Assembly (NCBI GenBank): GCA_964614645.1 | Contig: CAZTMA010000004.1 | Coordinates: 13,555 to 77,554 of the forward strand | Direction of reading: 5' to 3' | DNA from: an uncultured Anaerolineales bacterium | Lineage (GTDB): Bacteria > Chloroflexota > Anaerolineae > CG2-30-64-16 | DNA: 64,000 bases | Shown here: positions 1-64,000 of the stretch, one piece after another | Numbering within the stretch: the first letter of the stretch is position 1 | Layout: every line of letters starts with the position of its first letter | Made by a program: the position numbers and the translations under genes | The notes under the pieces: model-generated | Told to the model about the DNA's origin: nothing | The model's input: only the letters and a program-made list of their open reading frames with translations | The model's database searches: none

Positions 1-13
1 CGAGGGTAAGGTC

Positions 14-532
14 ATGGGCTATCTTGAGGTCGCCTTCATTGCGGTTTGGATCATGTTCGCCATCATCGGCGTGATTCGCGGCTACCCGCGCGAACTGGGC
101 GTCACGGCAATGCTGCTCATCGCCCTGTTCGTCACCGAATTCATCGAGGAGCGCTACCAGCCGCGTGTCAATCAGGTGCTCGCCTACTTCGCCGGTCCTG
201 ATGCAGCCTCCCAACTGACCGCGCGCATCCTGATTTATTGCGGCTTTCTGATCGTGATTGCCTATATCGCCTACGAAGGCGATACGCTCGTGTACCGGGG
301 CAAACGCGGCAAGGTCCCCTTCGACCTGGGCAGCGGCATACTCAACGGTTACTTGTTCGTCGGTAGCCTGTGGTATTATCTGCATTCAGCCAGCTACCCG
401 CTTCTGGCGCGCAGCGCAGAGTTCTCGCCACTGCACCAGACGATTATCCGGTTTCTGCCGCCTTCGGTGTTCACGTGGCAGTACTTGATAGGGTTGGCGA
501 TTCTGTTGATTCTGGCAAGGTTCTGGAAATGA
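14..532 (+). CDS. integral membrane protein (multi-TM, possibly CvpA-like), stop overlaps murC start (ATGA)
   Basis: 172-aa ORF with several hydrophobic helices; GAGGGTAAGG SD upstream; translationally coupled to murC. Confidence 0.45.
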   Translation: MGYLEVAFIAVWIMFAIIGVIRGYPRELGVTAMLLIALFVTEFIEERYQPRVNQVLAYFAGPDAASQLTARILIYCGFLIVIAYIAYEGDTLVYRGKRGKVPFDLGSGILNGYLFVGSLWYYLHSASYPLLARSAEFSPLHQTIIRFLPPSVFTWQYLIGLAILLILARFWK

Positions 533-2037
533 GCGTACCGATGTCCGACGCCAACCGGCCTGACCGCACACCTGCAGGGGACGCCGATATCCCCGCCTGG
601 GTCGCGCGCCTGAACAGCGCGCCCGAGGCCCGGGCTGCCTTTCACATCCACATGGTCGGCATCGGCGGCACCGGCCTGTCGGCCATCGCCGGGTTCTTGC
701 TCCAGCGCGGCTTCACAGTGACCGGCTCGGACCAGCGGCCCAACGAAGCGACCGATGAGCTGGCCGGTCGCGGCGTCACCGTGTACCGCGGCCATCAGGC
801 CGAGCATATTGCCGGCGCCGACCTGGTGCTGGTCTCGTCCGCCGTGCCGGAGAATAACCCCGAGATTATTGCGGCGCGCGCCGCGGGCATCCCGATTGTC
901 AAGCGGTCGGACTTCCTCGGCCCGCTCATCGAAGGGCATCACGGCATCGGCGTAGCAGGCAGCCACGGCAAGACGACGACGACCAGCATGGTTGCGATTG
1001 TGCTGCTGCGCGCGGGCATGGACCCCAGCTTCATCGTCGGCGGACGGATTGCCGTCGGCCCGGCGGAAGGCACGATGATGTCCGCGACCGTCGCCGCCCG
1101 CGCGGGCGAGGGCCCCTTCGTCATCGAAGCGGACGAATATGACGGCATGTTCCTGGGGCTGCGTCTGGAAATCGGCATCGTCACCAACGTGGACTGGGAT
1201 CACGTCGATTGCTACCCCACCCCGGCGAGCTTCGCCGATGCGTTCCGCAGGTACGTCGCCCAGCTCCCTGCGCACGGCCTGCTCATCGTGTGCGCGGATG
1301 ACGCGGGCGCGCTGGCGCTGCGCGACGCGCTGCAGCCGGGCGTGGCGGTCGAGACCTACGGCCTGGCCGACGGCGCCGACTGGCAGGCGCGCGACCTCGC
1401 GCCGAACGAGCGCGGCGGATTCGATGCGGAAGCGTGGCACGCAGGCACGCCGGTGGCCCATCTGAGCCTGTCCGTGCCGGGCCGCCATAACGTGCGTAAC
1501 GCGCTCGCCGCGCTGGCCGCGGCGAACTGGCACCGCATCCCACCGGCCCGCGCGGCCATCATGCTGCGCGACTTCCGGGGCGCGGGGCGGCGCTTCGAGC
1601 TGGTGGGCGAGGCAGATGGCGTGACGGTCATCGACGACTATGCCCATCACCCAACCGAAGTCGCGGCGACCCTGTCGGCCGCGCGGCTGCGCTATGCCAC
1701 GCGGCGCATCTGGGCCGTATTCCAGCCGCACACCTTCAGCCGGACGAAGGCCCTGCTGCGCGACTACGCACACAGCTTCGATGACGCGGACCGGGTGCTG
1801 TTCCTGGATATCTACCCGGCGCGCGAAAAAATCGACCTGGGGATGCACAGCCGGCTCCTGCTCGAGACCGTCAAGCACGAGGGCGCGGCCTACGTCGGAG
1901 GCATCGACGCTGCGGTCGACCGCCTGCTGGCCGAGGTCGAACCGGACGACATCGTCATCACCATGAGCGCGGGGGATGGCAACCTGGCCGGCCAACTGTT
2001 GCTCGACCGGCTGCGCGAGCGGGAGAAACGGGGGTGA
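529..2037 (+). CDS. murC: UDP-N-acetylmuramate--L-alanine ligase
   Basis: Mur ligase motifs GIGGTGLSAIAG (N-terminal Rossmann) and GSHGKTTTTSMV (P-loop); start ATG 529 overlaps upstream stop; conserved dcw position. Confidence 0.9.
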   Translation: MSVPMSDANRPDRTPAGDADIPAWVARLNSAPEARAAFHIHMVGIGGTGLSAIAGFLLQRGFTVTGSDQRPNEATDELAGRGVTVYRGHQAEHIAGADLVLVSSAVPENNPEIIAARAAGIPIVKRSDFLGPLIEGHHGIGVAGSHGKTTTTSMVAIVLLRAGMDPSFIVGGRIAVGPAEGTMMSATVAARAGEGPFVIEADEYDGMFLGLRLEIGIVTNVDWDHVDCYPTPASFADAFRRYVAQLPAHGLLIVCADDAGALALRDALQPGVAVETYGLADGADWQARDLAPNERGGFDAEAWHAGTPVAHLSLSVPGRHNVRNALAALAAANWHRIPPARAAIMLRDFRGAGRRFELVGEADGVTVIDDYAHHPTEVAATLSAARLRYATRRIWAVFQPHTFSRTKALLRDYAHSFDDADRVLFLDIYPAREKIDLGMHSRLLLETVKHEGAAYVGGIDAAVDRLLAEVEPDDIVITMSAGDGNLAGQLLLDRLREREKRG

Positions 2038-3092
2038 GCGCGCTGGCGGCCGCAGCGGAACGCACAGGCGTCGAGTTGCGACGCGCGGAACCGCTCGCCC
2101 GCCACACGACCTTCCGCATCGGCGGCCCGGCAGAGTGGTACGCGGTCGCGACGAGCACTGCACAACTGGCCGCGCTGGCTGACGCGGGGCTGGCGAACGG
2201 CTTGGCCGTGACCGTCCTCGGCGGCGGCAGCAACGTCCTGGTGGCGGATGAGGGCATACGCGGGCTCGTCATCGCCAACCAGGCGCGCGGCCACGGCGTT
2301 CAGCCCGCTGCGGACGTTGTAGATGTTGTGGAGTCCGCATCCTCAGATGCGGACCGCTCGCAAACGGAGCTCGTATCCTCAGATGCGAGCTCCTCGAGAA
2401 CCGCAGGGGACGGCGCGATTGTCCTCGTCGCTGATTCCGGCGTGCTGCTGGCAGGGCTCGCCCGCTGGGCCATCCGCAATGGGCTGAGCGGGCTGGAATG
2501 GGCCGTCAGCGTGCCTGGGACGGTCGGCGGCGCGGTCATCGGGAATGCGGGCGCGCACGGCAGCGACACCGCTGCAAACCTAGCGTGGGCGGAGGTGCAC
2601 TACCCCGGCCAGGGGACGGAACGGCTGACTTGCGAGACGCTGGCGTACACTTACCGCAGCAGCCTGCTCAAGCGGCAACTGGCCGAGAGCGACGCCCTTG
2701 CGCCGGCCCCGGTCGTCTTGTCCGCTGCGTTCAGCCTGACCTCGGGCGACACTGTGGAGATGGCCGCCCGTGCGGATGGCTACCTGGCCCGGCGCCGTGC
2801 CAGCCAGCCGGTCGAGCCGAGCGCCGGCAGCATCTTTCGCAACCCGCCTGGCGATTATGCGGGGCGGCTGGTCGAATCAGTGGGGCTGAAAGGCCATGTC
2901 ATCGGCGGCGCGCAGGTTTCGCCCCGCCATGCGAATTTCATCATCAACACGAGCAGCGCGACCGCGGCGGATGTCGTAGCGCTGATGAACCTGATGCGCC
3001 GCCGGGTCTATGAGGTGACTGGGCACGAACTCGTGCCCGAAATCCTGTTCATCGGCGCATGGGCGAGCCAGCCGCCGCTGGAAACTTTGTAG
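2034..3092 (+). CDS. murB: UDP-N-acetylenolpyruvoylglucosamine reductase, with ~45-aa in-frame insertion encoded by hairpin repeats
   Basis: RHTTFRIGGPAEWY FAD-binding N-terminus, GIPGTVGGAV, C-terminal MurB domain; GTG start overlapping murC stop (GTGA); insertion ...ESASSDADRSQTELVSSDASSS... between conserved blocks. Confidence 0.88.
   Translation: MSALAAAAERTGVELRRAEPLARHTTFRIGGPAEWYAVATSTAQLAALADAGLANGLAVTVLGGGSNVLVADEGIRGLVIANQARGHGVQPAADVVDVVESASSDADRSQTELVSSDASSSRTAGDGAIVLVADSGVLLAGLARWAIRNGLSGLEWAVSVPGTVGGAVIGNAGAHGSDTAANLAWAEVHYPGQGTERLTCETLAYTYRSSLLKRQLAESDALAPAPVVLSAAFSLTSGDTVEMAARADGYLARRRASQPVEPSAGSIFRNPPGDYAGRLVESVGLKGHVIGGAQVSPRHANFIINTSSATAADVVALMNLMRRRVYEVTGHELVPEILFIGAWASQPPLETL
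2330..2393 (+). repeat. two tandem GGAGY-stem-ATCCTCAGAT-stem' hairpin units (REP-like) embedded in-frame in murB
   Basis: ggagtccgcATCCTCAGATgcggac and ggagctcgtATCCTCAGATgcgagctcc; same unit family as at 17457-17564 and 53171-53246. Confidence 0.7.
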
Positions 3093-3251
3093 GGAAACGA
3101 GTACGACGGCTCACGCAAAGCCGCCAAGAGCGCATAGAAGATTAGATAACCTTTGCGCCTCTGCGTGAGACAAAAAAATCGCACAACCGGCGCCTTTATG
3201 CGCTTCGTAATATGCAGGGCTTAAAAATGGTAATCCCTGGAAAAGATTGCT

Positions 3252-4376
3252 ATGAAATCTAAGATCCGCGTGGGGCTGATTTTCGGGGGACGATCCGGCG
3301 AGCATGAGGTGTCCCTCGCTTCGGCGCGCTCGGTCATGGCCGTGCTTGACCCGGGGAAATACGAGGTGGTGCAGATCGGCATCACGCACGAAGGTCACTG
3401 GCTCACACAGGGCAACCCGCTGGCGCAACTGACCGCCGCCCGGGCCGCGCTGCTGGCGGAGGGCACACCTGACACCCCGGTGCCGCCTGAGCCGTCCGCG
3501 AGCGCCGGCCGAGAGCTGGTGCCCGGCGCGACGGGCGCCGCGTTCCCGCCCCTCGACGTCATCTTCCCGGTCCTGCATGGGCCTTTCGGCGAAGATGGGA
3601 CGGTGCAGGGCCTGTTGGAACTGGCAGGGGTCGCCTATGTCGGCTGCGGCGTGCTCGCCAGCAGCGTCGGCATGGACAAGATTGTGAGCAAGCAACTCTT
3701 TCAGGCACACGGCATCCCGGTCGTGCCCTACTGCACGGTCAAGCGCCGGGACTGGGAGACGCGGCCCGACGCCATAATTGCGGACATTGAGGCGCAGCTG
3801 CCCTACCCGGTGTTCGTCAAGCCGGCCAACCTGGGGTCGAGCATCGGCATCAGCAAGGCGGCAGACCGGGAAGGACTGCGGCGCAGCCTGGCCGAGGCTG
3901 CGCACTATGACCGCAAGCTGCTCATCGAGACGGCGGTGGCCAATCCGCGCGAGATCGAGTGCAGCGTTCTGGGCAACGATGACCCGCTGGCGTCCGTGCC
4001 CGGCGAGATTGTGCCGAGCAAGGAATTCTACGACTACGAGGCCAAGTACCTCGATGGCCGGTCGGACCTGTTGATTCCCGCGCCGCTGACGGCTGAGACT
4101 GCGGCGCAAGTGCGCGCGCTGGCCGTGCGGGCCTTCCTGGCGCTGGATGCCGCGGGCATGGCCCGCGTGGACTTCCTGCTGGAACGGGACACCGGCAGGC
4201 TGTACCTGAACGAAGTGAACACGATTCCCGGCTTCACGAGCATCAGCATGTATCCGAAGCTCTGGGAGGCCAGCGGGCTTCCGTATGCGGAACTGGTGGA
4301 CCGGCTGATTGAGCTGGCCCTGGAGCGCCACGCCGACAAGGCGCGCTCGCTCACCCGGTTCGAAGACGCGATGTAG
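3252..4376 (+). CDS. ddl: D-alanine--D-alanine ligase
   Basis: MKSKIRVGLIFGGRSGEHEVSLASARSV N-terminus, ATP-grasp C-terminal motifs (EVNTIPG). Confidence 0.9.
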   Translation: MKSKIRVGLIFGGRSGEHEVSLASARSVMAVLDPGKYEVVQIGITHEGHWLTQGNPLAQLTAARAALLAEGTPDTPVPPEPSASAGRELVPGATGAAFPPLDVIFPVLHGPFGEDGTVQGLLELAGVAYVGCGVLASSVGMDKIVSKQLFQAHGIPVVPYCTVKRRDWETRPDAIIADIEAQLPYPVFVKPANLGSSIGISKAADREGLRRSLAEAAHYDRKLLIETAVANPREIECSVLGNDDPLASVPGEIVPSKEFYDYEAKYLDGRSDLLIPAPLTAETAAQVRALAVRAFLALDAAGMARVDFLLERDTGRLYLNEVNTIPGFTSISMYPKLWEASGLPYAELVDRLIELALERHADKARSLTRFEDAM

Positions 4377-4398
4377 ACGGTCAAAAGTGGCGGCCAAG

Positions 4399-5343
4399 AT
4401 GGCAAAGAAGAAGAGCAAGGCATCCTCCGGCGCATCCAGCACCCAGACGGCCCGACCAGCACAACCGAGCTGGCGGAAGCCGCCTGCGCGCTCGCGTCGC
4501 CAGATGCACAGCCAGAAGGCCAATAGCCGCCGGCTCTCCGCCCAAGTAACGCCGCCTGAGGAGGCGCGACGGACCGTGCGCTCCGGCATTCGCATGGCCG
4601 CCCGGCTGCACGACGGCAGCGAGGCAGCGGCCCCGCGGGACTGGCGCACGCCTTTGCGCACTATCCTGCGCCAGGGCTTCGTGCTCGTCCTGCTCGGGGC
4701 GGTGATATACGGCCTGGTTGAGTTTTTCCAACTGCCGGCGCTGGCTGTGACGTCAGGCGCCGCACAGATCGGCGGTGCACACCGCCTGACCCCGCGGGCC
4801 ATTTACGATGCCAGCGGCGTCGAAGGACGCAATATCTTCCTGGTGCGGCAGGCCGAAGTTGAAGCGAATCTCCGGGAGATGCCCGGCATCGCCAGCGCGG
4901 ACGTCCATCTGCGGCTGCCCAACCAGATACTGATTGACGTGAAGGAGCTGCGGCCGCTCGTGGCCTGGCAGGCCGGCGAGGAAACGGTCTGGCTCGCTGC
5001 AGACGGAGGCGTTGTGCCCCAGGCCGGCGCCGCGCCGCCGCTGACTCTCGTGGATACGACCAACACCGCGCTCGCGGGGAGCGACGGATGGCGGCAGAAG
5101 GTGCTGGCGCACCTGGCCGAGCTGCAGGCCGGCCACCCCGAGTTGATGACGTTCGGCTATGGCGATCCGCAGGGGCTCTACTACCAGTCTGCGGAAGGGT
5201 GGGAGGTCTGGCTGGGCGACACCGGGCCGATGAGCCACAAGGTAAAGGTGGCCGCAGGAGCCAGCGCGCAAGTCAGCCAGTCCGGCACCCAAGCCAAGGT
5301 GATAGACCTGCGCTTCAGCGACGAACGCGCCTTGTGGTGGTGA
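4399..5343 (+). CDS. ftsQ: cell division protein FtsQ/DivIB (POTRA domain), basic cytoplasmic N-terminus + single TM
   Basis: Position between ddl and ftsA; TM helix ILRQGFVLVLLGAVIYGLV; POTRA-like NIFLVRQAEVEANLREMPGIASADVHLRLPNQILIDVKE; start chosen at MAKKKSK (alternatives 4309/4387). Confidence 0.65.
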   Translation: MAKKKSKASSGASSTQTARPAQPSWRKPPARSRRQMHSQKANSRRLSAQVTPPEEARRTVRSGIRMAARLHDGSEAAAPRDWRTPLRTILRQGFVLVLLGAVIYGLVEFFQLPALAVTSGAAQIGGAHRLTPRAIYDASGVEGRNIFLVRQAEVEANLREMPGIASADVHLRLPNQILIDVKELRPLVAWQAGEETVWLAADGGVVPQAGAAPPLTLVDTTNTALAGSDGWRQKVLAHLAELQAGHPELMTFGYGDPQGLYYQSAEGWEVWLGDTGPMSHKVKVAAGASAQVSQSGTQAKVIDLRFSDERALWW

Positions 5344-5362
5344 CAGATGCAGTGGGGGAATT

Positions 5363-6591
5363 GTGAGTGAGTTGATTTGCGCCCTCGACGTGGGGACGAC
5401 GAAAGTGTGTGCCCTCATCGGCAAGCTCGATGACAACAATGCGTTGCGGGTCATCGGTGTGGGCCGGGTGCCGGCGCGCGGCCTGCGCCGGGGGGTCGTC
5501 GTCAACACCGTCGAGGCAACCGCCTGCATCGGCCAGGCGATTGACGCAGCCGAAGCCGCAGCCGGCGTGCCGCTCGAAGCGGCCTATGTCGGCATTTCCG
5601 GCGCACATATCGGCGCAATTGGCAGCAAGGGGGTCACAATCCTGGGCCGCAACGGGCGCAAGATTACGCCGGAGGATTGCCAGCGTGCACTGGACCAGGC
5701 CCGCGATATTGCGCTGCCGCACAATCGCGATATCATCAACGCAGTTGCGCGAAGCTACACAGTCGATGATAATCAGGATGTACAAAATCCGATCGGCATG
5801 TTCGCCTACCGGCTGGAAGTGGATGCCAGCCTCATCACTGGCGCGACATCCGCCATCACGAACCTGACGAATTGCGTTACCGAGAACGGCGTCGAGATCG
5901 AGGACCTCGTGCTGCAGCCGCTGGCGTCTGCAGAGGCCGTACTGACTAACGATGAACGCCAGGCCGGCGTGGCCGTGGTGGACATCGGTGGCGGCACCAC
6001 CGACATGGCAATCTTCCTCGAATCGGCAGCCTGGCACACACACGTGCTGGACGTGGGCGGCGACCACTTTGTGCGCGACGTGGCAGCCGGCCTGCGAATG
6101 CCTTATGACAAAGCGGAATCGCTCATCCGGCAGTTCGGTCACGCACTGCCCCACCTCGTTCCACCTGATGCTGAGGGCCCGCCTTCGGTGAAGGCGGTTC
6201 TCAGGTCATCCAGCGGCGTGCGCTGGCTGACATCATCTACTTCCGGGCGGAAGAAGTTCTGGACCTCATCGTAGATGAGATCAAACGCAGCGGCTATGAC
6301 GGGCTATTGCCCGCCGGCGTGGTCCTGACAGGCGGGGTGGCCCAGCTCGACGGCATCGGCGAGATGGCCCACGACCGGCTGACCTGGCCCGTGCGCATCG
6401 GCCGGCCCAACGGAATTGGTGGGGCCGTCGTTGACTTGAGCAGCCCGGAATATGCTACGGCAGTCGGACTGCTCCTCTGGGGGTTGCGCCGCGACAGCCA
6501 GCCGCGCGTGGCAACTCCGCCGGGCGGCGCGCCGCCCTGGCAACGCATTCTCGATTACTTGAAGCGCATTTTGCCGATTCCGACATCTTAA
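5363..6591 (+). CDS. ftsA: cell division protein FtsA, reading frame broken by single-nt frameshift in G3C3 run at ~6175-6181 (ORFs 5363-6274 and 6307-6591 are one gene)
   Basis: Actin-like ATPase motifs (DVGTTKV, VVDIGGGTTD); C-terminal half (LADIIYFRAEEVLDLIVDEIKRSGYDGLLPAGVVLTGG...) continues in +1 frame from 6181 while frame of 5363 hits a stop at 6272; frame 1 has TGA at 6172. Confidence 0.85.
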
Positions 6592-6646
6592 CTATGTACA
6601 GAAGGTTTCCGACAGGAACCACCCTATAGCGTAAAAGGAGCGTCAG

Positions 6647-7738
6647 ATGAACCCGAAAGGACAACAACCGGCCTTTGTTGAGAATCCGGCCCAAATCAAG
6701 GTGCTTGGCGTGGGCGGCGGTGGTTCCAACGCGGTTAACCGCATGATCGAACAGGGGATCCGTGGCGTGGAGTTCATCGCAATCAACACGGATGCCCAGG
6801 CCCTGATGCTGGCGAATGCGCCGCAGCGTCTCCGCATCGGCGACAAGCTCACCAAGGGGTTGGGCGCGGGCGGCAATCCCGAGATCGGGGACAAGGCCGC
6901 GCAAGAGTCCGCCGAGGAGATCAAGGCCCTGATGAAGGGCACCGACATGGTGTTCGTGACGTGCGGCATGGGCGGCGGCACAGGCACAGGCGCCGCGCCG
7001 GTCATCGCCAAACTCGCAAAGGATTCGGGCGCGCTGACGATCGGGGTTGTCACGAAGCCGTTCACCTTCGAAGGCGCACGCCGCCGCCGGCTGGCAGATG
7101 ATGGCATCAAGCGGCTCAAGGACAGCGTGGATACGCTCATCGTGATCCCGAATGACCGGCTGCTGCAGGTGGTGGACAAGAAGGCCAGCATCCAGCAGGC
7201 GTTCCTGGTGGCCGACGATGTGCTGCGCCAAGGCATCCAGGGCATCTCGGAACTCATCACGATCCCCGGCCTCATCAACCTGGACTTCGCGGACGTGCGG
7301 ACGGTGATGAACGAAGGCGGCTCCGCCCTGATGGCCATCGGCCAATCCAGCGGCGACAACCGCGCCCAGCAGGCCGCGGAACAGGCCATCCACAGCGCGC
7401 TGCTGGACGTGAGCATCGAGGGCGCCGGCGGCATCCTGTTCAATGTCACGGGTGGACCGGACTTGAGCCTGTACGAGGTCAACGAGGCTGCGGAGATCAT
7501 CCGCCGCACAGCCGATCCGGATGCGAACATCATCTTCGGTGCCGTCATCGACCCGAACGTCAAGGACAGCATCCGCATCACCGTCATCGCGACCGGTTTC
7601 GACATGGCTCACGAGCAGCAAGCGCCCGTGGTTGATGAGAGCCACGGCGCGACGACGACGCTGCCGTTCCCGAAGCGGGAATACCAGCGCGACGACCTGG
7701 ATATCCCGGCCTTCCTGCGGCGGTCGCGCCAAAGTTAA
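6647..7738 (+). CDS. ftsZ: cell division GTPase FtsZ
   Basis: [11 protein letters not shown], tubulin signature [16 protein letters not shown]7 loop [11 protein letters not shown]; AAAGGAG SD. Confidence 0.95.
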
Positions 7739-7763
7739 AACCGCACTATAGGGTGACCCTTAC

Positions 7764-7797
7764 CCCCTCTCCCGGCCTGCGGGAGAGGGGCTTTTTT
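7764..7797 (+). terminator. rho-independent terminator after ftsZ
   Basis: cccctctcccg-gcctg-cgggagagggg followed by CTTTTTTC. Confidence 0.7.
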
Positions 7798-7923
7798 CAA
7801 CCTCGCGCCCATAGCCACTTTCACCTCCCAAACCTTGGCCCGATAACTCAACCTTAAAATTATGCCGAAAAGGGCCAATCCCCTTATACTCCCGGTCTCA
7901 TGTGTGTTATACTCTGCTGGTCA

Positions 7924-7939
7924 ATACAATATCTTGTAT
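7924..7939. promoter_or_regulatory. candidate NrdR box (ATACAATATCTTGTAT) upstream of nrdR-nrdJ
   Basis: 16-bp palindrome matching NrdR-box consensus acaCwAtATaTwGtgt at ~13/16 positions, in AT-rich spacer 200 bp upstream of nrdR. Confidence 0.35.
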
Positions 7940-8145
7940 TAAACTGAACTTGACATACTACTGGTTGTGGCGCGGCTCACGAGCTTCATTTACAGATCAG
8001 GCAATGACTGGATCAGGGCCGCTGACTGCTCTAGCCCACTGGGTGTGCAGGAGAGGCATCTGATCGACCCCGGATCGTCCTCTACCCTCCCCGTCTGTGG
8101 CTGCGCGCGCCAGTGCAACTCGATGCACAGTGGAAAGGTGATACG

Positions 8146-8595
8146 ATGCAGTGCCCATACTGTGGTCAGGCGGACTCGCGCGTGGTCGATACCCGCGCGA
8201 CCGGTGAAAGTATTCGGCGCCGGCGTGAATGCCAGACCTGCCGCAAACGCTTCACCACCTACGAGCAAATCTCGGAGGCGCTACTGATCGTGAAGCGTGA
8301 TGGCCGGCGCGAGCCTTTCGACCGGCACAAGCTGCTCCAGGGGGTGCGCATCGCCTGCGCCAAACGCCCCATCGCTATGACCGAGATTGAGCGCATCGTT
8401 AGCCAGATCGAGGAGCACCTGTTCAGTCTGGGCCGGGCCGAAGTGAGCAGTGATGCGATCGGACAACTGGTGCTGGAGAAGCTGAAGGAACTGGATTCAC
8501 TGGCCTACATCCGCTTTGCCATCGTCTACATGGCGATGGAAGACGTGGAAACCCTGCAGCGTGAAATCCAGCGGCTGCTGACCGAGCCCAAGTAG
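8146..8595 (+). CDS. nrdR: transcriptional repressor NrdR (Zn-ribbon + ATP-cone)
   Basis: MQCPYCGQADSRVVDTRATGESIRRRRECQTCRKRFTTYE; start at internal ATG 8146. Confidence 0.9.
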   Translation: MQCPYCGQADSRVVDTRATGESIRRRRECQTCRKRFTTYEQISEALLIVKRDGRREPFDRHKLLQGVRIACAKRPIAMTEIERIVSQIEEHLFSLGRAEVSSDAIGQLVLEKLKELDSLAYIRFAIVYMAMEDVETLQREIQRLLTEPK

Positions 8596-8773
8596 AGATC
8601 GCGCCGACGACAATTCTGGCCCAGTCGACCGGGACAAGCTATCCGTCAGAGCCGAAGCAAGCCCTTCCAGACCACAGGTGATTCGCCGCCGTCTGTACCG
8701 GTGACCTTATTGAGTGTTAGCTTTACGCCGCTTTTTGTGGCGTTGACGATAGAATGGATGAGAGGAGTCAGGG

Positions 8774-11700
8774 ATGAAGCCCCAGGACAAAGCACGGCCT
8801 TTTGCGCCCGCATTGACACCGCCCGCCGAGTTGGAGCTTTCAGAGAATAGCCAGCAGGTACTGCGCAAACGCTATCTGCGGCGTGGGCTGGACGGTCAAC
8901 CCACCGAAACTATCGAGGGAATGTTCCGGCGGGTAGCCCGGGCCGTTGCGGAACCGGACGCCGCCCAAGGGTATGACATTCACAGCACGGAAGACAGCTT
9001 TTATGCGCTGTTGACCGATTTACGTTTCTTCCCAAATTCTCCTACTTTTACCGGGGCGGGCACGCCCCTGGGCCAGCTTGCTGCTTGCTTCGTCCTGCCT
9101 ATATCCGACGACATGGGCCGCGACTCCGCCGGTATCTTCCAAACACTGCGCGATGCTGCGCTCATCCAGCAGACCGGCGGCGGCAACGGCTTCTCCTTTT
9201 CGAACCTGCGTCCCAAGGGTGACTCCGTAGCCTCCAGCGCGGGCGTTGCCACCGGGCCGGTCGGCTTCCTGCGTGTGTACGACACGGCCTTCGGTGAGGT
9301 GGCACAGGGGGGAACCCGGCGCGGGGCCAATATGGCCGTGCTGCGCGTGGACCACCCCGACATCGAAGAATTCATCACCTGCAAGGCGCAGGAAGGTCAG
9401 ATCACCAACTTCAACATCTCTGTCGGCATTACCGATGCGTTCATGCAGGCGGTCGAAGCGGATACCGATTTCGCGCTGGTCAATCCACGCGACGGCAAGA
9501 CCTGGCGCACCGTGCGGGCGCGTGACCTGTTCGACAAGGTCGTCACCTACGCGCACCACAACGGTGAGCCGGGCGCGCTGTTCCTCGATGCAGCCAACCG
9601 CACGAACCCGGTGCCGCATCTCTACGAGCTGGCAGCCACCAACCCCTGCTTCACCGGCGACGCGCGTGTCGCGACGGATCAGGGTTTCCTGTCGCTGGCC
9701 GAACTGCACGCCCTCAACAAGCCGCTCGCTGTGGCAACCGACGAGCGCGCCCGACCGGAGTGGGTGCGTCAGGCTGGGTTCGGCACTGCCAGCCCGGTGA
9801 TGCTGACGCGCCGGAACACTCCCGTCCTGGCCCTGCGCACGACCCATGGCTACCGCGTGACCGCCACGCCTGACCACCGTTTCCTGACTGCCGACCGCGG
9901 CTACGTGCCACTGCAGGAGCTAAAACCCGGCGAGCGTTTGCTCATCCAGTCGGAAGAGGGACCCTGGTCGCAGCAGTTCGAGCTCCCCAATGTCCGCTAT
10001 ATACAGGAGAAGATGGCCGTCATGGGCCGCGGCGGCGATCACGCCAGCGGACGCACGGTTACGCGCCATGATTTCAGCGAGCTCTATGCCGCGGTGCCCA
10101 CACTGTGGAGTTATGAACTAGGTGTGGCGCTCGGCTGGCTCGTCGGCGACGGTTGGCTGAGCCCCACGAGCGGTTCGCCTGTCGGGCTGGCCTTCGGAGT
10201 CGAAGAAGGTGGTTATTGCGGGCTTGAGACCCTCCAACCCAACCTTCAGCAGTGGTTCGGCCCAGGCCATGTTCACGAGCGCGGCAGCGTCCGACAGTTG
10301 ACCTATGGCCGGCTGCCGTACGAGTTCTTCGCCTCCCTGGGGGTCTCGACCGCCTCAGCCACGGAGAAGCGGGTTCCCACCAGCCTCTGGCAGGCGCCCC
10401 GTGACGCGGTGCGCGGCTTCCTTGCCGGCCTGTTCAGCGCGGATGGCTCCGTCCAGGTCAATGAAGCGAAGCAGGACTGCACTGTGCGGCTGGCCAGCTC
10501 ATCGCGCGGGCTGATCGAGGATGTGCAGCTGCTCCTCGCCAACTTCGGTATTGCCTCCCGCATCTACCGGCGCCGTGACCAGATGACCCGCCCGATGCCC
10601 GATGGCAAGGGTGGGAGCAGGAACTACACGAGCGCACCGCAGTTCGAGCTGGTGATCGGCAAGTCGAACCGCGTCCGCTTTGCCCAGGTGATCGGCTTCG
10701 CACATCCGCGCAAGCAGACCCGTCTGCTGGAACACGCCGCAGGGGCCGTCCGCGGCGCGTACCGGGAGCGTTTCGAAGATCGCGTCGCCAGCATCGAAGA
10801 CGCCGGGACAGCGGATGTCTATGATCTCACCGAACCGTTGACCAGCAGCTTCATCGCCAACGGGTTCGTCGTGCACAACTGCGGCGAGCAGTGGCTCGGC
10901 CCGTACGAAAACTGCTGCCTGGGCTCCATCAACCTCGCTCAACATGTCACGCCAGACGGCCAGGTCGATTGGGAGAAGCTGCGCGAGAGCACGGTGGTCT
11001 CCACCCGCTTCCTGGACAACGTGGTCGACGCGAACAAGTACGTGCCGGCCGTGCCTGCGCTGCGTGAAGCCGCGCTGCGCGCCCGGCGCATCGGCCTCGG
11101 CATCATGGGGCTGGGCGACCTGATGTACCAGTTGGGCGTGCGCTACGGCTCGGAAGAGGGCCAGGAGTTCGCCGCGCAGGTCATGGAGTTCGTGCGCTAC
11201 CACTGCATGTTGACGAGCGTCGAGCTGGCCCAGGAGCGCGGACCGTTCCTCGCCATCACGGGCAGCATCTACGACCCGGCGAACCTGCGCTGGCAGCCGC
11301 CTCAGCCCATCACATCTTACCGGCACGACTGGGGCCGCCCGGTCGTGGACTGGCACCGCGTGGTGGATGGCATCAAGCAGCACGGCATCCGCAACGCCGC
11401 GCAGACCACCGTCGCACCCACCGGCACCATCGGGACGGTCGCGGGCTGCGAAGGCTACGGCTGCGAGCCGGTCTTCGCGCTGGCCTACACGCGGACGGTC
11501 AAGGACGGTACGCGCGACCTCAAGCTGACTTACACCAGCCCGTTGTTCGAGGCTGCGCTGGAGCGTGCGGGCCTGGACAAGGCCACGCGCGAACGCATCA
11601 GCGAACAGGTCAGCGCGGTCGGCAGTTGCCAGGGCCTGGAGGAAGTGCCGGAAGCCCTGCGCCACGTCTTCGTCGTATCCCAGGACATCACTGCGGAAGA

Positions 11701-12499
11701 GCACGTCCGCATGCAGGCGGCCATCCAGGCTTTCGTCGACAATTCGATCAGCAAGACGATTAACTTTCCGCCCGCAGCCACGGTGGATGATGTGGCGGAG
11801 GCCTACCTGCTCGGCTGGCATCTCGGCTGCAAGGGGCTGACGGTCTACGTCACGGGCAGCCGGCAGGAGGTCGTGCTGGAGACGAAGGCCACAGCCGAGT
11901 CGAAGGCGGCAGGTGAGGCCGCGTCCGCGGTCCCTTCCTCACCGGTTGAGACCGCGACCAAGTACCCGATGATGAAGCGTCGCCCGCGGCCCACCACCCT
12001 GCACGGTATGACCTACCGCAAGGAGACACCGCTGGGGACAGCCTTCGTCACTGTGAATATCAACGGCGGCAACCGGCCGTTCGAGGTCTTCATGAACGTG
12101 GGAAAGGCCGGCAGCGATGTCGCGGCGGTCTCCGAGGCGTTGGGGCGCCTCATCTCGCTCATCCTGCGCCTGCCCTCACCGCTTGACGAGAACGAGCGCC
12201 TGCAGGAGGTCATCGACCAGCTTGCCGGCATCGGCGGCGGCCGGTCGCTCGGCTTCGGCGCCAACCGGGTTCGGTCGCTGCCCGACGCCGTGGCCCAGGT
12301 CCTGCGCGAACATCTCAACAGCCACTTCCCGTCGGACAGCGGCGCGGTGGGAGAAAACGCCGAGCCTTATGTCGAACAGCTCCCGCTGCCCATCGCTGAC
12401 CGCGTGATCGGGGACCTGTGTCCGGACTGCGGCCAGGCGACGTTTATCCCGACGGAGGGCTGCCGCAAATGCTACGCCTGCGGCTACAGCGAATGCTGA
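8774..12499 (+). CDS. nrdJ: class II (adenosylcobalamin-dependent) ribonucleotide reductase NrdJ, intein-containing, Cys-rich C-terminal tail
   Basis: RNR barrel motifs; active-site NPC|GEQ split by intein; C-terminal CPDCGQ...[12 protein letters not shown]; GAGAGGAG SD. Confidence 0.9.
9647..10879 (+). mobile_element. intein (411 aa) with LAGLIDADG homing endonuclease domain inserted in NPC|GEQ motif of nrdJ
   Basis: Begins CFTGDARV (Cys1), ends FVVHN followed by +1 Cys of CGEQ; internal LAGLIDADG blocks GWLVGDGWL and [11 protein letters not shown]. Confidence 0.85.
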
Positions 12500-12547
12500 G
12501 TCGTATGCCATAACATGCACTGAACCGGCTCACAAAACCCGCCGCGA

Positions 12548-12610
12548 GGACCTTCGAGGTCCCAGGCCAGGCTTCGCCTGGTACGAGACCTCGAAGGTCC
12601 TTGTTTGTTC
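12548..12610 (+). terminator. nrdJ terminator: nested GACCTTCGAGGT hairpin + T-rich tail
   Basis: ggaccttcgaggtc...gacctcgaaggtcc (14-bp stem) with inner ccaggc/gcctgg, then TTGTTTGTTC; same outer stem as at 63314-63363. Confidence 0.6.
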
Positions 12611-12691
12611 GGACGACTTTGCGCAGGAACAGATTCCGTTTACAATGCGTCCCATGTGTGTACTGAGAAAGATGCGAGTATGGAGGTGAAT

Positions 12692-13789
12692 ATGAACCGT
12701 TTGAGTGTCCGATTGCTGTTCGTCGTCGTACTGTGCATGTCCCTTGTCGGGGCTGCACCCCACCCCGCTGCCGCGCAGGCATCCGAGGGCTGGCATGCAG
12801 AATACTACGCCAATCCTCACCTGATCGGCGCTCCCGCCCTTACCCGGATCGACGGCCTGATCGAATTCCAGTGGGGCACCGGCACGCCTGACCCCAGCAT
12901 GACCGGCGACAGCTTTTCGGCTCGCTGGACCCGCTACCTGGACCTGACCGCCGGCGCGTACACCTTCTATGCGGCCACGGATGACGGCGTGCGCGTCTTC
13001 GTGGACGACCGGCTGCTCATCGACGCGTGGCAGCCGCGCTCCGTCACCACCGACCAGGCCACCATCGACCTGGCCGGCGGCCAGCATGCTTTGCGCGTCG
13101 AATACTTCGATGCCGGCGGTGCAGCCAGCGCCAACATCTGGTGGGAGCAGGCAGCCAGTCCCACACCGACGCCGACCGCCCAGCCTACGGTAACACCGCC
13201 GGCCCAGAAGACGCCCACCGGCGGCCAGACGACCTACGTCGTCCGCTCCGGCGACACCCTGGCCCGGATTGCCGCGCGCTTCGGTGTGACCGTCGCGGCG
13301 ATCATGGCCGCGAACCCGATCATCACGAATCCGGATCGCATCCGCGTGGGCCAGCGGCTCATCATTCCGGCCCGCGGCACGCAACCGCCCACGACCACCT
13401 TCAGCCAGGTCCGCGTCTATCTCATCAGCGAGGGCACGGGCAGCGTCGGCTGTGGCGATGAAGTCGTCGGGGTGCGGCGCAACATCACGCCCACCACCGC
13501 GCCGCTGACCGCCGCGCTGAACCAGTTATTCTCTATCAAGACGCGCGACTACGGCCAGTCCGGCCTGTATAACCCGCTGTATCAGTCGAACCTGGCAATC
13601 CAGGAAATCACCCGCACCGGCACAAGCTGGACCGTCAAGCTGACGGGCACGCTGGTGCTCGGTGGCGTGTGCGACAACCCGCGCGTCGAAGCGCAGTTGC
13701 GCCAGACCGCGCTGCAGTTCGACACAGTCAAGCAAGTGAAGTTCCTCATCAACGGCGTGCCGCTCGAGCAACTGCTGTCCGGCCGTTGA
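12692..13789 (+). CDS. secreted protein with PA14 domain, LysM domain and C-terminal GerMN/Gmad2-like domain
   Basis: Signal peptide MNRLSVRLLFVVVLCMSLVGAAPHPAAAQA; PA14-like WHAEYYANP...DDGVRVFVDDRLLIDAW; LysM YVVRSGDTLARIAARFGVTVAAIMAANP; GGAGGTGAA SD. Confidence 0.65.
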   Translation: MNRLSVRLLFVVVLCMSLVGAAPHPAAAQASEGWHAEYYANPHLIGAPALTRIDGLIEFQWGTGTPDPSMTGDSFSARWTRYLDLTAGAYTFYAATDDGVRVFVDDRLLIDAWQPRSVTTDQATIDLAGGQHALRVEYFDAGGAASANIWWEQAASPTPTPTAQPTVTPPAQKTPTGGQTTYVVRSGDTLARIAARFGVTVAAIMAANPIITNPDRIRVGQRLIIPARGTQPPTTTFSQVRVYLISEGTGSVGCGDEVVGVRRNITPTTAPLTAALNQLFSIKTRDYGQSGLYNPLYQSNLAIQEITRTGTSWTVKLTGTLVLGGVCDNPRVEAQLRQTALQFDTVKQVKFLINGVPLEQLLSGR

Positions 13790-13796
13790 CGAGGTT

Positions 13797-13895
13797 TTGC
13801 CACCGAAAACACTGAGCACACGGAGAGCCGTTACAGGTTGCAGGTTACAGGTTGGACGACGTCGGGTCAACAACCTGCAACCTGCAACCTATAAC
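13797..13895. repeat. palindromic element with mirrored tandem CAGGTTG/CAACCTG heptads; left end (TTTGCCACCGAAAACAC) shared with GCCACAGAGG-TIR family
   Basis: gttacaggttgcaggttacaggttg ... caacaacctgcaacctgcaacctataac form ~25-bp stem; loop contains gacgacgtc palindrome. Confidence 0.5.
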
Positions 13896-13937
13896 CCATC
13901 CCCCACCCTTCTTTCGTGTCCAGCAAAGGAGTCCGCC

Positions 13938-14984
13938 ATGGTCACCGCCGACGCCCGCGCCTACCCGCTCATCATCCCAGGCTACACCGGCTCCCGCTCC
14001 GGCATCCAGATTGGCACCCAACTGCCTGCCGACGCTTCCACCGAAGACATGCAATTCGCCCGCCAGTTGGGCATCGAATGGGTCATGACAACCGTCCCGG
14101 CCGCCGATGCCTCGGTCGAGACCTACCGCGCCGTCGTGCGCCACTTTGCCGAGGGCGGGCTGAAGGTCTACCGGCTTGCCAACCACGCAGTGCACAACAT
14201 GGAAGCCGTCACGCTCAACCTGCCGGAGCGTGACGGCAAAATCGCCGAGTACCTGGCCTACATCCGCATGTTGGCCGCCGCAGGCATCTACTACGCCACC
14301 TATGCGCACATGGCGAACGGCATCTGGAGCACCGAGCCGGAGCCAGTGCGCGGGGGCGCGAATGGCCGTGCCTTCCGGCTGGATCAGGCCCGCACCGGCC
14401 GGTGGATTGATGAGTCCTGGGACCTCCCCTTGACACACGGCCGCGAGTACACCGAAGACGAGCTGTGGGAGAACTACGCGTACTTCATCCGTCAGGTCGT
14501 CCCGGTCGCAGAGGAAGCGGGGGTCTACATCGGCATCCATCCGGACGATCCGCCGGTTTACCCGCTCGGCGGCATCCCCCGCTGCATCTTCGGCAACTTC
14601 GAGGGCTACAGCCGCGCGCTGGAGATTGCAGACAGCCCGAACGTCGGCGTCTGCCTCTGCTTGGGCTGCTGGCTGGAGGGCGGTCCGGCGATGGGCAAGA
14701 GCGCAGTCGAGGCCATCCGCTACTTCGGCAGCCAGCGCAAGCTGTTTAAGGTGCACTTCCGCAACGTGACTGCGCCCATGCCCGAGGGCTTCGTAGAGAC
14801 TTTCCTGGATGATGGTTACGCGGATATGCTCGAAATCATGGCCGCGCTGCAGGAAGTGGGGTTCAATGGAGCCATCATCTCCGACCACCTCCAGCAGGTT
14901 GTCGGCGGGCGTTACGCTGCCGAGGCGTATGCCGTGGGCTACATGCGCGGGCTGGTTCAGGCGGTGGCCGCGCGAAACCGGTAA
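13938..14984 (+). CDS. uxuA: mannonate dehydratase-like (UxuA family, xylose-isomerase-like TIM barrel)
   Basis: VVPVAEEAGVYIGIHPDDPPVYPLGGIPR matches UxuA [35 protein letters not shown] SD before ATG 13938. Confidence 0.7.
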   Translation: MVTADARAYPLIIPGYTGSRSGIQIGTQLPADASTEDMQFARQLGIEWVMTTVPAADASVETYRAVVRHFAEGGLKVYRLANHAVHNMEAVTLNLPERDGKIAEYLAYIRMLAAAGIYYATYAHMANGIWSTEPEPVRGGANGRAFRLDQARTGRWIDESWDLPLTHGREYTEDELWENYAYFIRQVVPVAEEAGVYIGIHPDDPPVYPLGGIPRCIFGNFEGYSRALEIADSPNVGVCLCLGCWLEGGPAMGKSAVEAIRYFGSQRKLFKVHFRNVTAPMPEGFVETFLDDGYADMLEIMAALQEVGFNGAIISDHLQQVVGGRYAAEAYAVGYMRGLVQAVAARNR

Positions 14985-14987
14985 CCG

Positions 14988-15048
14988 CGAAGACGCGAAG
15001 AACGTCAAAGTTCTCTGATTGGAATGTCTTTGCGTCTTCGCGGTTCAA
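14988..15048 (+). terminator. stem-loop after uxuA (ccgcgaagacgc...gcgtcttcgcgg)
   Basis: 12-bp perfect inverted repeat flanking 37-nt loop between uxuA and next gene. Confidence 0.4.
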
Positions 15049-15063
15049 ACACAGGAGGTTGAC

Positions 15064-15822
<759 letters not shown>

Positions 15823-15840
15823 GAAGCTGTATGAGGAAGC

Positions 15841-16434
15841 ATGGAGAGGATTCGCTGGGCACCCAAAATCGTGCGAGCCAGAATCTGGCAGCTTTATCAA
15901 AACGACGCCCGAGGCATTGTAGACGAAGTGTTGCTCGAGGATGTCGGCTTCTCCCTGTGGTTACGCTGCCAGGCCATCCTCATGGTCAGTCATCACGAAG
16001 TCGAATGCCCACGTTGCCGACAGGTGTTTAGCCTGGGCGACTGGTCGGCCACCGAGCCGGATCCGGTTACTTGTCCTGCGCCCAACTGCGACTGGCAGAC
16101 ATCGCGCCAGGATTACCATCTATCGTGGCGTCATCGGGACCTTATTGGGAGCAACGCCTTACCAGCGTTCCAGGCTTACGTGGACGACTACCCGCGCGCA
16201 CGTTCACCGCAAGCGCGGATGGTTTGCATAGACCAACTGATACATGCCTTCCACTGGGACTTGAAGCAGAATCTGCCGAACCGCTCAGTCGGCAACAACC
16301 TCATTGAGGGCAGCCACGAGAGCGTGCTTGGGTTACTGGACAAACTGCATGACGGCGAGCCGACTGAGGATAAACGGCGCTGGCGTGAGACGGTGCAGAT
16401 GATGATGCAGCGACGACGTGGGGTCAAACCGTAG
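15841..16434 (+). CDS. hypothetical protein with CxxC...CxxxC zinc-ribbon-like motif
   Basis: 197-aa ORF, GAGGAAG SD; ECPRCRQ...CPAPNCDW; no recognisable family. Confidence 0.45.
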   Translation: MERIRWAPKIVRARIWQLYQNDARGIVDEVLLEDVGFSLWLRCQAILMVSHHEVECPRCRQVFSLGDWSATEPDPVTCPAPNCDWQTSRQDYHLSWRHRDLIGSNALPAFQAYVDDYPRARSPQARMVCIDQLIHAFHWDLKQNLPNRSVGNNLIEGSHESVLGLLDKLHDGEPTEDKRRWRETVQMMMQRRRGVKP

Positions 16435-16471
16435 ACGCTCCGGCGCATACTTACCATAGACAGGAGTTTTT

Positions 16472-17446
16472 ATGCCACTCACCTTCGATTTCCCTCTCGA
16501 CAAGCTCCAGACCTACCAGGGCATCAACCCGCGACCCGCGGACTTCAACGCCTACTGGGACGCCGCGCTCGCGGAGATGCACGCGCTCGACCCACAGGTC
16601 GAACTCGTGCCCGCGGAGTTCCAGGCACCCGGCGCGGAATGCTTCCACCTGTACTTCACCGGCGTCGGCGGCGCACGCGTGCATGCCAAGCTGCTGCGGC
16701 CCAAGCACACCGCATCTGCTGCCCCGGCAGTCGTAATGTTCCACGGCTACAGCGGGCACTCGGGCGACTGGTTCGATAAGCTGGGCTATGTGGGCGCGGG
16801 CTACACCGTGGCCGCGCTGGACTGCCGCGGGCAGGGCGGCCTGTCGGAGGACAACAGCGACGTAGTGGGCAACACGCATCGCGGCCACATCATCCGCGGG
16901 CTGGCCGATGCGCTGGCCGGGCGGCCGGATAAGCTGCTGTTCCGCCAGATCTTCCTCGACACCGCCCAGCTGGCGCGCATCGTCATGGACATGCCGGGCG
17001 TGGATGCGACGCGCGTGGGTGCAACCGGCGGCAGCCAGGGCGGCGCACTGACCGTCGCATGTATGGCGCTGGAGCCGCGCATCAAGCGCGCTGCACCTAT
17101 CTTCCCCTTCCTTAGCGACTACCTGCGCGTCTGGCAGATGGACCTGGCGAAGGACGCCTACGAGGAGCTCCGCACCTTCTTCCGCCTCTTCGACCCGCGC
17201 CACCAGCAGGAAGCGGCCGTCTTCGAACAGCTCGGCTACGTGGACATCCAGCACCTGGCCCCGCGCATCCGCGCGGAGGTGCTCTGGCCCATCGGCCTGA
17301 TGGATCAAATCTGCCCGCCATCCAGCCAGTTTGCGGCCTACAACAAGATCACGTCACCGAAACGCATGGCGATTTACCCGGACTTCGGCCACGAGGGTCT
17401 GCCCGGCGTGAACGACATCGTTTTCGAGTTCCTGATGGGGCTGTAA
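16472..17446 (+). CDS. acetyl xylan esterase / cephalosporin-C deacetylase (CE7, AXE1 family)
   Basis: CE7 N-terminus DFPLDKLQTYQGINPRPADFNAYWD; GGSQGG nucleophile motif; alpha/beta hydrolase. Confidence 0.85.
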   Translation: MPLTFDFPLDKLQTYQGINPRPADFNAYWDAALAEMHALDPQVELVPAEFQAPGAECFHLYFTGVGGARVHAKLLRPKHTASAAPAVVMFHGYSGHSGDWFDKLGYVGAGYTVAALDCRGQGGLSEDNSDVVGNTHRGHIIRGLADALAGRPDKLLFRQIFLDTAQLARIVMDMPGVDATRVGATGGSQGGALTVACMALEPRIKRAAPIFPFLSDYLRVWQMDLAKDAYEELRTFFRLFDPRHQQEAAVFEQLGYVDIQHLAPRIRAEVLWPIGLMDQICPPSSQFAAYNKITSPKRMAIYPDFGHEGLPGVNDIVFEFLMGL

Positions 17447-17452
17447 TCCCAA

Positions 17453-17566
17453 ACCCGCGGAGTGGGCATCCTCAGATGCCCACGTCGGACCCGTTCCGCG
17501 TCTGAGGACGCTCCACTCCTCACGCAAGAAACGCGGAGTGGGCATCTGAGGATGCCCACTCCGCAC
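17453..17566. repeat. composite palindromic REP-like element: 3 hairpin units of the GGAGT-stem-ATC-CTCA/TGAG-GAT-stem'-ACTCC family
   Basis: cggagtgggcatcCTCAgatgcccac ... gcgtcTGAGgacgc ... gcggagtgggcatcTGAGgatgcccactccgc; first and last units are exact reverse complements. Confidence 0.7.
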
Positions 17567-17604
17567 GTCCCTCCCTGGCAGCCGACCGGCTGCTAGTGTC
17601 CCGG

Positions 17605-18051
17605 TCAGCCGCAGTCATCGTCGGGCGCACGCAGGCGCTCCACCTCCGGGTCCACCGCAAACCAATGCCCGTTGAACAGGCCATACGTCGCCCCGCTGGA
17701 AAGCACCCCACCCTCCGCCGGCACCCACCGTACCCCTTCACGCATTAACGATACGTCACCGCGATAAGGCGCGCCGTCAGGTGCAGCACGGTCGTTGCCG
17801 TAATCGGGATCGTAGCGAAAGAAAGCTTCCACGCGAACGGTCGCACGATTGAGGCCGGGCAATAGCACGCGCGTCTTCACCTGCTGCGGCGTCAGGTCCC
17901 GGGTGTACGTGCTCGCCAGATAGCGGCGCACCGCCAGCGACGGCCCGGCCCAGCTGAACACGATGACGGCGGCGACCGCGACGACGCACAGCCACACGGG
18001 CCACAGCACGCGCCGTCTGATAATCGGTTGAGAATTTGCACTCATTGGCAC
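17605..18051 (-). CDS. hypothetical membrane-anchored protein (N-terminal TM)
   Basis: 148-aa ORF; TM WPVWLCVVAVAAVIVFSWAG; no family match. Confidence 0.45.
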   Translation of the reverse strand: MPMSANSQPIIRRRVLWPVWLCVVAVAAVIVFSWAGPSLAVRRYLASTYTRDLTPQQVKTRVLLPGLNRATVRVEAFFRYDPDYGNDRAAPDGAPYRGDVSLMREGVRWVPAEGGVLSSGATYGLFNGHWFAVDPEVERLRAPDDDCG

Positions 18052-18287
18052 AAGGCTCCCAGAGGGGCTATCGACCCGGGGTCACGGAAGTTATCATAGC
18101 AGACTCTAAATGCAGGGGCAAACCACTTGACTTTTTCTCAAGTTCGGTTAAGCTTGTCCTTATCTTGGATTAAGCTTGTTCGTTCTCATAAATGTGTTGT
18201 TTGATTGTCAACCGCTGTCCTGACGGGGCGCAGCGACCCTCCGCCATCTGACAGGGCAAATCCAATCGCGCGTGCTGAATCGGAAGA

Positions 18288-18944
18288 GTGCCAATGCGAC
18301 AAATCTTCGGTCCCAGCGCAAACGTCATTGCTCGGGCTTCGATTATAGGTGGGTTGCTGACGCTGGTCGTCCTCGTGGCAACCGGGTTCGCCTATATCCG
18401 TTCTCCCTATAACACCGAGCAGCGCGTCCACGTGGAGCAGCCGGTGCAGTTCGCGCACCGCACCCACGTCGGCAACGTCGGCCTCGATTGCCGCTACTGC
18501 CACACCACAGTCGAGGACTCCCGCTTTGCAGGCATCCCCCCTATCGCGACCTGCATGAACTGCCATTCGCAGCTGCACGTCAATGCACCCATCCTGGAGC
18601 CGATCCGTGAAGCCTACCGGACGGGCCAGTCGGTGCAGTGGGTACGCGTCCACAACCTGGCCGACTTCGCGTACTTCGACCACAGCGCCCATCTCGCGAA
18701 GGGCGTCGGCTGCACGACCTGTCATGGGCCGGTCGGCGATATGCCCCTCACGTGGCAGGAAAGCACCCTCCTGATGAACTGGTGCCTCGACTGCCACCGC
18801 GCGCCGGAGAAATACCTCCGCCCGCGCGAAGAGGTCTTCAATGCCAACTGGGTGCCGCCGGCCAACCAGCTTGAGGTCGGGCGACAACTCGTCGCCGAAT
18901 ATCAGGTGAACGCCAGGGTCGACTGCTCGACCTGCCATCGGTAG
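18288..18944 (+). CDS. actA: Alternative Complex III pentaheme cytochrome c subunit ActA
   Basis: N-terminal TM then five CxxCH (CRYCH, CMNCH, CTTCH, CLDCH, CSTCH); first gene of act operon. Confidence 0.85.
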   Translation: MPMRQIFGPSANVIARASIIGGLLTLVVLVATGFAYIRSPYNTEQRVHVEQPVQFAHRTHVGNVGLDCRYCHTTVEDSRFAGIPPIATCMNCHSQLHVNAPILEPIREAYRTGQSVQWVRVHNLADFAYFDHSAHLAKGVGCTTCHGPVGDMPLTWQESTLLMNWCLDCHRAPEKYLRPREEVFNANWVPPANQLEVGRQLVAEYQVNARVDCSTCHR

Positions 18945-18967
18945 AACCATCCGAGGGGAAGATATAT

Positions 18968-21951
<2,984 letters not shown>

Positions 21952-21955
<4 letters not shown>

Positions 21956-23352
21956 TACATGAGCAGCCTATCCGCAAGGAACTGATCGGGCCGCCGCTGG
22001 ATCGGGCGGACCTCGTGCCGGTCATCGAGCCCGGCCAAACCTTCGAGTCGGTCAACGAGCAGATCGGCTCCGTCGTCCTGCGCCGCGGCTTCCAGCGTGG
22101 CTGGCTGCTGGGGTTAGCCATCGCGTTCCTGCTGCTGATGGTGTTCCTCGGCGCAGTCACCTGGTTGTTCATCCGGGGCGTCGGAATCTGGGGCATCAAC
22201 ATTCCGGTGGGCTGGGGGTTCGCGATCATCAACCTGGTGTGGTGGATCGGCATCGGCCACGCGGGCACGCTCATCTCGGCCATCCTCCTCCTGCTGCGCC
22301 AGCAGTGGCGCACGTCCATCAACCGGTTTGCCGAGGCCATGACGCTGTTTGCGGTCGCGTGCGCGGCGCTGTTCCCGATCCTGCACCTGGGCCGGCCCCA
22401 ATACTTCTACTGGCTGGTGCCCTACCCGAACACGCTGGACTACTGGCCGCAGTTCCGCAGCCCGCTGATGTGGGACTTCTTCGCCATCGCCACTTACGGC
22501 CTGGTCTCGCTGCTGTTCTGGTTCGTCGGCCTCATCCCCGACATGGCGACGCTGCGAGACCGCGCCAAGAGCACCTTTGCCCGCGTGACCTTCGGCATCC
22601 TGTCGATGGGCTGGCGCGGCTCTGCGGTGCATTGGAAGCGCTATCAGGACCTGTACTATCTCCTGGCAGCGCTGGCGACACCGCTGGTCGTGTCCGTCCA
22701 CAGCATCGTGAGCTACGACTTTGCCGTGAGCGTGATTCCCGGCTGGCACTCGACCATCTTCCCGCCGTACTTCGTGGCCGGCGCGATTTACGCCGGGTTT
22801 GCAATGGTGCTGCTCATCTCCATCCCGCTGCGCAAGTACTACCACATGGAGAACTTCATCACCGACCGTCACCTGCGCAACATGGCGATCGTGATGTTAA
22901 CGTCCGGGCTGGTCGTGGCCTACGGTTACGCCATGGAAATCTTCACCGCCTGGTATAGCGGCAACGAGTACGAAGGCTTCATGATGCTCAATCGGGTGAC
23001 GGGCCCCTACGGCTGGGTGTTTGGCCTGATGATGCTGTGCAATGTCGTCATTCCGCAGCTCCTGTGGATCAAACGCATCCGCACAAACTCACTCTGGCTC
23101 TGGGGCATTTCGCTCGTCATCAGCTTTGGCATGTGGTTCGAGCGCTTCGTCATCGTCGTCACCAGCCTGCACCGGGACTTTCTGCCGTCCTCCTGGGCGA
23201 TGTACACGCCGACGGTCTGGGACTACGCCACGTTCATCGGCACGTTGGGGCTGTTTGGCACGCTGATATTCCTGTTCATCCGCTTCCTGCCGTTCATCTC
23301 GATGGCTGAGACGCGCGAGCTGGTGCACCAGACAGGAGGGAAGGTCGAATGA
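21952..23352 (+). CDS. actC: ACIII membrane subunit ActC (NrfD/PsrC-like, ~10 TM)
   Basis: Polytopic NrfD-like protein, 4-nt overlap with actB. Confidence 0.8.
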
Positions 23353-23927
23353 CCGAGCATGTGGCCCACGACATGACGCATGAGGCTGAAGAGGCCGCGG
23401 TCCGGCCCTACGGTCTCGTGGCCGAGTTCGTGGACGAGCACACTATTCTGGATGCCGCACGCCGCGCATATGCCGAGGGTTACCGCCGGCTGGACGCCTA
23501 CACGCCGATACCGGTGGAAGGTCTGTCGGAGGTGGTCGGCTTCCGCAAGAGCCGCATCCCGCTGCTGATGCTGCTGGGCGGCATCGCCGGGCTGGTGGGC
23601 GGGTTCGCGCTGCAGTATTGGGTACACGTCATCAACTATCCGATTAACATCGGCGGTAAGCCGCTGAACAGCGTGCCCATGTGGGTGCCCATCACGTTCG
23701 AGACGACCGTCTTGCTGGCGGCGTTGACGGGTGTGCTGGCGATGATTCTGCTCAACGGCCTGCCCGCGCCCTACCATCCGCTGTTCAACGTGGCCGAGTT
23801 CGCCCGCGCCAGCCAGGATCGCTTCTTCCTGGCGATTGAGGCGACCGACCCGCGCTTCGATATGACCCAGACCCGCCGGTTCCTGGAGAGCCTGGGCCCG
23901 GCCAGCGTGCACGAGGTGTTGCCGTGA
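23349..23927 (+). CDS. actD: ACIII subunit ActD
   Basis: 192-aa protein with two TM helices (IPLLMLLGGIAGLVGGFALQYW; TTVLLAALTGVLAMILL), 4-nt overlap with actC. Confidence 0.7.
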   Translation: MTEHVAHDMTHEAEEAAVRPYGLVAEFVDEHTILDAARRAYAEGYRRLDAYTPIPVEGLSEVVGFRKSRIPLLMLLGGIAGLVGGFALQYWVHVINYPINIGGKPLNSVPMWVPITFETTVLLAALTGVLAMILLNGLPAPYHPLFNVAEFARASQDRFFLAIEATDPRFDMTQTRRFLESLGPASVHEVLP

Positions 23928-23941
23928 AGGTGAAACGCTTT

Positions 23942-24012
23942 GCCACCGAGAACACAGAGAGCGTAGAGTCTTTCTCTCTCAATAACTCAGTGTCCTCTGT
24001 GACCTCTGTGGC
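23942..24012. repeat. MITE-like element with GCCAC(C/A)GAG...CTCTGTGGC terminal inverted repeats, inserted between actD and actE
   Basis: gccaccgagaacacagagagcgtagagtctttctctctcaataactcagtgtcctctgtgacctctgtggc; 25-nt 3' block shared with copy at 47521-47601. Confidence 0.55.
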
Positions 24013-24589
24013 TAGAAAGCTAAGCTTCCTGCTCCTGGGACTCTTCGCGCTGGTGGCGCTGACGGGCTGCCAGGCGATGGCCGACCAGCCGCGCTATGAT
24101 CCGCTGGAGCCGAGCGCGTTCTTCGCGGACGGGCAGTCAGCGCGGCCGCAGGTCGAGGGGTCTGTAGCGCAGGGCCAGTTGCGCACCAGCGACGTGCGCT
24201 ATACCGGCCAGTTCAACGGTGCGCCGGCGACCGAGTTTCCCTTCGAACTGACCGCCGACCTGCTCGAGCGCGGCCGGCAGGAGTATGACATTTACTGCAC
24301 GCCCTGTCACGGCTTCACCGGCGCGGGCGACGGCATGGTCATCCAGCGCGGATTCCCTGCGCCGCAGACCTTCCACCAGGACCGCCTGCGCACGGCGGCG
24401 CCCGGCTACTTCTTCCAGGTCATCACCAACGGGTTTGGCCGGATGCAACCGTACGCCAGCCAGATCCCCGATGTGGATGACCGCTGGGCCATCGCCGCTT
24501 ACGTGCGGGCCCTGCAACTCAGCCAGGCGGCGCCCGCCGAGGCCCTGCCGGCGGAAGACATGCAGCAACTCGGAGGGGCAACCCAATGA
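24008..24589 (+). CDS. actE: ACIII monoheme cytochrome c lipoprotein ActE (alternative GTG start 23924 overlapping actD stop)
   Basis: Signal peptide + lipobox LFALVALTGC; single CTPCHG heme motif; 4-nt overlap with actF. Confidence 0.75.
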   Translation: MARKLSFLLLGLFALVALTGCQAMADQPRYDPLEPSAFFADGQSARPQVEGSVAQGQLRTSDVRYTGQFNGAPATEFPFELTADLLERGRQEYDIYCTPCHGFTGAGDGMVIQRGFPAPQTFHQDRLRTAAPGYFFQVITNGFGRMQPYASQIPDVDDRWAIAAYVRALQLSQAAPAEALPAEDMQQLGGATQ

Positions 24590-25788
24590 TGACACCACAA
24601 GGCATTCTCCGCCGCATGATGCCCGGCGCACTCGTGGTCGGCGCAGTCGGGCTGATCGCGACGCTGGCGGGCATATTCCTGGGCGTCCCCGGCGCATACC
24701 CCGCCTACCTGTTCGCTTTTGTCTTCTGGACCGGCATGGGCATCGGCAGCCTGCTGCTGGCGCTGCTGCAGCATTTGACCCGCACAGGTTGGGGCGCACC
24801 GATCCAGCGGTTCGTGGAGGCGGGCGCGCGCACCCTGCCGCTGATGCTCGTGCTCTTCATCCCCATCATCTTCGGGATGAAGGCGCTGTACTCGTGGGCG
24901 GACCCGGCGCACGTCATTGGTGACCCGGTCCTGGAGCACAAGCAGCCGTATCTCAACGTGCCTTTCTTCATCATCCGTACGGTCATCTACTTCGCGGTGT
25001 GGACGTTCTTCGCCTACCGGACGGGCGCACTCTCGCTCAAACTCGACGAGACGGGCGACGTGAACATCGCGGGCACGCTGCGGGGCATGGGCGCGGGCGG
25101 GCTGCTCGCCGTCACACTGACCGCTTCGTTCGCCGCCTTCGACTGGGTGATGTCGCTGGATCCGCACTGGCTGTCCAGCATCTTTGGCCTGATGGTCACG
25201 ATGGGCATGATGCTGGGCGCGTTTGCGCTGGCCATAGCCCTGGCAACCTGGGCGTCGGACTGGCCGCCGCTCGATGCGGCTGTCTCTCCCCGGCGCTTCA
25301 ATGACCTGGGCAGCCTGATGCTTGCCTTTGTCATGATCTGGGCCTATCTGTCGTTCTCCCAGTACTTGCTCATCTGGGCCGCAAACATCACCGAAGAAGT
25401 GCCGTGGTACCTGGCACGCATGGCGGGCGGCTGGAAATACATCGCCATCGCCATCATCGCGCTGCACTTCGCACTGCCCTTCATCATGTTGATGTTCCGC
25501 GATGTGAAGCGCAACCGGAGGCTGCTGACGGCCATCGGACTCTTCCTGGTGCTCATGCGTGCGGTCGACACCTTCTGGCTGGTCGTCCCGTCGCTGGGCG
25601 CCGCCGGTGTGGGCGCCATCTGGCCCCACCTGACCGCGCTGGTCGGGGTTGGAGGCCTGTGGGCCGCCTTCTTCGCCTGGAACCTGGCGCGGGCGCCGCT
25701 GCTGCCCGTCGGCCTGCCGGCGCCCATGCAGGACCATGCGGCGGTTTCTGAACCTCATAACAACAGGATCGTGCGGCATGAGCGATAA
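24586..25788 (+). CDS. actF: ACIII membrane subunit ActF (NrfD-like)
   Basis: Polytopic membrane protein paralogous to ActC. Confidence 0.8.
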   Translation: MMTPQGILRRMMPGALVVGAVGLIATLAGIFLGVPGAYPAYLFAFVFWTGMGIGSLLLALLQHLTRTGWGAPIQRFVEAGARTLPLMLVLFIPIIFGMKALYSWADPAHVIGDPVLEHKQPYLNVPFFIIRTVIYFAVWTFFAYRTGALSLKLDETGDVNIAGTLRGMGAGGLLAVTLTASFAAFDWVMSLDPHWLSSIFGLMVTMGMMLGAFALAIALATWASDWPPLDAAVSPRRFNDLGSLMLAFVMIWAYLSFSQYLLIWAANITEEVPWYLARMAGGWKYIAIAIIALHFALPFIMLMFRDVKRNRRLLTAIGLFLVLMRAVDTFWLVVPSLGAAGVGAIWPHLTALVGVGGLWAAFFAWNLARAPLLPVGLPAPMQDHAAVSEPHNNRIVRHER

Positions 25789-26506
25789 GCCAAATCCGAC
25801 TGACCCGCGGGGTAAGCCGCGAGAACGCCACCAGCCGTCCGGCTATTTCCGAGGCGCCGAGCCTAAAGGGCGCAAGCTCACCGAGCAGGAGGCGCATGAC
25901 CGGGGGGTCAGCGATCCGGAGACGGCCGAGCGGCTGGGCACCGACCGGCTTGCGCAGGAACAGCCATCCCCTGCACAAGGCGCGGTCGAGGAGCGCGCCG
26001 CCAACCGGCAGGCCGCTCAAGCTGTGCCGCCTGGGGCGGCGCAGCCCCACGAGCGCCGAGAAGTGCACCAAAGCCAGCATGATGTGGATGCCGTGCGGGA
26101 TGACCCCCACGCCCCGGCCATCGCGCACGGCGCGCCATCGGGCACGACCGAGGCGCAGCACGAGACGTCCGATGTGGGGCTGAACATCCTGGTCGTGGCC
26201 GGGGCCATTGTCGGCGGGTTAATCATCATCGCACTGATCGTGGTCGGCCTGCTCACGAATGTGTTCTACAGCTCGCCGGACACGCAGCCGCAGGGCGGCT
26301 CGCCCATCGAAACTGCTGCGCCGCCCGCTGCGGTCGAAATGCGCGTCAACCCCGTGAGTGCGCTCGACCGCTACCAGGCGGCTGCACAGGAGACACTCAA
26401 CAGCTATGGCTGGGTGGATGAGGCGACGGGTGTCGCCCGTATCCCGATCACGCGTGCCATGACGCTGATTACCGAGGGCCTGACGCCGGCGGTGGGCCAG
26501 GAATGA
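25778..26506 (+). CDS. ActG-like single-pass membrane protein with low-complexity Pro/Ala/Gln-rich N-terminus
   Basis: Last ORF of act cluster; TM VGLNILVVAGAIVGGLIIIALIVVGLL; periplasmic C-terminal tail; assignment to ActG by position only. Confidence 0.4.
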   Translation: MSDKPNPTDPRGKPRERHQPSGYFRGAEPKGRKLTEQEAHDRGVSDPETAERLGTDRLAQEQPSPAQGAVEERAANRQAAQAVPPGAAQPHERREVHQSQHDVDAVRDDPHAPAIAHGAPSGTTEAQHETSDVGLNILVVAGAIVGGLIIIALIVVGLLTNVFYSSPDTQPQGGSPIETAAPPAAVEMRVNPVSALDRYQAAAQETLNSYGWVDEATGVARIPITRAMTLITEGLTPAVGQE

Positions 26507-26602
26507 AACGTAAGCCCGGCGCGTGATGGCAGTTAAACCAACATACAAGGGGACAGCAGGGGCATATATTAGGGGCCATTATCACAGAAGGGTTAAGGGT
26601 TA

Positions 26603-27544
26603 ATGGTTATGTTCGACACAAAACGACAGGCATCCCACCAGGGCCGATCGACGGGCGAGAACCGGGTCGGCTTTGTTATGCTGCTGGCCCTGCTGATGAC
26701 GCTGCTGACATTACCGGCCGGCGCGGTCTACGCGCAGGATGATTCAGATATGAATCACACTGCTGAGGAAGCCATACTCAACCAGGTGTCATTCGATCAG
26801 AATCTCGACAGCCAGATGCCCCTGGAAGTGCCCATGATCGACGAGCAGGGGCGCCGCGTGACGCTCGGCCAGTACCTGGGCGCAAAGCCGGCCATCCTGG
26901 TGTTCACCTACTACGACTGCCCCAACCTGTGCCCCATCATCTTGCACGGGTTGAGCGAATCGTTGCGCACCATGCAGGTCGAGGTGGGCAAGGAATTCGA
27001 CGTCGTGGTCGCCAGCATCGACCCGCGCGAGACGCCGGAGCAGTCCACCGCGGCCAAAGCCGCCATCATCGCCAGCTATGGTCGTTGGGGCTCCCAGGAC
27101 GGCTGGCACTTCCTGACTGCGCCGGAAGATTCGATCGTGCGGCTGGCGGATACCGCGGGTTTCCATTATGTCTACGACCCTAAGTCCGACCAGTACGCGC
27201 ACCCCGCTGGCATTCTGGTGATGACGCCGGGCGGCCGGATTTCGAAGTATCTCTACGGGCTGGAGTTTTCGCCGCGTGACCTGAAGCTGGCGCTGGTGGA
27301 TGCCTCCGCGGGCAAGATTGGCAGCGCGGTGGACCAGCTCCTCCTGCGCTGCTTCCACTATGACCCGACGCGGGGCAAGTATACCGTCGCCATCCGGGAG
27401 ATTCTCAAGTATGCTGCCCTGCTCACGATGTTCGGGCTCGGTGCCATGGTGCTGGTGCTGGCACGTTCAAAGCCCCGCCAGTCGGAGCCACCGATTTTGT
27501 CGACCGAGGAGCAGGTTGATGACCAGAAGGAGAGCCAGTCGTGA
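26603..27544 (+). CDS. SCO1/SenC copper chaperone (thioredoxin-like)
   Basis: N-terminal TM/signal; CPNLCP CxxxC copper-binding motif; located before cox genes. Confidence 0.8.
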   Translation: MVMFDTKRQASHQGRSTGENRVGFVMLLALLMTLLTLPAGAVYAQDDSDMNHTAEEAILNQVSFDQNLDSQMPLEVPMIDEQGRRVTLGQYLGAKPAILVFTYYDCPNLCPIILHGLSESLRTMQVEVGKEFDVVVASIDPRETPEQSTAAKAAIIASYGRWGSQDGWHFLTAPEDSIVRLADTAGFHYVYDPKSDQYAHPAGILVMTPGGRISKYLYGLEFSPRDLKLALVDASAGKIGSAVDQLLLRCFHYDPTRGKYTVAIREILKYAALLTMFGLGAMVLVLARSKPRQSEPPILSTEEQVDDQKESQS

Positions 27545-28496
27545 ATACCCAGTGGACGCTTGACCAGGCAACCGCCCATGCAGGCCGGGTGGACACGCTC
27601 TTCCTGGTCCTGGTGGCCGCCAGTGCGATCGTCATTATTGGCATAACAAGCGCACTGACCTACTTCATCCTGAAGTACCGCCGCGGCAAGGATGCTGACC
27701 GCACCAACCCGGTGGAGACGCATCACAAGCTGGAATTGACGTGGACGATTGTCCCGCTGGTGCTTTCCCTGGGCGTGTTCCTCTGGGCCGGCCGCCTCTA
27801 TTTTCAGATGTACGATGTGCCATCCGACGCCATGGAAGTATATGTCATCGGCAAGCAGTGGATGTGGAAGTTCCAGCATCCGGACACGGGCCAGATCGAG
27901 GTTAACGACCTGCACGTACCCGTCAACCGGCCTATTAAACTCACAATGACATCTGAGGACGTGATCCACAGCCTGTACGTCCCCGCGTTCCGCATCAAGA
28001 CCGATGTACTGCCGGGGCGCTACACGACCGTCTGGTTTGAGGCCACTGAGACGGGCAATTATCACCTGTTCTGCGCCGAATACTGCGGCACGGACCACTC
28101 GGGCATGACCGGCCAGGTGATCGTGATGCCGGAAGAAGAGTACCTCGCCTGGGCCAGCGGAGGAGGCGCGGCGGGCGGCCAGCCGGTCTCTGCGGCGCAG
28201 GCCGGTGAGCAGCTGTTCACCCGGACGGGCTGCGTAGCGTGCCACAAGCTCGACGGCACTGCGGCAGTCGGCCCGGCACTTGCTGGCATCTTCGGGCAGG
28301 AAGTCAGGTTGGCGAGCGGAGAAACCGTCACGCGTGACGAGGCGTACCTGCGGAAATCCATCCTCGAACCGGCCACTCAGGTGGTCGAGGGTTACCAGCC
28401 GGTGATGCCGCCATACCAGGGGCAGTTGACCGAGGATCAGGTGTTACAGATCATCGCCTATATCAAGGAGTTAGGCGCCGAACAAGGGGGTGCGCA

Positions 28497-28500
<4 letters not shown>
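27541..28500 (+). CDS. coxB: cytochrome c oxidase subunit II, caa3-type (C-terminal cytochrome c domain)
   Basis: CuA site HSLYVP...[15 protein letters not shown]; C-terminal CVACH heme-c motif. Confidence 0.9.
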
Positions 28501-30162
<1,662 letters not shown>

Positions 30163-30170
<8 letters not shown>

Positions 30171-30831
30171 CATATCGCAAATCGCAATCGAAGCACGGCC
30201 GGGCGTAGCGCACCATTTCGATGACGTTGAACAGCAGCACGAGGCCAACACCCTCGGCATGTGGGTGTTCCTCACAACTGAGGTACTGTTCTTCGGCGGC
30301 GTGTTCCTCGGCTACCTGGTGTTCCGTTCGCTGTACCCGCAGGCGTTCGCGCAGGCGAGCCACCACTTGAACGTTCCGTTGGGCACGGCCAACACGGCGC
30401 TCCTGCTGTGCAGCAGCTTGGCGATGGTTCTCGCGGTCTACTTCGTACGTCGAGACCAGAAGCGCACCGCGGTCATGCTGTTGCTGCTCACCGCAGCGCT
30501 CGGCACGGCCTTCCTGGGCATCAAGGCGGTCGAGTGGATCGTGGACTGGAACGAGGGGCTGGTGCCGGGCCTGAACTGGCTCGTCACGGGGCCCAATGCA
30601 GACCAGGAAGAGTTGTTCTTCGTCCTGTACTTCACCATGACAGGCCTGCACGCCATCCACATGATCATCGGCATTGCCGTCGTGGGCCTTGCGGCGCTGT
30701 GGCTTCTGCGCAAGCGGCACGTCGCGCAGATGTATACCAACATCGAGATGATCGGACTCTACTGGCACTTCGTGGACATCGTGTGGGTCTTCCTGTTCCC
30801 ACTGCTCTACCTGATTAACCTGCACGGCTGA
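30163..30831 (+). CDS. coxC: cytochrome c oxidase subunit III
   Basis: 222-aa 5-TM protein following coxA with overlap. Confidence 0.85.
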
Positions 30832-30838
30832 GGGTGAC

Positions 30839-31117
30839 ATGGCTAACCTGAACGCTGAACTGCGAACCTACCTGCTGGTCTTCCTGGCGCTGCTCGTGCT
30901 GGTCGGCGTCACGGTCGGCGCGGCGCTGCTCGACCTGGGCCCATTCGGCCCGATCGTGGCGCTGCTCATCGCCGGCCTGAAGGCCGGGCTGATCATGGTC
31001 TTCTTCATGCATCTGCGCCACACGACGAAAGTCGCGTGGGTGTTCGCAGCCCTGGGGCTGCTGTGGCTGTCCATAATGCTCGGCCTGACCATGGCCGATT
31101 ACCTCACGCGCGGCTAA
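30839..31117 (+). CDS. coxD: cytochrome c oxidase subunit IV (bacterial caa3 small subunit)
   Basis: 92-aa, three hydrophobic helices, immediately after coxC. Confidence 0.6.
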   Translation: MANLNAELRTYLLVFLALLVLVGVTVGAALLDLGPFGPIVALLIAGLKAGLIMVFFMHLRHTTKVAWVFAALGLLWLSIMLGLTMADYLTRG

Positions 31118-31151
31118 AACTCGCGGGTCGGGTTGCAGCGCAAATTGCCTC

Positions 31152-31180
31152 TTGCGCAACGCGCTGGAATGTAGTATATT
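31152..31180 (+). promoter_or_regulatory. candidate sigma70 promoter for leuS (-35 TTGCGC, 17-bp spacer, -10 TATATT)
   Basis: Sequence match only; overlaps a GCGCAA-N8-TTGCGC inverted repeat. Confidence 0.4.
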
Positions 31181-31315
31181 GCAGCCATGCAGACACAAAC
31201 GACTGTCCAGGTACTCGGTCTTACGGGGCTCCTCGCTGAGAGGAGAGAGTTCCGCCTGGGCAGCCGCCAGCACTTGACCGCATAGCCGTTCATTCTCAGT
31301 GCATCGCCGGTCGAA

Positions 31316-31341
31316 GGCCTCCCCAGGTGGGAGGCCTTTTT
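31316..31341 (+). terminator. leader terminator/SD-sequestering hairpin immediately upstream of leuS start
   Basis: ggcctccc-caggt-gggaggcc then TTTTT; GGGAGG within 3' arm is the only SD for the TTG start at 31344. Confidence 0.5.
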
Positions 31342-31343
31342 GA

Positions 31344-33944
31344 TTGCCTTGCGCACGCGAAAGGAGAGTTTCAAATGGGGCTTACAGAGTAACCAGCAGC
31401 ACATCTGATGGGGAGGCAGCGACACGAGGCCAGCGCGCCGTCTATGACCACATCGCGATCGAGCAGAAGTGGCGGGCACGCTGGGCCACCGACGCGCTGT
31501 ATCGTACCCCGGCGCCCGCACCGGACCGGCCCAAGTACTATTGCCTGGATTTCTTCCCCTATCCTTCAGGGTACGGGTTGAGCGTCGGGCACGGCCGCAA
31601 CTACGTGCCCAGCGATGTCATCGCGCGCTTCTATCGGATGCAGGGCCGCGCGGTGTTGCACCCGATGGGCTGGGATGCATTCGGCCTGCCCGCTGAGAAC
31701 GAAGCCATCAAACGCGGCGTCCACCCGCGCGAAACCACCTCGCAATACGCCGCGAACTACCGCCGCCAGATGACCCTGATGGGCTGCTCGTACGACTGGG
31801 AACGCGAGATCAACTCGAGCACGCCCGACTTCTACCGCTGGACGCAGTGGTTCTTCCTGCTGCTGTACCACCGCGGGCTGGCCTATCGCGCCGTGGGCCG
31901 GCAGTGGTGGTGCCCCGGCTGCCAGACTGTCCTGGCCAATGAGCAGGTCGATGCCAGCGGGACCTGCTGGCGCGGGCACACCGGCGTCTACAAGCGCGAC
32001 ATGGAGCAGTGGTATCTGCGTATCACAGCCTATGCCGAGCAACTGCTGGATGACCTGGCCACGCTGGACTGGCCGGAGCACATCGTCGCAATGCAGCGCA
32101 ACTGGATCGGGCGCAGCGAGGGTGTCGAGTTCAGCATGCCCATCCACGATGCCTCAGGTGAGAGCGCGGGGCTGCAAATCGACGTCTTCACCACGCGACC
32201 GGACACCATTCCGGGCGTGACGTTCGTGGCCATCGCGCCGGAGCATCCGCTCGTCGGGCAAGTCATCGACGGCGAAGCGATTCCCGGCGAGCAGCGTGCT
32301 GCGGTGGCTGCCTACCGCGAGCAGGCTGTCCGCCGCAGCGACATCGACCGCATGCAGGGCGACCGCACGCGCGCGGGCGCGTTCACGGGCATGTACGCGG
32401 TCAACCCGCTGAACGGCGAGCGCGTCCCCGTGTACCTGGCCGACTATGTGCTGATGGCCTACGGCAGCGGGGCCATCATGGGCGTGCCCGCGCACGACCA
32501 GCGCGACTTCGAGTTCGCGGTCCAGCACGGCATCCCGGTCAAGGTCGTCGTCGCACCACCCACCGGGGATGTGCCGGGACAGGCCGCCTACACGGAAGCG
32601 GGCATGATGGTGGATGCCGGGGCGTGGACCGGGCTGCCCTCCAAGGAGGCTGCAGTACGCATCACCGCCTGGCTGACCGGCCAGGGCACCGGACGCTCCA
32701 GCGTCCAATACAGGATGCGCGACTGGCTGATCTCGCGGCAGCGGTACTGGGGCGCGCCGATCCCGATTGTCTACTGCGACCGCTGCGGGATGCTACCCGT
32801 GCCTGAGTCCGAGCTGCCGGTGCTGCTGCCGGACATCGAACGCTGGCTGCCGGGTGACGACGGTCGCTCGCCGCTGGCAGGGCTGCCGTCGTTTGTCGAG
32901 ACCCGCTGTCCGCAGTGCGGCAGGCCGGCGCGCCGCGAGACCGATACGATGGACGGCTTTGCCTGCTCCAGCTGGTACTTCCTGCGCTTCGTCAGCCCGG
33001 ACTACGCCGACGGCCCCTTTGACCCGGCAGCCCTGGCGCAGTGGGGCAGCCCGGACATCTACGTTGGCGGTGCGGAGCACGCGGTGATGCACCTGCTGTA
33101 CGCCCGCTTCTGGACGAAGGTGATGGCAGACGCCGGGATCGTGCCGTTCCACGAGCCGTTCCCGGTGCTGCGCAGCCAGGGCACAATGCACGCCCGCGAC
33201 CCGCTGAACGGCGAGCTGCGGCGCATGTCCAAGTCCACGGGCAACGTGGTGACGCCTGACAGCGTGGCCGAGTCGCACGGCGCAGATGCGCTGCGGGTCT
33301 ACCTGCTGTTCATGGCTCCCTTCGAGAACAACACCGTCTGGGATGGGGGGGGCGTCAACGGCGCGCGACGCTTCCTGGAGCGTACGTGGCGGCTGGTGAA
33401 CGAGGTCGCCGGCGCCCGCGCGGCAGGTGACACTGCCCGCTCACCGAACGCTGCGGAGGAGGAACTGGCCCGCGCCGTACGCCGTACGGTGCGCAAGGTG
33501 ACTGAGGACATGGAGACGCTGGCCTTCAACACCGCGGTGGCTGCGCTGATGAAGTGCCTGAACACGATGAACGAGTATCGCGCCGCCCACGGCATCACAT
33601 GGGCGCTGAGCCGGGCCGTACGCGACTTCGTGCTGGTGCTGGCGCCCTTTGCACCCCATATCGCGGAAGAGCTGTCGGAGAGGTTGGGCGAGCCGTACAG
33701 CGTCCACTGCCGGCAGTGGCCCGCTCACGATGACCCGGCCGATGCTGACGGGGAGGGCATCGTCCTGGTCGTGCAGGTGGATGGCCGGGTGCGCGACCGG
33801 CTGGTCCTGGCGGCAGGGGTCCCCAAGGACGAAGTCCGTGCGCGCGCGCTGGGCAGCCCCGCGGTGCAGCGCGCGCTGCGCGGCAGCACGGTGGCACGCG
33901 TGATATACGTGCCGGGTCGCCTGCTGAACATCGTAACGGAATAA
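31344..33944 (+). CDS. leuS: leucyl-tRNA synthetase
   Basis: HMGH-type class I motif, KMSKS (RMSKSTGNVV), CP1 editing domain; only in-frame start before conserved block is TTG 31344. Confidence 0.9.
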   Translation: MPCARERRVSNGAYRVTSSTSDGEAATRGQRAVYDHIAIEQKWRARWATDALYRTPAPAPDRPKYYCLDFFPYPSGYGLSVGHGRNYVPSDVIARFYRMQGRAVLHPMGWDAFGLPAENEAIKRGVHPRETTSQYAANYRRQMTLMGCSYDWEREINSSTPDFYRWTQWFFLLLYHRGLAYRAVGRQWWCPGCQTVLANEQVDASGTCWRGHTGVYKRDMEQWYLRITAYAEQLLDDLATLDWPEHIVAMQRNWIGRSEGVEFSMPIHDASGESAGLQIDVFTTRPDTIPGVTFVAIAPEHPLVGQVIDGEAIPGEQRAAVAAYREQAVRRSDIDRMQGDRTRAGAFTGMYAVNPLNGERVPVYLADYVLMAYGSGAIMGVPAHDQRDFEFAVQHGIPVKVVVAPPTGDVPGQAAYTEAGMMVDAGAWTGLPSKEAAVRITAWLTGQGTGRSSVQYRMRDWLISRQRYWGAPIPIVYCDRCGMLPVPESELPVLLPDIERWLPGDDGRSPLAGLPSFVETRCPQCGRPARRETDTMDGFACSSWYFLRFVSPDYADGPFDPAALAQWGSPDIYVGGAEHAVMHLLYARFWTKVMADAGIVPFHEPFPVLRSQGTMHARDPLNGELRRMSKSTGNVVTPDSVAESHGADALRVYLLFMAPFENNTVWDGGGVNGARRFLERTWRLVNEVAGARAAGDTARSPNAAEEELARAVRRTVRKVTEDMETLAFNTAVAALMKCLNTMNEYRAAHGITWALSRAVRDFVLVLAPFAPHIAEELSERLGEPYSVHCRQWPAHDDPADADGEGIVLVVQVDGRVRDRLVLAAGVPKDEVRARALGSPAVQRALRGSTVARVIYVPGRLLNIVTE

Positions 33945-34027
33945 CCCCGGCTCTCGATTTGACACATCGACGAGGGGAGCCTACACTTGCAACGCAGTAG
34001 CATTTGCAACAAGTGGAGGTTCCCCTC

Positions 34028-34849
34028 ATGTCTCCTCAGTCTGAGTTGCGCGACACCTTGCGCGAGTCCGGCCGGCGGCTGACTGACCAGCGACAACTGC
34101 TGCTGGAGTTGCTCCAGGAGCACGGCGGCCATCTGGACGCGCGCGAACTCTATCGCCTCGCACAAGAGCGTGACCCCCGGCTGAACCTTTCCACGGTCTA
34201 TCGCACGCTCGGTTTGCTGCGCGATCTCGGCCTCGTGGACGAGCAACACCTGGGCGAAGATCACCATCACTATGAATTGAAGGCGCCGGCCACACACTAC
34301 CACCTCGTCTGCCGGACCTGCGGCTCGGTCATCGAGTTCACCAGTCCCTTGATCGAGCAGTTGAAGGAAGCTATCGGGCGAGAACTGGATTATGCGATTG
34401 CCGATGCACAGGTGGACCTATTGGGCATCTGCGCCGCCTGCCGCGCGGCCACCGCTTCGCCGTCGGCTGAGCCTGAGCCCGTGCCGCCGCGCAGGACGGG
34501 CCCGCGTACCCGCATGGTGAATATCCTCCGTCGATCCCTGCACCCTGGAGATGCCGCGCCTACGGAAACACAGCCGAATGCAGCCGGCCAGGACGAGGCG
34601 CTCTCCCTGCGCACGCTGCTCACCGGCAGCTCGGCGCGTGTGGCTGCGCTGACGGGCGGGCATGACCTGGTGGCGCGACTGGCTGCGCTGGGCCTGACGC
34701 CGGGCACGACGCTGGAGGTGGCGCAAAATCCGGGCCAGGGACCGGTCATCGTCCTGGTGCGCGACACGCGCCTGGTGCTCGGCCGCGGAGAGGCGGCCCA
34801 TATCCTGGTCGTACCCACTGAGGCAGCGCATGGCCGACAAGTCGATTGA
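34028..34849 (+). CDS. Fur-family metalloregulator fused to C-terminal FeoA (SH3-like) domain
   Basis: Fur fold: HHHYEL, HLVCRTCGSVIEF, ICAACR (Cys4); linker; FeoA-like LSLRTLLTGSSARVAALTGGHDLVARLAALGLTPGTTLEV...LVLGRGEAAHILVVP; no stop between domains; overlaps feoB start. Confidence 0.65.
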   Translation: MSPQSELRDTLRESGRRLTDQRQLLLELLQEHGGHLDARELYRLAQERDPRLNLSTVYRTLGLLRDLGLVDEQHLGEDHHHYELKAPATHYHLVCRTCGSVIEFTSPLIEQLKEAIGRELDYAIADAQVDLLGICAACRAATASPSAEPEPVPPRRTGPRTRMVNILRRSLHPGDAAPTETQPNAAGQDEALSLRTLLTGSSARVAALTGGHDLVARLAALGLTPGTTLEVAQNPGQGPVIVLVRDTRLVLGRGEAAHILVVPTEAAHGRQVD

Positions 34850-36839
34850 GCCGCGCACCCTCACGGTCGCGCTGGTCGGCCAGCCCAACGTGGGCAAGTC
34901 GATCATCTTCAACATGCTCACCGGTCTCTCGCAGCATGTCGCCAACTGGCCCGGCAAGACCAGCGAGCAGCGCGTGGGAGAGCACCGGCAGAACGGCACG
35001 CTGCTGCGCGTGGTCGACCTGCCCGGCATCTACAGCCTCACGGCCAACTCCGAAGAAGAGCGCATTGCCCGTGACTACATCATCTGCCAGCGGCCGGATG
35101 TCGTGGCAGTGATCGTCGATGCCGCGGCGCTGGAGCGCAACCTCTACCTGCTGGCCGAGCTGCTGGGCCTGCCGATTCCCATCGTCGTGGGCCTCAATCT
35201 GATGGACGTGGCCGCGCAGGAGGGGCTGCAGGTCGAGCCGCACGTGCTGGAGGCCGCGCTGGGCGTGCCGGTGGTGCCGATGGTCGCCACCCGTAATCAG
35301 GGTGTGCGCGAGCTTGTGGAGGCCGCCACCCGGGCAGCGCGCCAGCCGGCCAGCCTGTCTCCCCGGCGGCCGGAGATTCGGGCTGACCACGCGGCCGTCC
35401 TGGCTGAGGTGGGCCGGCTGATTGCCGGTCGCGTGCCCGAGCCTTACCCTGAACATTGGGTGGCGCTGAAGCTGCTGGAAGGGGACGCCGAGATCACCGC
35501 TATGCTGCGGCCGCGGCTGGGCGACCGGTGGGACAGCCTGCACGCGCTGCTGATGCAACACGAGGATGCGGTGCTGGCAGTCGCGAGCGGCCGCTATGAG
35601 TGGATCGGGCGGATGGTGCGCGCGGCGGTCACACGGCCGCGGCCGGGACGGGTGTCGCTCACCAGCCGCATCGACCGGCTGGCCACGCACCCGCTGGTGG
35701 GGCTGGTGATCCTGGCCGCGGTGCTCGGGCTGACGTTCTGGCTGACGTATGCAATCGGCACGCCGCTGCAGGCGTTCCTGGACACGCACCTGGTGCACGC
35801 GGGCGCAGCCTGGGCGCGGGATGCACTGGCCGGCGCGCCGGCGTGGGTCGGCAGCCTCGTGGCCGACGGCATTATCGCGGGCGTCGGGCTCGTACTGACG
35901 TTCCTGCCCATACTGCTGATTTTCTTCGCGGCGCTCGGGTTGCTGGAAGATGTGGGGTACATTGCGCGCGCGGCCTATGTCACTGACCGGTTCATGCACT
36001 TTATGGGGCTGCACGGCAAGAGTTTCCTCCCCCTCTTTCTCGGCTTCGGCTGCAACGTGCCCGCCATCATGGCGGCCCGCACTATCGATTCCACGAAGGC
36101 GCGGCTGCTGACGATCATCCTGGCCCCTTTTGTGCCCTGTCCCGCGCGCATGAGCGTGGTCGCGATCCTGACGCCGATCTTCTTCACTGCACATGCCCCC
36201 TGGGTCGCGCTGGGCCTGATGGCTCTGGCTATGCTGGTGATGGTGTTGGTTGGCCTGCTGCTCCACGAGCTGCTGCTGGGCGGCGAGCACGTCGCCTTCA
36301 TTATGGAGCTGCCGCTGTACCATCCACCCGATGCACGGGCCATTCTGCGCTCCATCTACGAGCGGCTGATTGACTTCCTGCGCGTGGCGGGCAGCATCAT
36401 CCTGATCGTCTCCGTGTTGCTGTGGGGCCTGCTCAGCCTGCCGACGGGGCAGGTGGAAACGAGCTACCTCGCCGCGTTTGGCCGCCTGCTGGAGCCGGTC
36501 GGCGCACTGATGGGCCTGAGTTGGCAGTTGATGGTGGCACTGGTGACCAGCTTCGTCCGCAAGGAGAATGTCATCGCTACCCTCGGCGTGTTGTATGGCT
36601 CGGGGGAGGCCGGGGCTGGGCTGGCGGAGACGCTGACGGGCATCGTGACGCCCGCCACCGCGCTGGCATTCATGGCCGTCCAGATGTTGTTCGTGCCGTG
36701 TGTCGCGACAGTGGCTGCCATCCGGCAGGAGACGCGTAGTTGGGGCTGGACGGCTCTCAGCATTGCGCTGCCCCTGGTCATTTCGCTCGCGCTGGGTACG
36801 GCCATCTATCACGCTGCCAGGTGGCTGCTGACAGTGTGA
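34830..36839 (+). CDS. feoB: ferrous iron transporter FeoB
   Basis: G-domain LTVALVGQPNVGKSIIFNMLTG, DLPG, membrane permease C-terminal region; 669 aa. Confidence 0.9.
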   Translation: MADKSIEPRTLTVALVGQPNVGKSIIFNMLTGLSQHVANWPGKTSEQRVGEHRQNGTLLRVVDLPGIYSLTANSEEERIARDYIICQRPDVVAVIVDAAALERNLYLLAELLGLPIPIVVGLNLMDVAAQEGLQVEPHVLEAALGVPVVPMVATRNQGVRELVEAATRAARQPASLSPRRPEIRADHAAVLAEVGRLIAGRVPEPYPEHWVALKLLEGDAEITAMLRPRLGDRWDSLHALLMQHEDAVLAVASGRYEWIGRMVRAAVTRPRPGRVSLTSRIDRLATHPLVGLVILAAVLGLTFWLTYAIGTPLQAFLDTHLVHAGAAWARDALAGAPAWVGSLVADGIIAGVGLVLTFLPILLIFFAALGLLEDVGYIARAAYVTDRFMHFMGLHGKSFLPLFLGFGCNVPAIMAARTIDSTKARLLTIILAPFVPCPARMSVVAILTPIFFTAHAPWVALGLMALAMLVMVLVGLLLHELLLGGEHVAFIMELPLYHPPDARAILRSIYERLIDFLRVAGSIILIVSVLLWGLLSLPTGQVETSYLAAFGRLLEPVGALMGLSWQLMVALVTSFVRKENVIATLGVLYGSGEAGAGLAETLTGIVTPATALAFMAVQMLFVPCVATVAAIRQETRSWGWTALSIALPLVISLALGTAIYHAARWLLTV

Positions 36840-36919
36840 TAGCCATACCACTTCGACCATTGCCGCAGTAACGCGCACATGCGACGGACGGCTATAGTGC
36901 TTTTCCTCACTTCTGAGTT

Positions 36920-36948
36920 TTGACACAAAAAGCACAATGTGATACCCT
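36920..36948 (+). promoter_or_regulatory. possible promoter for cytochrome gene (-35 TTGACA, weak -10 TACCCT)
   Basis: Perfect -35 hexamer 17 bp upstream of weak -10; sequence only. Confidence 0.25.
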
Positions 36949-37017
36949 TCATGTGGTCCTCATTACATTCAGACCGCAAATCTCCATCCCACTATCCTCA
37001 ATGGAGAGAAAGGCAAC

Positions 37018-39420
37018 ATGAAGAGAACACTCGTGGTCCTCCTTGCATTGGTGGTCGTCTTGACCACCCTCGCGGCCTGTTCAGGCACCGCTGGTCCCGC
37101 CGGCCCTGCCGGCCCGCAAGGTCCTGCCGGTCCCGCAGGCCCTGCTGGCCCTGCCGGTCCTGCTGGTCCTGCAGGCCCCGCTGGCGCGGAAGGCGCAGCA
37201 GGCGTGACGATGGTCGCCGACACGACGACCCCGCCCGAGACCTGCGCGATCTGCCACAAGGGCGCTGGCGAAAAGCACCAGGCGTCCTACGATGACTTGT
37301 ACCAGGACGCCGTGATTCGGGTCACCGATGTGGCTTATGCCTTCACGGCGGCGCCCGATACAACCACCATCACCTTCAAGATGACGAAGAACGGCGAGCC
37401 ATTCGACCCGAAGCAGGCGGATAATATATCCATCTACTTCGTGCCCTACGCGGACGGCAAATTCCAGTTCGACCCGCCCGCCGAACGCGTGTCGTTGAAG
37501 GGAACGCTGGATTCGGATGGCGCCGGCAACGGGACGAGCACGCTGGTCGAGAAGGAAGCGGGCGCCGAGGATTTCGTTGACTACACCGACATCAGCGGCG
37601 TCAACGGCCTCATCGTCATCTACGGCCGCGACGAAACCGTCCAGCGGCTGCCAGGCACGCGCGTCGACCAGAACCGGTTCCCGTTCGCGGCAGTGCTGGA
37701 GACCGGCGCAGGCGTCGACTACGTTTCGCCGGCCAACAACGATGGCTGCGAACTCTGCCACACGCAGCCCTATCTCAAACACAGCTACATCTACGGCCAG
37801 GTCGACAACGACTCTGCCACCGACTTCTACACCTGCAAGGCCTGCCATCTCGACAATGGCACGGGCGAGCACTTCGAATGGCAGCTCCTGGTGGAGGATC
37901 CGGAGCTGGCCGCGCAGTTCCTGGCTGGCGAGGTGGAGCTGACCGAAGAGCAACATCAGCAGTTCGCGTACAACCCGTCCGTGATGAACGACGTGCATAT
38001 GTCGCATGCCATGGAATTCCCGTATCCGCAGTCCATGGCGAACTGCGTCACCTGCCACGAAGGCAAGCTCGACGCCATCCTGACGGACGCAGCCTTCAAC
38101 ATCACGACCTGCCGCAGCTGCCATCCCATGACGGGCGCGAAGGCTGAGTCCGCTGAGGGTGAGGACCCGGCCTACGACACGACCGCTCTGGCGCTGAAGA
38201 CGCTCCTGACCGGCCCGCATGCCGACATGGACCTGGCGACGACCGACTGCTCGACCTGCCACGGCGAAGGCAAGATGGCGGGCACCTGGAGCCTGGTCCA
38301 TACCGGGTATGACGATATGATCTACACGGCGGACGGCATCCGGTATTCCGAGGCCATCTCCGTCACCATCGAGAGCGCCACGTTGGACGGCGATACGCTC
38401 AGCGTGAAGTTCAGCGCGGCCGAATCGCCGGACATCGAAGGCGTGGACGCAGCCGACATCGTACCCACCGTCCTGGTGGGCCTGTACGGCTGGGACACGA
38501 AGGACTTCATCGTCGGCGCGCACGAGCGTCTGTTCGACGATAACGGCGACGGCGCGATCACCAGCGACGATAGCCGGACCCTGGAGTTCGAAGTCGGCGC
38601 CGAGCATCCTCGCATGAAGACGGTCTCGGCCGAAGGTGGCAGCTGGGAAGTCACTGCCGACTTGGCGCCCTGGAAGGACCTCATCGCGGACGGCACTGTG
38701 AAGCGCGTCGAAGTGGGCGTCCTGCCAGCGCTGGTCGTCGATGAGCAGGAACTTGCCATCGATGCGGCCACCAAGACGTTCGACCTGGCCGCGAACGCGT
38801 TCGATGACGAGTACTTCCAGCCCATCGCGGACATCGAACGCTGCGAGAACTGCCATGCGGCGCTCGCCACGAACTTCCACAGCCCGGATTACGGCGGCAG
38901 TGTCACTGCCTGCCGGATGTGCCATGTCACCAAGTCGGGTGGCTCGCACCTGGAGATGCAGTCGCGGTCGCTGGATTCCTATGCGCACGCGATCCACTCC
39001 GGCCAGGCCTTCGACATCGCTGATGTCGACTTCGGCGACCCGGTGCAGGCCCTGGCGTACGAGCACCACATCGGGTTCCCGTATCCGACACATGCCAACA
39101 CGAACTGCGAGTCCTGCCACTTCCCGGGCACCTACGAAGTGCCTGACCAGGCCAAGTCGCTGCCGGGGCTGCTTTCGGCATCCGACGACAACGAGACGCT
39201 GGACCGGGACATCGAGGACGTGCCGTCCTATGTCACGGGGCCGGCCACTCGGGCCTGCGGCGGCTGCCACCGGGCGGAGCTGATCAAGGAAGACAGCGCA
39301 GGTGGGTTCGCCATGCTGAAAGAGCACATGGACATGGGCGGCTACTTCATTGAAGCTGGGGAGAAGCCTGCAGAGACGCTCCAGTCAGTGTTCGACGAGG
39401 TCATGCCGCTGTTCAAGTAA
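37018..39420 (+). CDS. decaheme c-type cytochrome lipoprotein with N-terminal collagen-like (Gly-Pro-Ala)n tether
   Basis: Signal peptide + lipobox LAACSG; ~13 Gly-X-Y triplets; ten CxxCH motifs (CAICH, CELCH, CKACH, CVTCH, CRSCH, CSTCH, CENCH, CRMCH, CESCH, CGGCH). Confidence 0.85.
37083..37197 (+). repeat. tandem 9-bp (GGNCCNGCN) repeats encoding collagen-like GPAGPAGPQ... segment
   Basis: ggtcccgccggccctgccggcccgcaaggtcctgcc... ~12 degenerate 9-bp units. Confidence 0.7.
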
Positions 39421-39475
39421 GCGGTATCCGGTCGCAGAGACGCTCCGGTGGAACGTCTCTGCGACAACTGAAGAT

Positions 39476-39510
39476 AAAGAAGGAGGGCCCCCGTGGGGGC
39501 CCTCCTTTTG
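39476..39510 (+). terminator. rho-independent terminator after cytochrome gene
   Basis: aaggagggcccc-cgt-gggggccctcctt followed by TTGTGTG; preceded by second hairpin tcgcagagacg...cgtctctgcga. Confidence 0.7.
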
Positions 39511-39535
39511 TGTGACTTGGATTGACCGGGCACGC

Positions 39536-39958
39536 TCAGGAATAGCGCCAATCCTCCAAGCTCAGACCTTGAAAAGAAGCATAGTCATTACGATTGAGCG
39601 TCACCAGCTTCAAGCCGTTCGTGACCGCAATGGCCGCAATCTGTCCATCAGCAAACGGTGGCAGCCTGCCAACAGCCGCTAGTCGCGCGCGCTCTTCCGC
39701 GTGCCAATATGCCGCTCGCTGGTCATACGCCAGGATCGGGATTGCACGACCAACCACATCTTTGAGATAAGCCTCGATTGTTGTGCGCTTGGATGATGGC
39801 GGCAACCGTTTGCAGCCGTACCATAACTCGTGCCAGACCACAGAGGCAATCGCGATCTCGGCCTGATGCGCTCGTAAGTTATCCAGCAACTCCTGGTTGG
39901 GGACGGGTCGCAGCGGTTCTGAAACAACATTCGTATCGAGGAGATACTGGAGCGTCAC
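39536..39958 (-). CDS. vapC: VapC-family PIN-domain toxin
   Basis: MTLQYLLDTNVVSE...; PIN acidic residues; 4-nt overlap with upstream antitoxin. Confidence 0.85.
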   Translation of the reverse strand: MTLQYLLDTNVVSEPLRPVPNQELLDNLRAHQAEIAIASVVWHELWYGCKRLPPSSKRTTIEAYLKDVVGRAIPILAYDQRAAYWHAEERARLAAVGRLPPFADGQIAAIAVTNGLKLVTLNRNDYASFQGLSLEDWRYS

Positions 39959-40233
39959 CAGTTCATCTCCCGTCCGGGCGATGTGTCCCGCACGCCATCG
40001 AAAACATCTGGCTCGATGCCCTCCTTAGCCAGGTCTACCGCCTTGCGGAACGCATCATAGGCGCTTGTGAAGGTCACGGTACCCGCGCTGAGCCTCTCGA
40101 ATTCCTCCACAGAGATCAAAATCGCCACCGGCCGGCCGCGCCGCGTCACCTCAACCCGCGAGACGTGTCGGAGGTCTTGGACAATTTCAGCAAAACGATT
40201 GCGCGCTTCGGCTATAGAATATCTGGGCATCAT
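39955..40233 (-). CDS. type II antitoxin (Phd/YefM-like)
   Basis: MMPRYSIAEARNRFAEIV...VTRRGRPVAILISVEEFERL; GGAGG SD 5 nt before ATG; overlaps vapC. Confidence 0.7.
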   Translation of the reverse strand: MMPRYSIAEARNRFAEIVQDLRHVSRVEVTRRGRPVAILISVEEFERLSAGTVTFTSAYDAFRKAVDLAKEGIEPDVFDGVRDTSPGREMNW

Positions 40234-40349
40234 AGGAGCCTCCAAATGGCTATCTTGATAGCCATCTTACACCTTCTGCGTTTCGGTGTCAACTGCGCTC
40301 GTCTCACCAATCCCCGGTTTTGACACGCCAACAACCGTACGTGAGCGCC

Positions 40350-42011
40350 CTATTCCACCCGCCGCGGCCGATACTGAATCGCCTCTGCAATGTGCGCGGG
40401 CTGGATGCGTTCGCTGCCTGCCAGGTCCGCAATCGTCCGCGCCAGCTTGAGGATGCGGTGATACGCCCGCGCGCTCAGGTTCATCTGCCGCATGGCCGCG
40501 GCCAGCAGTTGCTTACCGGCTTCGTCCACCTGGCAGAAGTCCCGCACCTCGGTCGGCCCCATGTCGGCATTGCAGGTCAGGCCAGCCGTGAGTCGCGCGT
40601 GCGGATGCGTTCCCGACTTCTCCTTCTCGCCCGCGTGTTGAGCGAAGCGAGCCGTCTGGCGGGCTCGTGCCTCCTCCACCCGCGCGCGAATCGCCGCCGA
40701 GGGTTCGCCGCGGCGCTCATCGGAGAGCTTCTGGAAGGGCACGCGCGGCACCTCGACGTGGATGTCGATGCGGTCGAGCAACGGGCCTGACAGCCGCTTC
40801 TGGTACTTGCTGACCAGACCTGGACTGCACGAACACGCGCGCTCTGCGTCGCCCGCGTAACCACACGGGCATGGATTCATCGCGCCAACCAGCATGAAAT
40901 TGGCCGGGAAGGTCAGGCTGCCCTGGGCCCGGCTGATGGTGACGATCTTGTCTTCCAGCGGCTGCCGCAGCACCTCCAGCGTGTGCGACGAGAACTCGGG
41001 CATCTCGTCCAGGAACAACACCCCCCGATGTGCCAGGCTGATTTCCCCCGGCCGCGGCCACTGCCCCCCGCCGACCAGCCCCGCATGCGAGATGGTGTGG
41101 TGCGGTGCACGGAAAGGCCGATGCCGGATGAGCGGCGCATCGCTCGCGACCGTGTGCAGCATGTCAGCCACCGAATAGATGCGCGTCACATCCAGCGCCT
41201 CGCCTAGCGTCAGTCGCGGCAGGATCGAGGGCATCGAACGCGCCAGCAAAGTTTTGCCCGCGCCGGGACTCCCGGTCATCAAACAGTTGTGCCCGCCGGC
41301 TGCGGCCACCTCCAGCGCACGCTTGACGTGCTCCTGCCCCTTGATGTCCGAGAAGTCGCACGCATATGGCGGCGGGTCCGCGTCCAGGTCAAAGGTCGTT
41401 CGGTACGGCTCGATGGGGTGGTAGTTGCGGAAGTGCGCGGCCAGCCGGCCCAAGGTGTCCACCGGGTAGACGTCGATGCCCTGCACCAACGCGGCCTCCG
41501 GCGCATCGGCCTGCGGCACGAACACCGACTTGTACCCCAGTTCCTGCGCCAGGTGCGCCATGGGCAGCAGCCCGTTCACGTGGCGCAGCGAGCCGTCGAG
41601 CGACAGCTCGCCCAGGAAGAGGCAGCCATCCAGGTCCGGCGGAATCTGCTCAGCCAGCATGAGCAGCGCGACCGCGATGGGCAGGTCGTACGCAGGGCCT
41701 TCCTTGCGCAGGTCCGCGGGCGCGAGGTTGACCGTCACCCGGCCGCGCGGGTAGTACAGGCCCGAGTTGACGATGGCCGCGCGCACGCGTTCGGTGGATT
41801 CCTTGACCGCGGCGTCGGGCAGGCCGACGAGCGTGACCGAGGGCAGGGACTTGGTGTTTAGGTCGGCCTCCACCTCGACGATGGCGCCGTCGAGGCCGAT
41901 GAGCGCGCAACTGTGGACTTTGGCGAGCACGGCAGGGTCTCCTGGCAGGGATGAGGGAGAAGAGGTGCGCTCCCGGGCAGCAAATGGCTCACTCGCAAGA
42001 AGCCGCCCCAT
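40350..42011 (-). CDS. YifB/ComM Mg-chelatase-like AAA+ ATPase
   Basis: Lon-like N-domain, Walker A GSPGAGKT, ChlI-type AAA+ and C-terminal domain; start set at ATG 42011 (ORF extends to TTG 42038). Confidence 0.8.
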   Translation of the reverse strand: MGRLLASEPFAARERTSSPSSLPGDPAVLAKVHSCALIGLDGAIVEVEADLNTKSLPSVTLVGLPDAAVKESTERVRAAIVNSGLYYPRGRVTVNLAPADLRKEGPAYDLPIAVALLMLAEQIPPDLDGCLFLGELSLDGSLRHVNGLLPMAHLAQELGYKSVFVPQADAPEAALVQGIDVYPVDTLGRLAAHFRNYHPIEPYRTTFDLDADPPPYACDFSDIKGQEHVKRALEVAAAGGHNCLMTGSPGAGKTLLARSMPSILPRLTLGEALDVTRIYSVADMLHTVASDAPLIRHRPFRAPHHTISHAGLVGGGQWPRPGEISLAHRGVLFLDEMPEFSSHTLEVLRQPLEDKIVTISRAQGSLTFPANFMLVGAMNPCPCGYAGDAERACSCSPGLVSKYQKRLSGPLLDRIDIHVEVPRVPFQKLSDERRGEPSAAIRARVEEARARQTARFAQHAGEKEKSGTHPHARLTAGLTCNADMGPTEVRDFCQVDEAGKQLLAAAMRQMNLSARAYHRILKLARTIADLAGSERIQPAHIAEAIQYRPRRVE

Positions 42012-42036
42012 GATAACTTGATCTCTCTGAACAGGC

Positions 42037-42065
42037 AACTTGGCTCAGATAGGGCATGGTATAAT
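42037..42065 (+). promoter_or_regulatory. candidate promoter with extended -10 (TGgTATAAT) for VOC gene
   Basis: catgGTATAAT at 42057-42065; weak -35 TTGGCT. Confidence 0.4.
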
Positions 42066-42134
42066 CGACGCACGCCAGAGCGGCGGTTCACTTGACGCCA
42101 TGATGCGTCGACTGCAGAAAAGGAGACCACTATA

Positions 42135-42542
42135 ATGCCACAAACACGCGGGCCGGTCATATCTGTTATGCTGGCTGTGACCGATGTTCCAACGGCGGTC
42201 GCGTGGTACAAGGCGGCCCTCGGAGCCACCGAACTGTGGAACCTGGGACCGGTGGCCGGACTGGAGATTGCCGGCGCGCCTTTCTTCCTGGGTGAGCCGG
42301 AAAACAATGGCTGGGACAGCCCCACGAAACTGGGCATGCCATCCGCTCGGGTTGAGGTGTTTTGCGACGATCCGGACGCCTTCATCGAGGGCGCCGTGAA
42401 AGCGGGCGCCAGGGGCGATTTAGACCCCATCAGGGATCACCGCGCGCTGTGGGGTATCCACCGGCAAGGTGGGTTCATCGATCCTTTTGGTCACATCTGG
42501 CTCGTCGGTGACAGGTCACCCTTGAGCCGATTTCCTCGCTAA
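42135..42542 (+). CDS. VOC/glyoxalase-bleomycin resistance family protein
   Basis: 135-aa, beta-alpha-beta-beta-beta module pattern; AAAGGAGACC SD. Confidence 0.7.
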   Translation: MPQTRGPVISVMLAVTDVPTAVAWYKAALGATELWNLGPVAGLEIAGAPFFLGEPENNGWDSPTKLGMPSARVEVFCDDPDAFIEGAVKAGARGDLDPIRDHRALWGIHRQGGFIDPFGHIWLVGDRSPLSRFPR

Positions 42543-42554
42543 ACCGGAGGCCCT

Positions 42555-42752
42555 GTGTCTGCATCCGCACCGTATCCCATCACGTATCCTCCCGAGAAGC
42601 TCAACCGCGTTATCATCAACACCGACGCCAAGAACGAGGCGGACGACCAGTTCGCCATCGTTCACGCGCTCCTGACGCCTTCCTTCGAACTGCACGGCTT
42701 CATCCCAGATCAGGGAAGCTCGATGGGCGGGCCGGTCACTTCCATGCCGTAG
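42555..42752 (+). pseudogene. N-terminal remnant (65 aa) of inosine-uridine-preferring nucleoside hydrolase
   Basis: VIINTDAKNEADDQFAIVHALLTP matches IUNH DTDxGxDDxxA signature; truncated after ~65 of ~310 aa and overlapped by convergent cupin gene. Confidence 0.6.
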
Positions 42753-43177
42753 GCGCGCCACAGCGCGGGTTCGGGCACGGGCATCCGGTTCTCCGGCGTC
42801 ACCAGCCGGAAGAACGCCTCCATCTGGCCCGCAGGCGAGAAGGCCACGAGGAGCCGGCCCAGCGCGTCGCCCACATGGGCCGGCGCGTGGGGCACGCGGC
42901 GCGGGGCGAACACCGAATCGCCCGGCTCCAGCCGGAACTGCTCGCCGCCGACCTCGACGATGAACTCGCCCTCGAGGACGTAGAACCACTCGTCCTGCGC
43001 ATAGTGCAGGTGACGCGGCGGGCCCCCCTTCGCATGGAAGGTGTTTTCGAGCACGAACAGGCCCTGTTCGCCCTGCCCGGCCACCTTGAAGGCCATCGTG
43101 CTGACGCCCAGCCCCCAACGTGCACCATAGATATCCTGCCCTGCCGGGACGAATGTAGCACCGGAAGTGGTCGTCAC
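42710..43177 (-). CDS. cupin-domain protein
   Basis: Cupin motifs G(X)5HXH-like HLHYAQDEWFYVLEGE...PGDSVFAPRRVPHA; GTG start with AGGAGG SD. Confidence 0.7.
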   Translation of the reverse strand: MTTTSGATFVPAGQDIYGARWGLGVSTMAFKVAGQGEQGLFVLENTFHAKGGPPRHLHYAQDEWFYVLEGEFIVEVGGEQFRLEPGDSVFAPRRVPHAPAHVGDALGRLLVAFSPAGQMEAFFRLVTPENRMPVPEPALWRAYGMEVTGPPIELP

Positions 43178-43206
43178 GGTCTCGCCTCCTGAGCGTGCGG
43201 GCGAGG

Positions 43207-44235
43207 TTATCTCGCCCCTGCCAGCTGCTCTTGCCGCGCCGGCAGCTCGGGCACATACTCGTAGGTCGGGTCCACTTTCTGCTTGCGCAGGATCGCGATG
43301 ATCTCCTGCCACGTCTCCACCAACCCGACCGGGCAGTGCGGCAAGTCGGGCTTGATGGCCCGGTGCAGCTTGCCCAGGTTATAGCACGGCACGGCTGCGT
43401 ACATATGATGCTCGGTGTGGAAGTTCATGTGCCAGTAGACGAAGCGCACGAACGGGTTCAGGATGATAGTACGGCAGCACAACCGATAGTCGGGCACGTT
43501 ATCCTGGAGCCCGACGTGCTGCGTGTTGTTGCACAGGTAGAGCAACCAACCACCGTAGAACGGCGCCAGCGTCACCAACACCGGCAGCATGTACCAACCC
43601 AGCAGCAGCGAGACAGCCGTCAGCAGCAGGTGGCCGACCAGCAGGATACGCGCCCAGGTGAACAGCCGCGCACGCGCGTCAACCGCTGACTCGGGGAACA
43701 GGGCCTGCTCCCACTGGCCTTCAAGCCTGCCCAGGCTCAACCGGATGACGCCCTTCCACCGGCCCACGAAGCCCCACGGGTTGACGACTGCGCTCTTGAG
43801 GAAGCTTTCCAGGGTCAGCTCGACCGGCAGCACCACTTCAAGATCATCTGGCGGGTGCAGCGTGTACTTGTGGTGCTCCTGGTGGCTGGCCCAAAACAGG
43901 ACCGGGTTGAACTGGCCGAGGAAACTGATGATGTACAAGAAGGCCGTATTCAGCCACTTGGTCCTGAACACCGACCCGTGACACAGCTCGTGAAACCCGT
44001 TGAGCAGGAAGGCATAGAACGTCCCGTGAACGAACAGGAGCAGCAGCGTGACCGGCAGGGGCAGATGCTCTGCAGCATACCATGCGGCCGCGCCCGTTAA
44101 CACGAGCAGCCCGAGATGTCCCAACGTCTGCGCAAATCCCTTCAGGTCGCTCCGCTGATTCAGCCGGGCGAGCGTCTCCCGGTCCACCGGCGAACGGTAC
44201 CAAGCAATCTTCGACTTCTTCATTCCCGCGTCCAT
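43207..44235 (-). CDS. membrane fatty acid desaturase
   Basis: Three His boxes HELCHG, HQEHHKY, HTEHHMY; multiple TM helices. Confidence 0.8.
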   Translation of the reverse strand: MDAGMKKSKIAWYRSPVDRETLARLNQRSDLKGFAQTLGHLGLLVLTGAAAWYAAEHLPLPVTLLLLFVHGTFYAFLLNGFHELCHGSVFRTKWLNTAFLYIISFLGQFNPVLFWASHQEHHKYTLHPPDDLEVVLPVELTLESFLKSAVVNPWGFVGRWKGVIRLSLGRLEGQWEQALFPESAVDARARLFTWARILLVGHLLLTAVSLLLGWYMLPVLVTLAPFYGGWLLYLCNNTQHVGLQDNVPDYRLCCRTIILNPFVRFVYWHMNFHTEHHMYAAVPCYNLGKLHRAIKPDLPHCPVGLVETWQEIIAILRKQKVDPTYEYVPELPARQEQLAGAR

Positions 44236-44449
44236 GTGTCTGCACTCCGTACTCGGGTTTGGCCTGCTAAGCAAGCGTACAATCAGTTGAAATTCGCAGG
44301 ACAAGAATAGTCCAAACACAAGCGCATGTCAAGGTAAATACAGCCAGGCATTGGAATTCCTGGCAACTGAAACTAGGCATTCAAGGCCAACCGGAGTATA
44401 CTGACGGGGCAAAAAGGTTTTTCCACCATTTTCCTCAGGAGGCAGAATC

Positions 44450-45190
44450 ATGGAGCACAAGCGGGTAGCCGTTGACGGCTATACTGACACCCCCCTCGTC
44501 CCCGGTTCGGAGTGGCACGTGCACGACCCCAATCGACCGCAGCCGCCGGTAGTGACGCCGGGCACCGCGGGCGGTCCGCCGTCGGATGCGACCGTCCTGT
44601 TCGACGGCACTGATGCCTCGGCCTGGATCACCGCAAAGACGGGCGAGGCCGCTGGTTGGAAGGTCGAGAATGGCTACATGGAAGTGGTGCGCGGCGCAGG
44701 CAGCATCCGGACGCGCGGCCAGTTCAGCGACTGCCAGTTGCACCTCGAGTTTGCCACCCCGACGGAGATCGTCGGCCAGGGCCAGGGCCGCGGCAACAGC
44801 GGCGTCTTCTTCCTGGGCCTGTATGAAGTGCAGTTGCTCGACAACTACGACAACTACACCTATGCCGACGGCACCTGCGGCGCAGTCTACGGCCAGTTTC
44901 CGCCTCTCGCGAACGCCTGCCGCCGCCCCGGCGAGTGGCAGACCTACGACATCGTCTTCCTGGCGCCCCGCTGGAATGATGCGGGCCAGCTCGTCCAGCC
45001 CGCGCGGTTGACCGTGTTCCTCAACAACGTGCTGGTACAGCACTGCCAGGCAGCCCAGGGTCCGACCAACCACAAGATAACGGCGAGCTATAACACGCAA
45101 CATCCGGCGGAGGGCCCGCTGGAGCTGCAGGATCACGGCAACCCGATCCGGTTCCGCAATATCTGGGTCCGGCCTCTGGCGACGGCCTGA
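44450..45190 (+). CDS. DUF1080 / 3-keto-disaccharide hydrolase-like (LamG/GH16-like jelly roll)
   Basis: WKVENGYMEV...GNSGVFFLGLYEVQLLD...GPLELQDHGNPIRFRNIWVRPL family signature; AGGAGG SD. Confidence 0.8.
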   Translation: MEHKRVAVDGYTDTPLVPGSEWHVHDPNRPQPPVVTPGTAGGPPSDATVLFDGTDASAWITAKTGEAAGWKVENGYMEVVRGAGSIRTRGQFSDCQLHLEFATPTEIVGQGQGRGNSGVFFLGLYEVQLLDNYDNYTYADGTCGAVYGQFPPLANACRRPGEWQTYDIVFLAPRWNDAGQLVQPARLTVFLNNVLVQHCQAAQGPTNHKITASYNTQHPAEGPLELQDHGNPIRFRNIWVRPLATA

Positions 45191-45225
45191 CCTTCTGAAT
45201 TCCCGTTTGAGCGGGGAGATCCTCT

Positions 45226-45273
45226 TATAGGGGGTGTTCCGGGTGGCGCGGCCACCCGGAACACCCCCTATAA
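45226..45273 (+). terminator. strong hairpin terminator after DUF1080 gene
   Basis: tatagggggtgttccgggtggc-gcg-gccacccggaacaccccctata (22-bp perfect stem). Confidence 0.7.
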
Positions 45274-45450
45274 ATTGGGGAAGCACTTGTAGTTGGATTG
45301 CATCTCACGGTCTCTCTGTTTGTATCACTGTAGAATAATGCTTGCGACTTGACGCCGGTCCGGAGGACCCTTATACTCCTCGCTGCACCAGCGCCCTGAC
45401 CGCGGCGTGCATCGTAACAACACCACTTCAACGTGACCGGAGAGAGAACT

Positions 45451-46248
45451 GTGAGCCTATCAGAACTGCAGATGGAACTGTATCGCCGCAACGGATTCGT
45501 CAACGGCGGCCCGGTATTGGATGATGAAACCGTCGAGGTCTTGCGCGCGGAGACGTTGCGCGTCATCGACGACCGGAACAATCCTCAGGTGAAGCAGCCG
45601 GTACTCCTGCGCAACCTGACCAATGATGAGAACCGGCCGATCTGGCAGATCGTGAACATCTACGAGGCCAGCCCGGCCTTCCGCAAGCTGATCACCAACC
45701 CGTTGATCGCGGAGATGGCCGCGCAACTGACCGGCGCGCGCGAGCTGCGCATCTGGCACGACCAGATCCAGTATAAGCCCCAGGCACACGGCGGCCGGCT
45801 CCACTGGCACCAGGACTCACCTGCCTGGCCTACCCTCCAGCCTAAGACCGCGCAGATTACCGCGTGGGTCGCGCTGGATGACGCGGACCTGGACAACGGC
45901 TGCATGTATATGGTCCCGGGCTCGCAACGGTGGGGCAACCGTGACGCTTTCCTGCACTCCGTGCCTGACGGCGCACCCCTGCCCGATGAGTTCGAGGGCC
46001 AGCCAGTTTACGTGGTCACGACCCCCGTGAAGAAGGGACATGTCCACTTCCACCACTCGCTGACCTGGCACGGCTCCGGCTCGAACACGAGCAATCGCCC
46101 GCGCCGCGCCATCGCGCTGCACTTCATGACCGAGGAAACGGTTTACGACGCCAGCGGCAACCATCCGATGAAGCCATTCATCACCGTGAGCGACGGCGCG
46201 CAGGTCGTGGGAGACAACTTCCCGCTCATCTGGTCGGCCGGCCGGTAG
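45451..46248 (+). CDS. phytanoyl-CoA dioxygenase (PhyH) family Fe(II)/2OG oxygenase
   Basis: WHQDSPAW, WVALDDADLDNGCMYMVPGSQRWG, HFHHSLTWHGSGSN; GTG start 45451 after GGAGAG. Confidence 0.8.
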   Translation: MSLSELQMELYRRNGFVNGGPVLDDETVEVLRAETLRVIDDRNNPQVKQPVLLRNLTNDENRPIWQIVNIYEASPAFRKLITNPLIAEMAAQLTGARELRIWHDQIQYKPQAHGGRLHWHQDSPAWPTLQPKTAQITAWVALDDADLDNGCMYMVPGSQRWGNRDAFLHSVPDGAPLPDEFEGQPVYVVTTPVKKGHVHFHHSLTWHGSGSNTSNRPRRAIALHFMTEETVYDASGNHPMKPFITVSDGAQVVGDNFPLIWSAGR

Positions 46249-46285
46249 GCCGGCCGGTAGACCGCCCGGTGAGGGCGGCGAAGCC

Positions 46286-46316
46286 TTGCAGCACGATCGC
46301 CCGGCCCTAAATGGTC
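46286..46316. terminator. bidirectional hairpin between convergent genes
   Basis: gatcgcccgg-ccctaaatggt-ccgggcgatc. Confidence 0.5.
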
Positions 46317-46332
46317 CGGGCGATCTTCCGCT

Positions 46333-47415
46333 CTACCGCCAAACCATCGGTAAGAACGCCTGCTCGTTGCAAACTACCGTACGGGCCACCCGCACGGGCG
46401 CAGATTCCTGCCAGACGCCACTGAAACGGTGGTTCGGCCGCGCACCCGGCTCCCCGGCGGGCTGCTCGGCGCGGACGCGCAAGCGGAAGCGATAGGTCCG
46501 CTCTGCGCACGACCCTCCGATAGGCAACACCGCACTGCCTGCCGGCTGATTGCTGAGCCAGGGCTGCCAGGCGGCCGCCGCGCCCGCGGCAACCTCCACC
46601 TCGAAATAGAGCCGGTAGTTGCCGTTCGGAATCGCAGCGATGTCCGGGCCGACGCTCCCCGTCCACGCGACCGATATGCCATCGCGCGACGGCTGCAGCT
46701 GCGCGAATTGTGCAGTGGGCGCGCGCACCAGCTTCACGGCATCCGCAAAGCCATGGTTGCCATGATGATAGAAGGGGCTGTACAGCCGCACGAACACGGT
46801 CATGGCGTCGCTCTCCGCGGTGGCGGCGGTCACAAGATCGACCCAGCGCGCGGTATAGTTGGGCCGCCGGTCCTCCACCCAGCCGACCGTCGCGGCGCGC
46901 GTGTCGGTTCCGCCCGTTGCGTCCAGCCCGGCCAGCTTGGACAGGTAGTAACCGACGGGACAGTCGTTCGGCATCGCGCTGCCGCCGCACAGGCTGACCA
47001 TCCACGCACTGAGGCTGTAGGCCGTGCCCGGCGTCACCGCGACGCGCTGGTAGACCGCCGCATCGAAGGGCGGCGCGAGATCGCTGCCGCCCGGCGGATA
47101 GGCCAGCATGATGAGGCTGTCGTGGCCTTCCAGCTTCTCCCAGCGCATGTCGGCCGGGTCGCAGCTCCCGCCGCGGGCCCAGATTTGCGTGCTGTTGATG
47201 TGAGGCGACCCGTTGAGCACGGCGGCAGTCCACCCGTTCGGCGCCATACCGCTGATGCCCGGCTGCGGATGATAGCCCTGCCCGCATTCGAAGCCGGGGT
47301 TGACCACCACCGGCGCACCTGTGTCGGCCGGTGTAGTGCCCTGTGCGTGTGCGGGCAGCAGAGGGAACAGCGCCAGGCACACGCCCAGCACCAACAGTCT
47401 CGTCTTGAAAAGCAT
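46333..47415 (-). CDS. secreted protein with N-terminal CBM4/9-like carbohydrate-binding beta-sandwich
   Basis: Signal peptide MLFKTRLLVLGVCLALFPLLPAHAQG; NPGFE...W pattern; 360 aa. Confidence 0.5.
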   Translation of the reverse strand: MLFKTRLLVLGVCLALFPLLPAHAQGTTPADTGAPVVVNPGFECGQGYHPQPGISGMAPNGWTAAVLNGSPHINSTQIWARGGSCDPADMRWEKLEGHDSLIMLAYPPGGSDLAPPFDAAVYQRVAVTPGTAYSLSAWMVSLCGGSAMPNDCPVGYYLSKLAGLDATGGTDTRAATVGWVEDRRPNYTARWVDLVTAATAESDAMTVFVRLYSPFYHHGNHGFADAVKLVRAPTAQFAQLQPSRDGISVAWTGSVGPDIAAIPNGNYRLYFEVEVAAGAAAAWQPWLSNQPAGSAVLPIGGSCAERTYRFRLRVRAEQPAGEPGARPNHRFSGVWQESAPVRVARTVVCNEQAFLPMVWR

Positions 47416-47520
47416 CCTTGTGTCTCCCTGGGGACCGCAGACAGATGTGGGCGGCTTCGGGCGCAGGGGCGACCCAGACGACCGTAATCGGTCAAGAAGT
47501 CAAGATGTAGTCAGAGGCGT

Positions 47521-47601
47521 GCCACAGAGGACACCGAGGACACTGAGATTTGAGCCTCGCAACTCAAAATCACTCTCTATGTCCTCTGTGCCCTCTGTGG
47601 C
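47521..47601. repeat. MITE-like element, GCCACAGAGG...CCTCTGTGGC terminal inverted repeats (second full copy)
   Basis: gccacagaggacaccgaggacactgag...tgtcctctgtgccctctgtggc; shares TGTCCTCTGTG(A/C)CCTCTGTGGCTA with copy at 23942-24012. Confidence 0.55.
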
Positions 47602-47623
47602 TATTCTAATTCACTGGCGCGTC

Positions 47624-48907
47624 CTACTTCAGCGTCAGTTCGATCACCGGGACGACCGTGTCCGGCTGCTTGATCGGAATCGTCAGGACCAGTGCAGACT
47701 TGTCCAGCCCGAAGTGCGTCAACTGCCAGTCGGGGATGGCGTTCATCAGCACCTCGCTCCCATCGTGCAGGAAGCGCGCGAACTTCACCTTGTCGCCCAT
47801 GCCCTCAAACAGCAGGTAGCGGAACGGCCACGCATAGATGTGAAGGTAGAGCTTGTCGCCCTTCTGCGTCAGGCGGCAATCGGGCGGCGCGGTGAACTCG
47901 CTCTGCGTGCAGCCGTAGATGGCCTCGCCGTGGAACTTCATCCAGTCGCCGTAGATTTTCAGCGCGTCGAGCGCCCGGCTGTCCCACGTGCCCAGGGGGG
48001 TCGGCCCCACGTTCATCAGCAGGTTGCCGCCCGTGGAAACGGTGTTGACCAGCATGCGCACCAACTGGCCCGCATCCTTCCAGGTGGCTTCGTCGCGGTG
48101 ATAACCCCACGAACCGCTGAAGGTCTGGCAGGCTTCCCACACCACCGGCTCCCCGTTCACCCGCACCCACTCGGCCGGCTGGTACTGCTCAGGTGTGTAG
48201 ATGTCGGCCGAGCCGGGGAGGTCGAGCCGGTCATCCAGCAGAATCTTCGGCTGCAGCTCGCGAATCATCGCGACCAGCTTCTCGCTCTCCCAGTCATCGC
48301 GGCCCTTGCCGGGCATGCCCTTGTACTCGCGGCCCGGGTATGAGAAGTCGCACCACAGGACGTCCACCTGCCCGTAGTTCGTGAGCAGCTCGCGCACCTG
48401 GTTGCGCATGTACTCGGCATACTTGCGCACGTCACGGCTCTTGTTCATTTCGAGCGCGTCGGGATGGTTGCGCAGCGGGTGGATGCCGTCGATGGGGAAC
48501 TCGGGGTGGTGCCAGTCAATCAGCGAGTAGTAGAAGCCGATGCGGAAGCCTTGCTTGCGGAAAGCGTCCACGAACGGGCGCAGGATTTCCTTGCCATACG
48601 GCGTGTTCGTGACCTTATAGTCCGTCTGCTGGCTGTCCCACAGGCAGAAGCCCTCGTGATGCTTCGTCGTCAGCACGACGTAGCGCATCCCCGCGTCCCA
48701 CGCGGTGCGCGCCCACGTCTCAGGGTCGAACATGTGGGGATCGAAATTCTCGAAGTACTTCTCGTAGGCCTCGTTGGGGATCTCCTCGTGATGGCGCACC
48801 CACTCGTGCCGCGCAGGCAGCGCGTACAGGCCCCAGTGGATGAACATCCCGAAGCGATCGTGGACGAACCACGACGTGTCACCGGCGGTCGGTTTGGGGT
48901 GATACAT
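47624..48907 (-). CDS. alpha-L-fucosidase (GH29)
   Basis: GMFIHWGLYA, HHEGFCLWDS, GH29 catalytic region; 427 aa. Confidence 0.85.
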   Translation of the reverse strand: MYHPKPTAGDTSWFVHDRFGMFIHWGLYALPARHEWVRHHEEIPNEAYEKYFENFDPHMFDPETWARTAWDAGMRYVVLTTKHHEGFCLWDSQQTDYKVTNTPYGKEILRPFVDAFRKQGFRIGFYYSLIDWHHPEFPIDGIHPLRNHPDALEMNKSRDVRKYAEYMRNQVRELLTNYGQVDVLWCDFSYPGREYKGMPGKGRDDWESEKLVAMIRELQPKILLDDRLDLPGSADIYTPEQYQPAEWVRVNGEPVVWEACQTFSGSWGYHRDEATWKDAGQLVRMLVNTVSTGGNLLMNVGPTPLGTWDSRALDALKIYGDWMKFHGEAIYGCTQSEFTAPPDCRLTQKGDKLYLHIYAWPFRYLLFEGMGDKVKFARFLHDGSEVLMNAIPDWQLTHFGLDKSALVLTIPIKQPDTVVPVIELTLK

Positions 48908-48993
48908 GATGCGTTGCTCCTTGTGAAGATATGTGCGTCTTGGCGACCTTTGCGTCCTTGTATGCTAGAGACTCACGCAAAGACCGCCAAGCT

Positions 48994-50220
48994 TTACGGA
49001 ACTGTCTCCTGAACGGCTACCTGCAGCGGCGGGTGCACTTTCACCTGCGCGTAGAACACGAACAGCACAGCGATGGCGACGATGCAGAGCAGCGCCGCCA
49101 CGGCGAAGGGCAGGCCGGTTGCGACGCGCATCAGCGCGCCGCCCGCGATGGACCCGGTCATAAATGCGATGTTCCACGAGACGTGCAGCAGGCCAAACAC
49201 GCGGCCATGCTCGTCGCGCGCCACGCCGTCCGACACGAGCAGGAAGAGCAAGGCCGCAATCGACCAGGCGGCCGCGCTGCCCAGGATGCCGAAGACGAAG
49301 ATGCCCCACAGGCGGTCGGAGAAGAAGGCCAGGCCCAGCCCCGCAACCATCAGCGCGGCGAACCCGATGATGTTCGGCCAGCGATGGCCGTACCGGTCGG
49401 CCAATCGCCCGGTCAACAACTGTGCGAGCGAGGCGAAGACCAGGCTGGCTGCGGTATAGATGGCGACGGTGGTCTTGTTGCCCGCCAGGTCGTTGATGAG
49501 CAGCGGAATCAACACGAGCGACATGCCGTAATAGATGGTGGGCAGAAAGCGCAGATACACCAGCAGCCGCACGACCGGGCGCCGGAACATGGCGAGCAGG
49601 TTGCCGCGCGGCCGGCCGCCGCCGCGGTCAGCGGACAGCACCGGCAGCAGCCACAGCGCCAGCAGGCCCGCCACGACCAGCAGAGCCAGCCCGGTCAGCC
49701 CATAGACAGAGAACCCTGCAGTATCCAGCACGCGGCCCGCGACCGGGTTGCCCGCCGCGCCGCCGGCCGTCCCGCTGAGCGCGTAGAGCGCAGACAACAC
49801 GCCCAGGCGTCGAGGGTCGGCCACGCGCGTCAGGTAGCTGGAGCCGCCGAGCGTAATCAGCCCCATCCCCAGGCCGGACAGGAACCACAACACGGCAATC
49901 GCAGGCGGAAACCGAACCTGAAAGACGAGGCTGGCAAGGGCCATCGTGAAGACGCCGACAATCAGGAGGCCGCGGCTGCCGAGCCGGTCGCTGAGAAGCC
50001 CGCCCAGGAACCCGGACAGCATACCCGACACCTGGCCGGCCGAGACCATCGTCGCCACCGCGACCGCCGTATAAGCCAACCGCTCGTTCAGGTAGATGGC
50101 AAAGAAGGACCCCTGTGACAGCGTCCACGCGCCGGTCAGGAATTGCACCAGGAGCAAGGGTACGACCGGCCAGCTCTCGTCCCGAGTGAAATCAGCCAAC
50201 CTTGCACGCAGCCTCTCCAT
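48994..50220 (-). CDS. MFS transporter
   Basis: 12-TM MFS signature loops; start at MERLRARL with AGGAGG SD. Confidence 0.8.
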   Translation of the reverse strand: MERLRARLADFTRDESWPVVPLLLVQFLTGAWTLSQGSFFAIYLNERLAYTAVAVATMVSAGQVSGMLSGFLGGLLSDRLGSRGLLIVGVFTMALASLVFQVRFPPAIAVLWFLSGLGMGLITLGGSSYLTRVADPRRLGVLSALYALSGTAGGAAGNPVAGRVLDTAGFSVYGLTGLALLVVAGLLALWLLPVLSADRGGGRPRGNLLAMFRRPVVRLLVYLRFLPTIYYGMSLVLIPLLINDLAGNKTTVAIYTAASLVFASLAQLLTGRLADRYGHRWPNIIGFAALMVAGLGLAFFSDRLWGIFVFGILGSAAAWSIAALLFLLVSDGVARDEHGRVFGLLHVSWNIAFMTGSIAGGALMRVATGLPFAVAALLCIVAIAVLFVFYAQVKVHPPLQVAVQETVP

Positions 50221-50311
50221 CACCTCCGCCTCCTGCCTCAAGTCTACTTCAGATTGGTCCGTTCGTGAAAAACTGGCCGGGCGGTTGAAACGATTTATCG
50301 ATCTGCCCGAA

Positions 50312-50341
50312 TTGAGCAAGCGCACCCCGCGCCGTTATAAT
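50312..50341 (+). promoter_or_regulatory. candidate sigma70 promoter (-35 TTGAGC, 18-bp spacer, -10 TATAAT) for S58 peptidase gene
   Basis: Consensus -10 hexamer; sequence only. Confidence 0.45.
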
Positions 50342-50417
50342 GCGACTGCCTGATCCAAACAAACACGCGCAGGATGGGGCGGCAGCCCGTCCTGCCACAT
50401 CTGCGAAGGAGCCATCT

Positions 50418-51500
50418 ATGAGCAAACCACGGGCGCGCGACCTGGGCATCCCATTCGACGGGAAGCCGGGCGCACACAATACCATCACCGACGTCGCGGG
50501 CGTGACGGTCGGCCACGCCACGCTGGTTTCCGCCGGCACACCAGCTGCCGTGCGGACAGGGGTCACGGCCATCCTGCCGCGCGGCAACAACTCCGAGCCG
50601 GTCTTCGGCGCGTGGCACACGCTCAACGGCTGCGGCGAGATGACGGGCACGACCTGGCTGGCGGAATCCGGGCTGCTGGCCGGCCCGGTCATGCTGACCA
50701 ATACCATGAGCGTCGGCGTCGTGGCGGATGCGGTGGCCGACTGGTGGTACGGCGTGCCGCGGCCCGCATTCGTGCTGCCGGTCGTCGCGGAGACCTACGA
50801 CGGCTACCTGAACGACATCTCCGGGCGGCACGTCCGGGAGCAGCACGCGCTGGCCGCGCTCGCAGCTGCTGCGTCCGGCCCCGTCGCGGAGGGCAATGTC
50901 GGCGGCGGGACGGGGATGATCTGTCACGGGTTCAAGGGCGGCATCGGCACGGCTTCGCGCGTGCTGGCGGACCAGGATGGTGGCTACACGCTCGGCGTGC
51001 TCGTGCAGGCGAACCACGGCGGCCGCGACCGGCTCACGATCGCGGGCGCGCCGGTCGGCGCAGAAATCCCCGACCTGCTGCCGGCGGAGCCGCCTGCGCC
51101 TGATCTGCCGTCCAGCTCGATCATTGCGGTGGTCGCAACCGACTGCCCGCTCCTGCCCCACCAGCTCCGCCGGTTGGCGCAGCGCGTCAGCCTGGGCATC
51201 GGCCGGGTCGGTGGCTTGGGGGAGAACAGCTCCGGCGATATCTTCATCGCGTTCTCGACCGCTGCGTTGGGTGCGGAGTCTGAAGGGGGCGTGCGCCAGG
51301 TGGCGATGCTGGAAAACAGCCGGATGAATGCGCTCTTCGCCGCGACCGTCCAGGCGACCGAGGAAGCGATCGTGAATGCGCTCGTCGCGGCCGAGGATAT
51401 GACCGGGCAGCGGGGCCGTACGGTTTACGCGCTGCCGGCCGACCGGCTCCAGGCAGTCCTGCGCAAGTACAGCCGCCTGGCAGGGGAAAAGGCGCAGTGA
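50418..51500 (+). CDS. DmpA/OAT-family (peptidase S58) L-aminopeptidase/D-Ala-esterase
   Basis: MSKPRARDLGIPFDGKPGAHNTITDVAGVTVGH; self-processing Gly-Ser/Thr site region; 360 aa. Confidence 0.8.
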   Translation: MSKPRARDLGIPFDGKPGAHNTITDVAGVTVGHATLVSAGTPAAVRTGVTAILPRGNNSEPVFGAWHTLNGCGEMTGTTWLAESGLLAGPVMLTNTMSVGVVADAVADWWYGVPRPAFVLPVVAETYDGYLNDISGRHVREQHALAALAAAASGPVAEGNVGGGTGMICHGFKGGIGTASRVLADQDGGYTLGVLVQANHGGRDRLTIAGAPVGAEIPDLLPAEPPAPDLPSSSIIAVVATDCPLLPHQLRRLAQRVSLGIGRVGGLGENSSGDIFIAFSTAALGAESEGGVRQVAMLENSRMNALFAATVQATEEAIVNALVAAEDMTGQRGRTVYALPADRLQAVLRKYSRLAGEKAQ

Positions 51501-51859
51501 TGCATACAGACACCTGGCGGCAGATTGCCCCAGTCCTCGTTTCAATCCTCATTATCGTCGCAGTGGCCTTGCTGCGCAACCATTCGCGCGTGCTGGCGGG
51601 CATCCTGGGGACGATGCCCGTCAATGTCGCGCTGTCGTTGTGGATCGTCTACAGCGGCGCGAACGGCGAGAAGTCCGGCGTCCAGCAGTACACCAACACG
51701 CTGCCCTTCGGCATTCTCGGCACGGTGGCCTTCATCCTGGCTGTGTGGCTGGCTGCCCGCGCCGGTTGGAAGCTGTTGCCCATGTTAGCTGTCGGTTATG
51801 TCACCTGGGGCGTGACCCTGGCGCTGATTTTCGCCCTGAAACAATGGCTCAAGTTCTAG
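51497..51859 (+). CDS. small integral membrane protein (3-4 TM), function unknown
   Basis: 120-aa hydrophobic ORF overlapping stop of upstream gene by 4 nt. Confidence 0.45.
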   Translation: MMHTDTWRQIAPVLVSILIIVAVALLRNHSRVLAGILGTMPVNVALSLWIVYSGANGEKSGVQQYTNTLPFGILGTVAFILAVWLAARAGWKLLPMLAVGYVTWGVTLALIFALKQWLKF

Positions 51860-53102
51860 GGACCGCCAGCGCCAGCAGCGGGATCTCCATCTCCTGCCGC
51901 GTCAGGCCGCCGTGATGCCCGTAGAACCGCTGCTCGAAGCGGTCCTTCTCATACCACCACACCGCCTCACCGTGATACGGCAGGATGACCAGGTTGCCGA
52001 GCCGCGCGCGCAGCACATCTGACGGCGGCTCGCTGCCGAAGAAACCCGCCTCAACGAGGTCGGCCGTACGCGCGACCTGCGCGATGCCAGCCAGCCGCTC
52101 CGCAAAGAACGCCTGCGCCTCGGCCAGGAGGGCCTCCTCCACGTACAGGAAATAGTCGCGCACCGAGCCGGCCGGCTCGCGCGGCTTACCCTTGCCGTTC
52201 TGCACCAGGTAGCGTTCATACCCCTTGAACCGGCCATCTCGGTTGATGTAGATGCACGTGGCCGGATCCGTCTCCATCATGCCGTGGTCTGCGGTCAGCA
52301 GCACCAGCGTATCCTGCTGCGGCGCGAGCGGTGCGAGAAAGTGCCGTTCCAGCGCAGTCAGGAACAGGTCGATCTCAGCAGCCACGTGCGGCGAGTTGGG
52401 TCCGTACTCGTGGGCCAGCCCGTCAATCCGGTCGTAGTAAAGCAGGAAGTAGGCCAGCCCCTCAGCCTTCGCCAGGGCCCTGCGCGCGTTGACGAGCGCC
52501 TCCGCCAGGGAGCGATATCCGGCCGTCTGCGCGCCTGCCATCAGCGCGTCTGTGTATGTGGACTGCAGGTACTCGCGGTGCTGGAAGATGGTTGCGCGGA
52601 TGCCGAACTCAGCAAGATCCTGGTAAATCGTGTGCGTGGGGAGGATGCGCTTGGGGTCGACCTTCGCCTTGCGCAGTTGCTCGCGATCCTTGGTCCCCGC
52701 CCAAGAATAGAGCAGCGGGACCACCACTGCGTCCACCTCCGGCTCGTAATACTGCCACTCATAGACGCCGTGCCGGCCCACTTCCTGTCCCGTGTGCAGG
52801 CTGGTGATGTGCGCCGCGGTCGTGGAAGGGAACTGCGTGGTGAACCGGTTCGCGCGGCCATACTTCAGGAAACGCTGCAGGGCCGGGCATTGCTCCGCGT
52901 ACTGCTCGATGAAGCGCCAGCCGAACCCGTCGATAACGAACAGCACCACCGCACCGTAGGGCGCGGCACGGTCGGGCAGCGTCTCCGGGGACAGCAGAAT
53001 AGGCTGCTGCCCGGTCAACAGACCGGCAATGCTCGGGGGAATCGCGGAGAAGCAGTGCCCGTCGTAGACCGGCGGGATGAAGTGGGGATCAAGTTGGAAC
53101 AT
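51849..53102 (-). CDS. alkaline-phosphatase-superfamily enzyme (type I phosphodiesterase/nucleotide pyrophosphatase family)
   Basis: VIDGFGW metal-site motif, TADHGM; start set at MFQLDPHF (ORF N-extension 53103-53306 is repeat DNA). Confidence 0.7.
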   Translation of the reverse strand: MFQLDPHFIPPVYDGHCFSAIPPSIAGLLTGQQPILLSPETLPDRAAPYGAVVLFVIDGFGWRFIEQYAEQCPALQRFLKYGRANRFTTQFPSTTAAHITSLHTGQEVGRHGVYEWQYYEPEVDAVVVPLLYSWAGTKDREQLRKAKVDPKRILPTHTIYQDLAEFGIRATIFQHREYLQSTYTDALMAGAQTAGYRSLAEALVNARRALAKAEGLAYFLLYYDRIDGLAHEYGPNSPHVAAEIDLFLTALERHFLAPLAPQQDTLVLLTADHGMMETDPATCIYINRDGRFKGYERYLVQNGKGKPREPAGSVRDYFLYVEEALLAEAQAFFAERLAGIAQVARTADLVEAGFFGSEPPSDVLRARLGNLVILPYHGEAVWWYEKDRFEQRFYGHHGGLTRQEMEIPLLALAVPRT

Positions 53103-53170
53103 GACGACCTTGTCAGAAACTGGAGTCGAGGCTGGCGAGTGTTGACCGTTAATTTCTGTGATCGACCGGT

Positions 53171-53246
53171 GGAGTTCCGCATCCTCAGATGCGGAACGGC
53201 CCGCCTGAGAGGCAGCACCGTTTGCATCTGAGGATGCAAACTCCTC
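53171..53246. repeat. composite palindromic REP-like element: two mirror hairpin units (CTCA and TGAG loops) flanked by GGAGT...ACTCC
   Basis: ggagttccgcatcCTCAgatgcggaac ... gtttgcatcTGAGgatgcaaactcc; preceded at 53121 by GGAGTCGAGGCT motif. Confidence 0.7.
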
Positions 53247-53253
53247 TTTATAC

Positions 53254-54078
53254 TCAGAAGATGTTCTGCTGGACGTTGAACGCGCGGCAGATGGTGCGCA
53301 TTTCATCGTCCGACAGGCCCTCGGCCTGCTCGCCGTTGACCAGGTTCATGTACTCGTACCTGGCGCCGGTCTCTGCATACTCGATGCGGTCGGAGGCGCG
53401 CTTCACGGACTGGTCCGAGCGGGCCATCACGCCGTGCTTGGCCCACAGCACGACCCGGTGCGTGCGCAGGGTTTCGACCGTTGCCGCCATCAGCTCCGGG
53501 GAGCCCGGCAGGCGGAACGGGATGACGCCGACTCCCTCGGGCAGGTTGATGATGGTCTCCGGCTGCCAGCGGAGCAGCCGCCGGTTGAGAAAAGACTCGT
53601 CCAGATAGCGCGGGACGTGGCTCAGATAGGTCAGGTGCGGCGGCTGCGCGTGGATGACGGCGTGGAAGTTCGTGCCGGTCAGCGCAACCTGGTCGCGGTG
53701 CACCGAGAGGTGCGAGTTGAACTCGCTGGTCAGCCGGGCGTACAGGCGGCGCTGCGAGGTGTAGAGTCTGCCCGTGACGCCGCCTTCATCCACGATGACG
53801 CAGCCCAGATTTGCCGCGGGGTCGTGGATGATCTCGCGCAACCGCCGGCCCGACCCGCTCACCAGGAACGCACGGCCCGCCAGTTCGGGCAGGGGCTCCG
53901 GCAGGACGAGCGTCTCGACATTCGGGAAGACGCGCCGGGGGTCCAGGGGCCAGCCCACATACACCGAGATGTTGCCCGCGGCCGCTTCGGTTGCGTCGAT
54001 CTCGGACATGCGCTGCCCGGCCTCGCCCATCAGGGTCAGCAGCTCGCTGAGTTCAGGATAAGGTGTTTCGATTGCCAC
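53254..54078 (-). CDS. class II aldolase/adducin-family protein
   Basis: Class II aldolase fold motifs (metal-binding His region); 274 aa. Confidence 0.7.
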   Translation of the reverse strand: MAIETPYPELSELLTLMGEAGQRMSEIDATEAAAGNISVYVGWPLDPRRVFPNVETLVLPEPLPELAGRAFLVSGSGRRLREIIHDPAANLGCVIVDEGGVTGRLYTSQRRLYARLTSEFNSHLSVHRDQVALTGTNFHAVIHAQPPHLTYLSHVPRYLDESFLNRRLLRWQPETIINLPEGVGVIPFRLPGSPELMAATVETLRTHRVVLWAKHGVMARSDQSVKRASDRIEYAETGARYEYMNLVNGEQAEGLSDDEMRTICRAFNVQQNIF

Positions 54079-54113
54079 AGTGACTCCTTCACCGGTTGTG
54101 AACCGGCGGCCCT

Positions 54114-54878
54114 CTACTTCAGGCCCAACTGCTGCTGCCGATACAGCTCATCCGGCCTCGTGTGGATGCGGCTGACGTCGTGCGCGGTCATGAAGCGCGG
54201 CCCGCCGGCGGCGAACGTACCGAGCAGGATGCGCGCGGTCTTGACGGCCATGGCCGTGACATCAAGCACCTGCTGGGGTGTCTTGCCCAGCACGATCAGG
54301 CCGTGGTTCTGAATCATGATGACCTTCGGCCGCTCGCCCCATTCCTCGATATAGCGCTGGATGCGCGCCCACACCTCGCACGCCAGCGGGACGCCGGGAT
54401 CGGTGTAGGGCACCAGCACGGGCGCCGGCCCGCACAGTACGATCTCATCCGGGAAGAGCCGCCCGGCATACGCCTGCTCGAAACCGACGGAGCAGGTGAG
54501 CATGTTCACCGCGCTGGCATGGGTATGCCCGACGAAGTTGACGTCCGGCAGGCTCAACGCCAGCGCGTGCAGCAGCGTCTCGACGGAGGGATGCTTCGTC
54601 GCGGCAGGGTCCACCCGTGCCGCGGTCATGCCCTCCTTAACCTGCTGATCCGTTAGGTCGGGCTGGTCCATCAGCGCCTTCACCCGCTCGAACGAGCAGC
54701 GCACGAAGCCCTCTGCCGTGATAGTGCGGAGCTCAGTGCCGCTGGCCTTGACCCAAAACGTCTCGGCATCAGCCCGCGCGGAGGTGTTGCCCTCGCCCAG
54801 GATGACGTAGTCGTTCTCGGGGCGGCCCAGGCTGTTCGACAGGGTGACCAATTGTGAAAGAATGTCGTCGTTCATCAT
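54114..54878 (-). CDS. class II aldolase/epimerase family protein (fuculose-phosphate aldolase/ribulose-5-P epimerase-like)
   Basis: GEGNTSAR N-terminal motif, HTHASAV metal-binding His; 254 aa. Confidence 0.75.
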   Translation of the reverse strand: MMNDDILSQLVTLSNSLGRPENDYVILGEGNTSARADAETFWVKASGTELRTITAEGFVRCSFERVKALMDQPDLTDQQVKEGMTAARVDPAATKHPSVETLLHALALSLPDVNFVGHTHASAVNMLTCSVGFEQAYAGRLFPDEIVLCGPAPVLVPYTDPGVPLACEVWARIQRYIEEWGERPKVIMIQNHGLIVLGKTPQQVLDVTAMAVKTARILLGTFAAGGPRFMTAHDVSRIHTRPDELYRQQQLGLK

Positions 54879-54908
54879 GTGTCCTTTGTTGGATAGAGTG
54901 ACGCCGGC

Positions 54909-56156
54909 CTACTCAGGCGCCCGTGCATCCCATTCCTGCTGGGCAAATATCATCGCCTCTTCGGCCGTGAGCTGCCCGTCCAGAACGCCGAGTACCGCCA
55001 TATAGAATATCTGGAGCACATCCTCGTATTCGGCCAGTTCAGCCGAAACCAGGACCACGTCCTCAATGGCCGCGCGTGCGGTTGCAGCGGCCTCACGGCC
55101 GACCAGCCGCTCGTAGGCCTCCGAATTGATGACGGACTGCCGCGGCGGGATCATGCGCACGATAGCCTCATGCGACAGATAGGAGAGCCACTGCCAGCAG
55201 GCTTCCGTATTGGGCGAATCGGCGGAGATGAAATAGCCTTCCGCAAACGCCATCGTGACCGACGCTTCGCCGCGCGGCAGCGGCGCCATGCCCCACTTCA
55301 TCGGCCATTCGATGTCCCACGTCAGGCCGCCGCGGTCCTGGAACCAGCCGATCCACGTGCCGACCTGGTTCTGCATGATGCCGCGATAGACCGAGCGGTT
55401 GTCGCTGCCGAAGGTCTCCCGGCTCTGCTCCTGAGTCGGTGCGACGTTATGATCGTTGATGAGCCGGACGTACCATTCCAGCGCCTCGATGGTCGCCGGG
55501 TCATCCAGCGTCACCCGCGAGGGATTCTGCAGGTCGTCGAGGATGCGCCCGCCCCTGCTGTAGAGAAACATCAGGGCATCGGGCATATCTGTGACCGGGG
55601 GGCTGGCATAGCCGAAGACGTTGTTATCGGGGTCGCGAATGGCATTTGCTGCGGCCAGGAAGTCGTCCAGCGTCCAGTTGGCGGCCGGGTAGTCCGCGTC
55701 GTACCGGTCGAACAGGTCCTGGTTGTAGTACATGACGGCCGGGTTGAAGCCCGCGGGGATGGCCCACAGCTTGTTCTCGGTGGTGAAGATCTCGAGCATC
55801 CCGGGCACGAAATCGCTCTTGTCGAAATCCTCGTTCTGGTCCAGGAAGGGATTGAGGTTGACGATCTCCTCGTTGGCCACGAGACCGGTGATGTCGTAGG
55901 ATTCGTCCACGAAGCAATCGGCCGCGGAGTCGGTAGTGCTCAGGTTGACCGTGATATGCGGATACTTCTCGTTGAACCCGGTCAACGCATTCTCGAAGTA
56001 TTGCTGGTCCCGGTCGGGGTGGCGGAAGGTGATTTCAACCGGCTCAGGCGGCGGCGCAGAACGGCCGCAGCCGGTCAAAGGGACGAGCAGCAGACAGAGC
56101 GCGAGGCCGATGAGCACAGCTCGCGCCGGGCGGGGGAAGGTGACAGAATGGGGCAT
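54909..56156 (-). CDS. ABC transporter extracellular solute-binding lipoprotein (family 1, sugar-type), orphan
   Basis: Signal peptide + lipobox LVPLTGC; SBP_bac_1 architecture; no permease/ATPase genes adjacent. Confidence 0.75.
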   Translation of the reverse strand: MPHSVTFPRPARAVLIGLALCLLLVPLTGCGRSAPPPEPVEITFRHPDRDQQYFENALTGFNEKYPHITVNLSTTDSAADCFVDESYDITGLVANEEIVNLNPFLDQNEDFDKSDFVPGMLEIFTTENKLWAIPAGFNPAVMYYNQDLFDRYDADYPAANWTLDDFLAAANAIRDPDNNVFGYASPPVTDMPDALMFLYSRGGRILDDLQNPSRVTLDDPATIEALEWYVRLINDHNVAPTQEQSRETFGSDNRSVYRGIMQNQVGTWIGWFQDRGGLTWDIEWPMKWGMAPLPRGEASVTMAFAEGYFISADSPNTEACWQWLSYLSHEAIVRMIPPRQSVINSEAYERLVGREAAATARAAIEDVVLVSAELAEYEDVLQIFYMAVLGVLDGQLTAEEAMIFAQQEWDARAPE

Positions 56157-56272
56157 CTTGTGTACTCCTGGGAGACATACATACGCGTGGCCTGTATCTT
56201 ACCCAAGTTCGCGCGAATTGGGAAGTAGGGATGTTCCGGGAATCCCAACTGTAGTGCCATTACGGAGGCTTG

Positions 56273-56341
56273 GAGTCGAGGCTTCAGCCGGTTTGGGTGG
56301 CTTCAGACACAGACTGCCTGACCGGCTAAAGCCTCGACTCC
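56273..56341. terminator. 21-bp-stem hairpin downstream of helicase gene; GGAGTCGAGGCT...AGCCTCGACTCC palindrome (same GGAGT/ACTCC termini as REP-like family)
   Basis: ggagtcgaggcttcagccggt ... accggctaaagcctcgactcc, one mismatch. Confidence 0.55.
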
Positions 56342-56352
56342 TGATAGCTCTA

Positions 56353-59300
56353 TTACAGCTTGCGCAGCTTGGCGAATCCGGCCAGCAGGGTCTTGGTTCC
56401 CTTGCCCGCGAACGCCACCGTGACTTCCTCATCATCCGCAGTCGGCTCGGACCTGATGACGATGCCCTGCCCGAACAGGCCATGGTCAACGCGGTCGCCG
56501 GGCTTGAACTGAAGGGGACGTTCCTGACGCGCCGGAGGTTTCGCCGGAGAGCGCGATGCCATGCTGCCGGCGCTGCGGACCGGCGGCTCACTCGCGCGGC
56601 CCAAGCCGCGCGGTGCGGGGCGCGATCGCTGGCCCCACGGCGGATCGTCGCCGGCGCGCGCGGCGCTGCGGCCGCCGTATGGGCCGCCATATCCGGTGCG
56701 CTCAGACAGCCCGCCATTGCCGTAGCCGCTCGCACGGTCACTCGCAGCCCGGCCACTGGTCGCATCGTTGTGCACCCCCTGCACCTTTGCCACATCCTTG
56801 AGAAAACGCGATGGCTCATTCATCTCGCTACGGCCGTACAACATGCGGCGGAACGCACGCAGCAGGTACAGCCGGTCCTTCGCGCGGGTCACCGCGACAT
56901 ACATGAGCCGGCGCTCTTCCTCCATCTGGTCGGGGTCTTCCAGGCTCCGGCTGTGAGGGAAGATGTTCTCTTCCAGCCCGACGATGAAGACGACCGGAAA
57001 CTCCAGGCCCTTCGACGTATGGATGGTGAGCAGCGTCACCCGGTCCTCGGGGTCTGCCAGGTCATCCTGGTCCGACACGAGCGCGACTTCCTCCAAAAAG
57101 GCAGTCAGCCGGAGGTCAGGCGGGAAGTCGTCGTAATGCGCAGCCACGCTGCGGAGTTCCTGGACGTTCGCCCAGCGGTCCTCACCTTCTTCGGTGCCAT
57201 CGCGCAGCCACGTCGTGTAGCTGGATTCCTCCGTGATGCGGTCGAGCAGCTCTGCAACGGTCAGGCCGTCCTTCACCGCCAGCCAGCGTGCCAGCATCTT
57301 GTAGAACGCGGTGAGCGACTTGACCGCGGCCGAGCCAAAGGGATGCTGCGGAGCCTGTGTGTGACGCGCCCGGAATTCGTCGTCGAGCAGCGCGCTGTTC
57401 AGGTCGCCGGCCAATAGCGCCAGCCCGCCTACCATCGGTACGCCCAGCTCTGCGCTCCACGCCGCGAGGTTAGACACGGTCTTGTCACCGATGCTGCGCG
57501 GGGGCACATTGATGATCCGGCCCAGGCTGATATTGTCCGCCGGATTGTGCACCAGCCGCAGATAGCCCAGCGCATCCTTGATTTCCCGCCGCTGATAGAA
57601 CCGCACCCCACCGACCAACCGGTAGGGGATGCCCCGCGCGATAAAGGCATCTTCGAGCGAGCGCGACTGCGCGTTGGTGCGATACATGACCGCGCAGTCA
57701 CCCAACGTGGCCTCGTGCTGGCGCACCAGTCGCTGAATCACGCTGACGATGAACGCGGCTTCGTCTGCCTCGTCATACGCCTCGTGCGAGATGATTTCGA
57801 GGCCCTGCCCGCGGTCGGTGCGCAGCTTCTTGGGGGTGCGGTGCTGGTTGCGCACGATGACCGCGTTTGCGACATCGAGGATGGTCTGCGTCGAGCGGTA
57901 GTTTTGCTCCAGCAGCACGACCTTCGCCTCGGGGAAGTCCTCCCGGAAGCGCATCACGTTCCGGTAGTCCGCACCGCGGAACATATAGATAGAGTTATGA
58001 ACCACAATGCCACCAGCAACATAGTTCCGATAATTCGGCACCGACAGGTCATAGACGAGCCCATCGTAGTGCCGGTGATTCACTGCAACAACTTCGTCTT
58101 CCGTCACTTTCCCATTCACGTCAAGCACCGGCAAGATTGCGCCGGGAACCAGGTTGCCGATGGGCATGAATTCAAACGTCTCGTCGGTCAGTTTTGCTCG
58201 CTTCCAGATCCGGGCGTCAGGGATAGCAGCAGTGAGTTCATCCAGGGTAAGCAGCATTGCATCGTAATCGCCGTGCGTACGTCGGGCCTGCCAGTAGATT
58301 TCCTTGTGAGGTCGCGTCGGCAACACCTGCTCAACCTGCTGACGATACGGCTCATCCGAGCTACAAATAGACAACTCGTGTAGATGCCATGGATCGAATG
58401 GTCTGTGCCAGCGACCGCCGCCATACTTAACGTTACTGGCGCCGAACATGTTAAGCGAGATGGTCTTGCGCAAGGACGCACCCCGAATAGTAGTTTGAGG
58501 CACGTGATGCGGGTGCGCGAGGCTAAGTCCCAGATCATTCACCAGTCTGGCTGCACAACCAGCAGTATCAAGTTCTGAGTACAGGCGCTGGATATGCTCG
58601 TTCGTCATAGACACTCGTCGCCCATCGGCATAGAAACATGCCGTCGGCAATCCGTATTTGGCTGCGTAGTAGGACTCCCAGTAGGTTGCCTCCCCTGCAT
58701 CTCCACAGGCGCGGAGCAACCAAATCGCGTCACCGCGTTCCTGGCGCAAACGTTCAGTAAAGCCAGGATATTTCTTGTCACCGTTCGAGCGAATCGCCCC
58801 CGTCTGGCCGATGCGATATCCAAGCCTGCGGGAATACATCAAGTATACGTAACGGTATCGATCGTTGTTAGGGTCGAACCTGGCGAAAACGCAATGCTCA
58901 GGCGTCGCAGTTAGTTGCCGCCCATACGCAGTACATACCGTGACCACGTCGCCAGCATAATGGTGGCTTGGACAGGCGTCCACTGTACCGACTGCTCGAC
59001 TGCCGTGTCCTGCAGCCGCGAGTACTCTGTCGCCGACGCGCACTTGCTCGACGGTGACCGGACCAGTAGGCGTTAGAATCTCAGTTCCAGCGACCAGACA
59101 CTGATCCTCATCACCGACGGCGAAGAGGTTGCGCGACGCAGAGGCAAGCCGGCAGACAAGGTCATACTGCGCCGTGTTCGTGTCCTGGAACTCATCGACC
59201 AGCAGGTACTCGTACCGGTCCTGGTAACGCTTCAGCACCTCGGGCTGCTCGCGGAACAGCCACGCGACGCGGCACAGCAGGTCGTCGAAGTCCAGCCCGC

Positions 59301-59874
59301 CGTTCGCGGTCAGGATTTCCTCGTAACGCGTGTAGACCCGCCGCGCAATCTCGGCCCAGTAGGTCGTCGCCTCGAACTGCTGGGGGCGAATCAACTCGTT
59401 CTTGGCCTTCGAGATGGCGCTGCGCATGGCCTCGGGCTTGTAGAGCTTCTCGTCCAGCTTCAGGTCGCGCAGCGCCTGCTTAACTGCAGTGAGCTGCTCG
59501 CCGTCATCGTAGATGACAAAGTTGGGATTGAGGCCCGCGGCCTGAGCATCCGCACGCAGGATGCGCGCACAGATGCTGTGAAACGTGCCGATGGTCAGCC
59601 CGCGCCAGCCCGTGCTCACGGGCACAGCCTGGCCCACCAGCTTGTTTATGCGCTCGCGCATCTCGCCCGCGGCCTTGTTGGTGAATGTGACGGCCATAAT
59701 CGACCGGGGATGCGCGTTGGCGTGGCGCAGCAGGTAGGCCACGCGGTGCGCCAGCACGCGCGTCTTGCCCGACCCGGGCCCTGCCAACACCAACACCGGA
59801 CCCTTGATCGTGGTAACAGCTTCTCGCTGGGCCGGGTTCAACCCGGCCAACAATTCATCAGGCATGTTTGTCAT
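56353..59874 (-). CDS. pcrA: UvrD/PcrA-family ATP-dependent DNA helicase, intein-containing
   Basis: Motif I GPGSGKTRVLAHR, motif II LVDEFQDTN, motif III VGDEDQ|SIYMFRGA split by intein, downstream helicase motifs IV-VI, C-terminal Tudor-like tail; alternative starts 59883 (TTG)/59865. Confidence 0.88.
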   Translation of the reverse strand: MTNMPDELLAGLNPAQREAVTTIKGPVLVLAGPGSGKTRVLAHRVAYLLRHANAHPRSIMAVTFTNKAAGEMRERINKLVGQAVPVSTGWRGLTIGTFHSICARILRADAQAAGLNPNFVIYDDGEQLTAVKQALRDLKLDEKLYKPEAMRSAISKAKNELIRPQQFEATTYWAEIARRVYTRYEEILTANGGLDFDDLLCRVAWLFREQPEVLKRYQDRYEYLLVDEFQDTNTAQYDLVCRLASASRNLFAVGDEDQCLVAGTEILTPTGPVTVEQVRVGDRVLAAAGHGSRAVGTVDACPSHHYAGDVVTVCTAYGRQLTATPEHCVFARFDPNNDRYRYVYLMYSRRLGYRIGQTGAIRSNGDKKYPGFTERLRQERGDAIWLLRACGDAGEATYWESYYAAKYGLPTACFYADGRRVSMTNEHIQRLYSELDTAGCAARLVNDLGLSLAHPHHVPQTTIRGASLRKTISLNMFGASNVKYGGGRWHRPFDPWHLHELSICSSDEPYRQQVEQVLPTRPHKEIYWQARRTHGDYDAMLLTLDELTAAIPDARIWKRAKLTDETFEFMPIGNLVPGAILPVLDVNGKVTEDEVVAVNHRHYDGLVYDLSVPNYRNYVAGGIVVHNSIYMFRGADYRNVMRFREDFPEAKVVLLEQNYRSTQTILDVANAVIVRNQHRTPKKLRTDRGQGLEIISHEAYDEADEAAFIVSVIQRLVRQHEATLGDCAVMYRTNAQSRSLEDAFIARGIPYRLVGGVRFYQRREIKDALGYLRLVHNPADNISLGRIINVPPRSIGDKTVSNLAAWSAELGVPMVGGLALLAGDLNSALLDDEFRARHTQAPQHPFGSAAVKSLTAFYKMLARWLAVKDGLTVAELLDRITEESSYTTWLRDGTEEGEDRWANVQELRSVAAHYDDFPPDLRLTAFLEEVALVSDQDDLADPEDRVTLLTIHTSKGLEFPVVFIVGLEENIFPHSRSLEDPDQMEEERRLMYVAVTRAKDRLYLLRAFRRMLYGRSEMNEPSRFLKDVAKVQGVHNDATSGRAASDRASGYGNGGLSERTGYGGPYGGRSAARAGDDPPWGQRSRPAPRGLGRASEPPVRSAGSMASRSPAKPPARQERPLQFKPGDRVDHGLFGQGIVIRSEPTADDEEVTVAFAGKGTKTLLAGFAKLRKL
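57994..59100 (-). mobile_element. intein (369 aa) inserted in helicase motif III (VGDEDQ|S) of UvrD/PcrA
   Basis: Starts CLVAGTEIL (Cys1; block A), block B LTATPEH, ends GGIVVHN + Ser+1; removing it restores VGDEDQSIYMFRGAD; boundaries checked at nucleotide level. Confidence 0.85.
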
Positions 59875-60535
59875 CTCTACCAACCGTCATCTCCCGGGCG
59901 CAGCACCGCCCCCCGTTGAGACGCTCACAGACCGTTATCACGTCGCCGGGCACGCGCACCCCCGCGTCGTGCAGCATGTCACGGGCCAGGCGCAGAGGCA
60001 GCCCCATGATGCCCGCATAGCACCCCGTCCACGCGGCGACCGGTGAAAACCACGGATGCTGGATGGCATACGCGCCGGCCTTGTCCAGCGGGTCGCCGCT
60101 GGCGACATAGCGGCTGACCTCAGCGTCGCTGTACGCACGCATGGTCACATCGCTGATGGAGAGGCGCGCGTCGTGCACGCTGCCCTGCGCCAGGCACACT
60201 GCGGTGTAGACCTGGTGCGTTCGACCGCGCAGCTGGGTGAGCATGGCGACCGCCTCGCCTGGATCCACGGGTTTGCCCAGCAGCAGGCCGTCCAGCACGA
60301 CCAGCGTGTCGGCGGCCAGCACCAACGCTCGGGGGTGACGCTGGGCGACGGCCGCGGCCTTGGCCCGGCACAAGCGGCAGACCAGCGCGTCCGGCTGCTC
60401 ACCGGGGAGCGGTGTCTCGTCGACGTCCGCCACATCAACGGTAAAGGCGAGACCCAGCGCGGCCAGCAACTGTGACCGCCGCGGCGACTGCGAGGCCAGG
60501 ATCAACGGTCGTTCCAAACAGCACTCCCCGAACAA
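59858..60535 (-). CDS. maf: Maf-like nucleoside triphosphate pyrophosphatase
   Basis: LILASQSPRRSQLL N-terminal Maf motif; 3' end overlaps helicase start. Confidence 0.8.
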   Translation of the reverse strand: MFGECCLERPLILASQSPRRSQLLAALGLAFTVDVADVDETPLPGEQPDALVCRLCRAKAAAVAQRHPRALVLAADTLVVLDGLLLGKPVDPGEAVAMLTQLRGRTHQVYTAVCLAQGSVHDARLSISDVTMRAYSDAEVSRYVASGDPLDKAGAYAIQHPWFSPVAAWTGCYAGIMGLPLRLARDMLHDAGVRVPGDVITVCERLNGGRCCAREMTVGRDDKHA

Positions 60536-60601
60536 GATTCTGATCGATTGTACCTTTAGCGGGGCGAAAGGCCAAGAAGTGACCCAAACTACCTCCCGAC
60601 G

Positions 60602-60630
60602 TTGCCATCTCCCCCAAAACCCGGTATACT
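60602..60630 (+). promoter_or_regulatory. candidate sigma70 promoter (-35 TTGCCA, 17-bp spacer, -10 TATACT) for hbd
   Basis: Good hexamers and spacing ~90 nt upstream of hbd start; CT-rich leader with TTCGTCAC direct repeats follows. Confidence 0.5.
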
Positions 60631-60718
60631 GGGGCAGTATGATCGTCCGTCGGCTCGTTCGTCACTTTTGCTCGTTACTCGTTTCTCATCCGTCTTTCGT
60701 CACCCAGGAGGGTCTGCC

Positions 60719-61582
60719 ATGACGCAACCGGTCTCACGCGTCGGCATCGTCGGCTGCGGGCTGATGGGCTCCGGCATAGCCGAGGTCTGCGCGAAAGCTG
60801 GTTACACGGTCATCGTGCGCGAGGTTAGCCGCGAGCTGCTGGCAGGCGGCCTGGCGCGCATCAACGGCTCGCTGGACAAGGCTGTCGCCAAGGGCAAGCT
60901 CTCCGCCGCAAATCGCGACGCAGCCCGCGCCCGCATCATCGGCGCAACGGACTTCTCTGCATTTTCGGATTGTGACCTCGTGGTGGAGGCGGTGGCTGAG
61001 AACCTGGACCTCAAGCGCAGGGTCTTTACGGAGCTGGACGCGGTCACCCCACCGCACGCGATTCTCGCCAGCAACACCTCGTCGCTCGCCATCACCGATA
61101 TGGCTGCCGCGACGAAACGGCCCGCGCAGGTACTGGGCCTCCATTTCATGCAGCCGGTGCCCGTCATGCCGCTGCTCGAGATGGTGCGCACGTTCCTGAC
61201 CAGCGAGGAGACCTTCCAGGCGGCGAAGGCGTTCGGGGAGAGCCTGGGCAAGACCATTGTCGTCAGCAAGGACTCGCCCGGCTTCATCGTCAACTTGCTG
61301 CTGATTCCGTATCTCCTGCACGCGATCGACGCGCTGGAAAAGGGAGTCGCTACGAAGGAAGACTTCGACACGGCGATTGTGTTAGGTCTGAACCACAAGA
61401 TGGGGCCCTTCGCCCTGCTCGACTTCATCGGGCTCGACACGACGCTGTTCATTGCGGACGCCGTGTTCAATGAGACAAAGGATGTTCGCTTCGCCGCTCC
61501 GCCCCTGCTGCGGCGGATGGTGAGCGCCGGCTACCTGGGCCGCAAGAGCGGCCGCGGGTTTTACGATTATTCGAATCAATAG
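60719..61582 (+). CDS. hbd: 3-hydroxybutyryl-CoA (3-hydroxyacyl-CoA) dehydrogenase
   Basis: NAD-binding VGIVGCGLMGSGIAEV; 3HCDH N and C domains; CAGGAGGG SD. Confidence 0.85.
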   Translation: MTQPVSRVGIVGCGLMGSGIAEVCAKAGYTVIVREVSRELLAGGLARINGSLDKAVAKGKLSAANRDAARARIIGATDFSAFSDCDLVVEAVAENLDLKRRVFTELDAVTPPHAILASNTSSLAITDMAAATKRPAQVLGLHFMQPVPVMPLLEMVRTFLTSEETFQAAKAFGESLGKTIVVSKDSPGFIVNLLLIPYLLHAIDALEKGVATKEDFDTAIVLGLNHKMGPFALLDFIGLDTTLFIADAVFNETKDVRFAAPPLLRRMVSAGYLGRKSGRGFYDYSNQ

Positions 61583-61594
61583 GAGAGATGAGAC

Positions 61595-62458
61595 ATGGGT
61601 ACGATTGAGAAGAAGGTGTTTGGCCGGACCGGCCACCTCAGCACGCGCGTCATCTTCGGCGCGGCCGCGTTCGGCAACGTCACGCAGGCTGAGGCGGACC
61701 AGACCATCGACCTGCTGATGCAGTATGGGATCAACCACTTCGACACGGCGGCCAGCTATGGCAAGTCCGAAGTGCTGCTTGGCCCGTGGGTCAAGCACAA
61801 CCGCGACAAGATCTTCCTGGCGACCAAGACCGGCGAGCGCACCTACCAAAAGGCAAAAGAGGAAATCCATCGCTCGCTCGAACGGCTGCAGACCGACCAT
61901 GTGGACCTCCTCCAATTGCACTACCTGGTGGACCCGCAGGAGTGGGAGACCGCGATGGGGCCGGGCGGCGCGCTCGAGGCCGCAGTTGAGGCCAAAGCGC
62001 AAGGGCTGGTCAGCTTCATCGGCGTAACGGGCCACGACCTGGTCGTGCCGAAGATGCACATGAAGAGCCTGGAACGTTACGACTTCGATTCCGTGCTGCT
62101 GCCCTACAATTTCCCGTTGGTGCAGAACCCGGAATACGCAGCCAGCTTCGAGGCATTGGTCGCGCTCTGCAAGCAGCGCAATGTGCCGGTACAGACGATC
62201 AAGGGCGTCACGCGCCGGCCTTGGGGCGAACAGGAACGCGTCCGCGCCACCTGGTACCAACCACTGGAGAAGCAAGAGGACCTGGACAAGGCCGTCTGGT
62301 GGGTGCTGGGCCGGTCCGATGTGTTCCTGAACACGGTCGGTGACATCCATGTGCTGCCGCGCGTGCTGGATGCGGCAACTCGCTTCGAGCACCGCCCCGG
62401 CGACAACGAGATGCAGGCCCTCGTCGCGCAGGCCGAGATGGCGCCGCTGTTTGTGTAA
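61595..62458 (+). CDS. aldo/keto reductase
   Basis: AKR motifs FDTAASYG, catalytic Tyr/Lys region; 287 aa. Confidence 0.85.
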
Positions 62459-62469
62459 ATACACCTAAG

Positions 62470-62510
62470 AGCTCTTTTGCTGGCCTGGTTTCACCAGGCC
62501 AGCAAAAGAG
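62470..62510. terminator. strong bidirectional terminator hairpin between AKR (+) and GNAT (-)
   Basis: gctcttttgctggcctgg-tttca-ccaggccagcaaaagagc, 18-bp perfect stem. Confidence 0.75.
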
Positions 62511-62520
62511 CATCAATGAT

Positions 62521-63291
62521 TTATTCCTCGCAGAACGCCAGTCCCGTTCCCACCCGGTTGAATCCTGCGCGCTGGTAGACCCGGCTCGCCGCATCATCCG
62601 CGGCGGTCAGAAATGCTGTGTGCACCCCTTCATCGAGCAACTGGCGCGCCATCGCCGCAGTGACTGCGCCTGCGATGCCCTGCCGCCGGTATTCCGGCAG
62701 CGTCGCGATGCCCACCAACTCGCTGAACCCCTCCAGCGGTACCATGTATGCGCCGACGCCGACGGGCGCTCCGTCCAACAGCGCGAGAGTGTACCCGCTG
62801 CCCAGACGCAGCCGGCGGCGCAGGTCCGCGATCCGCTCCGCGTTCACCTCGCGGCCGTCGCCGCCAAACCCCCGGCTGCTTACGGTGATTTGCGCTGCCA
62901 GATACGTTTCCGGTGAGTCTGCCGTCAACCGCAGAATCTCCAGTCCCTCCGGTCCAGGCACAGCCCGCCATGTCTCCTGCGTACAAACCAGCAGCGGGGT
63001 CTCGCTCTCAAGGGGCACACCCAGACCCTCTAACAGCCCGCGCAGCATCGGCGTGTACTCATGGATAAATTCGAACCGCATCACCCGCCCCTGCATCGCA
63101 AATGCCACGCGCAGGCGCGCCAGGTCGTCATGGCTCAACGCTTCGACCGGAATATCCGGGATGGCGTAGTTGAAGAAACGGAAGGTGTCGGTCGGGTGGA
63201 TGTAGAGATGAAAAGGCGAGCAGACGACCGTGTTGCGTGTGTGCGCCGAGGCTTTGCGCTGGTAGGACTGGAGTTCGGCAATCGTTGCCAT
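62521..63291 (-). CDS. GNAT family N-acetyltransferase
   Basis: Acetyl-CoA-binding R/QxxGxG/A motif (RRQGIAGAVTAAM); start at MATIAELQ with GGAAGGA SD. Confidence 0.75.
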   Translation of the reverse strand: MATIAELQSYQRKASAHTRNTVVCSPFHLYIHPTDTFRFFNYAIPDIPVEALSHDDLARLRVAFAMQGRVMRFEFIHEYTPMLRGLLEGLGVPLESETPLLVCTQETWRAVPGPEGLEILRLTADSPETYLAAQITVSSRGFGGDGREVNAERIADLRRRLRLGSGYTLALLDGAPVGVGAYMVPLEGFSELVGIATLPEYRRQGIAGAVTAAMARQLLDEGVHTAFLTAADDAASRVYQRAGFNRVGTGLAFCEE

Positions 63292-63313
63292 GCTGGGTTC
63301 CTTCCCGTGTAAA

Positions 63314-63363
63314 GACCTTCGAGGTTGTGCCAACCTGCGGGTTGGCCTGAAACCTCGAAGGTC
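63314..63363 (-). terminator. nested GACCTTCGAGGT hairpin after trxB (second copy of this hairpin family)
   Basis: gaccttcgaggt...acctcgaaggtc outer 12-bp stem, inner gccaacc-tgcg-ggttggc. Confidence 0.55.
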
Positions 63364-63374
63364 CATAATATGCC

Positions 63375-64000
63375 CTATGCGGCCATCTCCACCTCGGTAT
63401 AGGTCTCCTCGCGGCCCGGATAGGTCCGATCCTCCAGGTCGGCCAGGTACTTCTCGACCTCCATTGCCGCGGCCACGCCTTGCCCTGCAGAGGTGGCAGC
63501 CTGCTTGAAACGATGATCCTGGATTTCGCCCGCCGCGAAGATGCCGGGCACGCTCGTGCGCATCAGCTTGTCCGTGATGAGGTAGCCATCCTCATCCATC
63601 TCCAACTTGCCCTGGAACAACTGGTTGTTGGGCAAGTGGCCGATGTAGACAAACACGCCGTCTGTCGGGGTATCGTGGGTCTCCCCGGTCACCAGGTCGC
63701 GCAGCGTGACCGACTCGACCTTGTTCTGGCCGTTGATGCTGGTCACGACCGTGTTCCACACGAACTCGATCTTCGGATTTTCCTTCGTGCGGCGCTGCAA
63801 AGTCGCGCCCGCACGCAACTGGTCGCGGCGGTGCACGATGCGCACGCGCGACGCAAACTTGGTCAGGAACAAGGCTTCCTGCAGCGCACTGTCGCCGCCG
63901 CCGATGACCATAACATCCTTGTTGCGGAAGAAGAAACCGTCACAGGTTGCGCAGTAGCTCACCCCGCGGCCGGTCAGCGGTTCTTCGTCCGGCACGCCCA
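63375..64000 (-). CDS. trxB: thioredoxin-disulfide reductase, 3' portion (gene continues beyond window end)
   Basis: Active-site CATCDG, GGGDSA NADPH motif, C-terminal [10 protein letters not shown]; N-terminus outside window. Confidence 0.85.

Follow-up and report, generated by a model that had tools for sequence, protein, structure and literature searches.

The locus described here raises the question of how two short palindromic units came to be translated within murB, an essential gene, and whether the peptide that they encode is an adaptation of the enzyme or a passenger. Our analyses of the surrounding 64-kb stretch of DNA, hereafter the window, led us to a reading that we consider very probable: the murB hairpins are copies of a REP family of the Chloroflexota, which were inserted in frame and are tolerated as a passenger rather than being a MurB adaptation. 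The coordinates of the features are collected in Table 1.

Table 1. murB, its inserted segment and the REP units of the window. CM, covariance model.
Feature	Position	Strand	Description
murB CDS (UDP-N-acetylenolpyruvoylglucosamine reductase, predicted)	2034..3092	+	352 aa; hosts the insertion
Segment missing from the empty-site murB alleles (L002, L209, L210)	2304..2408	+	Encodes PAADVVDVVESASSDADRSQTELVSSDASSSRTAG
REP unit 1	2330..2354	+	GGAG tag, then 9-bp perfect stem GTCCGCATC/GATGCGGAC, loop CTCA; CM match 2326-2361, 46.6 bits, E 8e-11
REP unit 2	2366..2393	+	GGAGCTCGTATC-CTCA-GATGCGAGCTCC, 12-bp stem with one T.G pair; CM match 2362-2397, 33.2 bits, E 5e-07
Intergenic REP unit	17455..17490	+	GCGGAGTGGGCATC-CTCA-GATGCCCAC; CM 46.4 bits
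Degenerate REP unit	17491..17518	-	GGAGTGGAGCGTC-CTCA-GACGCGG; weak CM match, 11.1 bits
Full-length intergenic REP unit	17531..17566	-	14-bp perfect stem GCGGAGTGGGCATC/GATGCCCACTCCGC; CM 47.4 bits; inverted (+/-) pair with 17455-17490
REP unit	53168..53203	+	GTGGAGTTCCGCATC-CTCA-GATGCGGAAC; CM 36.5 bits
REP unit	53213..53248	-	GAGGAGTTTGCATC-CTCA-GATGCAAAC; CM 44.5 bits; inverted partner of 53168-53203

The identity of the host gene can be settled from its product. PDB MurB entries match it over both halves (E 1.7e-48), its homologs carry PF01565 and PF02873 (FAD_binding_4 and MurB_C), and a protein alignment of the window MurB with 26 orthologs contains 108 invariant columns. The dcw cluster of relatives runs in the order murC-murB-ddl-ftsQ-ftsA-ftsZ, and a megablast search of the window against the fetched loci returned solely relatives at ~88% identity. 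By its architecture, conserved motifs and dcw context, the gene is murB, and its product is the predicted enzyme. A preliminary description of this DNA had reported two tandem REP-like hairpins inside murB with the frame intact. This is borne out by the sequence from 2330 to 2393, GGAGTCCGCATC-CTCA-GATGCGGAC ... GGAGCTCGTATC-CTCA-GATGCGAGCTCC, and by the ORF, which reads through both units as ...ESASSDAD...ELVSSDASS.... The loop centres of the two units are spaced by 36 nt, or 12 codons, and the pair has a tandem (+/+) orientation, a minority arrangement in the family.

The core ATCCTCAGAT occurs six times in the window, at 2339, 2375, 17468 and 53181 on the plus strand and at 17544 and 53226 on the minus strand. 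Only 0.08 occurrences are expected, and none of 100 shuffled sequences reached six. A covariance model trained on 70 copies, all from other genomes, recovers the same six places (E <=5e-07). The window thus holds six to seven copies in 64 kb, four to five of them intergenic, with stems of 9-14 bp, a 4-nt CTCA loop and, in six of six units, a GGAG tag. The copies at 17453-17566 follow an AXE1 esterase gene whose end is at 17446, in agreement with the intergenic location first proposed for them. The same location had been proposed for the copies at 53171-53246, which lie between an aldolase-like gene (minus strand, stop at ~53254) and a phosphodiesterase gene (minus strand, probable start at 53103). 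As it stands, that proposal has to be qualified, since the copies fall within the longest possible ORF, 51849-53306 on the minus strand. However, the Pfam domain of this ORF begins only at residue 120, an internal Met is available downstream of the units, at 53103, and the ORF overlaps the aldolase gene upstream if it is begun at its first ATG. The real start therefore most probably excludes the units, which would be intergenic or in a 5' UTR.

Beyond the window, the family has the consensus G[C/A]GGAGT-N2-3-GCATC-CTCA-GATGC-N'-AC. Each unit carries a conserved 5' tag, G[C/A]GGAG(T), and the 14-nt hairpin top GCATC-CTCA-GATGC is invariant, while the inner 2-4 bp of the stem vary yet stay complementary. 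The pattern GGAG-N3-4-GCATCCTCAGATGC was found in more than 116 stretches from ~56 assemblies, and the labels of the matches listed are nearly all Anaerolineae, Caldilineales, Ardenticatenaceae, Promineifilaceae or Chloroflexota. Because the alignment used (A3) was chosen for stems of at least 8 bp and the scan pattern imposed GGAG, covariation and tag are partly circular in these data, and both were judged instead on an independent sample of RAYT loci (described below) and on the window copies. The stem is extended by at least three contiguous pairs at 44% of the GCATCCTCAGATGC sites, against ~5% by chance.

The units are mostly intergenic and often form inverted pairs; the orientations of neighbouring units were +/- in 15 cases, +/+ in eight, -/- in five and -/+ in two. 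Arrays occur at four loci (L035, L079, L051 and L026), one of which (L035) has 10 pattern matches in ~500 bp. In other genomes, the units lie mainly just downstream of genes, including those for solute-binding proteins. An all-vs-all clustering of unit-adjacent ORFs yielded large generic families alone, with no recurrent neighbour gene, and the ORFs bracketed by units proved to be ordinary genes (dtd, solute-binding proteins, E2 acyltransferase) instead of transposases. Copies inside coding sequences were called by listing ORF spans and checking Pfam domains, which left genuine cases at three loci among ~120 examined. In-frame pairs lie inside the Pfam domains of a RACo-like protein (L081) and a DUF2079 protein (L010), while the in-ORF copies at a TrpRS (L093), a GntR (L094) and a YkuD protein (L068) gene, like that at 53181 of the window, are upstream of the real start. 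The family is therefore a short stem-loop palindrome in dispersed, mainly extragenic copies, with inverted doublets and arrays and with a REPtron in relatives, as expected of REPs in the broad sense. Together, the excess of the core, the matches across genomes and those of the covariance model uphold the earlier assignment of the murB units to a dispersed REP-like family. A literature search for the exact 14-mer hairpin top returned no paper.

Comparison with other murB alleles delimits the insertion. The closest MurB orthologs have 86-89% nucleotide identity, and four such alleles lack the segment; it is absent from L002-L004, L209 and L210 in the DNA alignment and from P0002-P0006 in the protein alignment. 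The insertion is thus lineage-specific, as had been anticipated. Compared with the closest orthologs, the gene is longer by a net 34 codons in the DNA and protein alignments, and the boundaries of the segment are ambiguous by a few nucleotides. The preliminary description had put the added segment at ~45 aa, a figure that includes native loop residues. The segment was also said to lie in a loop between conserved MurB blocks, and the structural data agree. The site corresponds to residues 100-110 of 1HSK in the alignment with PDB MurB, where the two FAD-binding subdomains meet. In the AlphaFold model, pLDDT is <50 over three or more residues in one stretch only, residues 99-125, which is framed by two strands modelled with confidence (87-91 and 129-134). 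The inserted peptide is of low complexity and predicted to be disordered, while the rest of murB shows a dN/dS of 0.16-0.24, indicating purifying selection. The loop at the junction of the FAD subdomains of MurB therefore tolerates ~34 extra disordered residues under continued purifying selection.

This loop varies in length across the Anaerolineae, with a 24-nt tandem duplication in P0018/L208 and unrelated inserts in P0014, P0053 and P0077. In addition, imperfect direct repeats of 12-13 nt (CCGCTGCGGACG / CCGCAGGGGACG) flank the filled site, and GCGGAC repeats bound unit 1. These features would be expected if slippage during replication, or a tandem duplication, had produced the segment locally within a loop of variable length and without any mobile element, its resemblance to the dispersed units being secondary. 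We regard this explanation as highly improbable, and the family census has already largely disproved it: units 1 and 2 have their 10-nt core, GGAG tag and hairpin geometry in common with five other copies in the window and hundreds elsewhere, and there is a negligible chance that the exact 10-mer arose twice in murB. Moreover, the stems of units 1 and 2 differ by compensatory changes, and the two are therefore not simple duplicates of one another. A REP hotspot in this loop is not supported beyond the window and one further allele (L001), as the inserts of P0053/L206, P0077/L207 and P0018/L208 contain no clear REP units, but small palindromes and the one 24-nt tandem duplication.

The L001 allele, from an independent assembly (GCA_034429055.1), is informative. 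It carries an insertion at the same codon, with the same flanks as in the window, but unit 1 is missing, as a 39-nt in-frame gap bounded by the GCGGAC repeats, and a different hairpin replaces unit 2. L001 is nevertheless sister to the empty allele L002, with 92% identity overall and 91.8-96.7% in windows away from the insert. Since L001 shares the flanks but differs in the hairpins, slippage, gene conversion or recombination clearly contributed to the filled site. The same allele bears on the possibility that the REP units entered the murB of a metagenome contig through chimeric joining at short repeats. The window indeed appears to come from an uncultured lineage of the Chloroflexota, the close relatives are all MAGs or metagenome contigs, and the exact window MurB protein has no match in a collection of 15 billion proteins. 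However, the independent assembly has its insertion at the same codon and with the same flanks; the insert is in frame and stop-free, with murB collinear on either side, and the units, at ~30 nt, are below the length of a sequencing read. Such an artefact is barely credible, and the least probable of the explanations considered here.

The preliminary description had suggested a search for a RAYT/IS200-type transposase. On a Caldilineaceae chromosome (OZ243888.1; L103), a Y1_Tnp gene (PF01797, E 3.9e-6) is preceded by a unit at a distance of ~30 nt. The product of this gene was the only significant phmmer match of E. coli RayT among the sequences searched (E 2.6e-5). At L125, a RAYT gene is preceded by three units and followed by three. 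When 80 metagenome loci were retrieved with the RAYT protein as the sole criterion, 11 of them proved to have the 10-mer both upstream and downstream of the RAYT gene, at distances of up to 200 nt. The RAYT loci contain 69 units in total, from 16 of 81 loci: GGAG is the tag of 56 and GTAG of six, and seven have none, so that a 5' G[GT]AG is present in 62/69, while the complementary 3' CT[CA]C is found in just 9/69. Several of these loci, L126, L162 and L165 among them, share one layout: the closest unit before the RAYT gene has the orientation of that gene and lies 25-45 nt from its ATG, and the closest unit beyond it is inverted and follows the stop codon by 19-26 nt. The family is therefore associated with an IS200-type RAYT transposase in other Chloroflexota and in unassigned metagenome contigs, and its bracketing of Y1/HUH RAYT genes is the classical REPtron layout. 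Within the window, a Chloroflexota RAYT query found no RAYT gene, and tblastn with E. coli RayT gave no significant match.

The remaining RAYT loci have other types of flanking hairpin, including GTAG-tagged ones. As L128/L129 have the same hairpin with a GTAG tag, and hairpins with this tag and a CTCT loop flank related RAYTs, GGAG looks like a one-base variant of the GTAG tag. RAYTs of Group 4 are reported to be frequent in Caldilineae and Cyanobacteria (PMC5581495), and the Chloroflexota RAYT probably belongs to this group; we found no description in the searchable literature of the REPs of Chloroflexota Group 4 RAYTs.

The closest precedent is the survey of Di Nocera et al. (2013), in which GTAG- and CGTC-tagged REPs are mostly extragenic and often inverted dimers, some being linked to RAYTs as REPtrons (PMC3733652). 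A minority of those REPs lie in frame in housekeeping genes, where the encoded peptides span 20-30 aa for dimers and 43-82 aa for clusters, and a GTAG family, GTAG-23, was described in a member of the Chloroflexi, Thermomicrobium roseum (PMC3733652). Our units resemble them as short tagged stem-loops that are mostly extragenic, form inverted pairs, are linked to RAYTs and are in frame in a minority of cases. They differ in the tag (GGAG in 56/69 and GTAG in 6/69 of the independently sampled copies), and the window units lack the terminal GTAG tetranucleotide that defines the GTAG superfamily. They also differ in the host gene, which is murB here, whereas the emphasis there was on DNA replication and repair genes, and in spread, the 14-nt top being found across several Chloroflexota orders rather than in one species or genus. 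The systems of Pseudomonas and Enterobacteria (Nunvar 2010, PMC2817692; Bertels & Rainey 2011, PMC3116915; Ton-Hoang 2012, PMC3479197) likewise comprise dispersed inverted REP doublets (REPINs), inverted REPs bracketing a Y1/HUH transposase gene, and a 5' tetranucleotide tag beside a hairpin whose stem varies with compensatory changes. The phylum and tag are different, however, and the Chloroflexota RAYT is distant from E. coli RayT.

The in-frame behaviour alone is analogous to that of the Rickettsia palindromic elements (RPEs), as the murB units are ~30 nt long, GGAG-tagged and RAYT-associated, and belong to Chloroflexota. RPEs reportedly lie in frame in functional genes, adding surface peptides with function kept, as Ogata and colleagues are said to have described in 2000. 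RPE-1 is ~100-150 bp long. The short RPE-4 and RPE-6 are CGTC-tagged and confined to Rickettsia (PMC3733652); neither an RPE consensus or CGTC tag nor a Rickettsia host is found here. MITEs, too, are small, non-autonomous repeats through which a reading frame can continue, and their insertion can extend or fuse ORFs (reviewed in PMC10969869). MITEs bear terminal inverted repeats that match an IS, and they duplicate their target site over a defined length; the units of the window are single ~30-nt hairpins without IS-like ends, and the murB site has no fixed-length duplication. No repeats like those flanking the murB site were noticed at the two intergenic sites of the window. The in-frame REP pair of murB is thus a further case of a phenomenon known in other bacteria, from Rickettsia and from the survey of Di Nocera et al., and in principle the situation is not the unusual one that it was first taken to be. 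The points that are mildly new are the GGAG tag in place of GTAG and the phylum-wide conservation of the hairpin top.

How the units reached murB can be proposed from these data. RAYT-mediated transposition, by an IS200/IS605-like mechanism acting on the single-stranded hairpin, may have delivered them; recombination or slippage involving REP units would be an alternative route. Mobilization of the family by the putative RAYT agrees with two indirect signs, the presence or absence of the murB insert among alleles of 86-89% identity and the varied hairpin types flanking RAYT loci. Against it are the GGAG tag of the window units, rather than the canonical GTAG, the tandem orientation of the murB pair, and the 12-13-nt imperfect flanking repeats, which are unexpected from RAYT/IS200-type transposition and mean that the filled site is not clean. 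Survival in an essential gene would have required a length divisible by three and no stop codon (the REP core is open in five of six frames), as well as a hydrophilic Ser/Asp/Ala peptide placed in a solvent-exposed, length-tolerant loop. Under these constraints, the insert would be repeat DNA, selfish or semi-domesticated, that the gene tolerates as a passenger. The peptide is of low complexity, predicted to be disordered and absent from close relatives, which fits such a passenger and leaves the earlier idea of a palindrome domesticated into the MurB loop unsupported.

Another possibility would be that the hairpins were retained for a role in cis on the transcript or DNA of the dcw operon. 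They might stabilize the mRNA or block RNases, make transcription pause or attenuate it, or bind gyrase or a nucleoid protein. This co-option at the nucleic acid level is compatible with a REP origin. The stems are near-perfect (9/9, and 12/12 with one G.U), and the RNA of 2315-2405 is predicted to fold into two very stable hairpins (-43.5 kcal/mol, z = -5.2). L001 bears a different hairpin at the homologous position, and the family lies mainly just downstream of genes, the classical site of mRNA-stabilizing REPs (PMC3733652). Recent insertion predicts intact stems equally well, however, and four closely related alleles have no hairpin there at all. Furthermore, a gathering scan of the window matched no Rfam family, and the murB hairpins are not followed by a terminator-like U-run on their 3' side; a tRNA scan of the window also found nothing. 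We therefore consider a cis role unlikely.

Returning to the tolerated REP insertion, a broader reading may be considered, although we hold it only tentatively, and its parts jointly. The hairpin top and the GGAG tag, constant across several orders, would presumably be held by a vertically inherited RAYT; the family may recurrently seed disordered loops in core proteins (MurB, the RACo-like activase and the DUF2079 protein); and the insert-bearing segment of murB may spread between lineages by homologous recombination, as L001, sister to an empty allele, shares the insert flanks with the window. If so, this would be a REP-RAYT system of ancient origin, integrated into its hosts and with an influence on how their proteins evolve, and not a species-level selfish repeat.

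The REP insertion in murB does not overturn current understanding. It provides one more clean example of protein sequence created by repeat DNA, and it puts on record a REP-RAYT system of the Chloroflexota (Anaerolineae, Caldilineae and related groups). Given their conservation across orders, the GGAG tag and the 14-nt top offer a convenient marker for Chloroflexota contigs. The occurrence of GTAG and GGAG tags and of CTCT, CTCA and CCCA loops alongside different RAYT genes also forms a natural series for hairpin recognition by RAYTs.

The REP-like hairpins reported within murB were confirmed, and they read in-frame. Unit 1 forms a 9-bp stem without mismatches and unit 2 a 12-bp stem including one T.G pair, both with a CTCA loop. 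With 36 nt between the loop centres, the murB frame reads the units as ESASSDAD and ELVSSDASS. The window has six copies of the 10-mer ATCCTCAGAT, common to both, where 0.08 would be expected, and none of 100 shuffles gave six. A covariance model trained only on copies from other genomes retrieved exactly these six sites in the window (E <= 5e-07) and nothing else convincing. A further hairpin on the forward strand at 51596-51622, CGGGCATC-CTGGGGAC-GATGCCCG, has the GCATC/GATGC closing stem of the REP units but an 8-nt loop; its match to the model is weak (12.3 bits), and so it may represent a decayed copy or a variant of the unit.

Features located in the window
Feature	Position	Strand	Details
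murB ORF	2034-3092	+	352 aa
murB REP units 1 and 2	2330-2393	+	GGAGTCCGCATC-CTCA-GATGCGGAC, then CGCTCGCAAAC, then GGAGCTCGTATC-CTCA-GATGCGAGCTCC
Intein with homing endonuclease in ribonucleotide reductase gene	9649-10879, in ORF 8762-12496	+	Intein_splicing + LAGLIDADG_3 (Pfam), residues 348-706
Inverted pair of REP units	17455-17566		two of the four non-murB copies of ATCCTCAGAT
Degenerate REP copy	17498-17511		GCGTC-CTCA-GACGC
Long perfect hairpin, apparently intergenic	45225-45273		23-bp stem TTATAGGGGGTGTTCCGGGTGGC, loop GCG
Inverted pair of REP units	53168-53248		other two of the four non-murB copies of ATCCTCAGAT
Long perfect hairpin, apparently intergenic	62471-62511		19-bp stem GCTCTTTTGCTGGCCTGGT, loop TTC

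The preliminary description placed this insertion in a loop and expected it to be lineage-specific, and both proposals were borne out. Three distinct empty-site alleles lack positions 2304-2408: L209, L210 and L002, the last of these found in identical form as L003 and L004. Over the rest of murB, the three share 86-89% identity with the window. At the protein level, the nearest relatives among 26 orthologs (P0002-P0006) read VQ-(E)D(N)PHC-LVADSG where the window MurB reads VQ-PAADVVDVVESASSDADRSQTELVSSDASSSRTAGDGAIV-LVADSG and is longer by a net 34 residues. Solved MurB structures match in two blocks, and the stretch at query residues 84-128 has just residues 100-110 as its counterpart in S. 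aureus MurB (1HSK). In the S. aureus structure, FAD-binding domains 1 and 2 reportedly join at residue ~100. In an AlphaFold model (mean pLDDT 82.4), the sole segment below 50 comprises residues 99-125, flanked by confident strands at 87-91 and 129-134. Outside the insert, murB has a dN/dS of 0.16-0.24 versus relatives and the MurB alignment retains 108 invariant columns; the gene therefore looks functional. That the segment is an assembly artefact is scarcely credible, as the frame is preserved and the independent L001 assembly also carries an insert. Other Anaerolineae MurBs contain unrelated inserts in the same loop, with no clear REP units present in them. Separately, one Anaerolineae MurB (P0018, encoded at L208 623-1747) carries a perfect 24-nt tandem duplication there, CCCGGAACAGCGGGGCATGCTATG twice, giving PGTAGHAM twice; the loop is evidently prone to changes of length in general.

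The unit was expected to recur beyond murB, and it does. A scan of 185,579 species-representative genomes for GGAG-N3-4-GCATCCTCAGATGC found at least 116 stretches in at least about 56 assemblies. Among the matches listed, the labels are nearly all Anaerolineae, Caldilineales/Caldilineaceae, Ardenticatenaceae, Promineifilaceae, Ca. Leptofilum, Dehalococcoidia SAGs or Chloroflexota, and they include DAOUGK, the closest relative assembly of the window (L068, L090 and L117). A lone Terracidiphilus match among them (L037) falls within coding sequence, has no hairpin and is apparently due to chance. The units share the consensus G[C/A]GGAGT-N2-3-GCATC-CTCA-GATGC-N'2-3-AC(TCCGC); full-length units have a 14-bp stem (e.g. 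window 17533-17564), and many keep the 5' GGAG while missing the outer 3' arm. Adjacent units predominantly form +/- pairs, in which the tags point outward (15 versus 2 -/+), tandem pairs as in murB are a minority, arrays exist (10 pattern matches within about 500 bp in L035), and the flanked genes are ordinary ones, among them dtd, solute-binding proteins and an E2 acyltransferase. In anatomy, the units are REP/BIME/REPIN elements. The family census contradicts an origin of the murB segment by purely local slippage, which we consider very improbable.

A link to REP-associated transposases (RAYTs) emerged from the relatives. Searched against the fetched loci, E. coli RayT from MG1655 detected one ORF, at the end of a Caldilineaceae locus (L103, chromosome OZ243888.1), which starts about 30 nt past a REP unit and encodes a Y1_Tnp protein (PF01797), one of whose database homologs carries the name RayT from JGI. 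Another RAYT gene (L125), apparently frameshifted, has the HUH motif PDHIHLL and the Tyr motif YIHRNP, with three REP units before it and three after. A metagenome scan seeded by RAYT protein alignment alone, and thus independent of the DNA pattern, yielded 80 loci (L126-L205), 11 of which have ATCCTCAGAT both upstream and downstream of the gene, at most 200 nt away. The RAYT loci hold 69 units, in 16 of 81 loci; in this pattern-independent sample the 5' tag is GGAG in 56, GTAG in six and absent in seven, and only nine have the complementary 3' CT[CA]C. In several loci (e.g. L126, L162 and L165), the closest upstream unit shares the strand of the RAYT gene and lies 25-45 nt ahead of the ATG, and the closest downstream unit is inverted, 19-26 nt past the stop, which is the REPtron arrangement of a RAYT gene bracketed by inverted REPs. 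The remaining loci are flanked by sister hairpins, such as GGAGT-CGGCGCT-CTCT-AGCGCCGAC, GTAGT-CGGCGTT-CTCT-AACGCCGAC and GGAGT-N-GCACG-CCCA-CGTGC, and the type varies by locus among GGAG/CTCA-, GGAG/CTCT-, GTAG/CTCT- and GGAG/CCCA-loop forms. The GGAG/CTCA family therefore seems to derive from classical GTAG REPs and to change in step with its RAYT, and these loci offer a ready-made series for RAYT-hairpin co-evolution. The 64-kb window contains no RAYT gene, and we infer the association for its organism from these relatives.

We regard it as highly probable that copies of a REP family, presumably mobilised by a RAYT through single-strand hairpin recognition, landed in the loop-coding part of murB; they would have been kept because they preserve the frame, bring in no stop codon and add a hydrophilic segment that does the structure no harm. 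The overall interpretation of the preliminary description is held correct and its finding real, while its term "domesticated" is unsupported. Folded as RNA, the murB segment forms two hairpins (-43.5 kcal/mol, z = -5.2); that they act in cis in the transcript of the dcw cluster, which would be compatible with a REP origin, seems unlikely.

One clean event does not account for the history of the insert. At the same codon as in the window murB, L001 (GCA_034429055.1) carries an insert of 19 residues, and its flanks (CCCGCTGCGGACG ... GCAGCGGACGG) are also the same. Unit 1 is missing from L001, where a 39-nt in-frame gap is bordered by GCGGAC repeats, and a different hairpin, GGGGCGGAC-ACGCAG-GTCCACCCC, stands at the position of unit 2. 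Overall, L001 is the sister of the empty allele L002, with 92% identity across murB and a dS of 0.18, versus 0.33-0.44 to the window (L001 10001-11014, L002 10001-10969 and window 2034-3092 compared). In 150-nt windows away from the insert their identity is 91.8-96.7%; around the insert site it falls to 75-87%, and directly downstream L001 is similar to the window. This mosaic points to recombination or gene conversion of the insert-bearing tract, or to rapid local turnover; the flanks common to L001 and the window suggest recombination. Imperfect direct repeats of 12-13 nt on both sides of the insert are at odds with the prediction for an IS200-type element, and slippage or recombination with REP units therefore probably contributed.

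A palindrome in-frame within an essential gene had been called unusual. The phenomenon is established for functional genes: Rickettsia RPEs and a survey of GTAG/CGTC REPs document in-frame palindromic insertions in housekeeping genes, with dimers of 20-30 aa and clusters of 43-82 aa, and GTAG REPs are known from one Chloroflexi member, T. roseum (PMC3733652). The murB case is a further example rather than a new phenomenon. RAYT Group 4 is reportedly common in Caldilineae (PMC5581495). By broad criteria the window family is a REP family: it forms a hairpin, its copies are dispersed and largely extragenic, they occur as inverted doublets, and they flank RAYT genes. Its GGAG tag, however, is a one-base variant that sets it apart from strictly defined GTAG REPs. 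Our literature searches found no paper containing the 14-mer and no description of REPs in Anaerolineae or Caldilineae. The hairpin top, constant across Chloroflexota orders, and the hairpin types that differ with the RAYT genes may interest specialists.

Among about 120 loci examined for in-gene copies, units within long ORFs lie mostly upstream of the true start, as for TrpRS (L093), GntR (L094) and a YkuD protein (L068). The pair at 53181 in the window is likewise predicted to be upstream, because the Pfam domain begins at residue 120 and an internal Met follows the units. Genuine in-frame insertions number two: a +/- pair within the ASKHA domain of a RACo-like protein (L081), reading ASSDA...ASEDS, whose RACo_C_ter match spans 342 residues versus a 261-position profile, and a pair within the DUF2079 domain of a membrane protein (L010), reading HPQM...ASEDA. 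By inspection, five of the six reading frames through the REP core are open, which helps explain the survival of read-through copies.

Other features of the window were also noted. The ribonucleotide reductase gene is about 1.2 kb longer than its L002/L004 ortholog (1245 aa versus 836 aa), and its Intein_splicing and LAGLIDADG_3 matches identify the extra segment as an intein with a homing endonuclease. In the murB-ddl spacer (3093-3251), the window, L001 and L209 carry an indel segment of about 112 nt that L002 and L210 lack. It includes a long, imperfect hairpin (CTCACGCAAAG...CTGCGTGAG) with an A-run after it, and it alters the MurB C-terminus (PPLETL-stop versus PPLEPLCKL-stop); no further copy was found in the window or the fetched loci. 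In sequence, the two long perfect hairpins bear no relation to the REP family; they may be terminators or another element.

Follow-up and report, generated by a model that had tools for sequence, protein, structure and literature searches.

An apparent 7-bp, frame-breaking loss in the ftsA gene of one assembled Anaerolineae contig

The cell-division gene ftsA in the stretch of DNA analysed here (64 kb from an uncultured member of the Anaerolineae, hereafter the window) is a standard FtsA gene whose frame is broken by one isolated and commonplace indel. As judged from alignment with related loci, a single deletion of 7 bp (GGTGCGG, a Val-Arg pair plus one base) is the parsimonious event, and we lean towards regarding the break as a local assembly or consensus error, or as a variant that does not represent the population.

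The gene belongs to a dcw cluster ordered murC, murB, ddl, ftsQ, ftsA and ftsZ, followed by nrdR and nrdJ, in a window with a GC content of 62–68%, and its product has homologues among the FtsA proteins that uncultured Anaerolineae (Chloroflexota) encode in samples such as digesters and bioreactors. Its 5′ neighbour on the same (+) strand is ftsQ (4399–5343, start codon inferred), which encodes a POTRA domain (Pfam POTRA_1, E = 6.6e-12), and its 3′ neighbour is an intact ftsZ (6647–7738, +), the identical protein being encoded on JGI contig L016. This placement of ftsA between a POTRA-domain FtsQ and a Tubulin/FtsZ protein matches the gene order of relatives and is shared by L001 and L015. A continuous FtsA ORF of about 410 aa with a C-terminal amphipathic helix is absent from the locus, and the gene is split at 6175 into two frames, A and B; no second ftsA copy was found in the 64-kb window. 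Frame A is the ORF 5363–6274, which begins with GTG, encodes 303 aa and follows FtsA from its N-terminus to RQFGHALPHLVPPDAE (GAG at 6173–6175), so that the 5′ part of the gene comprises codons 1–271 (5363–6175, +, ending VPPDAE) and is succeeded by an out-of-frame tail of 32 nonsense codons (6176–6274, +) closed by a TAG at 6272–6274. Frame B contains a TGA (6172–6174, +) directly 5′ of the point where FtsA homology resumes, and from 6175 (GGG CCC GCC TTC...) it reads GPAFGEGGSQVIQRRALADIIYFRAEEVLDLIVDEIKRSGYDGLLPAGVVLTGG, continuing for 138 codons (GPAFGEGG...LPIPTS) to a TAA at 6589–6591 (3′ part, 6175–6591, +). Pfam assigns the 5′ part to SHS2_FTSA and finds both PF02491 (E = 1.3e-19) and PF14450 (E = 1.3e-24) on the 5′ ORF, while the PF14450 (FtsA) profile is divided over the two ORFs, with positions 1–68 in the 5′ and 74–127 in the 3′ ORF; the locus thus encodes actin-like ATPase domains bearing the SHS2 (1C) insert. 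A tblastn comparison with an intact relative places residues 1–271 in frame 2 (98.9% amino acid identity) and residues 274–411 in frame 1 (97.8%) of the window. Translation, the Pfam split and the two-frame tblastn match thus bear out three statements of a first-pass annotation of this DNA, namely that ftsA is interrupted within an otherwise intact dcw cluster, that the frame opening at 5363 runs into an unrelated tail ending at 6274, and that a TGA precedes the resumed homology in the downstream frame; that frame had been called +1, but with respect to frame A it is actually −1, or equivalently +2.

Comparison with related genomes, which the first-pass annotation had suggested, confirmed the break and found all relatives intact, but changed its size from one base to seven. 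DNA-level alignment covered seven related loci, L001–L004 (85–91% nucleotide identity), L014, L015 and L016, all intact and all 7 nt longer at the junction, where they add GGTGCGG, GGTGCGC or GGTGCGT (Val-Arg plus 1 nt) between window positions 6174 and 6175 (+), the placement of the gap being uncertain by 2 nt owing to a GG microhomology. L002, for example, reads GAT GCG GAG GTG CGG GGG CCG GCC against GAT GCT GA------- GGG CCC GCC in the window, and the deleted junction is GCTGAGGGCCCGCC, with GAGGTGCGGGG as its intact counterpart. The closest of these loci, L016, was found via an exact FtsZ look-up and shares 97.2% identity with the window across 3 kb; it carries GGTGCGG, and its FtsA equals the two pieces of the window joined, with Val-Arg and one substitution added. 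At the protein level two additional residues appear in all 12 aligned relatives (DAE-VR-GPAFG) and in 120 of 120 homologues of 60–90% identity, V at the first position in 110 and R or K at the second in 103 and 11, respectively, and none of the 120 has a gap at Val-Arg. The cluster formed at 90% identity tells the same story, its full-length members, 12 with the representative P0001 included, all being intact at 411 aa, with DAEVR read in each of the 11 non-representative sequences. The two remaining entries of this cluster of 14 are the 303-aa product itself, recorded on a single public NCBI-sourced contig of 83,182 nt, and an unrelated-looking entry of 50 aa. The nearest GTDB species representatives are about 90% nucleotide-identical to the window, and scans of a metagenome collection for the junction (0–9 nt between the flanks, exact and codon-degenerate) gave no match; these scans missed L015 and L016 too, both of which the degenerate pattern does match locally, the scanned collection being one without those samples.

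On these sequence comparisons the size of 7 bp and the privacy of the lesion to one contig may be taken as shown. The proposal of the first-pass annotation, a 1-nt deletion in a G3C3 run that could be a homopolymer error of sequencing or assembly and whose repair would restore an ORF of 409 aa, is superseded, since relatives carry seven more bases between 6174 and 6175 and their intact protein has 411 residues. A homopolymer sequencing error does not leave a 7-nt lesion as its mark; neither a change of ±1 nt in a mononucleotide run nor other errors of that type alongside it, such as further split genes in the 64 kb, were found.

The structural consequences can be read from the AlphaFold structure predicted for P0001, an intact relative (mean pLDDT 85), in which Val-Arg falls within β-strand 272–276, paired with strand 283–287, and is followed by a helix (288–313), a GG-containing strand (322–326) and a C-terminal helix (395–406), the last encoded in frame B only. 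The pair aligns to V275-E276 of solved E. coli-type FtsA (7Q6D, 7Q6G; E about 1e-65), in the region of FtsA known as subdomain 2B. The literal product, in which 271 residues of FtsA are followed by 32 nonsense residues, is short of about 140 C-terminal residues, about a third of the fold, and judging from the model should be inactive, because it would have neither the second strand of the 2B β-hairpin nor the C-terminal half of the ATPase core nor the membrane-targeting helix. A split FtsA made as two polypeptides, for which the first-pass annotation had advised a search, was considered and rejected: the first ATG, GTG or TTG of frame B occurs at 6307, so that a start there would leave out 44 conserved codons, and the analysis revealed no promoter-like site. 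The gene resembles known FtsA, the actin-like membrane anchor of FtsZ (PF14450, PF02491; 7Q6D, 7Q6F, 7Q6G, 3WQT), whose domains and ftsQ–ftsZ position it shares. Each of its halves is 98% identical in amino acid sequence to an intact Anaerolineae FtsA, and the intact relative P0133 matches PDB FtsA chains with E = 1.9e-66; the window departs from this class in its frame, broken after codon 271.

Both halves of the gene are under very strong purifying selection. In comparisons with L014, L002, L003 and L015, dN/dS is 0.010–0.016 for the upstream 271 codons and 0.026–0.086 for the downstream 138 codons read in frame B, and against L016 the downstream part differs by 17 synonymous changes and one non-synonymous change (omega 0.019). 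These low values, together with the location of the downstream differences at third positions of frame B and the finding of no stop codon among its 138 codons, indicate that frame B was still being translated during essentially the whole period in which the window and its relatives diverged. Either the break arose in an evolutionary instant, or it is not real. Of the usual marks of a pseudogene, the locus exhibits disruption relative to intact orthologues, and neither relaxed selection nor a second lesion was detected.

The reading towards which we lean holds that the organism's ftsA would be an ordinary gene of 411 aa and the 7-bp loss private to one assembled contig, the living population most likely not being represented by the deletion. 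Two routes could lead to such a contig: either assembly or consensus calling went wrong locally, in a stretch that is rich in GC, forms a hairpin and varies between strains, or a rare read variant was promoted to consensus. In its favour, every relative is intact, including the one with identical FtsZ, and the lesion is confined to one contig within the collection searched. The displaced frame, free of stops, was selected until essentially the present, and ftsA is an extremely constrained core division gene. True knock-outs of such genes are rare, whereas assembly errors, by a base-rate inference, strike independently of gene importance. Local assembly errors that corrupt gene sequences have been documented in metagenome-assembled genomes (MAGs) (PMC7111523). 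The class of frameshifted MAG genes, whether assembly errors or young pseudogenes, offers a close likeness in its single isolated indel, its occurrence in one assembly and its undecayed displaced frame, and nothing distinguishes this ftsA from it, a lesion of 7 bp rather than 1 being slightly unusual.

Two local features further favour an artefact or a minority variant. Identity to L016 is 91–93% over 5600–6420, with nearly all differences at third positions, and 99–100% over 6420–8600, a stretch spanning the ftsA 3′ end, ftsZ and nrdR; this mosaic indicates that homologous recombination took place within ftsA or that one of the two contigs is a strain-chimeric assembly, and suggests strain mixing or recombination exactly at the locus. 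In addition, a stable RNA hairpin is predicted (6166–6208, +; −25.7 kcal/mol, z = −2.9) with the junction on its 5′ arm. Its 8-bp core (6179–6197) pairs as CCGCCTTC-GGT-GAAGGCGG, and the deletion lengthens the hairpin by placing CTGAGGG beside the core; equivalent regions of relatives fold with z = −1.05 and +1.64.

Several observations pull against an error. A 7-bp deletion is atypical of sequencing chemistry, De Bruijn assemblers normally require reads with the junction k-mers, the 2-nt GG microhomology fits a real deletion by replication slippage, and the consensus is generally good, with no other split gene in the 64 kb. Indeed, when the first 18 kb of the window (1–18 kb) was compared by tblastn with the ORFs of the three closest relatives, ftsA was the sole genuine gene matched in two frames, and it is the only broken gene among roughly 55 in the window. 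Adjacent same-strand ORF pairs that could hide a frameshift proved by Pfam to be separate complete genes (among them ActD/cytochrome c, Fur-FeoA/FeoB, two aldolases, COX subunits and cupin/desaturase), and ORF-poor gaps contain small complete genes (Phd/YefM, glyoxalase and GNAT). Weighing both sides, we infer that the broken copy is more probably artefactual or non-representative than the dominant allele.

A genuine and very recent null allele is the principal rival, clearly less probable than an artefact or minority variant and still deserving of serious consideration. It supposes a 7-bp replication-slippage deletion and hence a young pseudogene in the sampled Anaerolineae population, and as part of the same tentative account the loss would be tolerated through another membrane tether of FtsZ (e.g. 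SepF) or a filamentous lifestyle. Bacillus subtilis ftsA null mutants are viable, which counts in favour of such an allele, as do the fit of lesion size and GG microhomology to a real deletion, the accuracy of the assembly elsewhere (no further frame-disrupting errors in 64 kb) and the presence of the exact 303-aa product in a public NCBI-sourced record. It has to contend with a displaced frame that displays neither relaxed selection nor a second lesion (omega 0.02–0.09), with the extreme constraint on ftsA in the clade (omega about 0.01), and with its restriction to one contig, the same-species contig L016 being intact. The literature on ftsA pseudogenes in MAGs and on SepF/FtsA in Chloroflexi yielded nothing usable.

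The original single-base model can be rescued in adjusted form by assuming a real in-frame loss of the 6 bp for Val-Arg combined with a 1-nt error or mutation, GAGGGGCCC to GAGGGCCC. Shortening of G4 to G3 is a classic homopolymer error and the net frame change of one base is accounted for, but two independent events would be needed at one spot, Val-Arg is present in 120/120 homologues and in the 97%-identical L016, and the window has no other homopolymer-type frameshift; we regard this combination as very unlikely.

Slightly less likely again is recoding, by which tRNA-Gly and tRNA-Pro would slip in tandem by −1 on G_GGC_CCG, as a ‘saviour’ of the broken gene or as a programmed event, and, as part of that same improbable account, a fraction of ribosomes would make a 409-aa FtsA without Val-Arg. 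The sequence formed at the junction (6175–6181, +) reads GA G_GGC_CCG with its two preceding bases. Its codon layout in frame A makes it a −1 slippery heptamer of the formal X_XXY_YYZ type, the one feature here that suggests design, and tandem slippage would yield DAE-G-P-A-F-G. The heptamer is in the correct frame, immediately after the frame-B TGA and where homology resumes, the downstream frame is intact and conserved, and the Pro codon at the junction is CCC in the window only, being CCG in all relatives. Moreover, the rescue of indels by translational frameshifting has been described (PMC5009743). Systematic measurements in E. coli rank G_GG.C_CC.N heptamers and the C_CCG tetramer near the bottom of the frameshift motifs; G_GG.C_CC.A failed to reach threshold even when combined with the strong IS3 pseudoknot, and C_CCG attained 1.8–3.6 times a background of about 0.06% (PMC4066793); the motif class is thus a weak one, on efficiency figures that come from E. 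coli for a host that is a member of the Chloroflexota. Stimulatory elements are likewise out of place, the hairpin core at 6179–6197 overlapping the heptamer instead of following it by 5–9 nt, the next hairpin starting 23 nt away at 6205, and the sole GAGG (6173–6176) abutting the site, with no Shine-Dalgarno-like element some 10 nt upstream. No frameshift was found in the seven DNA-aligned loci, the 11 further full-length cluster members or the 120 homologues, a conserved β-strand of five residues would be left with three in the product, and GGG-CCC at a Gly-Pro pair is no great coincidence in a GC3-rich genome of 64% GC, its chance being estimated at roughly 5–10%. Compared with bacterial programmed −1 frameshifting (dnaX and the X_XXY_YYZ sites of IS3/IS911 type), the window is alike in the formal heptamer at the frame junction and differs in its weak motif class, wrong stimulator spacing and lack of orthologue conservation, so that of four attributes of a programmed site it possesses the heptamer and is without the other three (efficiency, stimulator and conservation). 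The first-pass annotation had named the right classes of explanation (artefact, pseudogene and recoding), but the programmed frameshift among them is unsupported, no orthologue being broken and the heptamer being weak.

The least probable account we weighed is a hybrid in which a real deletion and a lineage-specific change of CCG to CCC would have created the slippery site exactly at the junction, and low-level −1 frameshifting would make enough full-length FtsA without Val-Arg for division to continue. Two further candidates were rejected. Transcriptional slippage would call for a long A or T run, and there is none, and quasi-palindrome-templated repair from the hairpin's right arm would give CTGAGAACCGCCTTC, against the observed CTGAGGGCCCGCCTTC. 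Scanning the window for Rfam families and for tRNAs gave no hits.

The window holds other features. Downstream of the dcw genes, nrdJ (8774–12499) encodes a class II ribonucleotide reductase of 1241 aa that harbours an intein of about 411 aa at about 9647–10879, in which Intein_splicing and LAGLIDADG_3 domains are recognised. L002 has the insertion; L003 and L004 lack it. In L015, nrdJ (13483–15992) is called as two abutting genes of 371 and 464 aa, and split core genes therefore occur in related metagenome assemblies too. A respiratory cluster at 18279–31114 (+), comprising a multihaem cytochrome c, a molybdopterin/Fe-S subunit, ActD (alternative complex III), SCO1/SenC, COX2, COX1 and COX3, suggests that this Anaerolineae lineage respires aerobically. 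One stop-to-stop ORF at 34001–34846 (+), directly 5′ of feoB (34698–36836), contains both FUR (aa 23–139) and FeoA (aa 202–271) and may be a Fur-FeoA fusion. On the opposite strand, a lower-GC3 stretch at 39682–40266 (−) carries a Phd/YefM-type antitoxin gene (39958–40266) and, after it, a small unannotated ORF, probably for the toxin, and a tandem pair of class II aldolase/adducin-domain paralogues occupies 53257–54908 (−).

For users of sequence data, the 303-aa FtsA in the public record should be flagged as frameshifted or corrected, and not taken as biology. Were the broken gene rescued by frameshifting, it would be a rare case of a newly born recoding site, and were the deletion both real and dominant, it would mean that a filamentous Anaerolineae lineage can do without FtsA, a modest point about cell division; each of these two outcomes has little support.

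Follow-up and report, generated by a model that had tools for sequence, protein, structure and literature searches.

The window, by which we mean the whole 64-kb stretch of DNA that was analysed, contains the genes murC-murB-ddl-ftsQ-ftsA-ftsZ, an alternative-complex-III-like cluster and leuS. It belongs to an Anaerolineae-like genome of the Chloroflexota, related most closely to the MAGs 'Anaerolineae bacterium R69_164' and 'Chloroflexi bacterium ADurb.Bin325'. Seven short hairpin-forming repeat units are found at three loci in the window, as defined by their hairpins and by a covariance model, R1, that was built from related copies of the same family. Two of these loci are intergenic, namely the spacer next to an acetyl xylan esterase (AXE) gene and the region adjoining a class II aldolase gene, and the third is located inside murB. 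The units and the genes that hold or border them are the following.

2034..3092, + strand: murB ORF, host of Units 1 and 2, with Pfam MurB_C and a split FAD_binding_4
2328..2354, + strand: Unit 1, foot GTGGAG, stem GTCCGCATC/GATGCGGAC, loop CTCA; R1 46.6 bits; within the murB ORF, in frame
2364..2393, + strand: Unit 2, foot ACGGAG, 12-bp stem GGAGCTCGTATC/GATGCGAGCTCC with one G.T wobble, loop CTCA; R1 29.9 bits
16472-17446, + strand: AXE gene, upstream border of the spacer
17457..17483, + strand: Unit 3, foot GCGGAG, stem GTGGGCATC/GATGCCCAC, loop CTCA; R1 46.0 bits; left arm of the composite element
17485..17524, - strand: Unit 4 (middle hairpin), GAGGAGTG-GA-GCGTC/CTCA/GACGC-GG-AACGG; R1 22.6 bits, E 3e-4
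17533..17564, - strand: Unit 5, double-foot, 14-bp perfect stem GCGGAGTGGGCATC/GATGCCCACTCCGC; R1 45.9 bits on the - strand and 29.8 on the + strand
17605-18051, - strand: conserved hypothetical gene, convergent with AXE, other border of the spacer
53169..53197, + strand: Unit 6, foot GTGGAG, 10-bp stem GTTCCGCATC/GATGCGGAAC, loop CTCA; R1 31.5 bits
53220..53246, - strand: Unit 7, foot GAGGAG, stem GTTTGCATC/GATGCAAAC; R1 45.1 bits
53254-54078, - strand: class II aldolase gene, adjoining Unit 7

When the loop is read as CTCA, a unit of the window can be described as G-[A/C/T]-GGAG-(T)-NN-GC-ATC / CTCA / GAT-GC-N'N'-AC. The exact core ATCCTCAGAT has six occurrences in the window (2339+, 2375+, 17468+, 17544-, 53181+ and 53226-), which are confined to the three loci. 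With up to one mismatch, the window has nine matches to this core, compared with 2.3 ± 1.65 after shuffling, and none of 100 shuffles reaches nine. Seven units in 64 kb are far more than would arise by chance. The six main units are each recovered by R1 with 30-47 bits. Unit 2 (2364..2393) is predicted to fold with -21.9 kcal/mol (z -6.5) and Unit 5 (17533..17564), whose CTCA loop is readable on the minus strand, with -30.4 kcal/mol (z -8). The copies which the first-pass annotation had listed at 2330, 2366, 53174 and 53220 are all present with the CTCA loop; two details had to be corrected, as the stem at 2366 has one G.T wobble (CTCGT/GCGAG) and the copies at 2330 and 2366, being in murB, are not intergenic.

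The composite element, 17453-17566, occupies the spacer between AXE and the convergent hypothetical gene. Unit 3 begins 11 nt past the AXE stop codon and its layout at 17457-17483 is GCGGAG-TGGGCATC/CTCA/GATGCCCA-C. Three hairpins had been proposed in this spacer, and each is found where it had been placed; all three are members of one family. The first and the third are exact reverse complements, as had been claimed, with arms of 27 nt (17457-17483 and 17538-17564) that are 100% complementary. The element is not, however, the full mirror palindrome of about 110 bp that it had been taken for, since the 54 nt between the arms are asymmetric; it consists of an inverted pair of units and a third unit. 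Folded as single-stranded DNA, the segment 17450-17570 is predicted to reach -48.1 kcal/mol, with z = -10. The core of the middle hairpin, GCGTC-TGAG-GACGC, corresponds to 17498-17511, and on the minus strand it has the GAGGAG foot and the AACGG tail of the family. Unit 4 was counted as a family member because of its R1 score and this foot, and it is a diverged seventh member and no separate entity. Its closing pair has undergone a compensatory change from A-T to G-C, and the same GCGTC/GACGC variant is found at locus L087. Units 3 and 4 form a doublet with the feet pointing outward.

The same doublet arrangement is seen at the aldolase locus, where Units 6 and 7 (53169-53246) lie feet-outward, 7 nt past the stop codon of the aldolase gene. 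In murB, Units 1 and 2 are direct repeats with a period of 36 nt (12 codons) and are translated in frame as ESASSDADRSQT and ELVSSDASSSRT. The Pfam FAD_binding_4 match in MurB is interrupted at these two units. Alignment of protein and of DNA shows that MurB has an insert of about 30 amino acids (…ESASSDADRSQT ELVSSDASSSRT…), which is missing at the same point in homologues of 82-88% identity; the two 36-nt units account for 24 of these amino acids. The closest murB homologue, L120, has a shorter palindromic insert that is unrelated to the units of the window. The hexanucleotide GTAGAT, at 2316-2321, precedes Unit 1.

Comparison with relatives shows that the units vary in presence. In L126 and L127, in which AXE is 94% identical, the spacer is 46 nt long and unit-free, and L124, a 98% relative, has another palindromic insert at the site in the AXE spacer. 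A terminator-like hairpin, GCAGCCGACCGGCTGC, located farther downstream of the AXE spacer insert, is common to the window, L124, L126 and L127. No target-site duplication was seen at filled or empty AXE sites. Furthermore, a model scan of 82 kb of the relatives' syntenic DNA found no units. The presence or absence of units in relatives, together with the insert in murB, points to mobile DNA, or at least DNA subject to gain and loss, unlike a conserved regulatory site.

The family extends well outside the window. A scan with the pattern GGAG-N3-4-GCATCCTCAGATGC, with one genome per species, gave at least 116 eight-kb blocks from more than 40 genomes; nearly all of those listed are Chloroflexota MAGs or genomes, mostly Anaerolineae, a taxonomic range that is a lower bound and may be biased by the order of the database. 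Among the matches listed, the hosts are Anaerolineae, Caldilineales/Caldilineaceae, Ardenticatenaceae, Promineifilaceae/Leptofilum and some 'Dehalococcoidia' single-cell genomes. R1 has 188 matches in 661 kb of DNA from related genomes, so that the further copies expected of such a repeat are indeed found.

In the CTCA-loop reading, the family consensus is G-[A/C]-GGAG-T-NN-GC-ATC / CTCA / GAT-GC-N'N'-A-C-(GG). The G at position -2 from GGAG is 97% conserved, although it lies outside the search pattern, and position -1 is A or C. The hairpin has at least 9 bp. Its five loop-proximal pairs, GCATC/GATGC, and the tetraloop CTCA are nearly fixed, and the two to three distal pairs are free to vary provided that they are paired or form tandem G.A. 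In the form found most often, GGAGTGAGCATC-CTCA-GATGCGAACGG, a tandem G.A/A.G mismatch takes the place of the Watson-Crick pairs of other copies. The foot, G[A/C]GGAG, occurs paired or unpaired and is one-sided: it is kept with or without a complementary ACTCC downstream.

Neighbouring units are mostly arranged as doublets with feet outward (51, versus 6 in the opposite arrangement), with cores 14-46 nt apart, and the partners are often of differing sub-types, for example ATCCTCAGAT with ATTCTCAAAT. Single units, direct repeats and arrays are also frequent. The flanks of 26 doublets carry no direct repeats of the kind left by target-site duplication. The units are biased towards extragenic positions: 100 or more open codons on each side surround only 8% of them, compared with 53% of positions drawn at random from these loci.

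A GTAG foot was considered as the general foot of the family and rejected. The enrichment of GTAG upstream of the units is real, but it is limited to a sub-family, from a few genomes, that has an extra distal TCAGTAGATC. At the foot position, GTAG occurs only in the units of L080, in which GTGTAGG takes the place of GCGGAGT. Traces of the distal TCAGTAGATC can be noticed ahead of Units 1, 3 and 6 of the window. At another locus, L128, the same GCGGAGT foot is combined with other hairpins.

The stems of the family covary. In 121 units aligned in fixed register, there are 81 double-change cells, compared with 28 ± 6 after shuffling (0 of 500 shuffles), and three stem pairs are changed on both sides; related copies are non-independent events, and these shuffle counts are therefore not readable as probabilities. 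The covariation score is 0.179 versus 0.082, and slid controls are all much lower. The result was replicated with 100 units retrieved via protein homology, in an alignment fitted to the covariance model, which gave 84 such cells versus 31.5 ± 5.4 (0 of 500, to be read with the same reservation) and double changes in six of nine pairs. Of these 100 units, 81 have the loop CTCA and 74 have a GAGGAG or GCGGAG foot. The CTCA loop is also kept when the pair closing it changes, as in GCATT-CTCA-AATGC (at least nine copies, in several genomes), GCATG-CTCA-CATGC and GCGTC-CTCA-GACGC, the last being the form of Unit 4 and of L087.

The co-varying stems and the fixed loop described in the first-pass annotation are thus borne out by both sets of units. 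Its further claim, that selection acts on the structure rather than on the sequence, is only partly right. Sequence itself is conserved in the CTCA loop and in the G[A/C]GGAG foot, and 36-40% of copies depart from Watson-Crick pairing at the two central positions of the stem, mostly with tandem G.A/A.G. Hairpin-templated correction could, beside selection, contribute to the covariation.

An open reading frame search with the E. coli TnpA_REP sequence, which was verified against PDB 4ER8 (165/165 residues), found no RAYT in the 64-kb window, and the cognate RAYT is probably encoded by the window's own genome. A regular expression for the RAYT motifs likewise had no match in the open reading frames of the window and of the at least 116 loci; it missed the RAYT of L101 because this reading frame is cut before the Tyr motif. 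All-versus-all clustering of the neighbouring reading frames gave no recurrent partner, the recurrent families being common ones (histidine kinases, ABC transporters, TPR/cyclase proteins and aldo-keto reductases).

In related DNA, a RAYT gene search of the kind suggested by the first-pass annotation did succeed, and the units are physically linked to such genes. In L101, a Caldilineaceae chromosome, a RAYT-like reading frame starts 10 nt past a 48.6-bit unit, which is also the source of the TGA stop codon of the upstream gene. Homologues of this protein belong to PF01797, and one was named 'REP element-mobilizing transposase RayT' by JGI. In L131, six units surround the RAYT, three on either side, and the one nearest to it overlaps its stop codon. 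The L131 gene is frameshifted in the assembly, with the motifs DHIHLLI and YIHRNP present. Against the NCBIfam model NF047646, 'REP-associated tyrosine transposase' (cut-off 80), the reconstructed L131 protein scores 124 bits, P0244 scores 89 bits and P0245 scores 87 bits. The IS200 model NF033573 gives the unit-linked proteins 20-28 bits versus a cut-off of 55, a weak secondary match owing to the HUH/Y1 chemistry that they have in common with IS200/IS605. In the PDB, E. coli TnpA_REP (4ER8) matches them best, and DHIHLLI and YIHRNP align with its HuH and Tyr motifs; the relationship is a distant one (E 4e-6).

A metagenome scan with an alignment of RAYT proteins gave 80 homologue loci with flanks of up to 1.5 kb. 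The model finds 115 units in 30 of these loci, and in all 30 a unit lies within 150 nt of the RAYT gene. In the 80 loci, with flanks of at most 1.5 kb, no unit lies more than 500 nt from the gene or inside it. Occupancy follows identity to the query: among loci with at least 59% identity, 28 of 47 carry units, as do 2 of 22 at 55-58% and none of 11 below 55%. The other 50 loci have no model match, and their repeats may be diverged, as in L128. Upstream units are mostly on the strand of the gene and downstream units on the opposite strand. The RAYT gene therefore sits within a feet-outward pair of units, which makes it a REPtron. Some of the RAYT copies are truncated or frameshifted. The linked genes resemble fixed chromosomal genes between ordinary neighbours, not a multicopy IS.

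Based on these results, the units are very probably REP-type elements that are mobilised or maintained by RAYT, an HUH/Y1 enzyme. This agrees with the proposal of the first-pass annotation, as the repeats flank RAYT genes in L101, L131 and the 30 unit-bearing metagenomic loci. The family is a non-canonical REP family, with a GGAG foot; it is not filed as a canonical GTAG REP because this foot departs from GT[A/G]G. The doublet with outward feet is the REPIN/BIME arrangement. By analogy with E. coli TnpA_REP and with IS200/IS605 TnpA (PMC6006769), RAYT would bind the hairpin extruded in single-stranded DNA, recognising the stem by its shape and the CTCA loop and G[A/C]GGAG foot by their sequence. 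It would then cleave at a position beside the foot and rejoin the ends, so that units or doublets could leave one site, be copied and enter another with no duplication of the target. A wider reading, to which we give somewhat less than an even chance, is that of a REP family spanning Chloroflexota. It would comprise an ancient partnership of RAYT and REP across the whole class, with a GGAG foot and a sequence-specific CTCA tetraloop, and the covariation would define a recognition code in which loop and foot are read as sequence and the stem as shape, with tandem G.A tolerated. 'Whole class' here spans Anaerolineales, Caldilineales, Ardenticatenales and Promineifilales-type genomes and some 'Dehalococcoidia' single-cell genomes.

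The first-pass annotation had also offered a structured RNA motif as an explanation: the units would be a cis-regulatory element, a terminator or an mRNA-stabilising hairpin, selected at the RNA level. The hairpins are indeed stable as RNA (-12 to -30 kcal/mol, z -3.5 to -8), most units lie directly past stop codons, and REPs elsewhere affect mRNA stability (PMC3733652). The tandem G.A and the one G.U wobble are RNA-friendly, and on the other strand they become C.A or pyrimidine mismatches. However, the commonest form of the family folds as RNA no better than its shuffles (z -0.9), there is no U-tract, and the window has no Rfam match at the gathering score; at the locus, also with a permissive threshold, only generic long hairpins appear, far below threshold. 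Most often the units form an inverted doublet that is symmetric between the strands, they are found in either orientation and within coding sequence, the orthologous spacer of close relatives is unit-free, and the units cluster tightly around a transposase gene. We therefore consider an RNA motif very unlikely, whereas RNA-level side effects, such as 3'-end protection as with other REPs, are possible.

Three further explanations keep the units at the level of DNA. The doublets resemble terminal inverted repeats around a short spacer, and in some genomes the inverted repeat reaches outward to TCAGTAGATC…GATCTACTGA, as would be expected of a MITE, a miniature inverted-repeat element moved by a DDE transposase. 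This origin is extremely unlikely, as target-site duplications are absent from the doublet flanks and from the AXE site, whether filled or empty, many units stand singly or as direct repeats, and the gene linked to the units is that of a Y1 HUH enzyme, while no DDE transposase recurs beside them. The reading frames between spaced units in L073, L079 and L088 were considered as candidate transposases, and none is transposase-like. L091, in which a 115-nt inverted repeat containing a unit surrounds 3.4 kb, was rejected as an IS, its interior being ordinary (anthranilate synthase and a glycosyltransferase-like reading frame). Orphaned end-hairpins of IS200/IS605 (PATE-like), moved by a classical TnpA and not by RAYT, would involve the same chemistry. 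In L084 a classical IS200 TnpA is found 123 nt from a doublet (E 8e-21 versus IS608 TnpA). This IS has distinct end hairpins of its own, CCACCCC…GGGGTGG and CCACTGCC…GGCAGTGG, and was on that ground rejected as the mobilising enzyme. Moreover, the unit-linked proteins are below the cut-off of the IS200 model and above that of the RAYT model, and their genes look chromosomal and fixed, so that this explanation is highly improbable. Finally, a host protein that binds DNA, for example one of the nucleoid, gyrase or restriction-like kind, could recognise GCATC-CTCA-GATGC, and the repeats would then persist because they serve the chromosome, which would be compatible with a RAYT origin. The core is conserved across several orders, and E. 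coli REPs have been reported to bind gyrase, IHF and Pol I. Here, however, no evidence for such a protein was found, the polymorphism between near relatives argues against a site-specific function, and covarying stems imply that the ligand is a hairpin and not a duplex; we assign this explanation, too, an extremely small probability.

The preferred reading, of REP-type elements served by a RAYT, can be set beside known systems. The family resembles E. coli REP/BIME and TnpA_REP (4ER8) in its short imperfect palindrome with a one-sided 5' foot, its inverted doublets, its extragenic bias and high copy number, and its units flanking a Y1 HUH gene as a REPtron. It differs in the foot, G[A/C]GGAG instead of GT[A/G]G, in the short hairpin with a CTCA tetraloop that is invariant to the extent given above, in a hairpin sequence that is conserved across several orders and not within one species group, and in a protein that is only distantly related to TnpA_REP. 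As in the Pseudomonas REPIN-RAYT systems of Bertels & Rainey (cited in PMC6006769), an inverted doublet, foldable into one long hairpin, may be the replicating unit here, and the RAYT is apparently a single fixed gene amid repeat clusters. In contrast to those systems, the partners of a doublet are here often of differing sub-types, and singlets and direct arrays are common. The canonical REP foot is GT[A/G]G (PMC6006769, PMC3733652), and the GGAG foot of this family occupies the position of that tetranucleotide. It is comparable to the atypical feet that have been described in RAYT subclass 2.6 and class 3 (PMC6006769).

The concept of a tetranucleotide tag is common to this family and to the GTAG- and CGTC-tagged palindromic superfamilies (Di Nocera et al. 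2013, PMC3733652). That study describes units that donate stop codons to neighbouring genes, REPs within ORFs and repeats that for the most part follow unidirectional or convergent genes, and it lists a GTAG family in Chloroflexus aggregans. The tag, the stop donation and the copies inside ORFs are features of the present family as well. The GGAG tag, in contrast, belongs to neither superfamily, the string 'GGAG' is absent from PMC3733652 and its supplements, and the hosts here are Anaerolineae-type Chloroflexota. With IS200/IS605 TnpA, the system has in common the HUH/Y1 chemistry and the recognition of a hairpin and an adjacent short sequence in single-stranded DNA. The units are not IS ends, however, and the IS200 nearby in L084 has unrelated end hairpins. 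Rickettsia palindromic elements (RPE), which measure 100-150 bp and have a CGTC tag, provide a parallel to the murB case, being in-frame inserts in essential housekeeping genes that add a short peptide. The murB insert differs in consisting of two 36-nt units, with 24 amino acids within an insert of about 30.

A search of the accessible literature for the core sequence returned no paper, and in the RAYT/REPIN literature for Chloroflexi the family is undescribed, the sole Chloroflexi REP found there being the GTAG family of Chloroflexus aggregans. What is new is thus the GGAG-foot REP family, while the REP/RAYT class, in-frame REP inserts and stop-donating REPs were known already (PMC3733652). 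The units are an ordinary kind of selfish DNA, of a family that the searchable literature does not describe.

REP/RAYT systems, familiar from Proteobacteria and Cyanobacteria, have barely been described in Chloroflexota, and the GGAG foot widens the known range of REP foot sequences. For annotation, it follows that the hairpins of the AXE spacer do not warrant the label of a regulatory RNA or of an AXE terminator. R1 provides a simple signature for repeats that break assemblies and supply stop codons, and that can lie in frame in essential genes such as murB. The family has an unusually clean split between parts that are read as sequence, the loop and the foot, and a part that is read as shape, the stem. 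If the tentative reading of an ancient partnership across the class is true, this would rank among the REP families with the widest and deepest conservation, and it would offer a ready system for the study of RAYT specificity.

Doublets, in which two REP-type units (GGAG foot, GCATC/GATGC stem core and CTCA loop) lie inverted with their feet outward, are frequently heterodimeric, pairing one unit of ATCCTCAGAT core with one of ATTCTCAAAT core (loci L069, L034, L028, L082, L044 and L045). These heterodimers recall the Y/Z REP pairs of the E. coli BIMEs. Composite units also form tandem arrays with a period of about 100-140 nt at three of the related loci:
L033, 6270-6940, tandem array of composite units, which holds at least 12 units within 700 nt, with (GT)n-like spacers.
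L077, 320-1160, tandem array of composite units.
L049, 3585-3822, tandem array of composite units.

The most frequent form of the unit has the consensus GGAGTGAGC, in which a TGA lies immediately 3' of the foot. On the Caldilineaceae chromosome L101, which carries a RAYT-like ORF, the unit at 7674-7711 provides the upstream gene with this TGA as its stop codon. The two in-frame units of murB in the window carry TCC and CTC where the commonest form has TGA, and because of this the reading frame stays open. The closest murB homologue, that of MAG R69_164 (L120), has an in-frame insert at the identical codon position (approximately 10280-10330), which is shorter than that of the window and whose hairpin, GGGGCGGAC…GTCCACCCC, differs from the window units. 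Since a different hairpin occupies the same position, this loop of murB has been struck or remodelled more than once.

The spacer downstream of the acetyl xylan esterase gene (AXE) is possibly a hot spot shared by several families of repeats. In a relative that is 98% identical, the segment orthologous to window 17447-17575 (L124, 3976-4079) has, at the corresponding position after the AXE stop codon, a palindromic insert unlike that of the window, AAACCTTCGAGGTCT…AGACCTCGAAGGTTT, which encloses the hairpin GCCAGG-CTTCA-CCTGGC. At L084, an insertion at 6140-6760, 123 nt away from a REP doublet, carries a TnpA gene of the classical IS200 type together with end hairpins of its own; this proximity may reflect chance or a common preference for such spacers.

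The window also holds another palindromic repeat family, unrelated to the REP-type units:
47521-47603, inverted-repeat element GCCACAGAGGACACCGAGGACACTGAG … CTCTATGTCCTCTGTGCCCTCTGTGGC of about 85 nt, in the spacer at 47.5 kb.
23986-24012, half-copy CTCAGTGTCCTCTGTGACCTCTGTGGC of the element at 47.5 kb, within the region 23950-24015.

Among the other genes of the window, the ORF at 8774-12499 encodes a class II-type ribonucleotide reductase (RNR) large subunit with an intein at 9649-10879, which includes a LAGLIDADG domain. The syntenic RNR genes of the relatives L121 and L123 align on either side and lack the intein segment of about 1.2 kb; one lineage therefore carries the intein and others do not. 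The ORF at 37018-39420 encodes an MtrC/MtrF-like multihaem cytochrome with a collagen-like Gly-X-Y repeat at its N-terminus, which is visible in the DNA as a 9-nt period (37088-37204).

Two further loci, L128 (3930-3990) and L129 (2268-2330), have the foot GCGGAGTGCGCAC, as in the REP-type units, preceding a RAYT homologue with 59% identity to the L101 fragment. The hairpins that follow, GCCCAC-GTGGGC and GGGCACG-CCC-CGTGCCC, differ from those of the family. Since the foot is kept and the hairpins differ, the foot may be more conserved than the hairpin across this RAYT clade.

Follow-up and report, generated by a model that had tools for sequence, protein, structure and literature searches.

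Analysis of the window, i.e. the entire 64,000-nucleotide stretch of DNA considered here, confirmed the presence of a palindromic repeat at the junction between the actD and actE genes of an ACIII operon. The repeat belongs to a family of hairpins with CACAGAG-containing arms, and this copy is probably read through as part of the actE leader from a GTG start at position 23924, with the mature ActE protein being left unchanged. The gene order revealed by Pfam agrees with the sequence-only reading in placing the repeat inside the operon: an ActA-like multihaem cytochrome (18288-18944) is followed by ActB (18968-21955), ActC (NrfD; 21952-23352), ActD (PF11821, E 2.4e-64; 192 aa, plus strand, 23349-23927, TGA stop at 23925-23927), a cytochrome c (ActE) and an ActF-like ORF (24586-25788), and then by SCO1 and COX2. 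The actE ORF (23924-24589, plus strand) encodes a 221 aa monohaem cytochrome c that matches Cytochrome_CBB3/Cytochrom_C in Pfam and, as judged by translation and homologues, is a lipoprotein precursor. The 4-nt overlap earlier ascribed to every other pair of act genes exists for actB/actC, actC/actD and actE/actF, but not for actA and actB, which are separated by a 23-nt gap, nor for the gene after actF, which overlaps actF by 11 nt. Likewise, actD and actE are not kept apart by the element if translation of actE starts at GTG 23924, the frame then being continuous.

Because the start codon of actE overlaps the stop codon of actD (GTGA), an insertion just after the actD stop lands in actE, and the copy lying 15 nt past that stop falls inside actE codons 7-30. 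At this position, presumably, only an in-frame and stop-free copy could have survived. Translation would still begin at GTG 23924, coupled to termination of actD and making use of a conserved GAGGTG sequence. Read-through of the repeat by the ribosome would add 24 residues (ATENTES...SVSSVTSVA), as part of a 28-codon extension of the n-region of the ActE lipoprotein signal peptide. The leader would subsequently be cut off at the lipobox, between LTG and C49.

The actD/actE copy (copy 1) is an imperfect palindrome of about 73 bases (23942-24012), the arms of which are built of 9-nt units, CACAGAG+NN. The left arm, GCCACCGAGAACACAGAGAGC (23942-23962, plus strand), encodes A7-S13 (ATENTES) and can be read in units as GCCACCGAG AA CACAGAG AGC. 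It is followed by an unconserved centre, or loop region (23963-23985, plus strand), and by the right arm, CTCAGTGTCCTCTGTGACCTCTGTGGC (23986-24012, plus strand), which encodes SVSSVTSVA, reads in units as CTCAGTG T CCTCTGTG A CCTCTGTGGC and contains in-frame GTG codons at 23990, 23999 and 24008. The terminal inverted repeats (TIRs) ascribed to this copy are thus present as inverted arms, but the left arm is degenerate, with GCCACCGAG rather than GCCACAGAGG. A second full copy at 47521-47601 (copy 2; GCCACAGAGGACACCGAGGACACTGAG ... CTCTATGTCCTCTGTGCCCTCTGTGGC, no strand assigned) was found as had been claimed and is the better preserved of the two. It is situated 20 nt downstream of the stop codon of an alpha-L-fucosidase gene (47624-48907, minus strand). 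The neighbour to its left was taken to be the minus-strand ORF at 46333-47415, which begins with a signal peptide and was chosen on the basis of a GC3 of 0.83 versus 0.66, hence copy 2 lies between co-directional genes as opposed to the convergent genes originally described. The related left end reported near 13797 proved to be a left arm alone (GCCACCGAA AA CACTGAG CA CACGGAG AG; 13799-13827, plus strand) that begins 10 nt downstream of the stop codon of a PA14/LysM gene.

A scan of the window for two consecutive units returned eight hits, all of them at these three loci, versus 0.16 expected by chance, and the block pattern of the sequence-only reading gave six matches versus 0.17 expected. 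Copy 2 has a predicted RNA folding energy of -47.5/-54.6 kcal/mol (z -7.8/-8.5), and the more degenerate copy 1 one of -28.9 kcal/mol (z -3.2). The centres of the two full copies are unrelated in sequence. The lone left arm directly abuts, and is effectively fused to, a hairpin of another unit type, with arms of tandem CAGGTTR heptamers (13830-13895, plus strand, from fold and sequence). The region 13790-13900 folds at -45.5 kcal/mol (z -5.2), with a long stem that spans the CAGGTTR hairpin. Compound short-unit hairpins next to CACAGAG arms were observed in other phyla also, one of which (locus L118) has an ACAGGTT unit too.

The most likely start codon of actE is the GTG at 23924-23926 (plus strand). 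A Shine-Dalgarno-like GAGGTG (23913-23918, plus strand) is located within actD, 5 nt upstream of this codon; it is invariant in all relatives aligned, including the element-free L005, and its predicted duplex with the anti-Shine-Dalgarno sequence (-9.8 kcal/mol) is similar to those of the actB, actF and COX2 sites. The 4-nt overlap between actD and actE, as GTGA or ATGA, is present in every relative aligned. The distance from GTG 23924 to GTG 24008 is exactly 84 nt, over which only frame 0 is open, both alternative frames being closed, and the frame from 23924 runs for 28 codons through the element and into ARKLSFLLLGLFALVALTGC, a lipoprotein signal peptide with its Cys at residue 49. Translation and alignment place the native signal peptide at 24011-24070 (plus strand), comprising an n-region (ARK), a hydrophobic core and an LTGC lipobox (L46-T47-G48-C49, Cys codon 24068-24070), which aligns with the MKRRL...AGC segment of element-free relatives.

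A different arrangement, in which the element constitutes an untranslated intercistronic spacer and ActE is initiated within the right arm, at GTG 24008 or perhaps 23999 or 23990, after termination of actD, is considered improbable. A start at 24008 would give a textbook 21-residue lipoprotein signal peptide, MARKLSFLLLGLFALVALTGC, with Cys21 close to the position in the ActE of Rhodothermus marinus, which has been reported to have a lipobox, with a lipid proposed on Cys24 (PMC5928083). From GTG 23924, by comparison, the lipobox Cys is residue 49. Additionally, the right arm offers no fewer than three in-frame GTG codons, and JGI called the protein of a close relative (P0123) from GTG 24008; indeed, the JGI gene calls for two close relatives start at an internal GTG or a later ATG, which counts against position 23924. 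It is also conceivable that initiation at 23924 is hindered by a hairpin of -29 kcal/mol that begins only 18 nt further on. However, no Shine-Dalgarno-like sequence was detected ahead of any of the internal GTG codons (-0.3 to -3.5 kcal/mol), all three of which are paired inside the predicted copy 1 stem, and L001 has GTA at the position equivalent to GTG 24008. Moreover, the upstream frame would be unconstrained if the element were a spacer, yet all junction states encountered combine an open frame 0 with an insert length divisible by three, and no indels have accrued over about 19% divergence. There is therefore a strong likelihood, judging from these sequence features, that ActE starts at GTG 23924. 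Between the two possibilities raised by the sequence-only reading, i.e. that the element supplies the start codon at 24008 or that ActE carries a 28-aa repeat-encoded leader from 23924, the latter is favoured. Gene callers give near-identical actE products of 170, 193, 195, 200 and 221 aa (P0121-P0134, the cluster of P0001), because they differ in their handling of the 5'-terminal repeat.

Homologues of ActE differ in the presence of the insert. Protein P0132 is the same as the window protein except for V/M at residue 1, and the 28-residue insert is present also in P0001, P0131 and P0134 (95% identity) and in P0002 from Chloroflexi bacterium ADurb.Bin325 (80% identity). Relatives at 66% identity are without the insert, beginning MKRRL... 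and proceeding straight into the hydrophobic core. DNA alignments of the actD/actE region revealed four junction states. The first, the CACAGAG-type 84-nt element, is found in the window, L004, L250, L252 and the ADurb.Bin325 lineage (L001-L003). In the second and third states the junction is occupied by a hairpin with CAGATTG-type heptamers, short in L246/L247 (GCA_040772005, GCA_040770385) and long in L248/L249, whereas the fourth, represented by L005, has no element. The CACAGAG state occurs in genomes with ActE 80-95% identical to that of the window, both heptamer states occur within the window's own cluster of at least 90% ActE identity, and the element is absent at 66% identity.

In all four states frame 0 is open from the overlapping GTG or ATG to the lipobox, while the other two frames contain stops, and this pattern points to initiation at 23924 with the repeat translated, most likely into the cleaved n-region of ActE. 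The chance of frame 0 being open in every state, if phase and length were random, is by our own estimate roughly 1 in 80 to 250, assuming that one frame in three is open, that the length must be a multiple of three and that two or three independent events took place; the states are not fully independent, since L246 resembles a deletion derivative of L249.

The CACAGAG element at actD/actE is old, and one sub-lineage seems to have exchanged it for another hairpin, because the ADurb.Bin325 lineage, at 80% identity, has it, while the heptamer states sit in the cluster of at least 90% identity. A spacer conserved in related genomes had been put forward as grounds for doubting an insertion. The comparison cuts both ways, in that the spacer is kept at 80-95% ActE identity, but different hairpins or none at all are present elsewhere. 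Because of these other relatives, the spacer is taken to be an old insertion as opposed to native operon sequence.

Exchanges of hairpins within the same slot were observed at more than one locus. CAGATTG-heptamer hairpins occupy the actD/actE slot in GCA_040772005 and in JGI sample 3300076802, and in GCA_022707645 the slots that contain CACAGAG elements in the window, one past the fucosidase gene and one ahead of uxuA, are occupied by a TATCCGAAAATTGCTCTGGCCGGTCTC-type hairpin (the loci concerned are L246:10010-10062, L249:1782-1925, L002:420-510, L334:3826-3912 and L333:3785-3880). At the copy 2 site, two close genomes lose synteny immediately after the fucosidase stop codon, and a metagenome scan for an empty site returned only relatives of at most 74% identity.

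Comparison of the 28 insert codons of the window with those of ADurb.Bin325 revealed 5, 7 and 4 differences at codon positions 1, 2 and 3, respectively, corresponding to 11 non-synonymous and two synonymous codons, versus 17, 15 and 49 differences in mature ActE. Since the codon-position bias is absent from the insert, the peptide that it encodes is evidently not under selection, which fits with its location in a cleaved n-region. The nucleotide sequence of the arms presents a different picture. Among four close lineages, only 3 of 48 arm sites are variable, compared to 30 of 79 fourfold sites of actE (Fisher p=5e-5). The right arm alone is invariant (0/27, p=3.5e-5 versus the same fourfold sites), the left arm varies at 3 of 21 sites, and the centre, with 5 of 23 sites variable, shows no difference from the fourfold sites. 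Something therefore constrains the arm sequence at actE, which could be either a function or ectopic conversion from other copies; the latter could by itself explain the conservation, and to that extent weakens the case for functional arms.

These observations bear upon the idea that the hairpin has been kept as a regulator of the operon, either as an mRNA stem between actABCD and actE-cox that sets segmental stability or a processing site, or by throttling ActE translation and so making it dependent on actD-coupled ribosomes, and that it is translated only incidentally. This proposal is tentative. Conservation far in excess of the synonymous rate is seen in the arms but in neither the centre nor the peptide, three left-arm changes are A-to-G and retain G-U pairing on the mRNA strand, and some hairpin fills the actD/actE slot in every close relative. 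Furthermore, the family is located at 3' gene ends, in the manner of mRNA-stabilising REP sequences and the Correia elements that are cleaved by RNase III (PMC3733652, PMC2229807). Against this, compensatory double changes were observed at none of 28 pairs, the ADurb.Bin325 copy has lost pairs, and L005 has the same operon without any hairpin. Neither does the hairpin resemble an intrinsic terminator, there being no T-run after the stem and no terminator-like site at either copy. An effect of the element on coupling or mRNA processing, as the sequence-only reading had mooted, is possible, the one line of evidence for it being an arm conservation well in excess of neutral expectation. Within the account preferred here, of a repeat read through from GTG 23924, the same conservation suggests that the hairpin probably keeps at actE whatever role the family has at 3' gene ends, which would most likely be that of an RNA stem modulating mRNA decay or processing, or the translation of ActE.

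The distribution of the family was examined by scanning one genome per species for CCTCTGTGNCCTCTGTGGC, which returned at least 120 loci (L006-L125). The matches listed derive from Acidobacteriota, Planctomycetota, Chloroflexota, Beta-, Gamma- and Deltaproteobacteria, Myxococcota, Verrucomicrobiota, Bacteroidota, Bacillota, Nitrospirota, Cyanobacteria, Armatimonadota and others; overall the CACAGAG-arm family is present in more than 10 bacterial phyla, Gemmatimonadota included. Among the matches listed, some carriers are long-read chromosomes and others are isolates, namely Trichlorobacter thiogenes and Sorangium sp. So ce388. When plasmids were searched by BLAST, the arms were located at 18 and 14 places on two megaplasmids of Gemmatirosa kalamazoonensis, and additionally in Bacteroides ovatus and B. 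finegoldii. Two metagenome-assembled genomes (MAGs) labelled as archaeal (L107 and L112, binning unchecked) also hold CACAGAG-armed hairpins, and a variant end of the family, ACCACAGAGG...CCTCTGTGGT, was noted, with L335 and L336 also in the carrier set. Transport of the family by phages is not supported: the 128 arm matches in 120 viral stretches (L126-L245) are mostly coding-sequence coincidences in two redundant contig groups, with the 19-mer in apparent coding sequence, and only about a dozen are true hairpins (e.g. L133, L161, L202 and L233).

Among the matches listed, about two thirds of the arm hits belong to complete hairpins, which measure 52-172 nt. The arms comprise two or three 9-nt units, most often three plus three, with junction dinucleotides GA more frequent than GT or GG. 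These junction positions are complementary between arms in only about half of cases, which indicates that the arms are conserved as sequence and not merely as a stem. The elements are typically preceded by TTA or TTT and followed by TAA or AAA, flanks that lengthen the stem, and in some genomes (L063; L062/L083) the copies share a centre. With regard to location, 78 of the 109 sides measured among the matches listed fall 0-59 nt after the stop codon of a long ORF (150 codons or more); such ORF ends are present on both sides of 38 of 79 elements, and on neither side of 8 of 79. The copies in the window begin 15, 20 and 10 nt past stop codons (copy 1, copy 2 and the lone arm, respectively). The notion that the arms might provide C-terminal tails, with LCVLCG* ending at the frequent TAA, was discarded as the frames upstream of solo arms are short. 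In a Pirellulaceae MAG (L018:152-928), five CACAGAG hairpins are arranged head to tail, approximately 150-170 nt apart, in a geneless cluster reminiscent of a BIME.

Insertion in frame is not confined to ActE. Copies lie in frame inside PrmA of a Chloracidobacterium sp. (L016; insert at about 5930-6035, plus strand), between the SAM motif and ILACDTD, and inside the proline racemase of an Acidobacteriota MAG (L087), with Pfam matches flanking the insert on both sides in each case. A further copy was observed in frame inside a polytopic membrane ORF (L073). The ActE, PrmA, proline racemase and L073 copies share one frame, ATExTE...SVxSVA, and it seems likely that selection for a harmless peptide filters the frame of insertion, because translation in the other frames would produce repeats of HRG or PQR, and of LCV or PLC.

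The element had originally been described as MITE-like. This description is only partly apt. In its favour, the TIRs are of about 27 nt, the elements are small (52-172 nt, and hence below 300 bp), are devoid of coding capacity and occur in several copies per genome, while the shared centres in L063 and L062/L083 are reminiscent of MITE subfamilies. In a classical MITE, however—a deletion derivative of an IS, moved by cut-and-paste via its TIRs and in this instance supplying a promoter or start codon—the remaining features would be hard to accommodate, and such an origin is considered highly improbable. No target-site duplication is apparent in the flanks of 84 elements, in which direct identity over 1 to 5 nt amounts to 16/9/2/0/1 compared to inverted identity of 34/18/12/5/5, and no direct repeat flanks copy 1 or copy 2 of the window. 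Arm pairs spaced 0.4-7 kb apart in about 240 loci enclose no transposase; the ORFs between them are ordinary genes (a MoxR-like ATPase, PQQ dehydrogenase, acyl-CoA dehydrogenase and HEPN-like protein, named by sequence reading alone). Nor do the unrelated centres of the two full window copies, or arms consisting of tandem 9-mers common to several phyla, fit with a classical MITE, and such arms are unlike the ends of any IS family known to us. A weak sigma-70-like match to which the element's left end gives rise (23940-23969; TTGCCA, 18 nt, TAGAGT) could be construed as a promoter supplied by such a MITE, but the -10-like TAGAGT is replaced by CAGAGT or CCGCGT in relatives and the match is probably due to chance.

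Bacterial MITEs such as Correia/NEMIS, ERIC, YPAL and Nezha nonetheless resemble the CACAGAG elements in having TIRs, lengths of 50-170 bp and long RNA stem-loops, and some of them fuse in frame to ORFs, YPAL being part of the signal peptide in YPO1552 (PMC2229807). The CACAGAG family differs in that neither TA nor other duplications accompany it, no partner IS was found in the loci examined and the centre is variable between the copies of this genome. REP, BIME and REPIN sequences are similarly extragenic hairpins that are mostly located downstream of coding regions, form tandem clusters, are sometimes intragenic, lack target-site duplications and are long-lived at orthologous sites (PMC3733652). 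The placement of the CACAGAG family, downstream of genes and between co-directional or convergent ORFs, is that of a REP. Conversely, REP/REPINs are defined by a palindrome of 20-40 bp with a GTAG or CGTC tag at one of its ends (PMC3733652), and this tag is absent from the CACAGAG elements, the ends of which are (T)TAGCCACAGAGG or TTTGCCACAGAGG. The arms of the latter, moreover, consist of direct 9-mers in succession and are not themselves small palindromes. REPs are mobilised by RAYTs, and no RAYT gene was seen in the 64-kb window, the ORFs of which were partly screened, or in loci of 8-20 kb. REPs are also usually species-specific, whereas CACAGAG arms are common to many phyla.

The Rickettsia palindromic elements (RPEs) provide a further point of comparison, being short palindromes that are intergenic or inserted in frame in conserved genes, in which they undergo translation and are tolerated (PMC2229807). 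Insertion of this type was found in the ActE leader, PrmA and proline racemase. RPEs, however, are restricted to Rickettsia and conserved over the whole of their 105-146 bp, whereas the CACAGAG family conserves only its arms, and membership of the RPEs is excluded by distribution, the hosts being Chloroflexota and more than 10 other phyla. We are aware of no sequence similarity between the two. Cyanobacterial STRR and TAACTGA repeats are likewise tiny tandem intergenic units present in distant phyla with no evident mechanism of transfer, the TAACTGA heptamer occurring in Beggiatoaceae, Cyanobacteria and Bacteroidetes (PMC4679880), but they form direct arrays that are mostly upstream of start codons, as opposed to complementary hairpin arms past stop codons. 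For a short unit that several phyla have in common in the absence of a known vehicle, the TAACTGA repeat offers the closest precedent. Rfam scans of the window and of six loci that contain canonical copies yielded nothing at the gathering score, and an E-value scan of copy 2 returned only sub-threshold, generic miRNA-hairpin models. Integron attC sites, in which R''/R' boxes (RYYYAAC ... GTTRRRY) bound an imperfect palindrome within cassette arrays, were discounted on the grounds that the TTAGCC...GGCTAA ends do not fit GTTRRRY and that the window copies are dispersed singles. On balance, the CACAGAG element resembles RPE and REP sequences in its behaviour rather than a classical MITE. The 9-mer arms, the spread across phyla and the slot-wise replacement of hairpins are, as far as could be established, not features of the families compared.

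A repeat that is exonised in a signal peptide is a known kind of event; it is the repeat family that is unusual, and a limited literature search returned no published description of it. It is possible, if somewhat doubtful, that CACAGAG hairpins constitute an undescribed, pan-bacterial class of stop-codon-proximal elements, the 9-nt units of which are bound by a widely shared factor, with the ActE copy being a functional cis-element and not a passenger. If true, this would explain the presence of identical arms in phyla ranging from Chloroflexota to Acidobacteriota, Planctomycetota, Proteobacteria, Bacteroidota and Gemmatimonadota, the persistence of purifying selection on the arms at orthologous sites even where they are translated, and the substitution of one hairpin family for another within a given intergenic slot. 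If the family is real, its mode of spread and binding partner could feasibly be tested, given that cultured carriers are available in Gemmatirosa kalamazoonensis, Bacteroides ovatus, Trichlorobacter thiogenes and Sorangium. The actD/actE junction itself presents a clean case of a palindromic repeat within a cleavable signal peptide, for which relatives with the same, a different or no element serve as natural controls. For the purposes of annotation, the likely start of ActE in this Chloroflexota lineage is 23924, at a junction where gene callers disagree.

Two further types of repeat were observed in the window. The first is a second repeat family, comprising six small hairpins that occur in pairs (2337-2350 and 2373-2386; 17466-17479 and 17542-17555; 53179-53192 and 53224-53237) and share a conserved loop, (C)ATCCTCAGAT(G). 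Their stems differ yet remain complementary (TCCGC/GCGGA, CTCGT/ACGAG, TGGGC/GCCCA and TTTGC/GCAAA), GGAG precedes most of them, and they have the appearance of a structured motif with covarying stems. The second, at 37088-37204, is a repeat with 9-nt periodicity encoding Gly-Pro-Ala/Gly-X-Y triplets, suggestive of a collagen-like repeat gene segment.

Follow-up and report, generated by a model that had tools for sequence, protein, structure and literature searches.

Within the window, the 64-kb stretch of DNA analysed here, a gene for a Fur-family regulator continues into a FeoA domain and overlaps the start of feoB. The encoded protein is a genuine fusion of Fur and FeoA. The two genes and their parts are located as follows.

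34015..34019, + strand: Shine-Dalgarno sequence GGAGG of the fusion gene (seen in the sequence; GG invariant in aligned orthologous upstream regions)
34028..34849, + strand: fur-feoA fusion gene (open reading frame, Pfam matches, full-length homologs)
34028..34447, + strand: Fur module, residues 1-140, winged-helix DNA-binding and dimerisation domains (Pfam FUR, E = 1.2e-31)
34448..34600, + strand: linker, residues 141-191, Pro-rich and predicted to be disordered (lengths vary among homologs)
34514..34540, + strand: conserved motif MVNILRRSL, residues 163-171, probable relic of a FeoA N-terminus (free FeoA starts, junction DNA)
34601..34822, + strand: FeoA module, residues 192-265, SH3-like beta-barrel (Pfam FeoA, E = 5.4e-18)
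34820..34823, + strand: Shine-Dalgarno sequence GAGG of feoB, inside the end of the fusion gene (seen in the sequence)
34830..36839, + strand: feoB, 669 aa, a separate open reading frame in another frame (TIGR00437, E = 8.2e-163)

As an earlier reading of the sequence alone (hereafter the sequence-only reading) had stated, the frame at 34028..34849 (+) is uninterrupted and encodes 273 aa plus stop; if an upstream TTG served as the start, it would span 34004..34849 and yield 281 aa. Translation probably begins at the ATG at 34028, which is preceded by GGAGG at 34015-34019 and to which all orthologs align. The same reading had described a complete Fur fold with an HHHYEL motif and two CxxC pairs, followed by a FeoA domain behind a Pro-rich linker. 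It had proposed a Pfam search as a check, with a C-terminal region below the FeoA threshold counting against it. In this search both profiles lie far above threshold: FUR covers residues 14-130 with 109.8 bits against a cut-off of 23.1 (profile positions 2-119 of 121), and FeoA covers residues 193-262 with 65.3 bits against a cut-off of 23 (profile positions 2-73 of 74). The two cysteine pairs, C95/C98 and C135/C138, are present.

The overlap with the feoB start, also noted earlier, amounts to 20 nt (34830 versus 34849). The feoB product contains the Pfam domains FeoB_N, FeoB_Cyto, Gate and FeoB_C, with the G domain beginning at residue 12, and no FeoA domain was found in it. By tblastn, the 64-kb window holds no other FeoA, Fur or FeoB, and no second FeoA was found in the 12-kb loci of the fused Anaerolineae clades. 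The FeoA module is the only FeoA of the locus; it is encoded beside feoB with the 20-nt overlap, and the same layout is seen in 12 orthologous loci. In a published survey, FeoA was present in every bacterial feo operon identified there (PMC8749426). We rejected a functional tie to the downstream multihaem cytochrome or the upstream LeuRS, as synteny is found only in the two closest relatives.

The Fur and FeoA modules

Aligned to C. jejuni Fur and other solved Furs, the N-terminal module has the regulatory-site ligands H35, E83, H90, H92 and E103 as well as the Cys4 zinc site C95, C98, C135 and C138, all of them invariant or at least 90% conserved in 41 homologs, and the HHHYEL motif is invariant in the same alignment. 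The top 50 Foldseek matches against the PDB were all Fur, PerR, Zur or Mur structures, and the AF2 model of the module has a pLDDT of mostly 78-97. It shares the two-domain fold of C. jejuni Fur (4ets), M. gryphiswaldense Fur (4raz/4rb3), R. leguminosarum Mur (5fd5) and B. subtilis PerR (2fe3), the Cys4 zinc site, the five regulatory-site ligands, a 7-1-7-type palindromic operator over the promoter and, as predicted here, the control of iron-uptake genes. Unlike other Fur-family regulators, the fusion has the C-terminal FeoA domain and an extra conserved, His-rich wing motif, HLGEDHHHYE, which is conserved clade-wide, including members with split genes and members with Fur only. The operator half-sites also differ, reading TGCAAAT here versus TGATAAT in known Fur. 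In contrast to Fur proteins with a third metal site, the fusion lacks three of its four ligands, which are replaced by T89, Y91 and A127 relative to what we take to be this site in H. pylori and C. jejuni Fur (correspondence of numbering from the alignment and the known structures). Compared with the known Fur subfamilies, the fusion falls below all NCBIfam equivalog cut-offs (best match Bacillus-type Fur, 95.4 bits versus 220; PerR, 79 versus 180). Since every cut-off failed, sensing of Fe, Mn or peroxide is not assigned by homology.

The C-terminal module matches the FeoA profile from end to end and has the same conserved residues as free FeoA proteins (3e19, 2k5i and 2h3j; B. fragilis FeoA, 7R7B), the first three of which are its nearest solved relatives (2.7e-9 for 3e19). 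As with a free feoA, its coding sequence lies immediately 5' of feoB and overlaps it. A free FeoA has about 80 aa, whereas here the domain is tethered to a DNA-binding repressor and would be dimeric, in a 1:1 ratio with Fur.

AF2, run on the 41-sequence alignment, gave confident Fur (1-145) and FeoA (about 190-265) domains, the latter a beta-barrel with helices at a pLDDT of about 89-96. The linker has a pLDDT below 50 for residues 153-187, the pTM is 0.46, and no docking of the FeoA module on the Fur module or on the linker was predicted. Neither the length nor the sequence of the linker is conserved in the 41-homolog alignment, and across fusions it measures about 10 to 60 residues. Rough Nei-Gojobori estimates of dN/dS were 0.05-0.10 for the Fur module, 0.19-0.29 for the FeoA module and 0.43-0.99 for the whole linker, with the frame always open; within the linker, residues 141-160 are close to 1, and residues 161-172, the region of MVNILRR, reach 0.08-0.6, below their flanks. 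Judged by these rates, both domains appear to be under purifying selection, and the disordered linker seems free in sequence yet kept open.

FeoA-type domains on metalloregulators are familiar from the DtxR family, which the sequence-only reading had rightly cited for its C-terminal FeoA domains (PMC6698748, PMC4805248). These regulators have one or two such domains with regulatory roles (PMC6698748). The FeoA domain of DtxR binds the Pro-rich linker; MtsR depends on its FeoA domains for repression, and those of adjacent dimers drive its oligomerisation on DNA (PMC6698748). PgMntR requires the second of its FeoA domains to bind metal and DNA (PMC4805248). The fusion shares with DtxR, IdeR, MntR and MtsR the logic of a metal-dependent dimeric repressor, a linker (Pro-rich in DtxR) and one or more FeoA-type domains, and a twin-FeoA variant on the Fur side (P0235) parallels PgMntR. 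However, the DNA- and metal-binding modules of the DtxR family are unrelated to the Fur module. Neither DtxR-type profile, PF01325 (Fe_dep_repress) or PF02742 (Fe_dep_repr_C), matched the fusion at E up to 1, and a weak NCBIfam MntR match (0.0017) is confined to the FeoA part. Whereas domain 3 of the DtxR family is old and integrated, the fusion appears to reflect a recent capture of the operon's feoA.

A second comparison is offered by the natural FeoA-FeoB fusions of Bacteroides and some Firmicutes (PMC8980893, PMC8749426), in which FeoA is likewise flexibly tethered to a component of the same system and which likewise arose from adjacent genes. There the partner is the transporter, whereas here it is the repressor on the upstream side, and feoB remains separate. 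The protein is a member of the Fur family with a bona fide FeoA domain; it is neither a DtxR-family regulator nor a FeoA-FeoB fusion.

Promoter and predicted operator

Upstream of the fusion gene, the following elements were identified.

33959..33964, + strand: -35 hexamer TTGACA (promoter scan; TTGAC invariant in 13 aligned orthologous promoters)
33982..33987, + strand: -10 hexamer TACACT, with a 17-nt spacer from the -35 hexamer (promoter scan; TA...T positions invariant in the alignment)
33984..34015, no strand assigned: predicted Fur-type operator, overlapping the -10 box and the predicted transcription start (repeats, conservation)

The two hexamers form a sigma70-like promoter with a 10/12 match, the only one found in 33800-37100. 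The sequence-only reading had placed an inverted repeat upstream of the gene at 33990-34022. A repeat does exist there, but its coordinates are 33984-34015, and only the outer hexamers CACTTG/CAAGTG are strictly complementary. The part conserved between species is TTGCAA-N11-TTGCAA, which lies inside these hexamers at 33987-34009, starting from the last base of the -10 box, and is the sole exact match in the 64-kb window. The same element occurs at -37 to -43 of the start codon in eight related loci (L001-L004, L006, L007, L013 and L015). In addition, 16 related loci have a 7-1-7 palindrome, TGCAAATnATTTGCA, at -19 to -42 relative to the start codon; L024 shows the perfect form TGCAAAT-n-ATTTGCA, from which L020-L023 and L025 each deviate at one position. 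Most members of the family have one element or the other 19-43 nt ahead of the fur start codon. The operator in the window is a degenerate version of this palindrome, with 10/14 positions matching, which is outside the 3-mismatch limit of the search.

Repression classically relies on an operator that covers both the -10 box and the transcription start. At the sequence level, the locus has the palindromic operator at the regulated promoter that is typical of the Fur family. As this operator covers the promoter and the regulator is the first gene of the operon, autoregulation is predicted, with Fur-FeoA repressing its own feo operon through the conserved operator. An RNA hairpin formed by the inverted repeat is unlikely, because the left arm shares bases with the -10 box, which places it upstream of where the transcript is predicted to begin. 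A regulon defined by extra operator copies in the window was rejected; the only further match, at 28970 with one mismatch, is at chance level (expected 1.24).

Relatives of the Fur module outside feo operons bear on the signal that it senses. In Fur-only members of the same clade, with the same operator, the gene stands before an FTR1-family iron permease (Pfam, E = 2.7e-52), which is itself preceded by a second copy of the operator. The association of this Fur clade and its operator with the permease supports iron as the signal, and the context of feoAB and FTR1 together points to iron for the clade as a whole. These comparisons define an uncharacterised Chloroflexota Fur clade with the operator TGCAAAT-n-ATTTGCA, which offers a means of predicting iron regulons in Anaerolineae and Dehalococcoidia, where cultured or genetically tractable members are very few.

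Recurrence and origin of the fusion

A survey of orthologs for the same fusion, suggested by the sequence-only reading, found it as a single open reading frame in 13 further species-level Chloroflexota genomes. These came from a one-genome-per-species scan that recovered 26 loci, all but two from Chloroflexota MAGs and mostly from Anaerolineae/Anaerolineales; Fur and FeoA share one uninterrupted frame in 13 of the 26 (L001-L010, L012, L014 and L015; 46-82% identity). In 12 of these 13, feoB comes directly next, with an overlap or a gap of less than 70 nt, and the fused gene of L015 has no feoB within 6 kb. The length of the linker changes between species, always in frame. Among 5.8 billion proteins searched, about 50 clusters at 90% identity contain both Pfam domains and are 37-100% identical to the query; their named members are Chloroflexi/Chloroflexota MAGs.

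A fused record could also be produced by a sequencing or assembly indel in the GC-rich linker that joined two separate genes. One nucleotide would suffice to interconvert split and fused forms, near relatives do have split forms, and the sole identical database protein (P0001) may share the assembly and may therefore not be independent. However, assemblies from different studies give the single frame at 46-82% identity and with in-frame changes of linker length, the two domains occur together in the roughly 50 clusters at 90% identity, and the junction in the window shows no remnant of a stop/start overlap over some 50 codons of open frame. The stop codon or frameshift in the linker that the sequence-only reading had named as decisive against it was not found, and the architecture is conserved in independent assemblies. 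Because these assemblies keep the single frame, we reject a sequencing artefact and regard a pseudo-fusion as extremely improbable.

The split relatives indicate how the fusion may have come about. The nearest database relatives of the FeoA module are free FeoAs with 65-79% identity that share its invariant residues. Pairs of split fur and free feoA on one contig, with a Fur of 150-160 aa, were found in P0043+P0125, P0026+P0136 and L013 with P0135; L013, 74% identical, has the order fur, feoA, feoB as separate genes, and the Dehalococcoidia loci L020, L021 and L024 also have separate fur, feoA and feoB. At the junction of L013, which reads GTATGAAC, the fur stop and the feoA start overlap (ATGA), whereas the junction of the fused L005 reads GTC ATG AAC in one frame. 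With such a stop/start overlap in split relatives, an indel of a single nucleotide would interconvert the split and fused forms. Many of the free relatives have about 114 aa and start with MNVLRR, MNMSRR, MNMFRK or MTDLFRR, which aligns with MVNILRR at residue 163 of the fusion. From these alignments, we take MVNILRR to be the relic N-terminus of an ancestral free "long" FeoA, and the FeoA module would derive from the operon's own feoA. An origin from DtxR domain 3 was rejected, given that the nearest relatives are free FeoAs and that the PDB sequence search returned no DtxR chain. As a side observation, P0120, a DtxR protein that carries twin FeoA domains, shows 58% identity over the FeoA part; the domain is thus shared within these lineages.

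The sequence-only reading had also considered MVNILRR, at about 34514, as an internal start that could produce free FeoA. The motif does begin at 34514, but its use as a start is not conserved: in L001/L002, GTC takes the place of the internal ATG of the window, and the ATG in the window has no Shine-Dalgarno sequence. A plausible internal Shine-Dalgarno sequence occurs only in L003/L004 (in L003, AAGGAGGG before GTG ATG), and a conserved internal translation start was rejected as a general feature.

Besides the fused and split forms, there are Fur-only members with no feo genes nearby (L011, with an 86% identical Fur, as well as L016-L019, L022 and L023). In a neighbour-joining tree of the Fur modules, which has no bootstrap support and was used only for the interleaving of the fused, split and Fur-only states, split and Fur-only lineages fall among two fused clades. 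This interleaving suggests that the architecture has changed state more than once.

The combination is also found on other Fur proteins. A profile search of 1.84 billion representatives, evaluated with local domain HMMs, yielded about 20 more clusters at 50% identity with both domains among the top 150 matches. For example, MAGs of Deltaproteobacteria encode a Fur-FeoA-FeoA protein of about 330 aa, named "FeoA domain-containing protein" at NCBI, in the order Fur, Fur-FeoA-FeoA, FeoB. Another fusion has a canonical Fur of the HHDH type, joined to FeoA by a linker of only some 10 residues, in the order DtxR-like, Fur-FeoA, FeoA, FeoB. L029 has a free FeoA alongside the fused one, and P0201 shows the reversed order FeoA-Fur. 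By these comparisons, the combination of Fur and FeoA appears to have arisen independently several times, in at least three lineages, and it adjoins feoB wherever the context in the wider search is readable.

Our full-text search, with most subscription journals outside its coverage, found no description of this architecture, and FeoA-bearing metalloregulators are known only from the DtxR family, in agreement with the earlier remark that a Fur-FeoA fusion is non-standard. Generic mentions exist that FeoA may carry "an additional domain" or be fused to "non-Feo-related proteins" (PMC8749426, PMC8980893), and automatic annotation already gives both functions, for example [quoted passage not shown] at JGI. 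With this finding, the association of a metal-dependent repressor with a FeoA/SH3 domain is no longer confined to the DtxR family but includes the unrelated Fur family, which suggests convergent selection for joining this domain to metalloregulators.

Possible roles of the tethered FeoA module

We consider it fairly probable that the product is bifunctional, with the N-terminal part acting as an Fe(II)-responsive autorepressor of the feo operon, the flexible C-terminal arm serving as the operon's FeoA, and the two modules still being separable. In this scenario, the first two genes of an ancestral fur-feoA-feoB operon would have fused naturally, through a single-nucleotide indel at the ATGA stop/start overlap. 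The Fe(II)-loaded Fur module would dimerise, bind the TTGCAA-repeat operator over the -10 box and the transcription start, and thereby shut off its own synthesis together with that of FeoB, while the FeoA module, on a flexible tether of about 50 residues, would still provide the cytoplasmic SH3-like accessory required by FeoB. We infer all three of Fe(II) as the effector, the binding to DNA and the interaction of FeoA with FeoB. The sequence-only reading had suggested that the fusion would couple Fe(II) sensing directly to the FeoA partner of the transporter; AF2 predicted no docking of the two domains, and the alternation of fused and split forms in close relatives argues that the modules can work separately. 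If they do remain functionally separable, the main consequences built into the fusion would be that FeoA and the repressor are produced in a 1:1 ratio and that FeoA is offered in dimeric form.

One alternative could be that the tethered FeoA serves the repressor, as domain 3 does in DtxR. It might adjust activation, for instance through binding to the Pro-rich linker when no metal is bound, or it might mediate dimer-dimer contacts by which several Fur dimers polymerise over the extended TTGCAA-repeat operator. The regulatory roles of the FeoA domains of DtxR, MtsR and PgMntR (PMC6698748, PMC4805248) speak for such a function, as do the Pro-rich linker, an operator with at least two or three TTGCAA-type repeats over about 30 bp, the independent Fur+FeoA fusions, including the twin-FeoA form that mirrors PgMntR, and the free FeoA beside the fused one in L029. 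However, AF2 predicted no contact of FeoA with the Fur module or the linker (linker pLDDT below 50, pTM 0.46), and the Pro-rich stretch 141-160 is close to neutral in its evolution and is short or missing in many of the fusion homologs. Moreover, the module is 65-79% identical to the free FeoAs of split operons and is the only FeoA beside feoB, and the close relatives with split genes or Fur only imply that the Fur module works without a tethered FeoA. On balance, we regard a purely repressor-serving FeoA as unlikely.

Another possibility is that the fusion physically links transporter and repressor, so that uptake and transcription are switched together at the protein level. FeoA engaged with FeoB might keep Fur off the DNA or, conversely, Fe(II)-Fur locked on the DNA might withhold FeoA from FeoB. 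In a natural FeoA-FeoB fusion, the interaction of FeoA with NFeoB is nucleotide-dependent and slows GTP hydrolysis (PMC8980893), and by this interaction FeoA could report the state of the transporter. The long flexible tether would give the needed reach, fusions with a readable context sit directly upstream of feoB in at least three unrelated lineages, and by Rosetta-stone logic recurrent fusion implies that Fur and FeoA interact or share a step. Against this, the model is inferential throughout, linker lengths range from about 10 to 60 residues with no evident trend, close relatives readily lose the fusion, and L015 has a fused gene but no feoB within 6 kb. Such a coupling of uptake and transcription therefore seems quite improbable to us.

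Between complete independence and obligatory cooperation of the two modules, the evidence points in both directions. Full independence would make repeated independent fusion somewhat unexpected, which hints at a functional interaction, and the recurrence of independent fusions favours some interaction of this kind. Against an obligatory interaction stand the ease with which close relatives lose the fusion and the fact that no docking was predicted. It is rather doubtful that FeoA acts as a signalling arm, passing the state of the transporter to transcription or the metal state of the repressor to transporter activity. If this were true, the role of FeoA in the Feo ferrous-iron transporter, which is still debated (PMC8980893), would include regulatory communication with metalloregulators, and the repeated Fur+FeoA fusions and the FeoA domains of the DtxR family would reflect a general interaction of FeoA with repressors, the free proteins included. 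If the modules are simply independent, the locus would be no more than a neat case of two genes joined at an ATGA overlap. The fused and split natural variants in close relatives provide a ready test system for repression and uptake.

Other Fur fusions

Beyond the fusion of the window, in which a Fur module is followed by FeoA and the gene overlaps feoB, further fused arrangements were found in other genomes and metagenomes:

L025, 3704-4381, Acetothermia MAG DQCH01000134: Fur of the same clade with another C-terminal extension
L027, 3488-7538, Deltaproteobacteria MAG, JGI Ga0366832_1000234: Fur (157 aa), Fur-FeoA-FeoA (334 aa) and FeoB in one operon
L029, 3448-7079, ENA ERZ27256843 k141_4158156: DtxR-like protein, Fur-FeoA, free FeoA and FeoB, in that order
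P0201, database protein of 221 aa on a 1.7-kb ENA metagenome contig: FeoA (3-72) followed by Fur (96-219)

The extension in L025 comprises ~90 residues and has no match in Pfam. The ORF runs into the beginning of a feoB-like gene, and L025 therefore represents another type of Fur-X fusion, the second at the operon position occupied by Fur-FeoA. The FeoA pair of L027 resembles the arrangement in P. gingivalis MntR, a DtxR-family regulator with two FeoA domains at its C-terminus (PMC4805248). For P0201, the reversed domain order (FeoA-Fur) means that it must stem from an independent fusion event.

In L029, the fused protein (228 aa) carries a canonical HHDH Fur and a linker of ~10 aa; the DtxR-like repressor measures about 166-170 aa and is devoid of the SH3 domain, and the free FeoA is 87 aa long as called. 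This single feo locus holds two FeoA units together with two different metalloregulators.

The Fur module and its His-rich motif

Within the Fur module of the window's fusion, one further motif is located in the DNA-binding part, on its wing:

34247-34276: HLGEDHHHYE (residues 74-83), His-rich

This motif is kept across the whole Chloroflexota Fur clade, comprising fused, split and Fur-only members, and is missing in the solved Fur proteins aligned to the module. It may constitute an extra metal site, compensating for the missing third site, where T89, Y91 and A127 replace three of the four ligands. The best Foldseek match was PDB 9a4a, a model of Fur with the small protein YlaN bound; it serves as a reminder that direct binding of Fur by small proteins is possible, which we consider solely as background for coupling hypotheses.

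Predicted operator copies and a near-match

Fur-only members of the clade (L023, 5950-7369; L018, L019 and L022) carry the predicted operator TGCAAATGAGTTGCA 5' of fur, and a second copy, TGCAAGTGCGTTGCA, precedes a downstream FTR1-family iron permease gene. In the window and its close relative L001, a near-match to the spacing motif of the predicted operator is located ~5.1 kb 5' of the fusion gene:

window 28970-28992; L001 838-860: TTCCAAC...TTGCAA

The number of such near-matches is not above chance, and this one is probably conserved coding sequence instead of a second operator.

The gene following feoB

Directly 3' of feoB, the window contains one further gene:

37018-39420 (+): multihaem cytochrome, 800 aa, MtrC/MtrF-like domains II/IV (Pfam 6.9e-24)

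The gene is kept, at 92% identity, only in the two closest relatives (L001 and L002), and its product may be a cytochrome for extracellular electron transfer in a member of the Anaerolineae. At the N-terminus of the protein, a signal-like segment precedes a collagen-like (GPA)n repeat, which matches Pfam Collagen at threshold.
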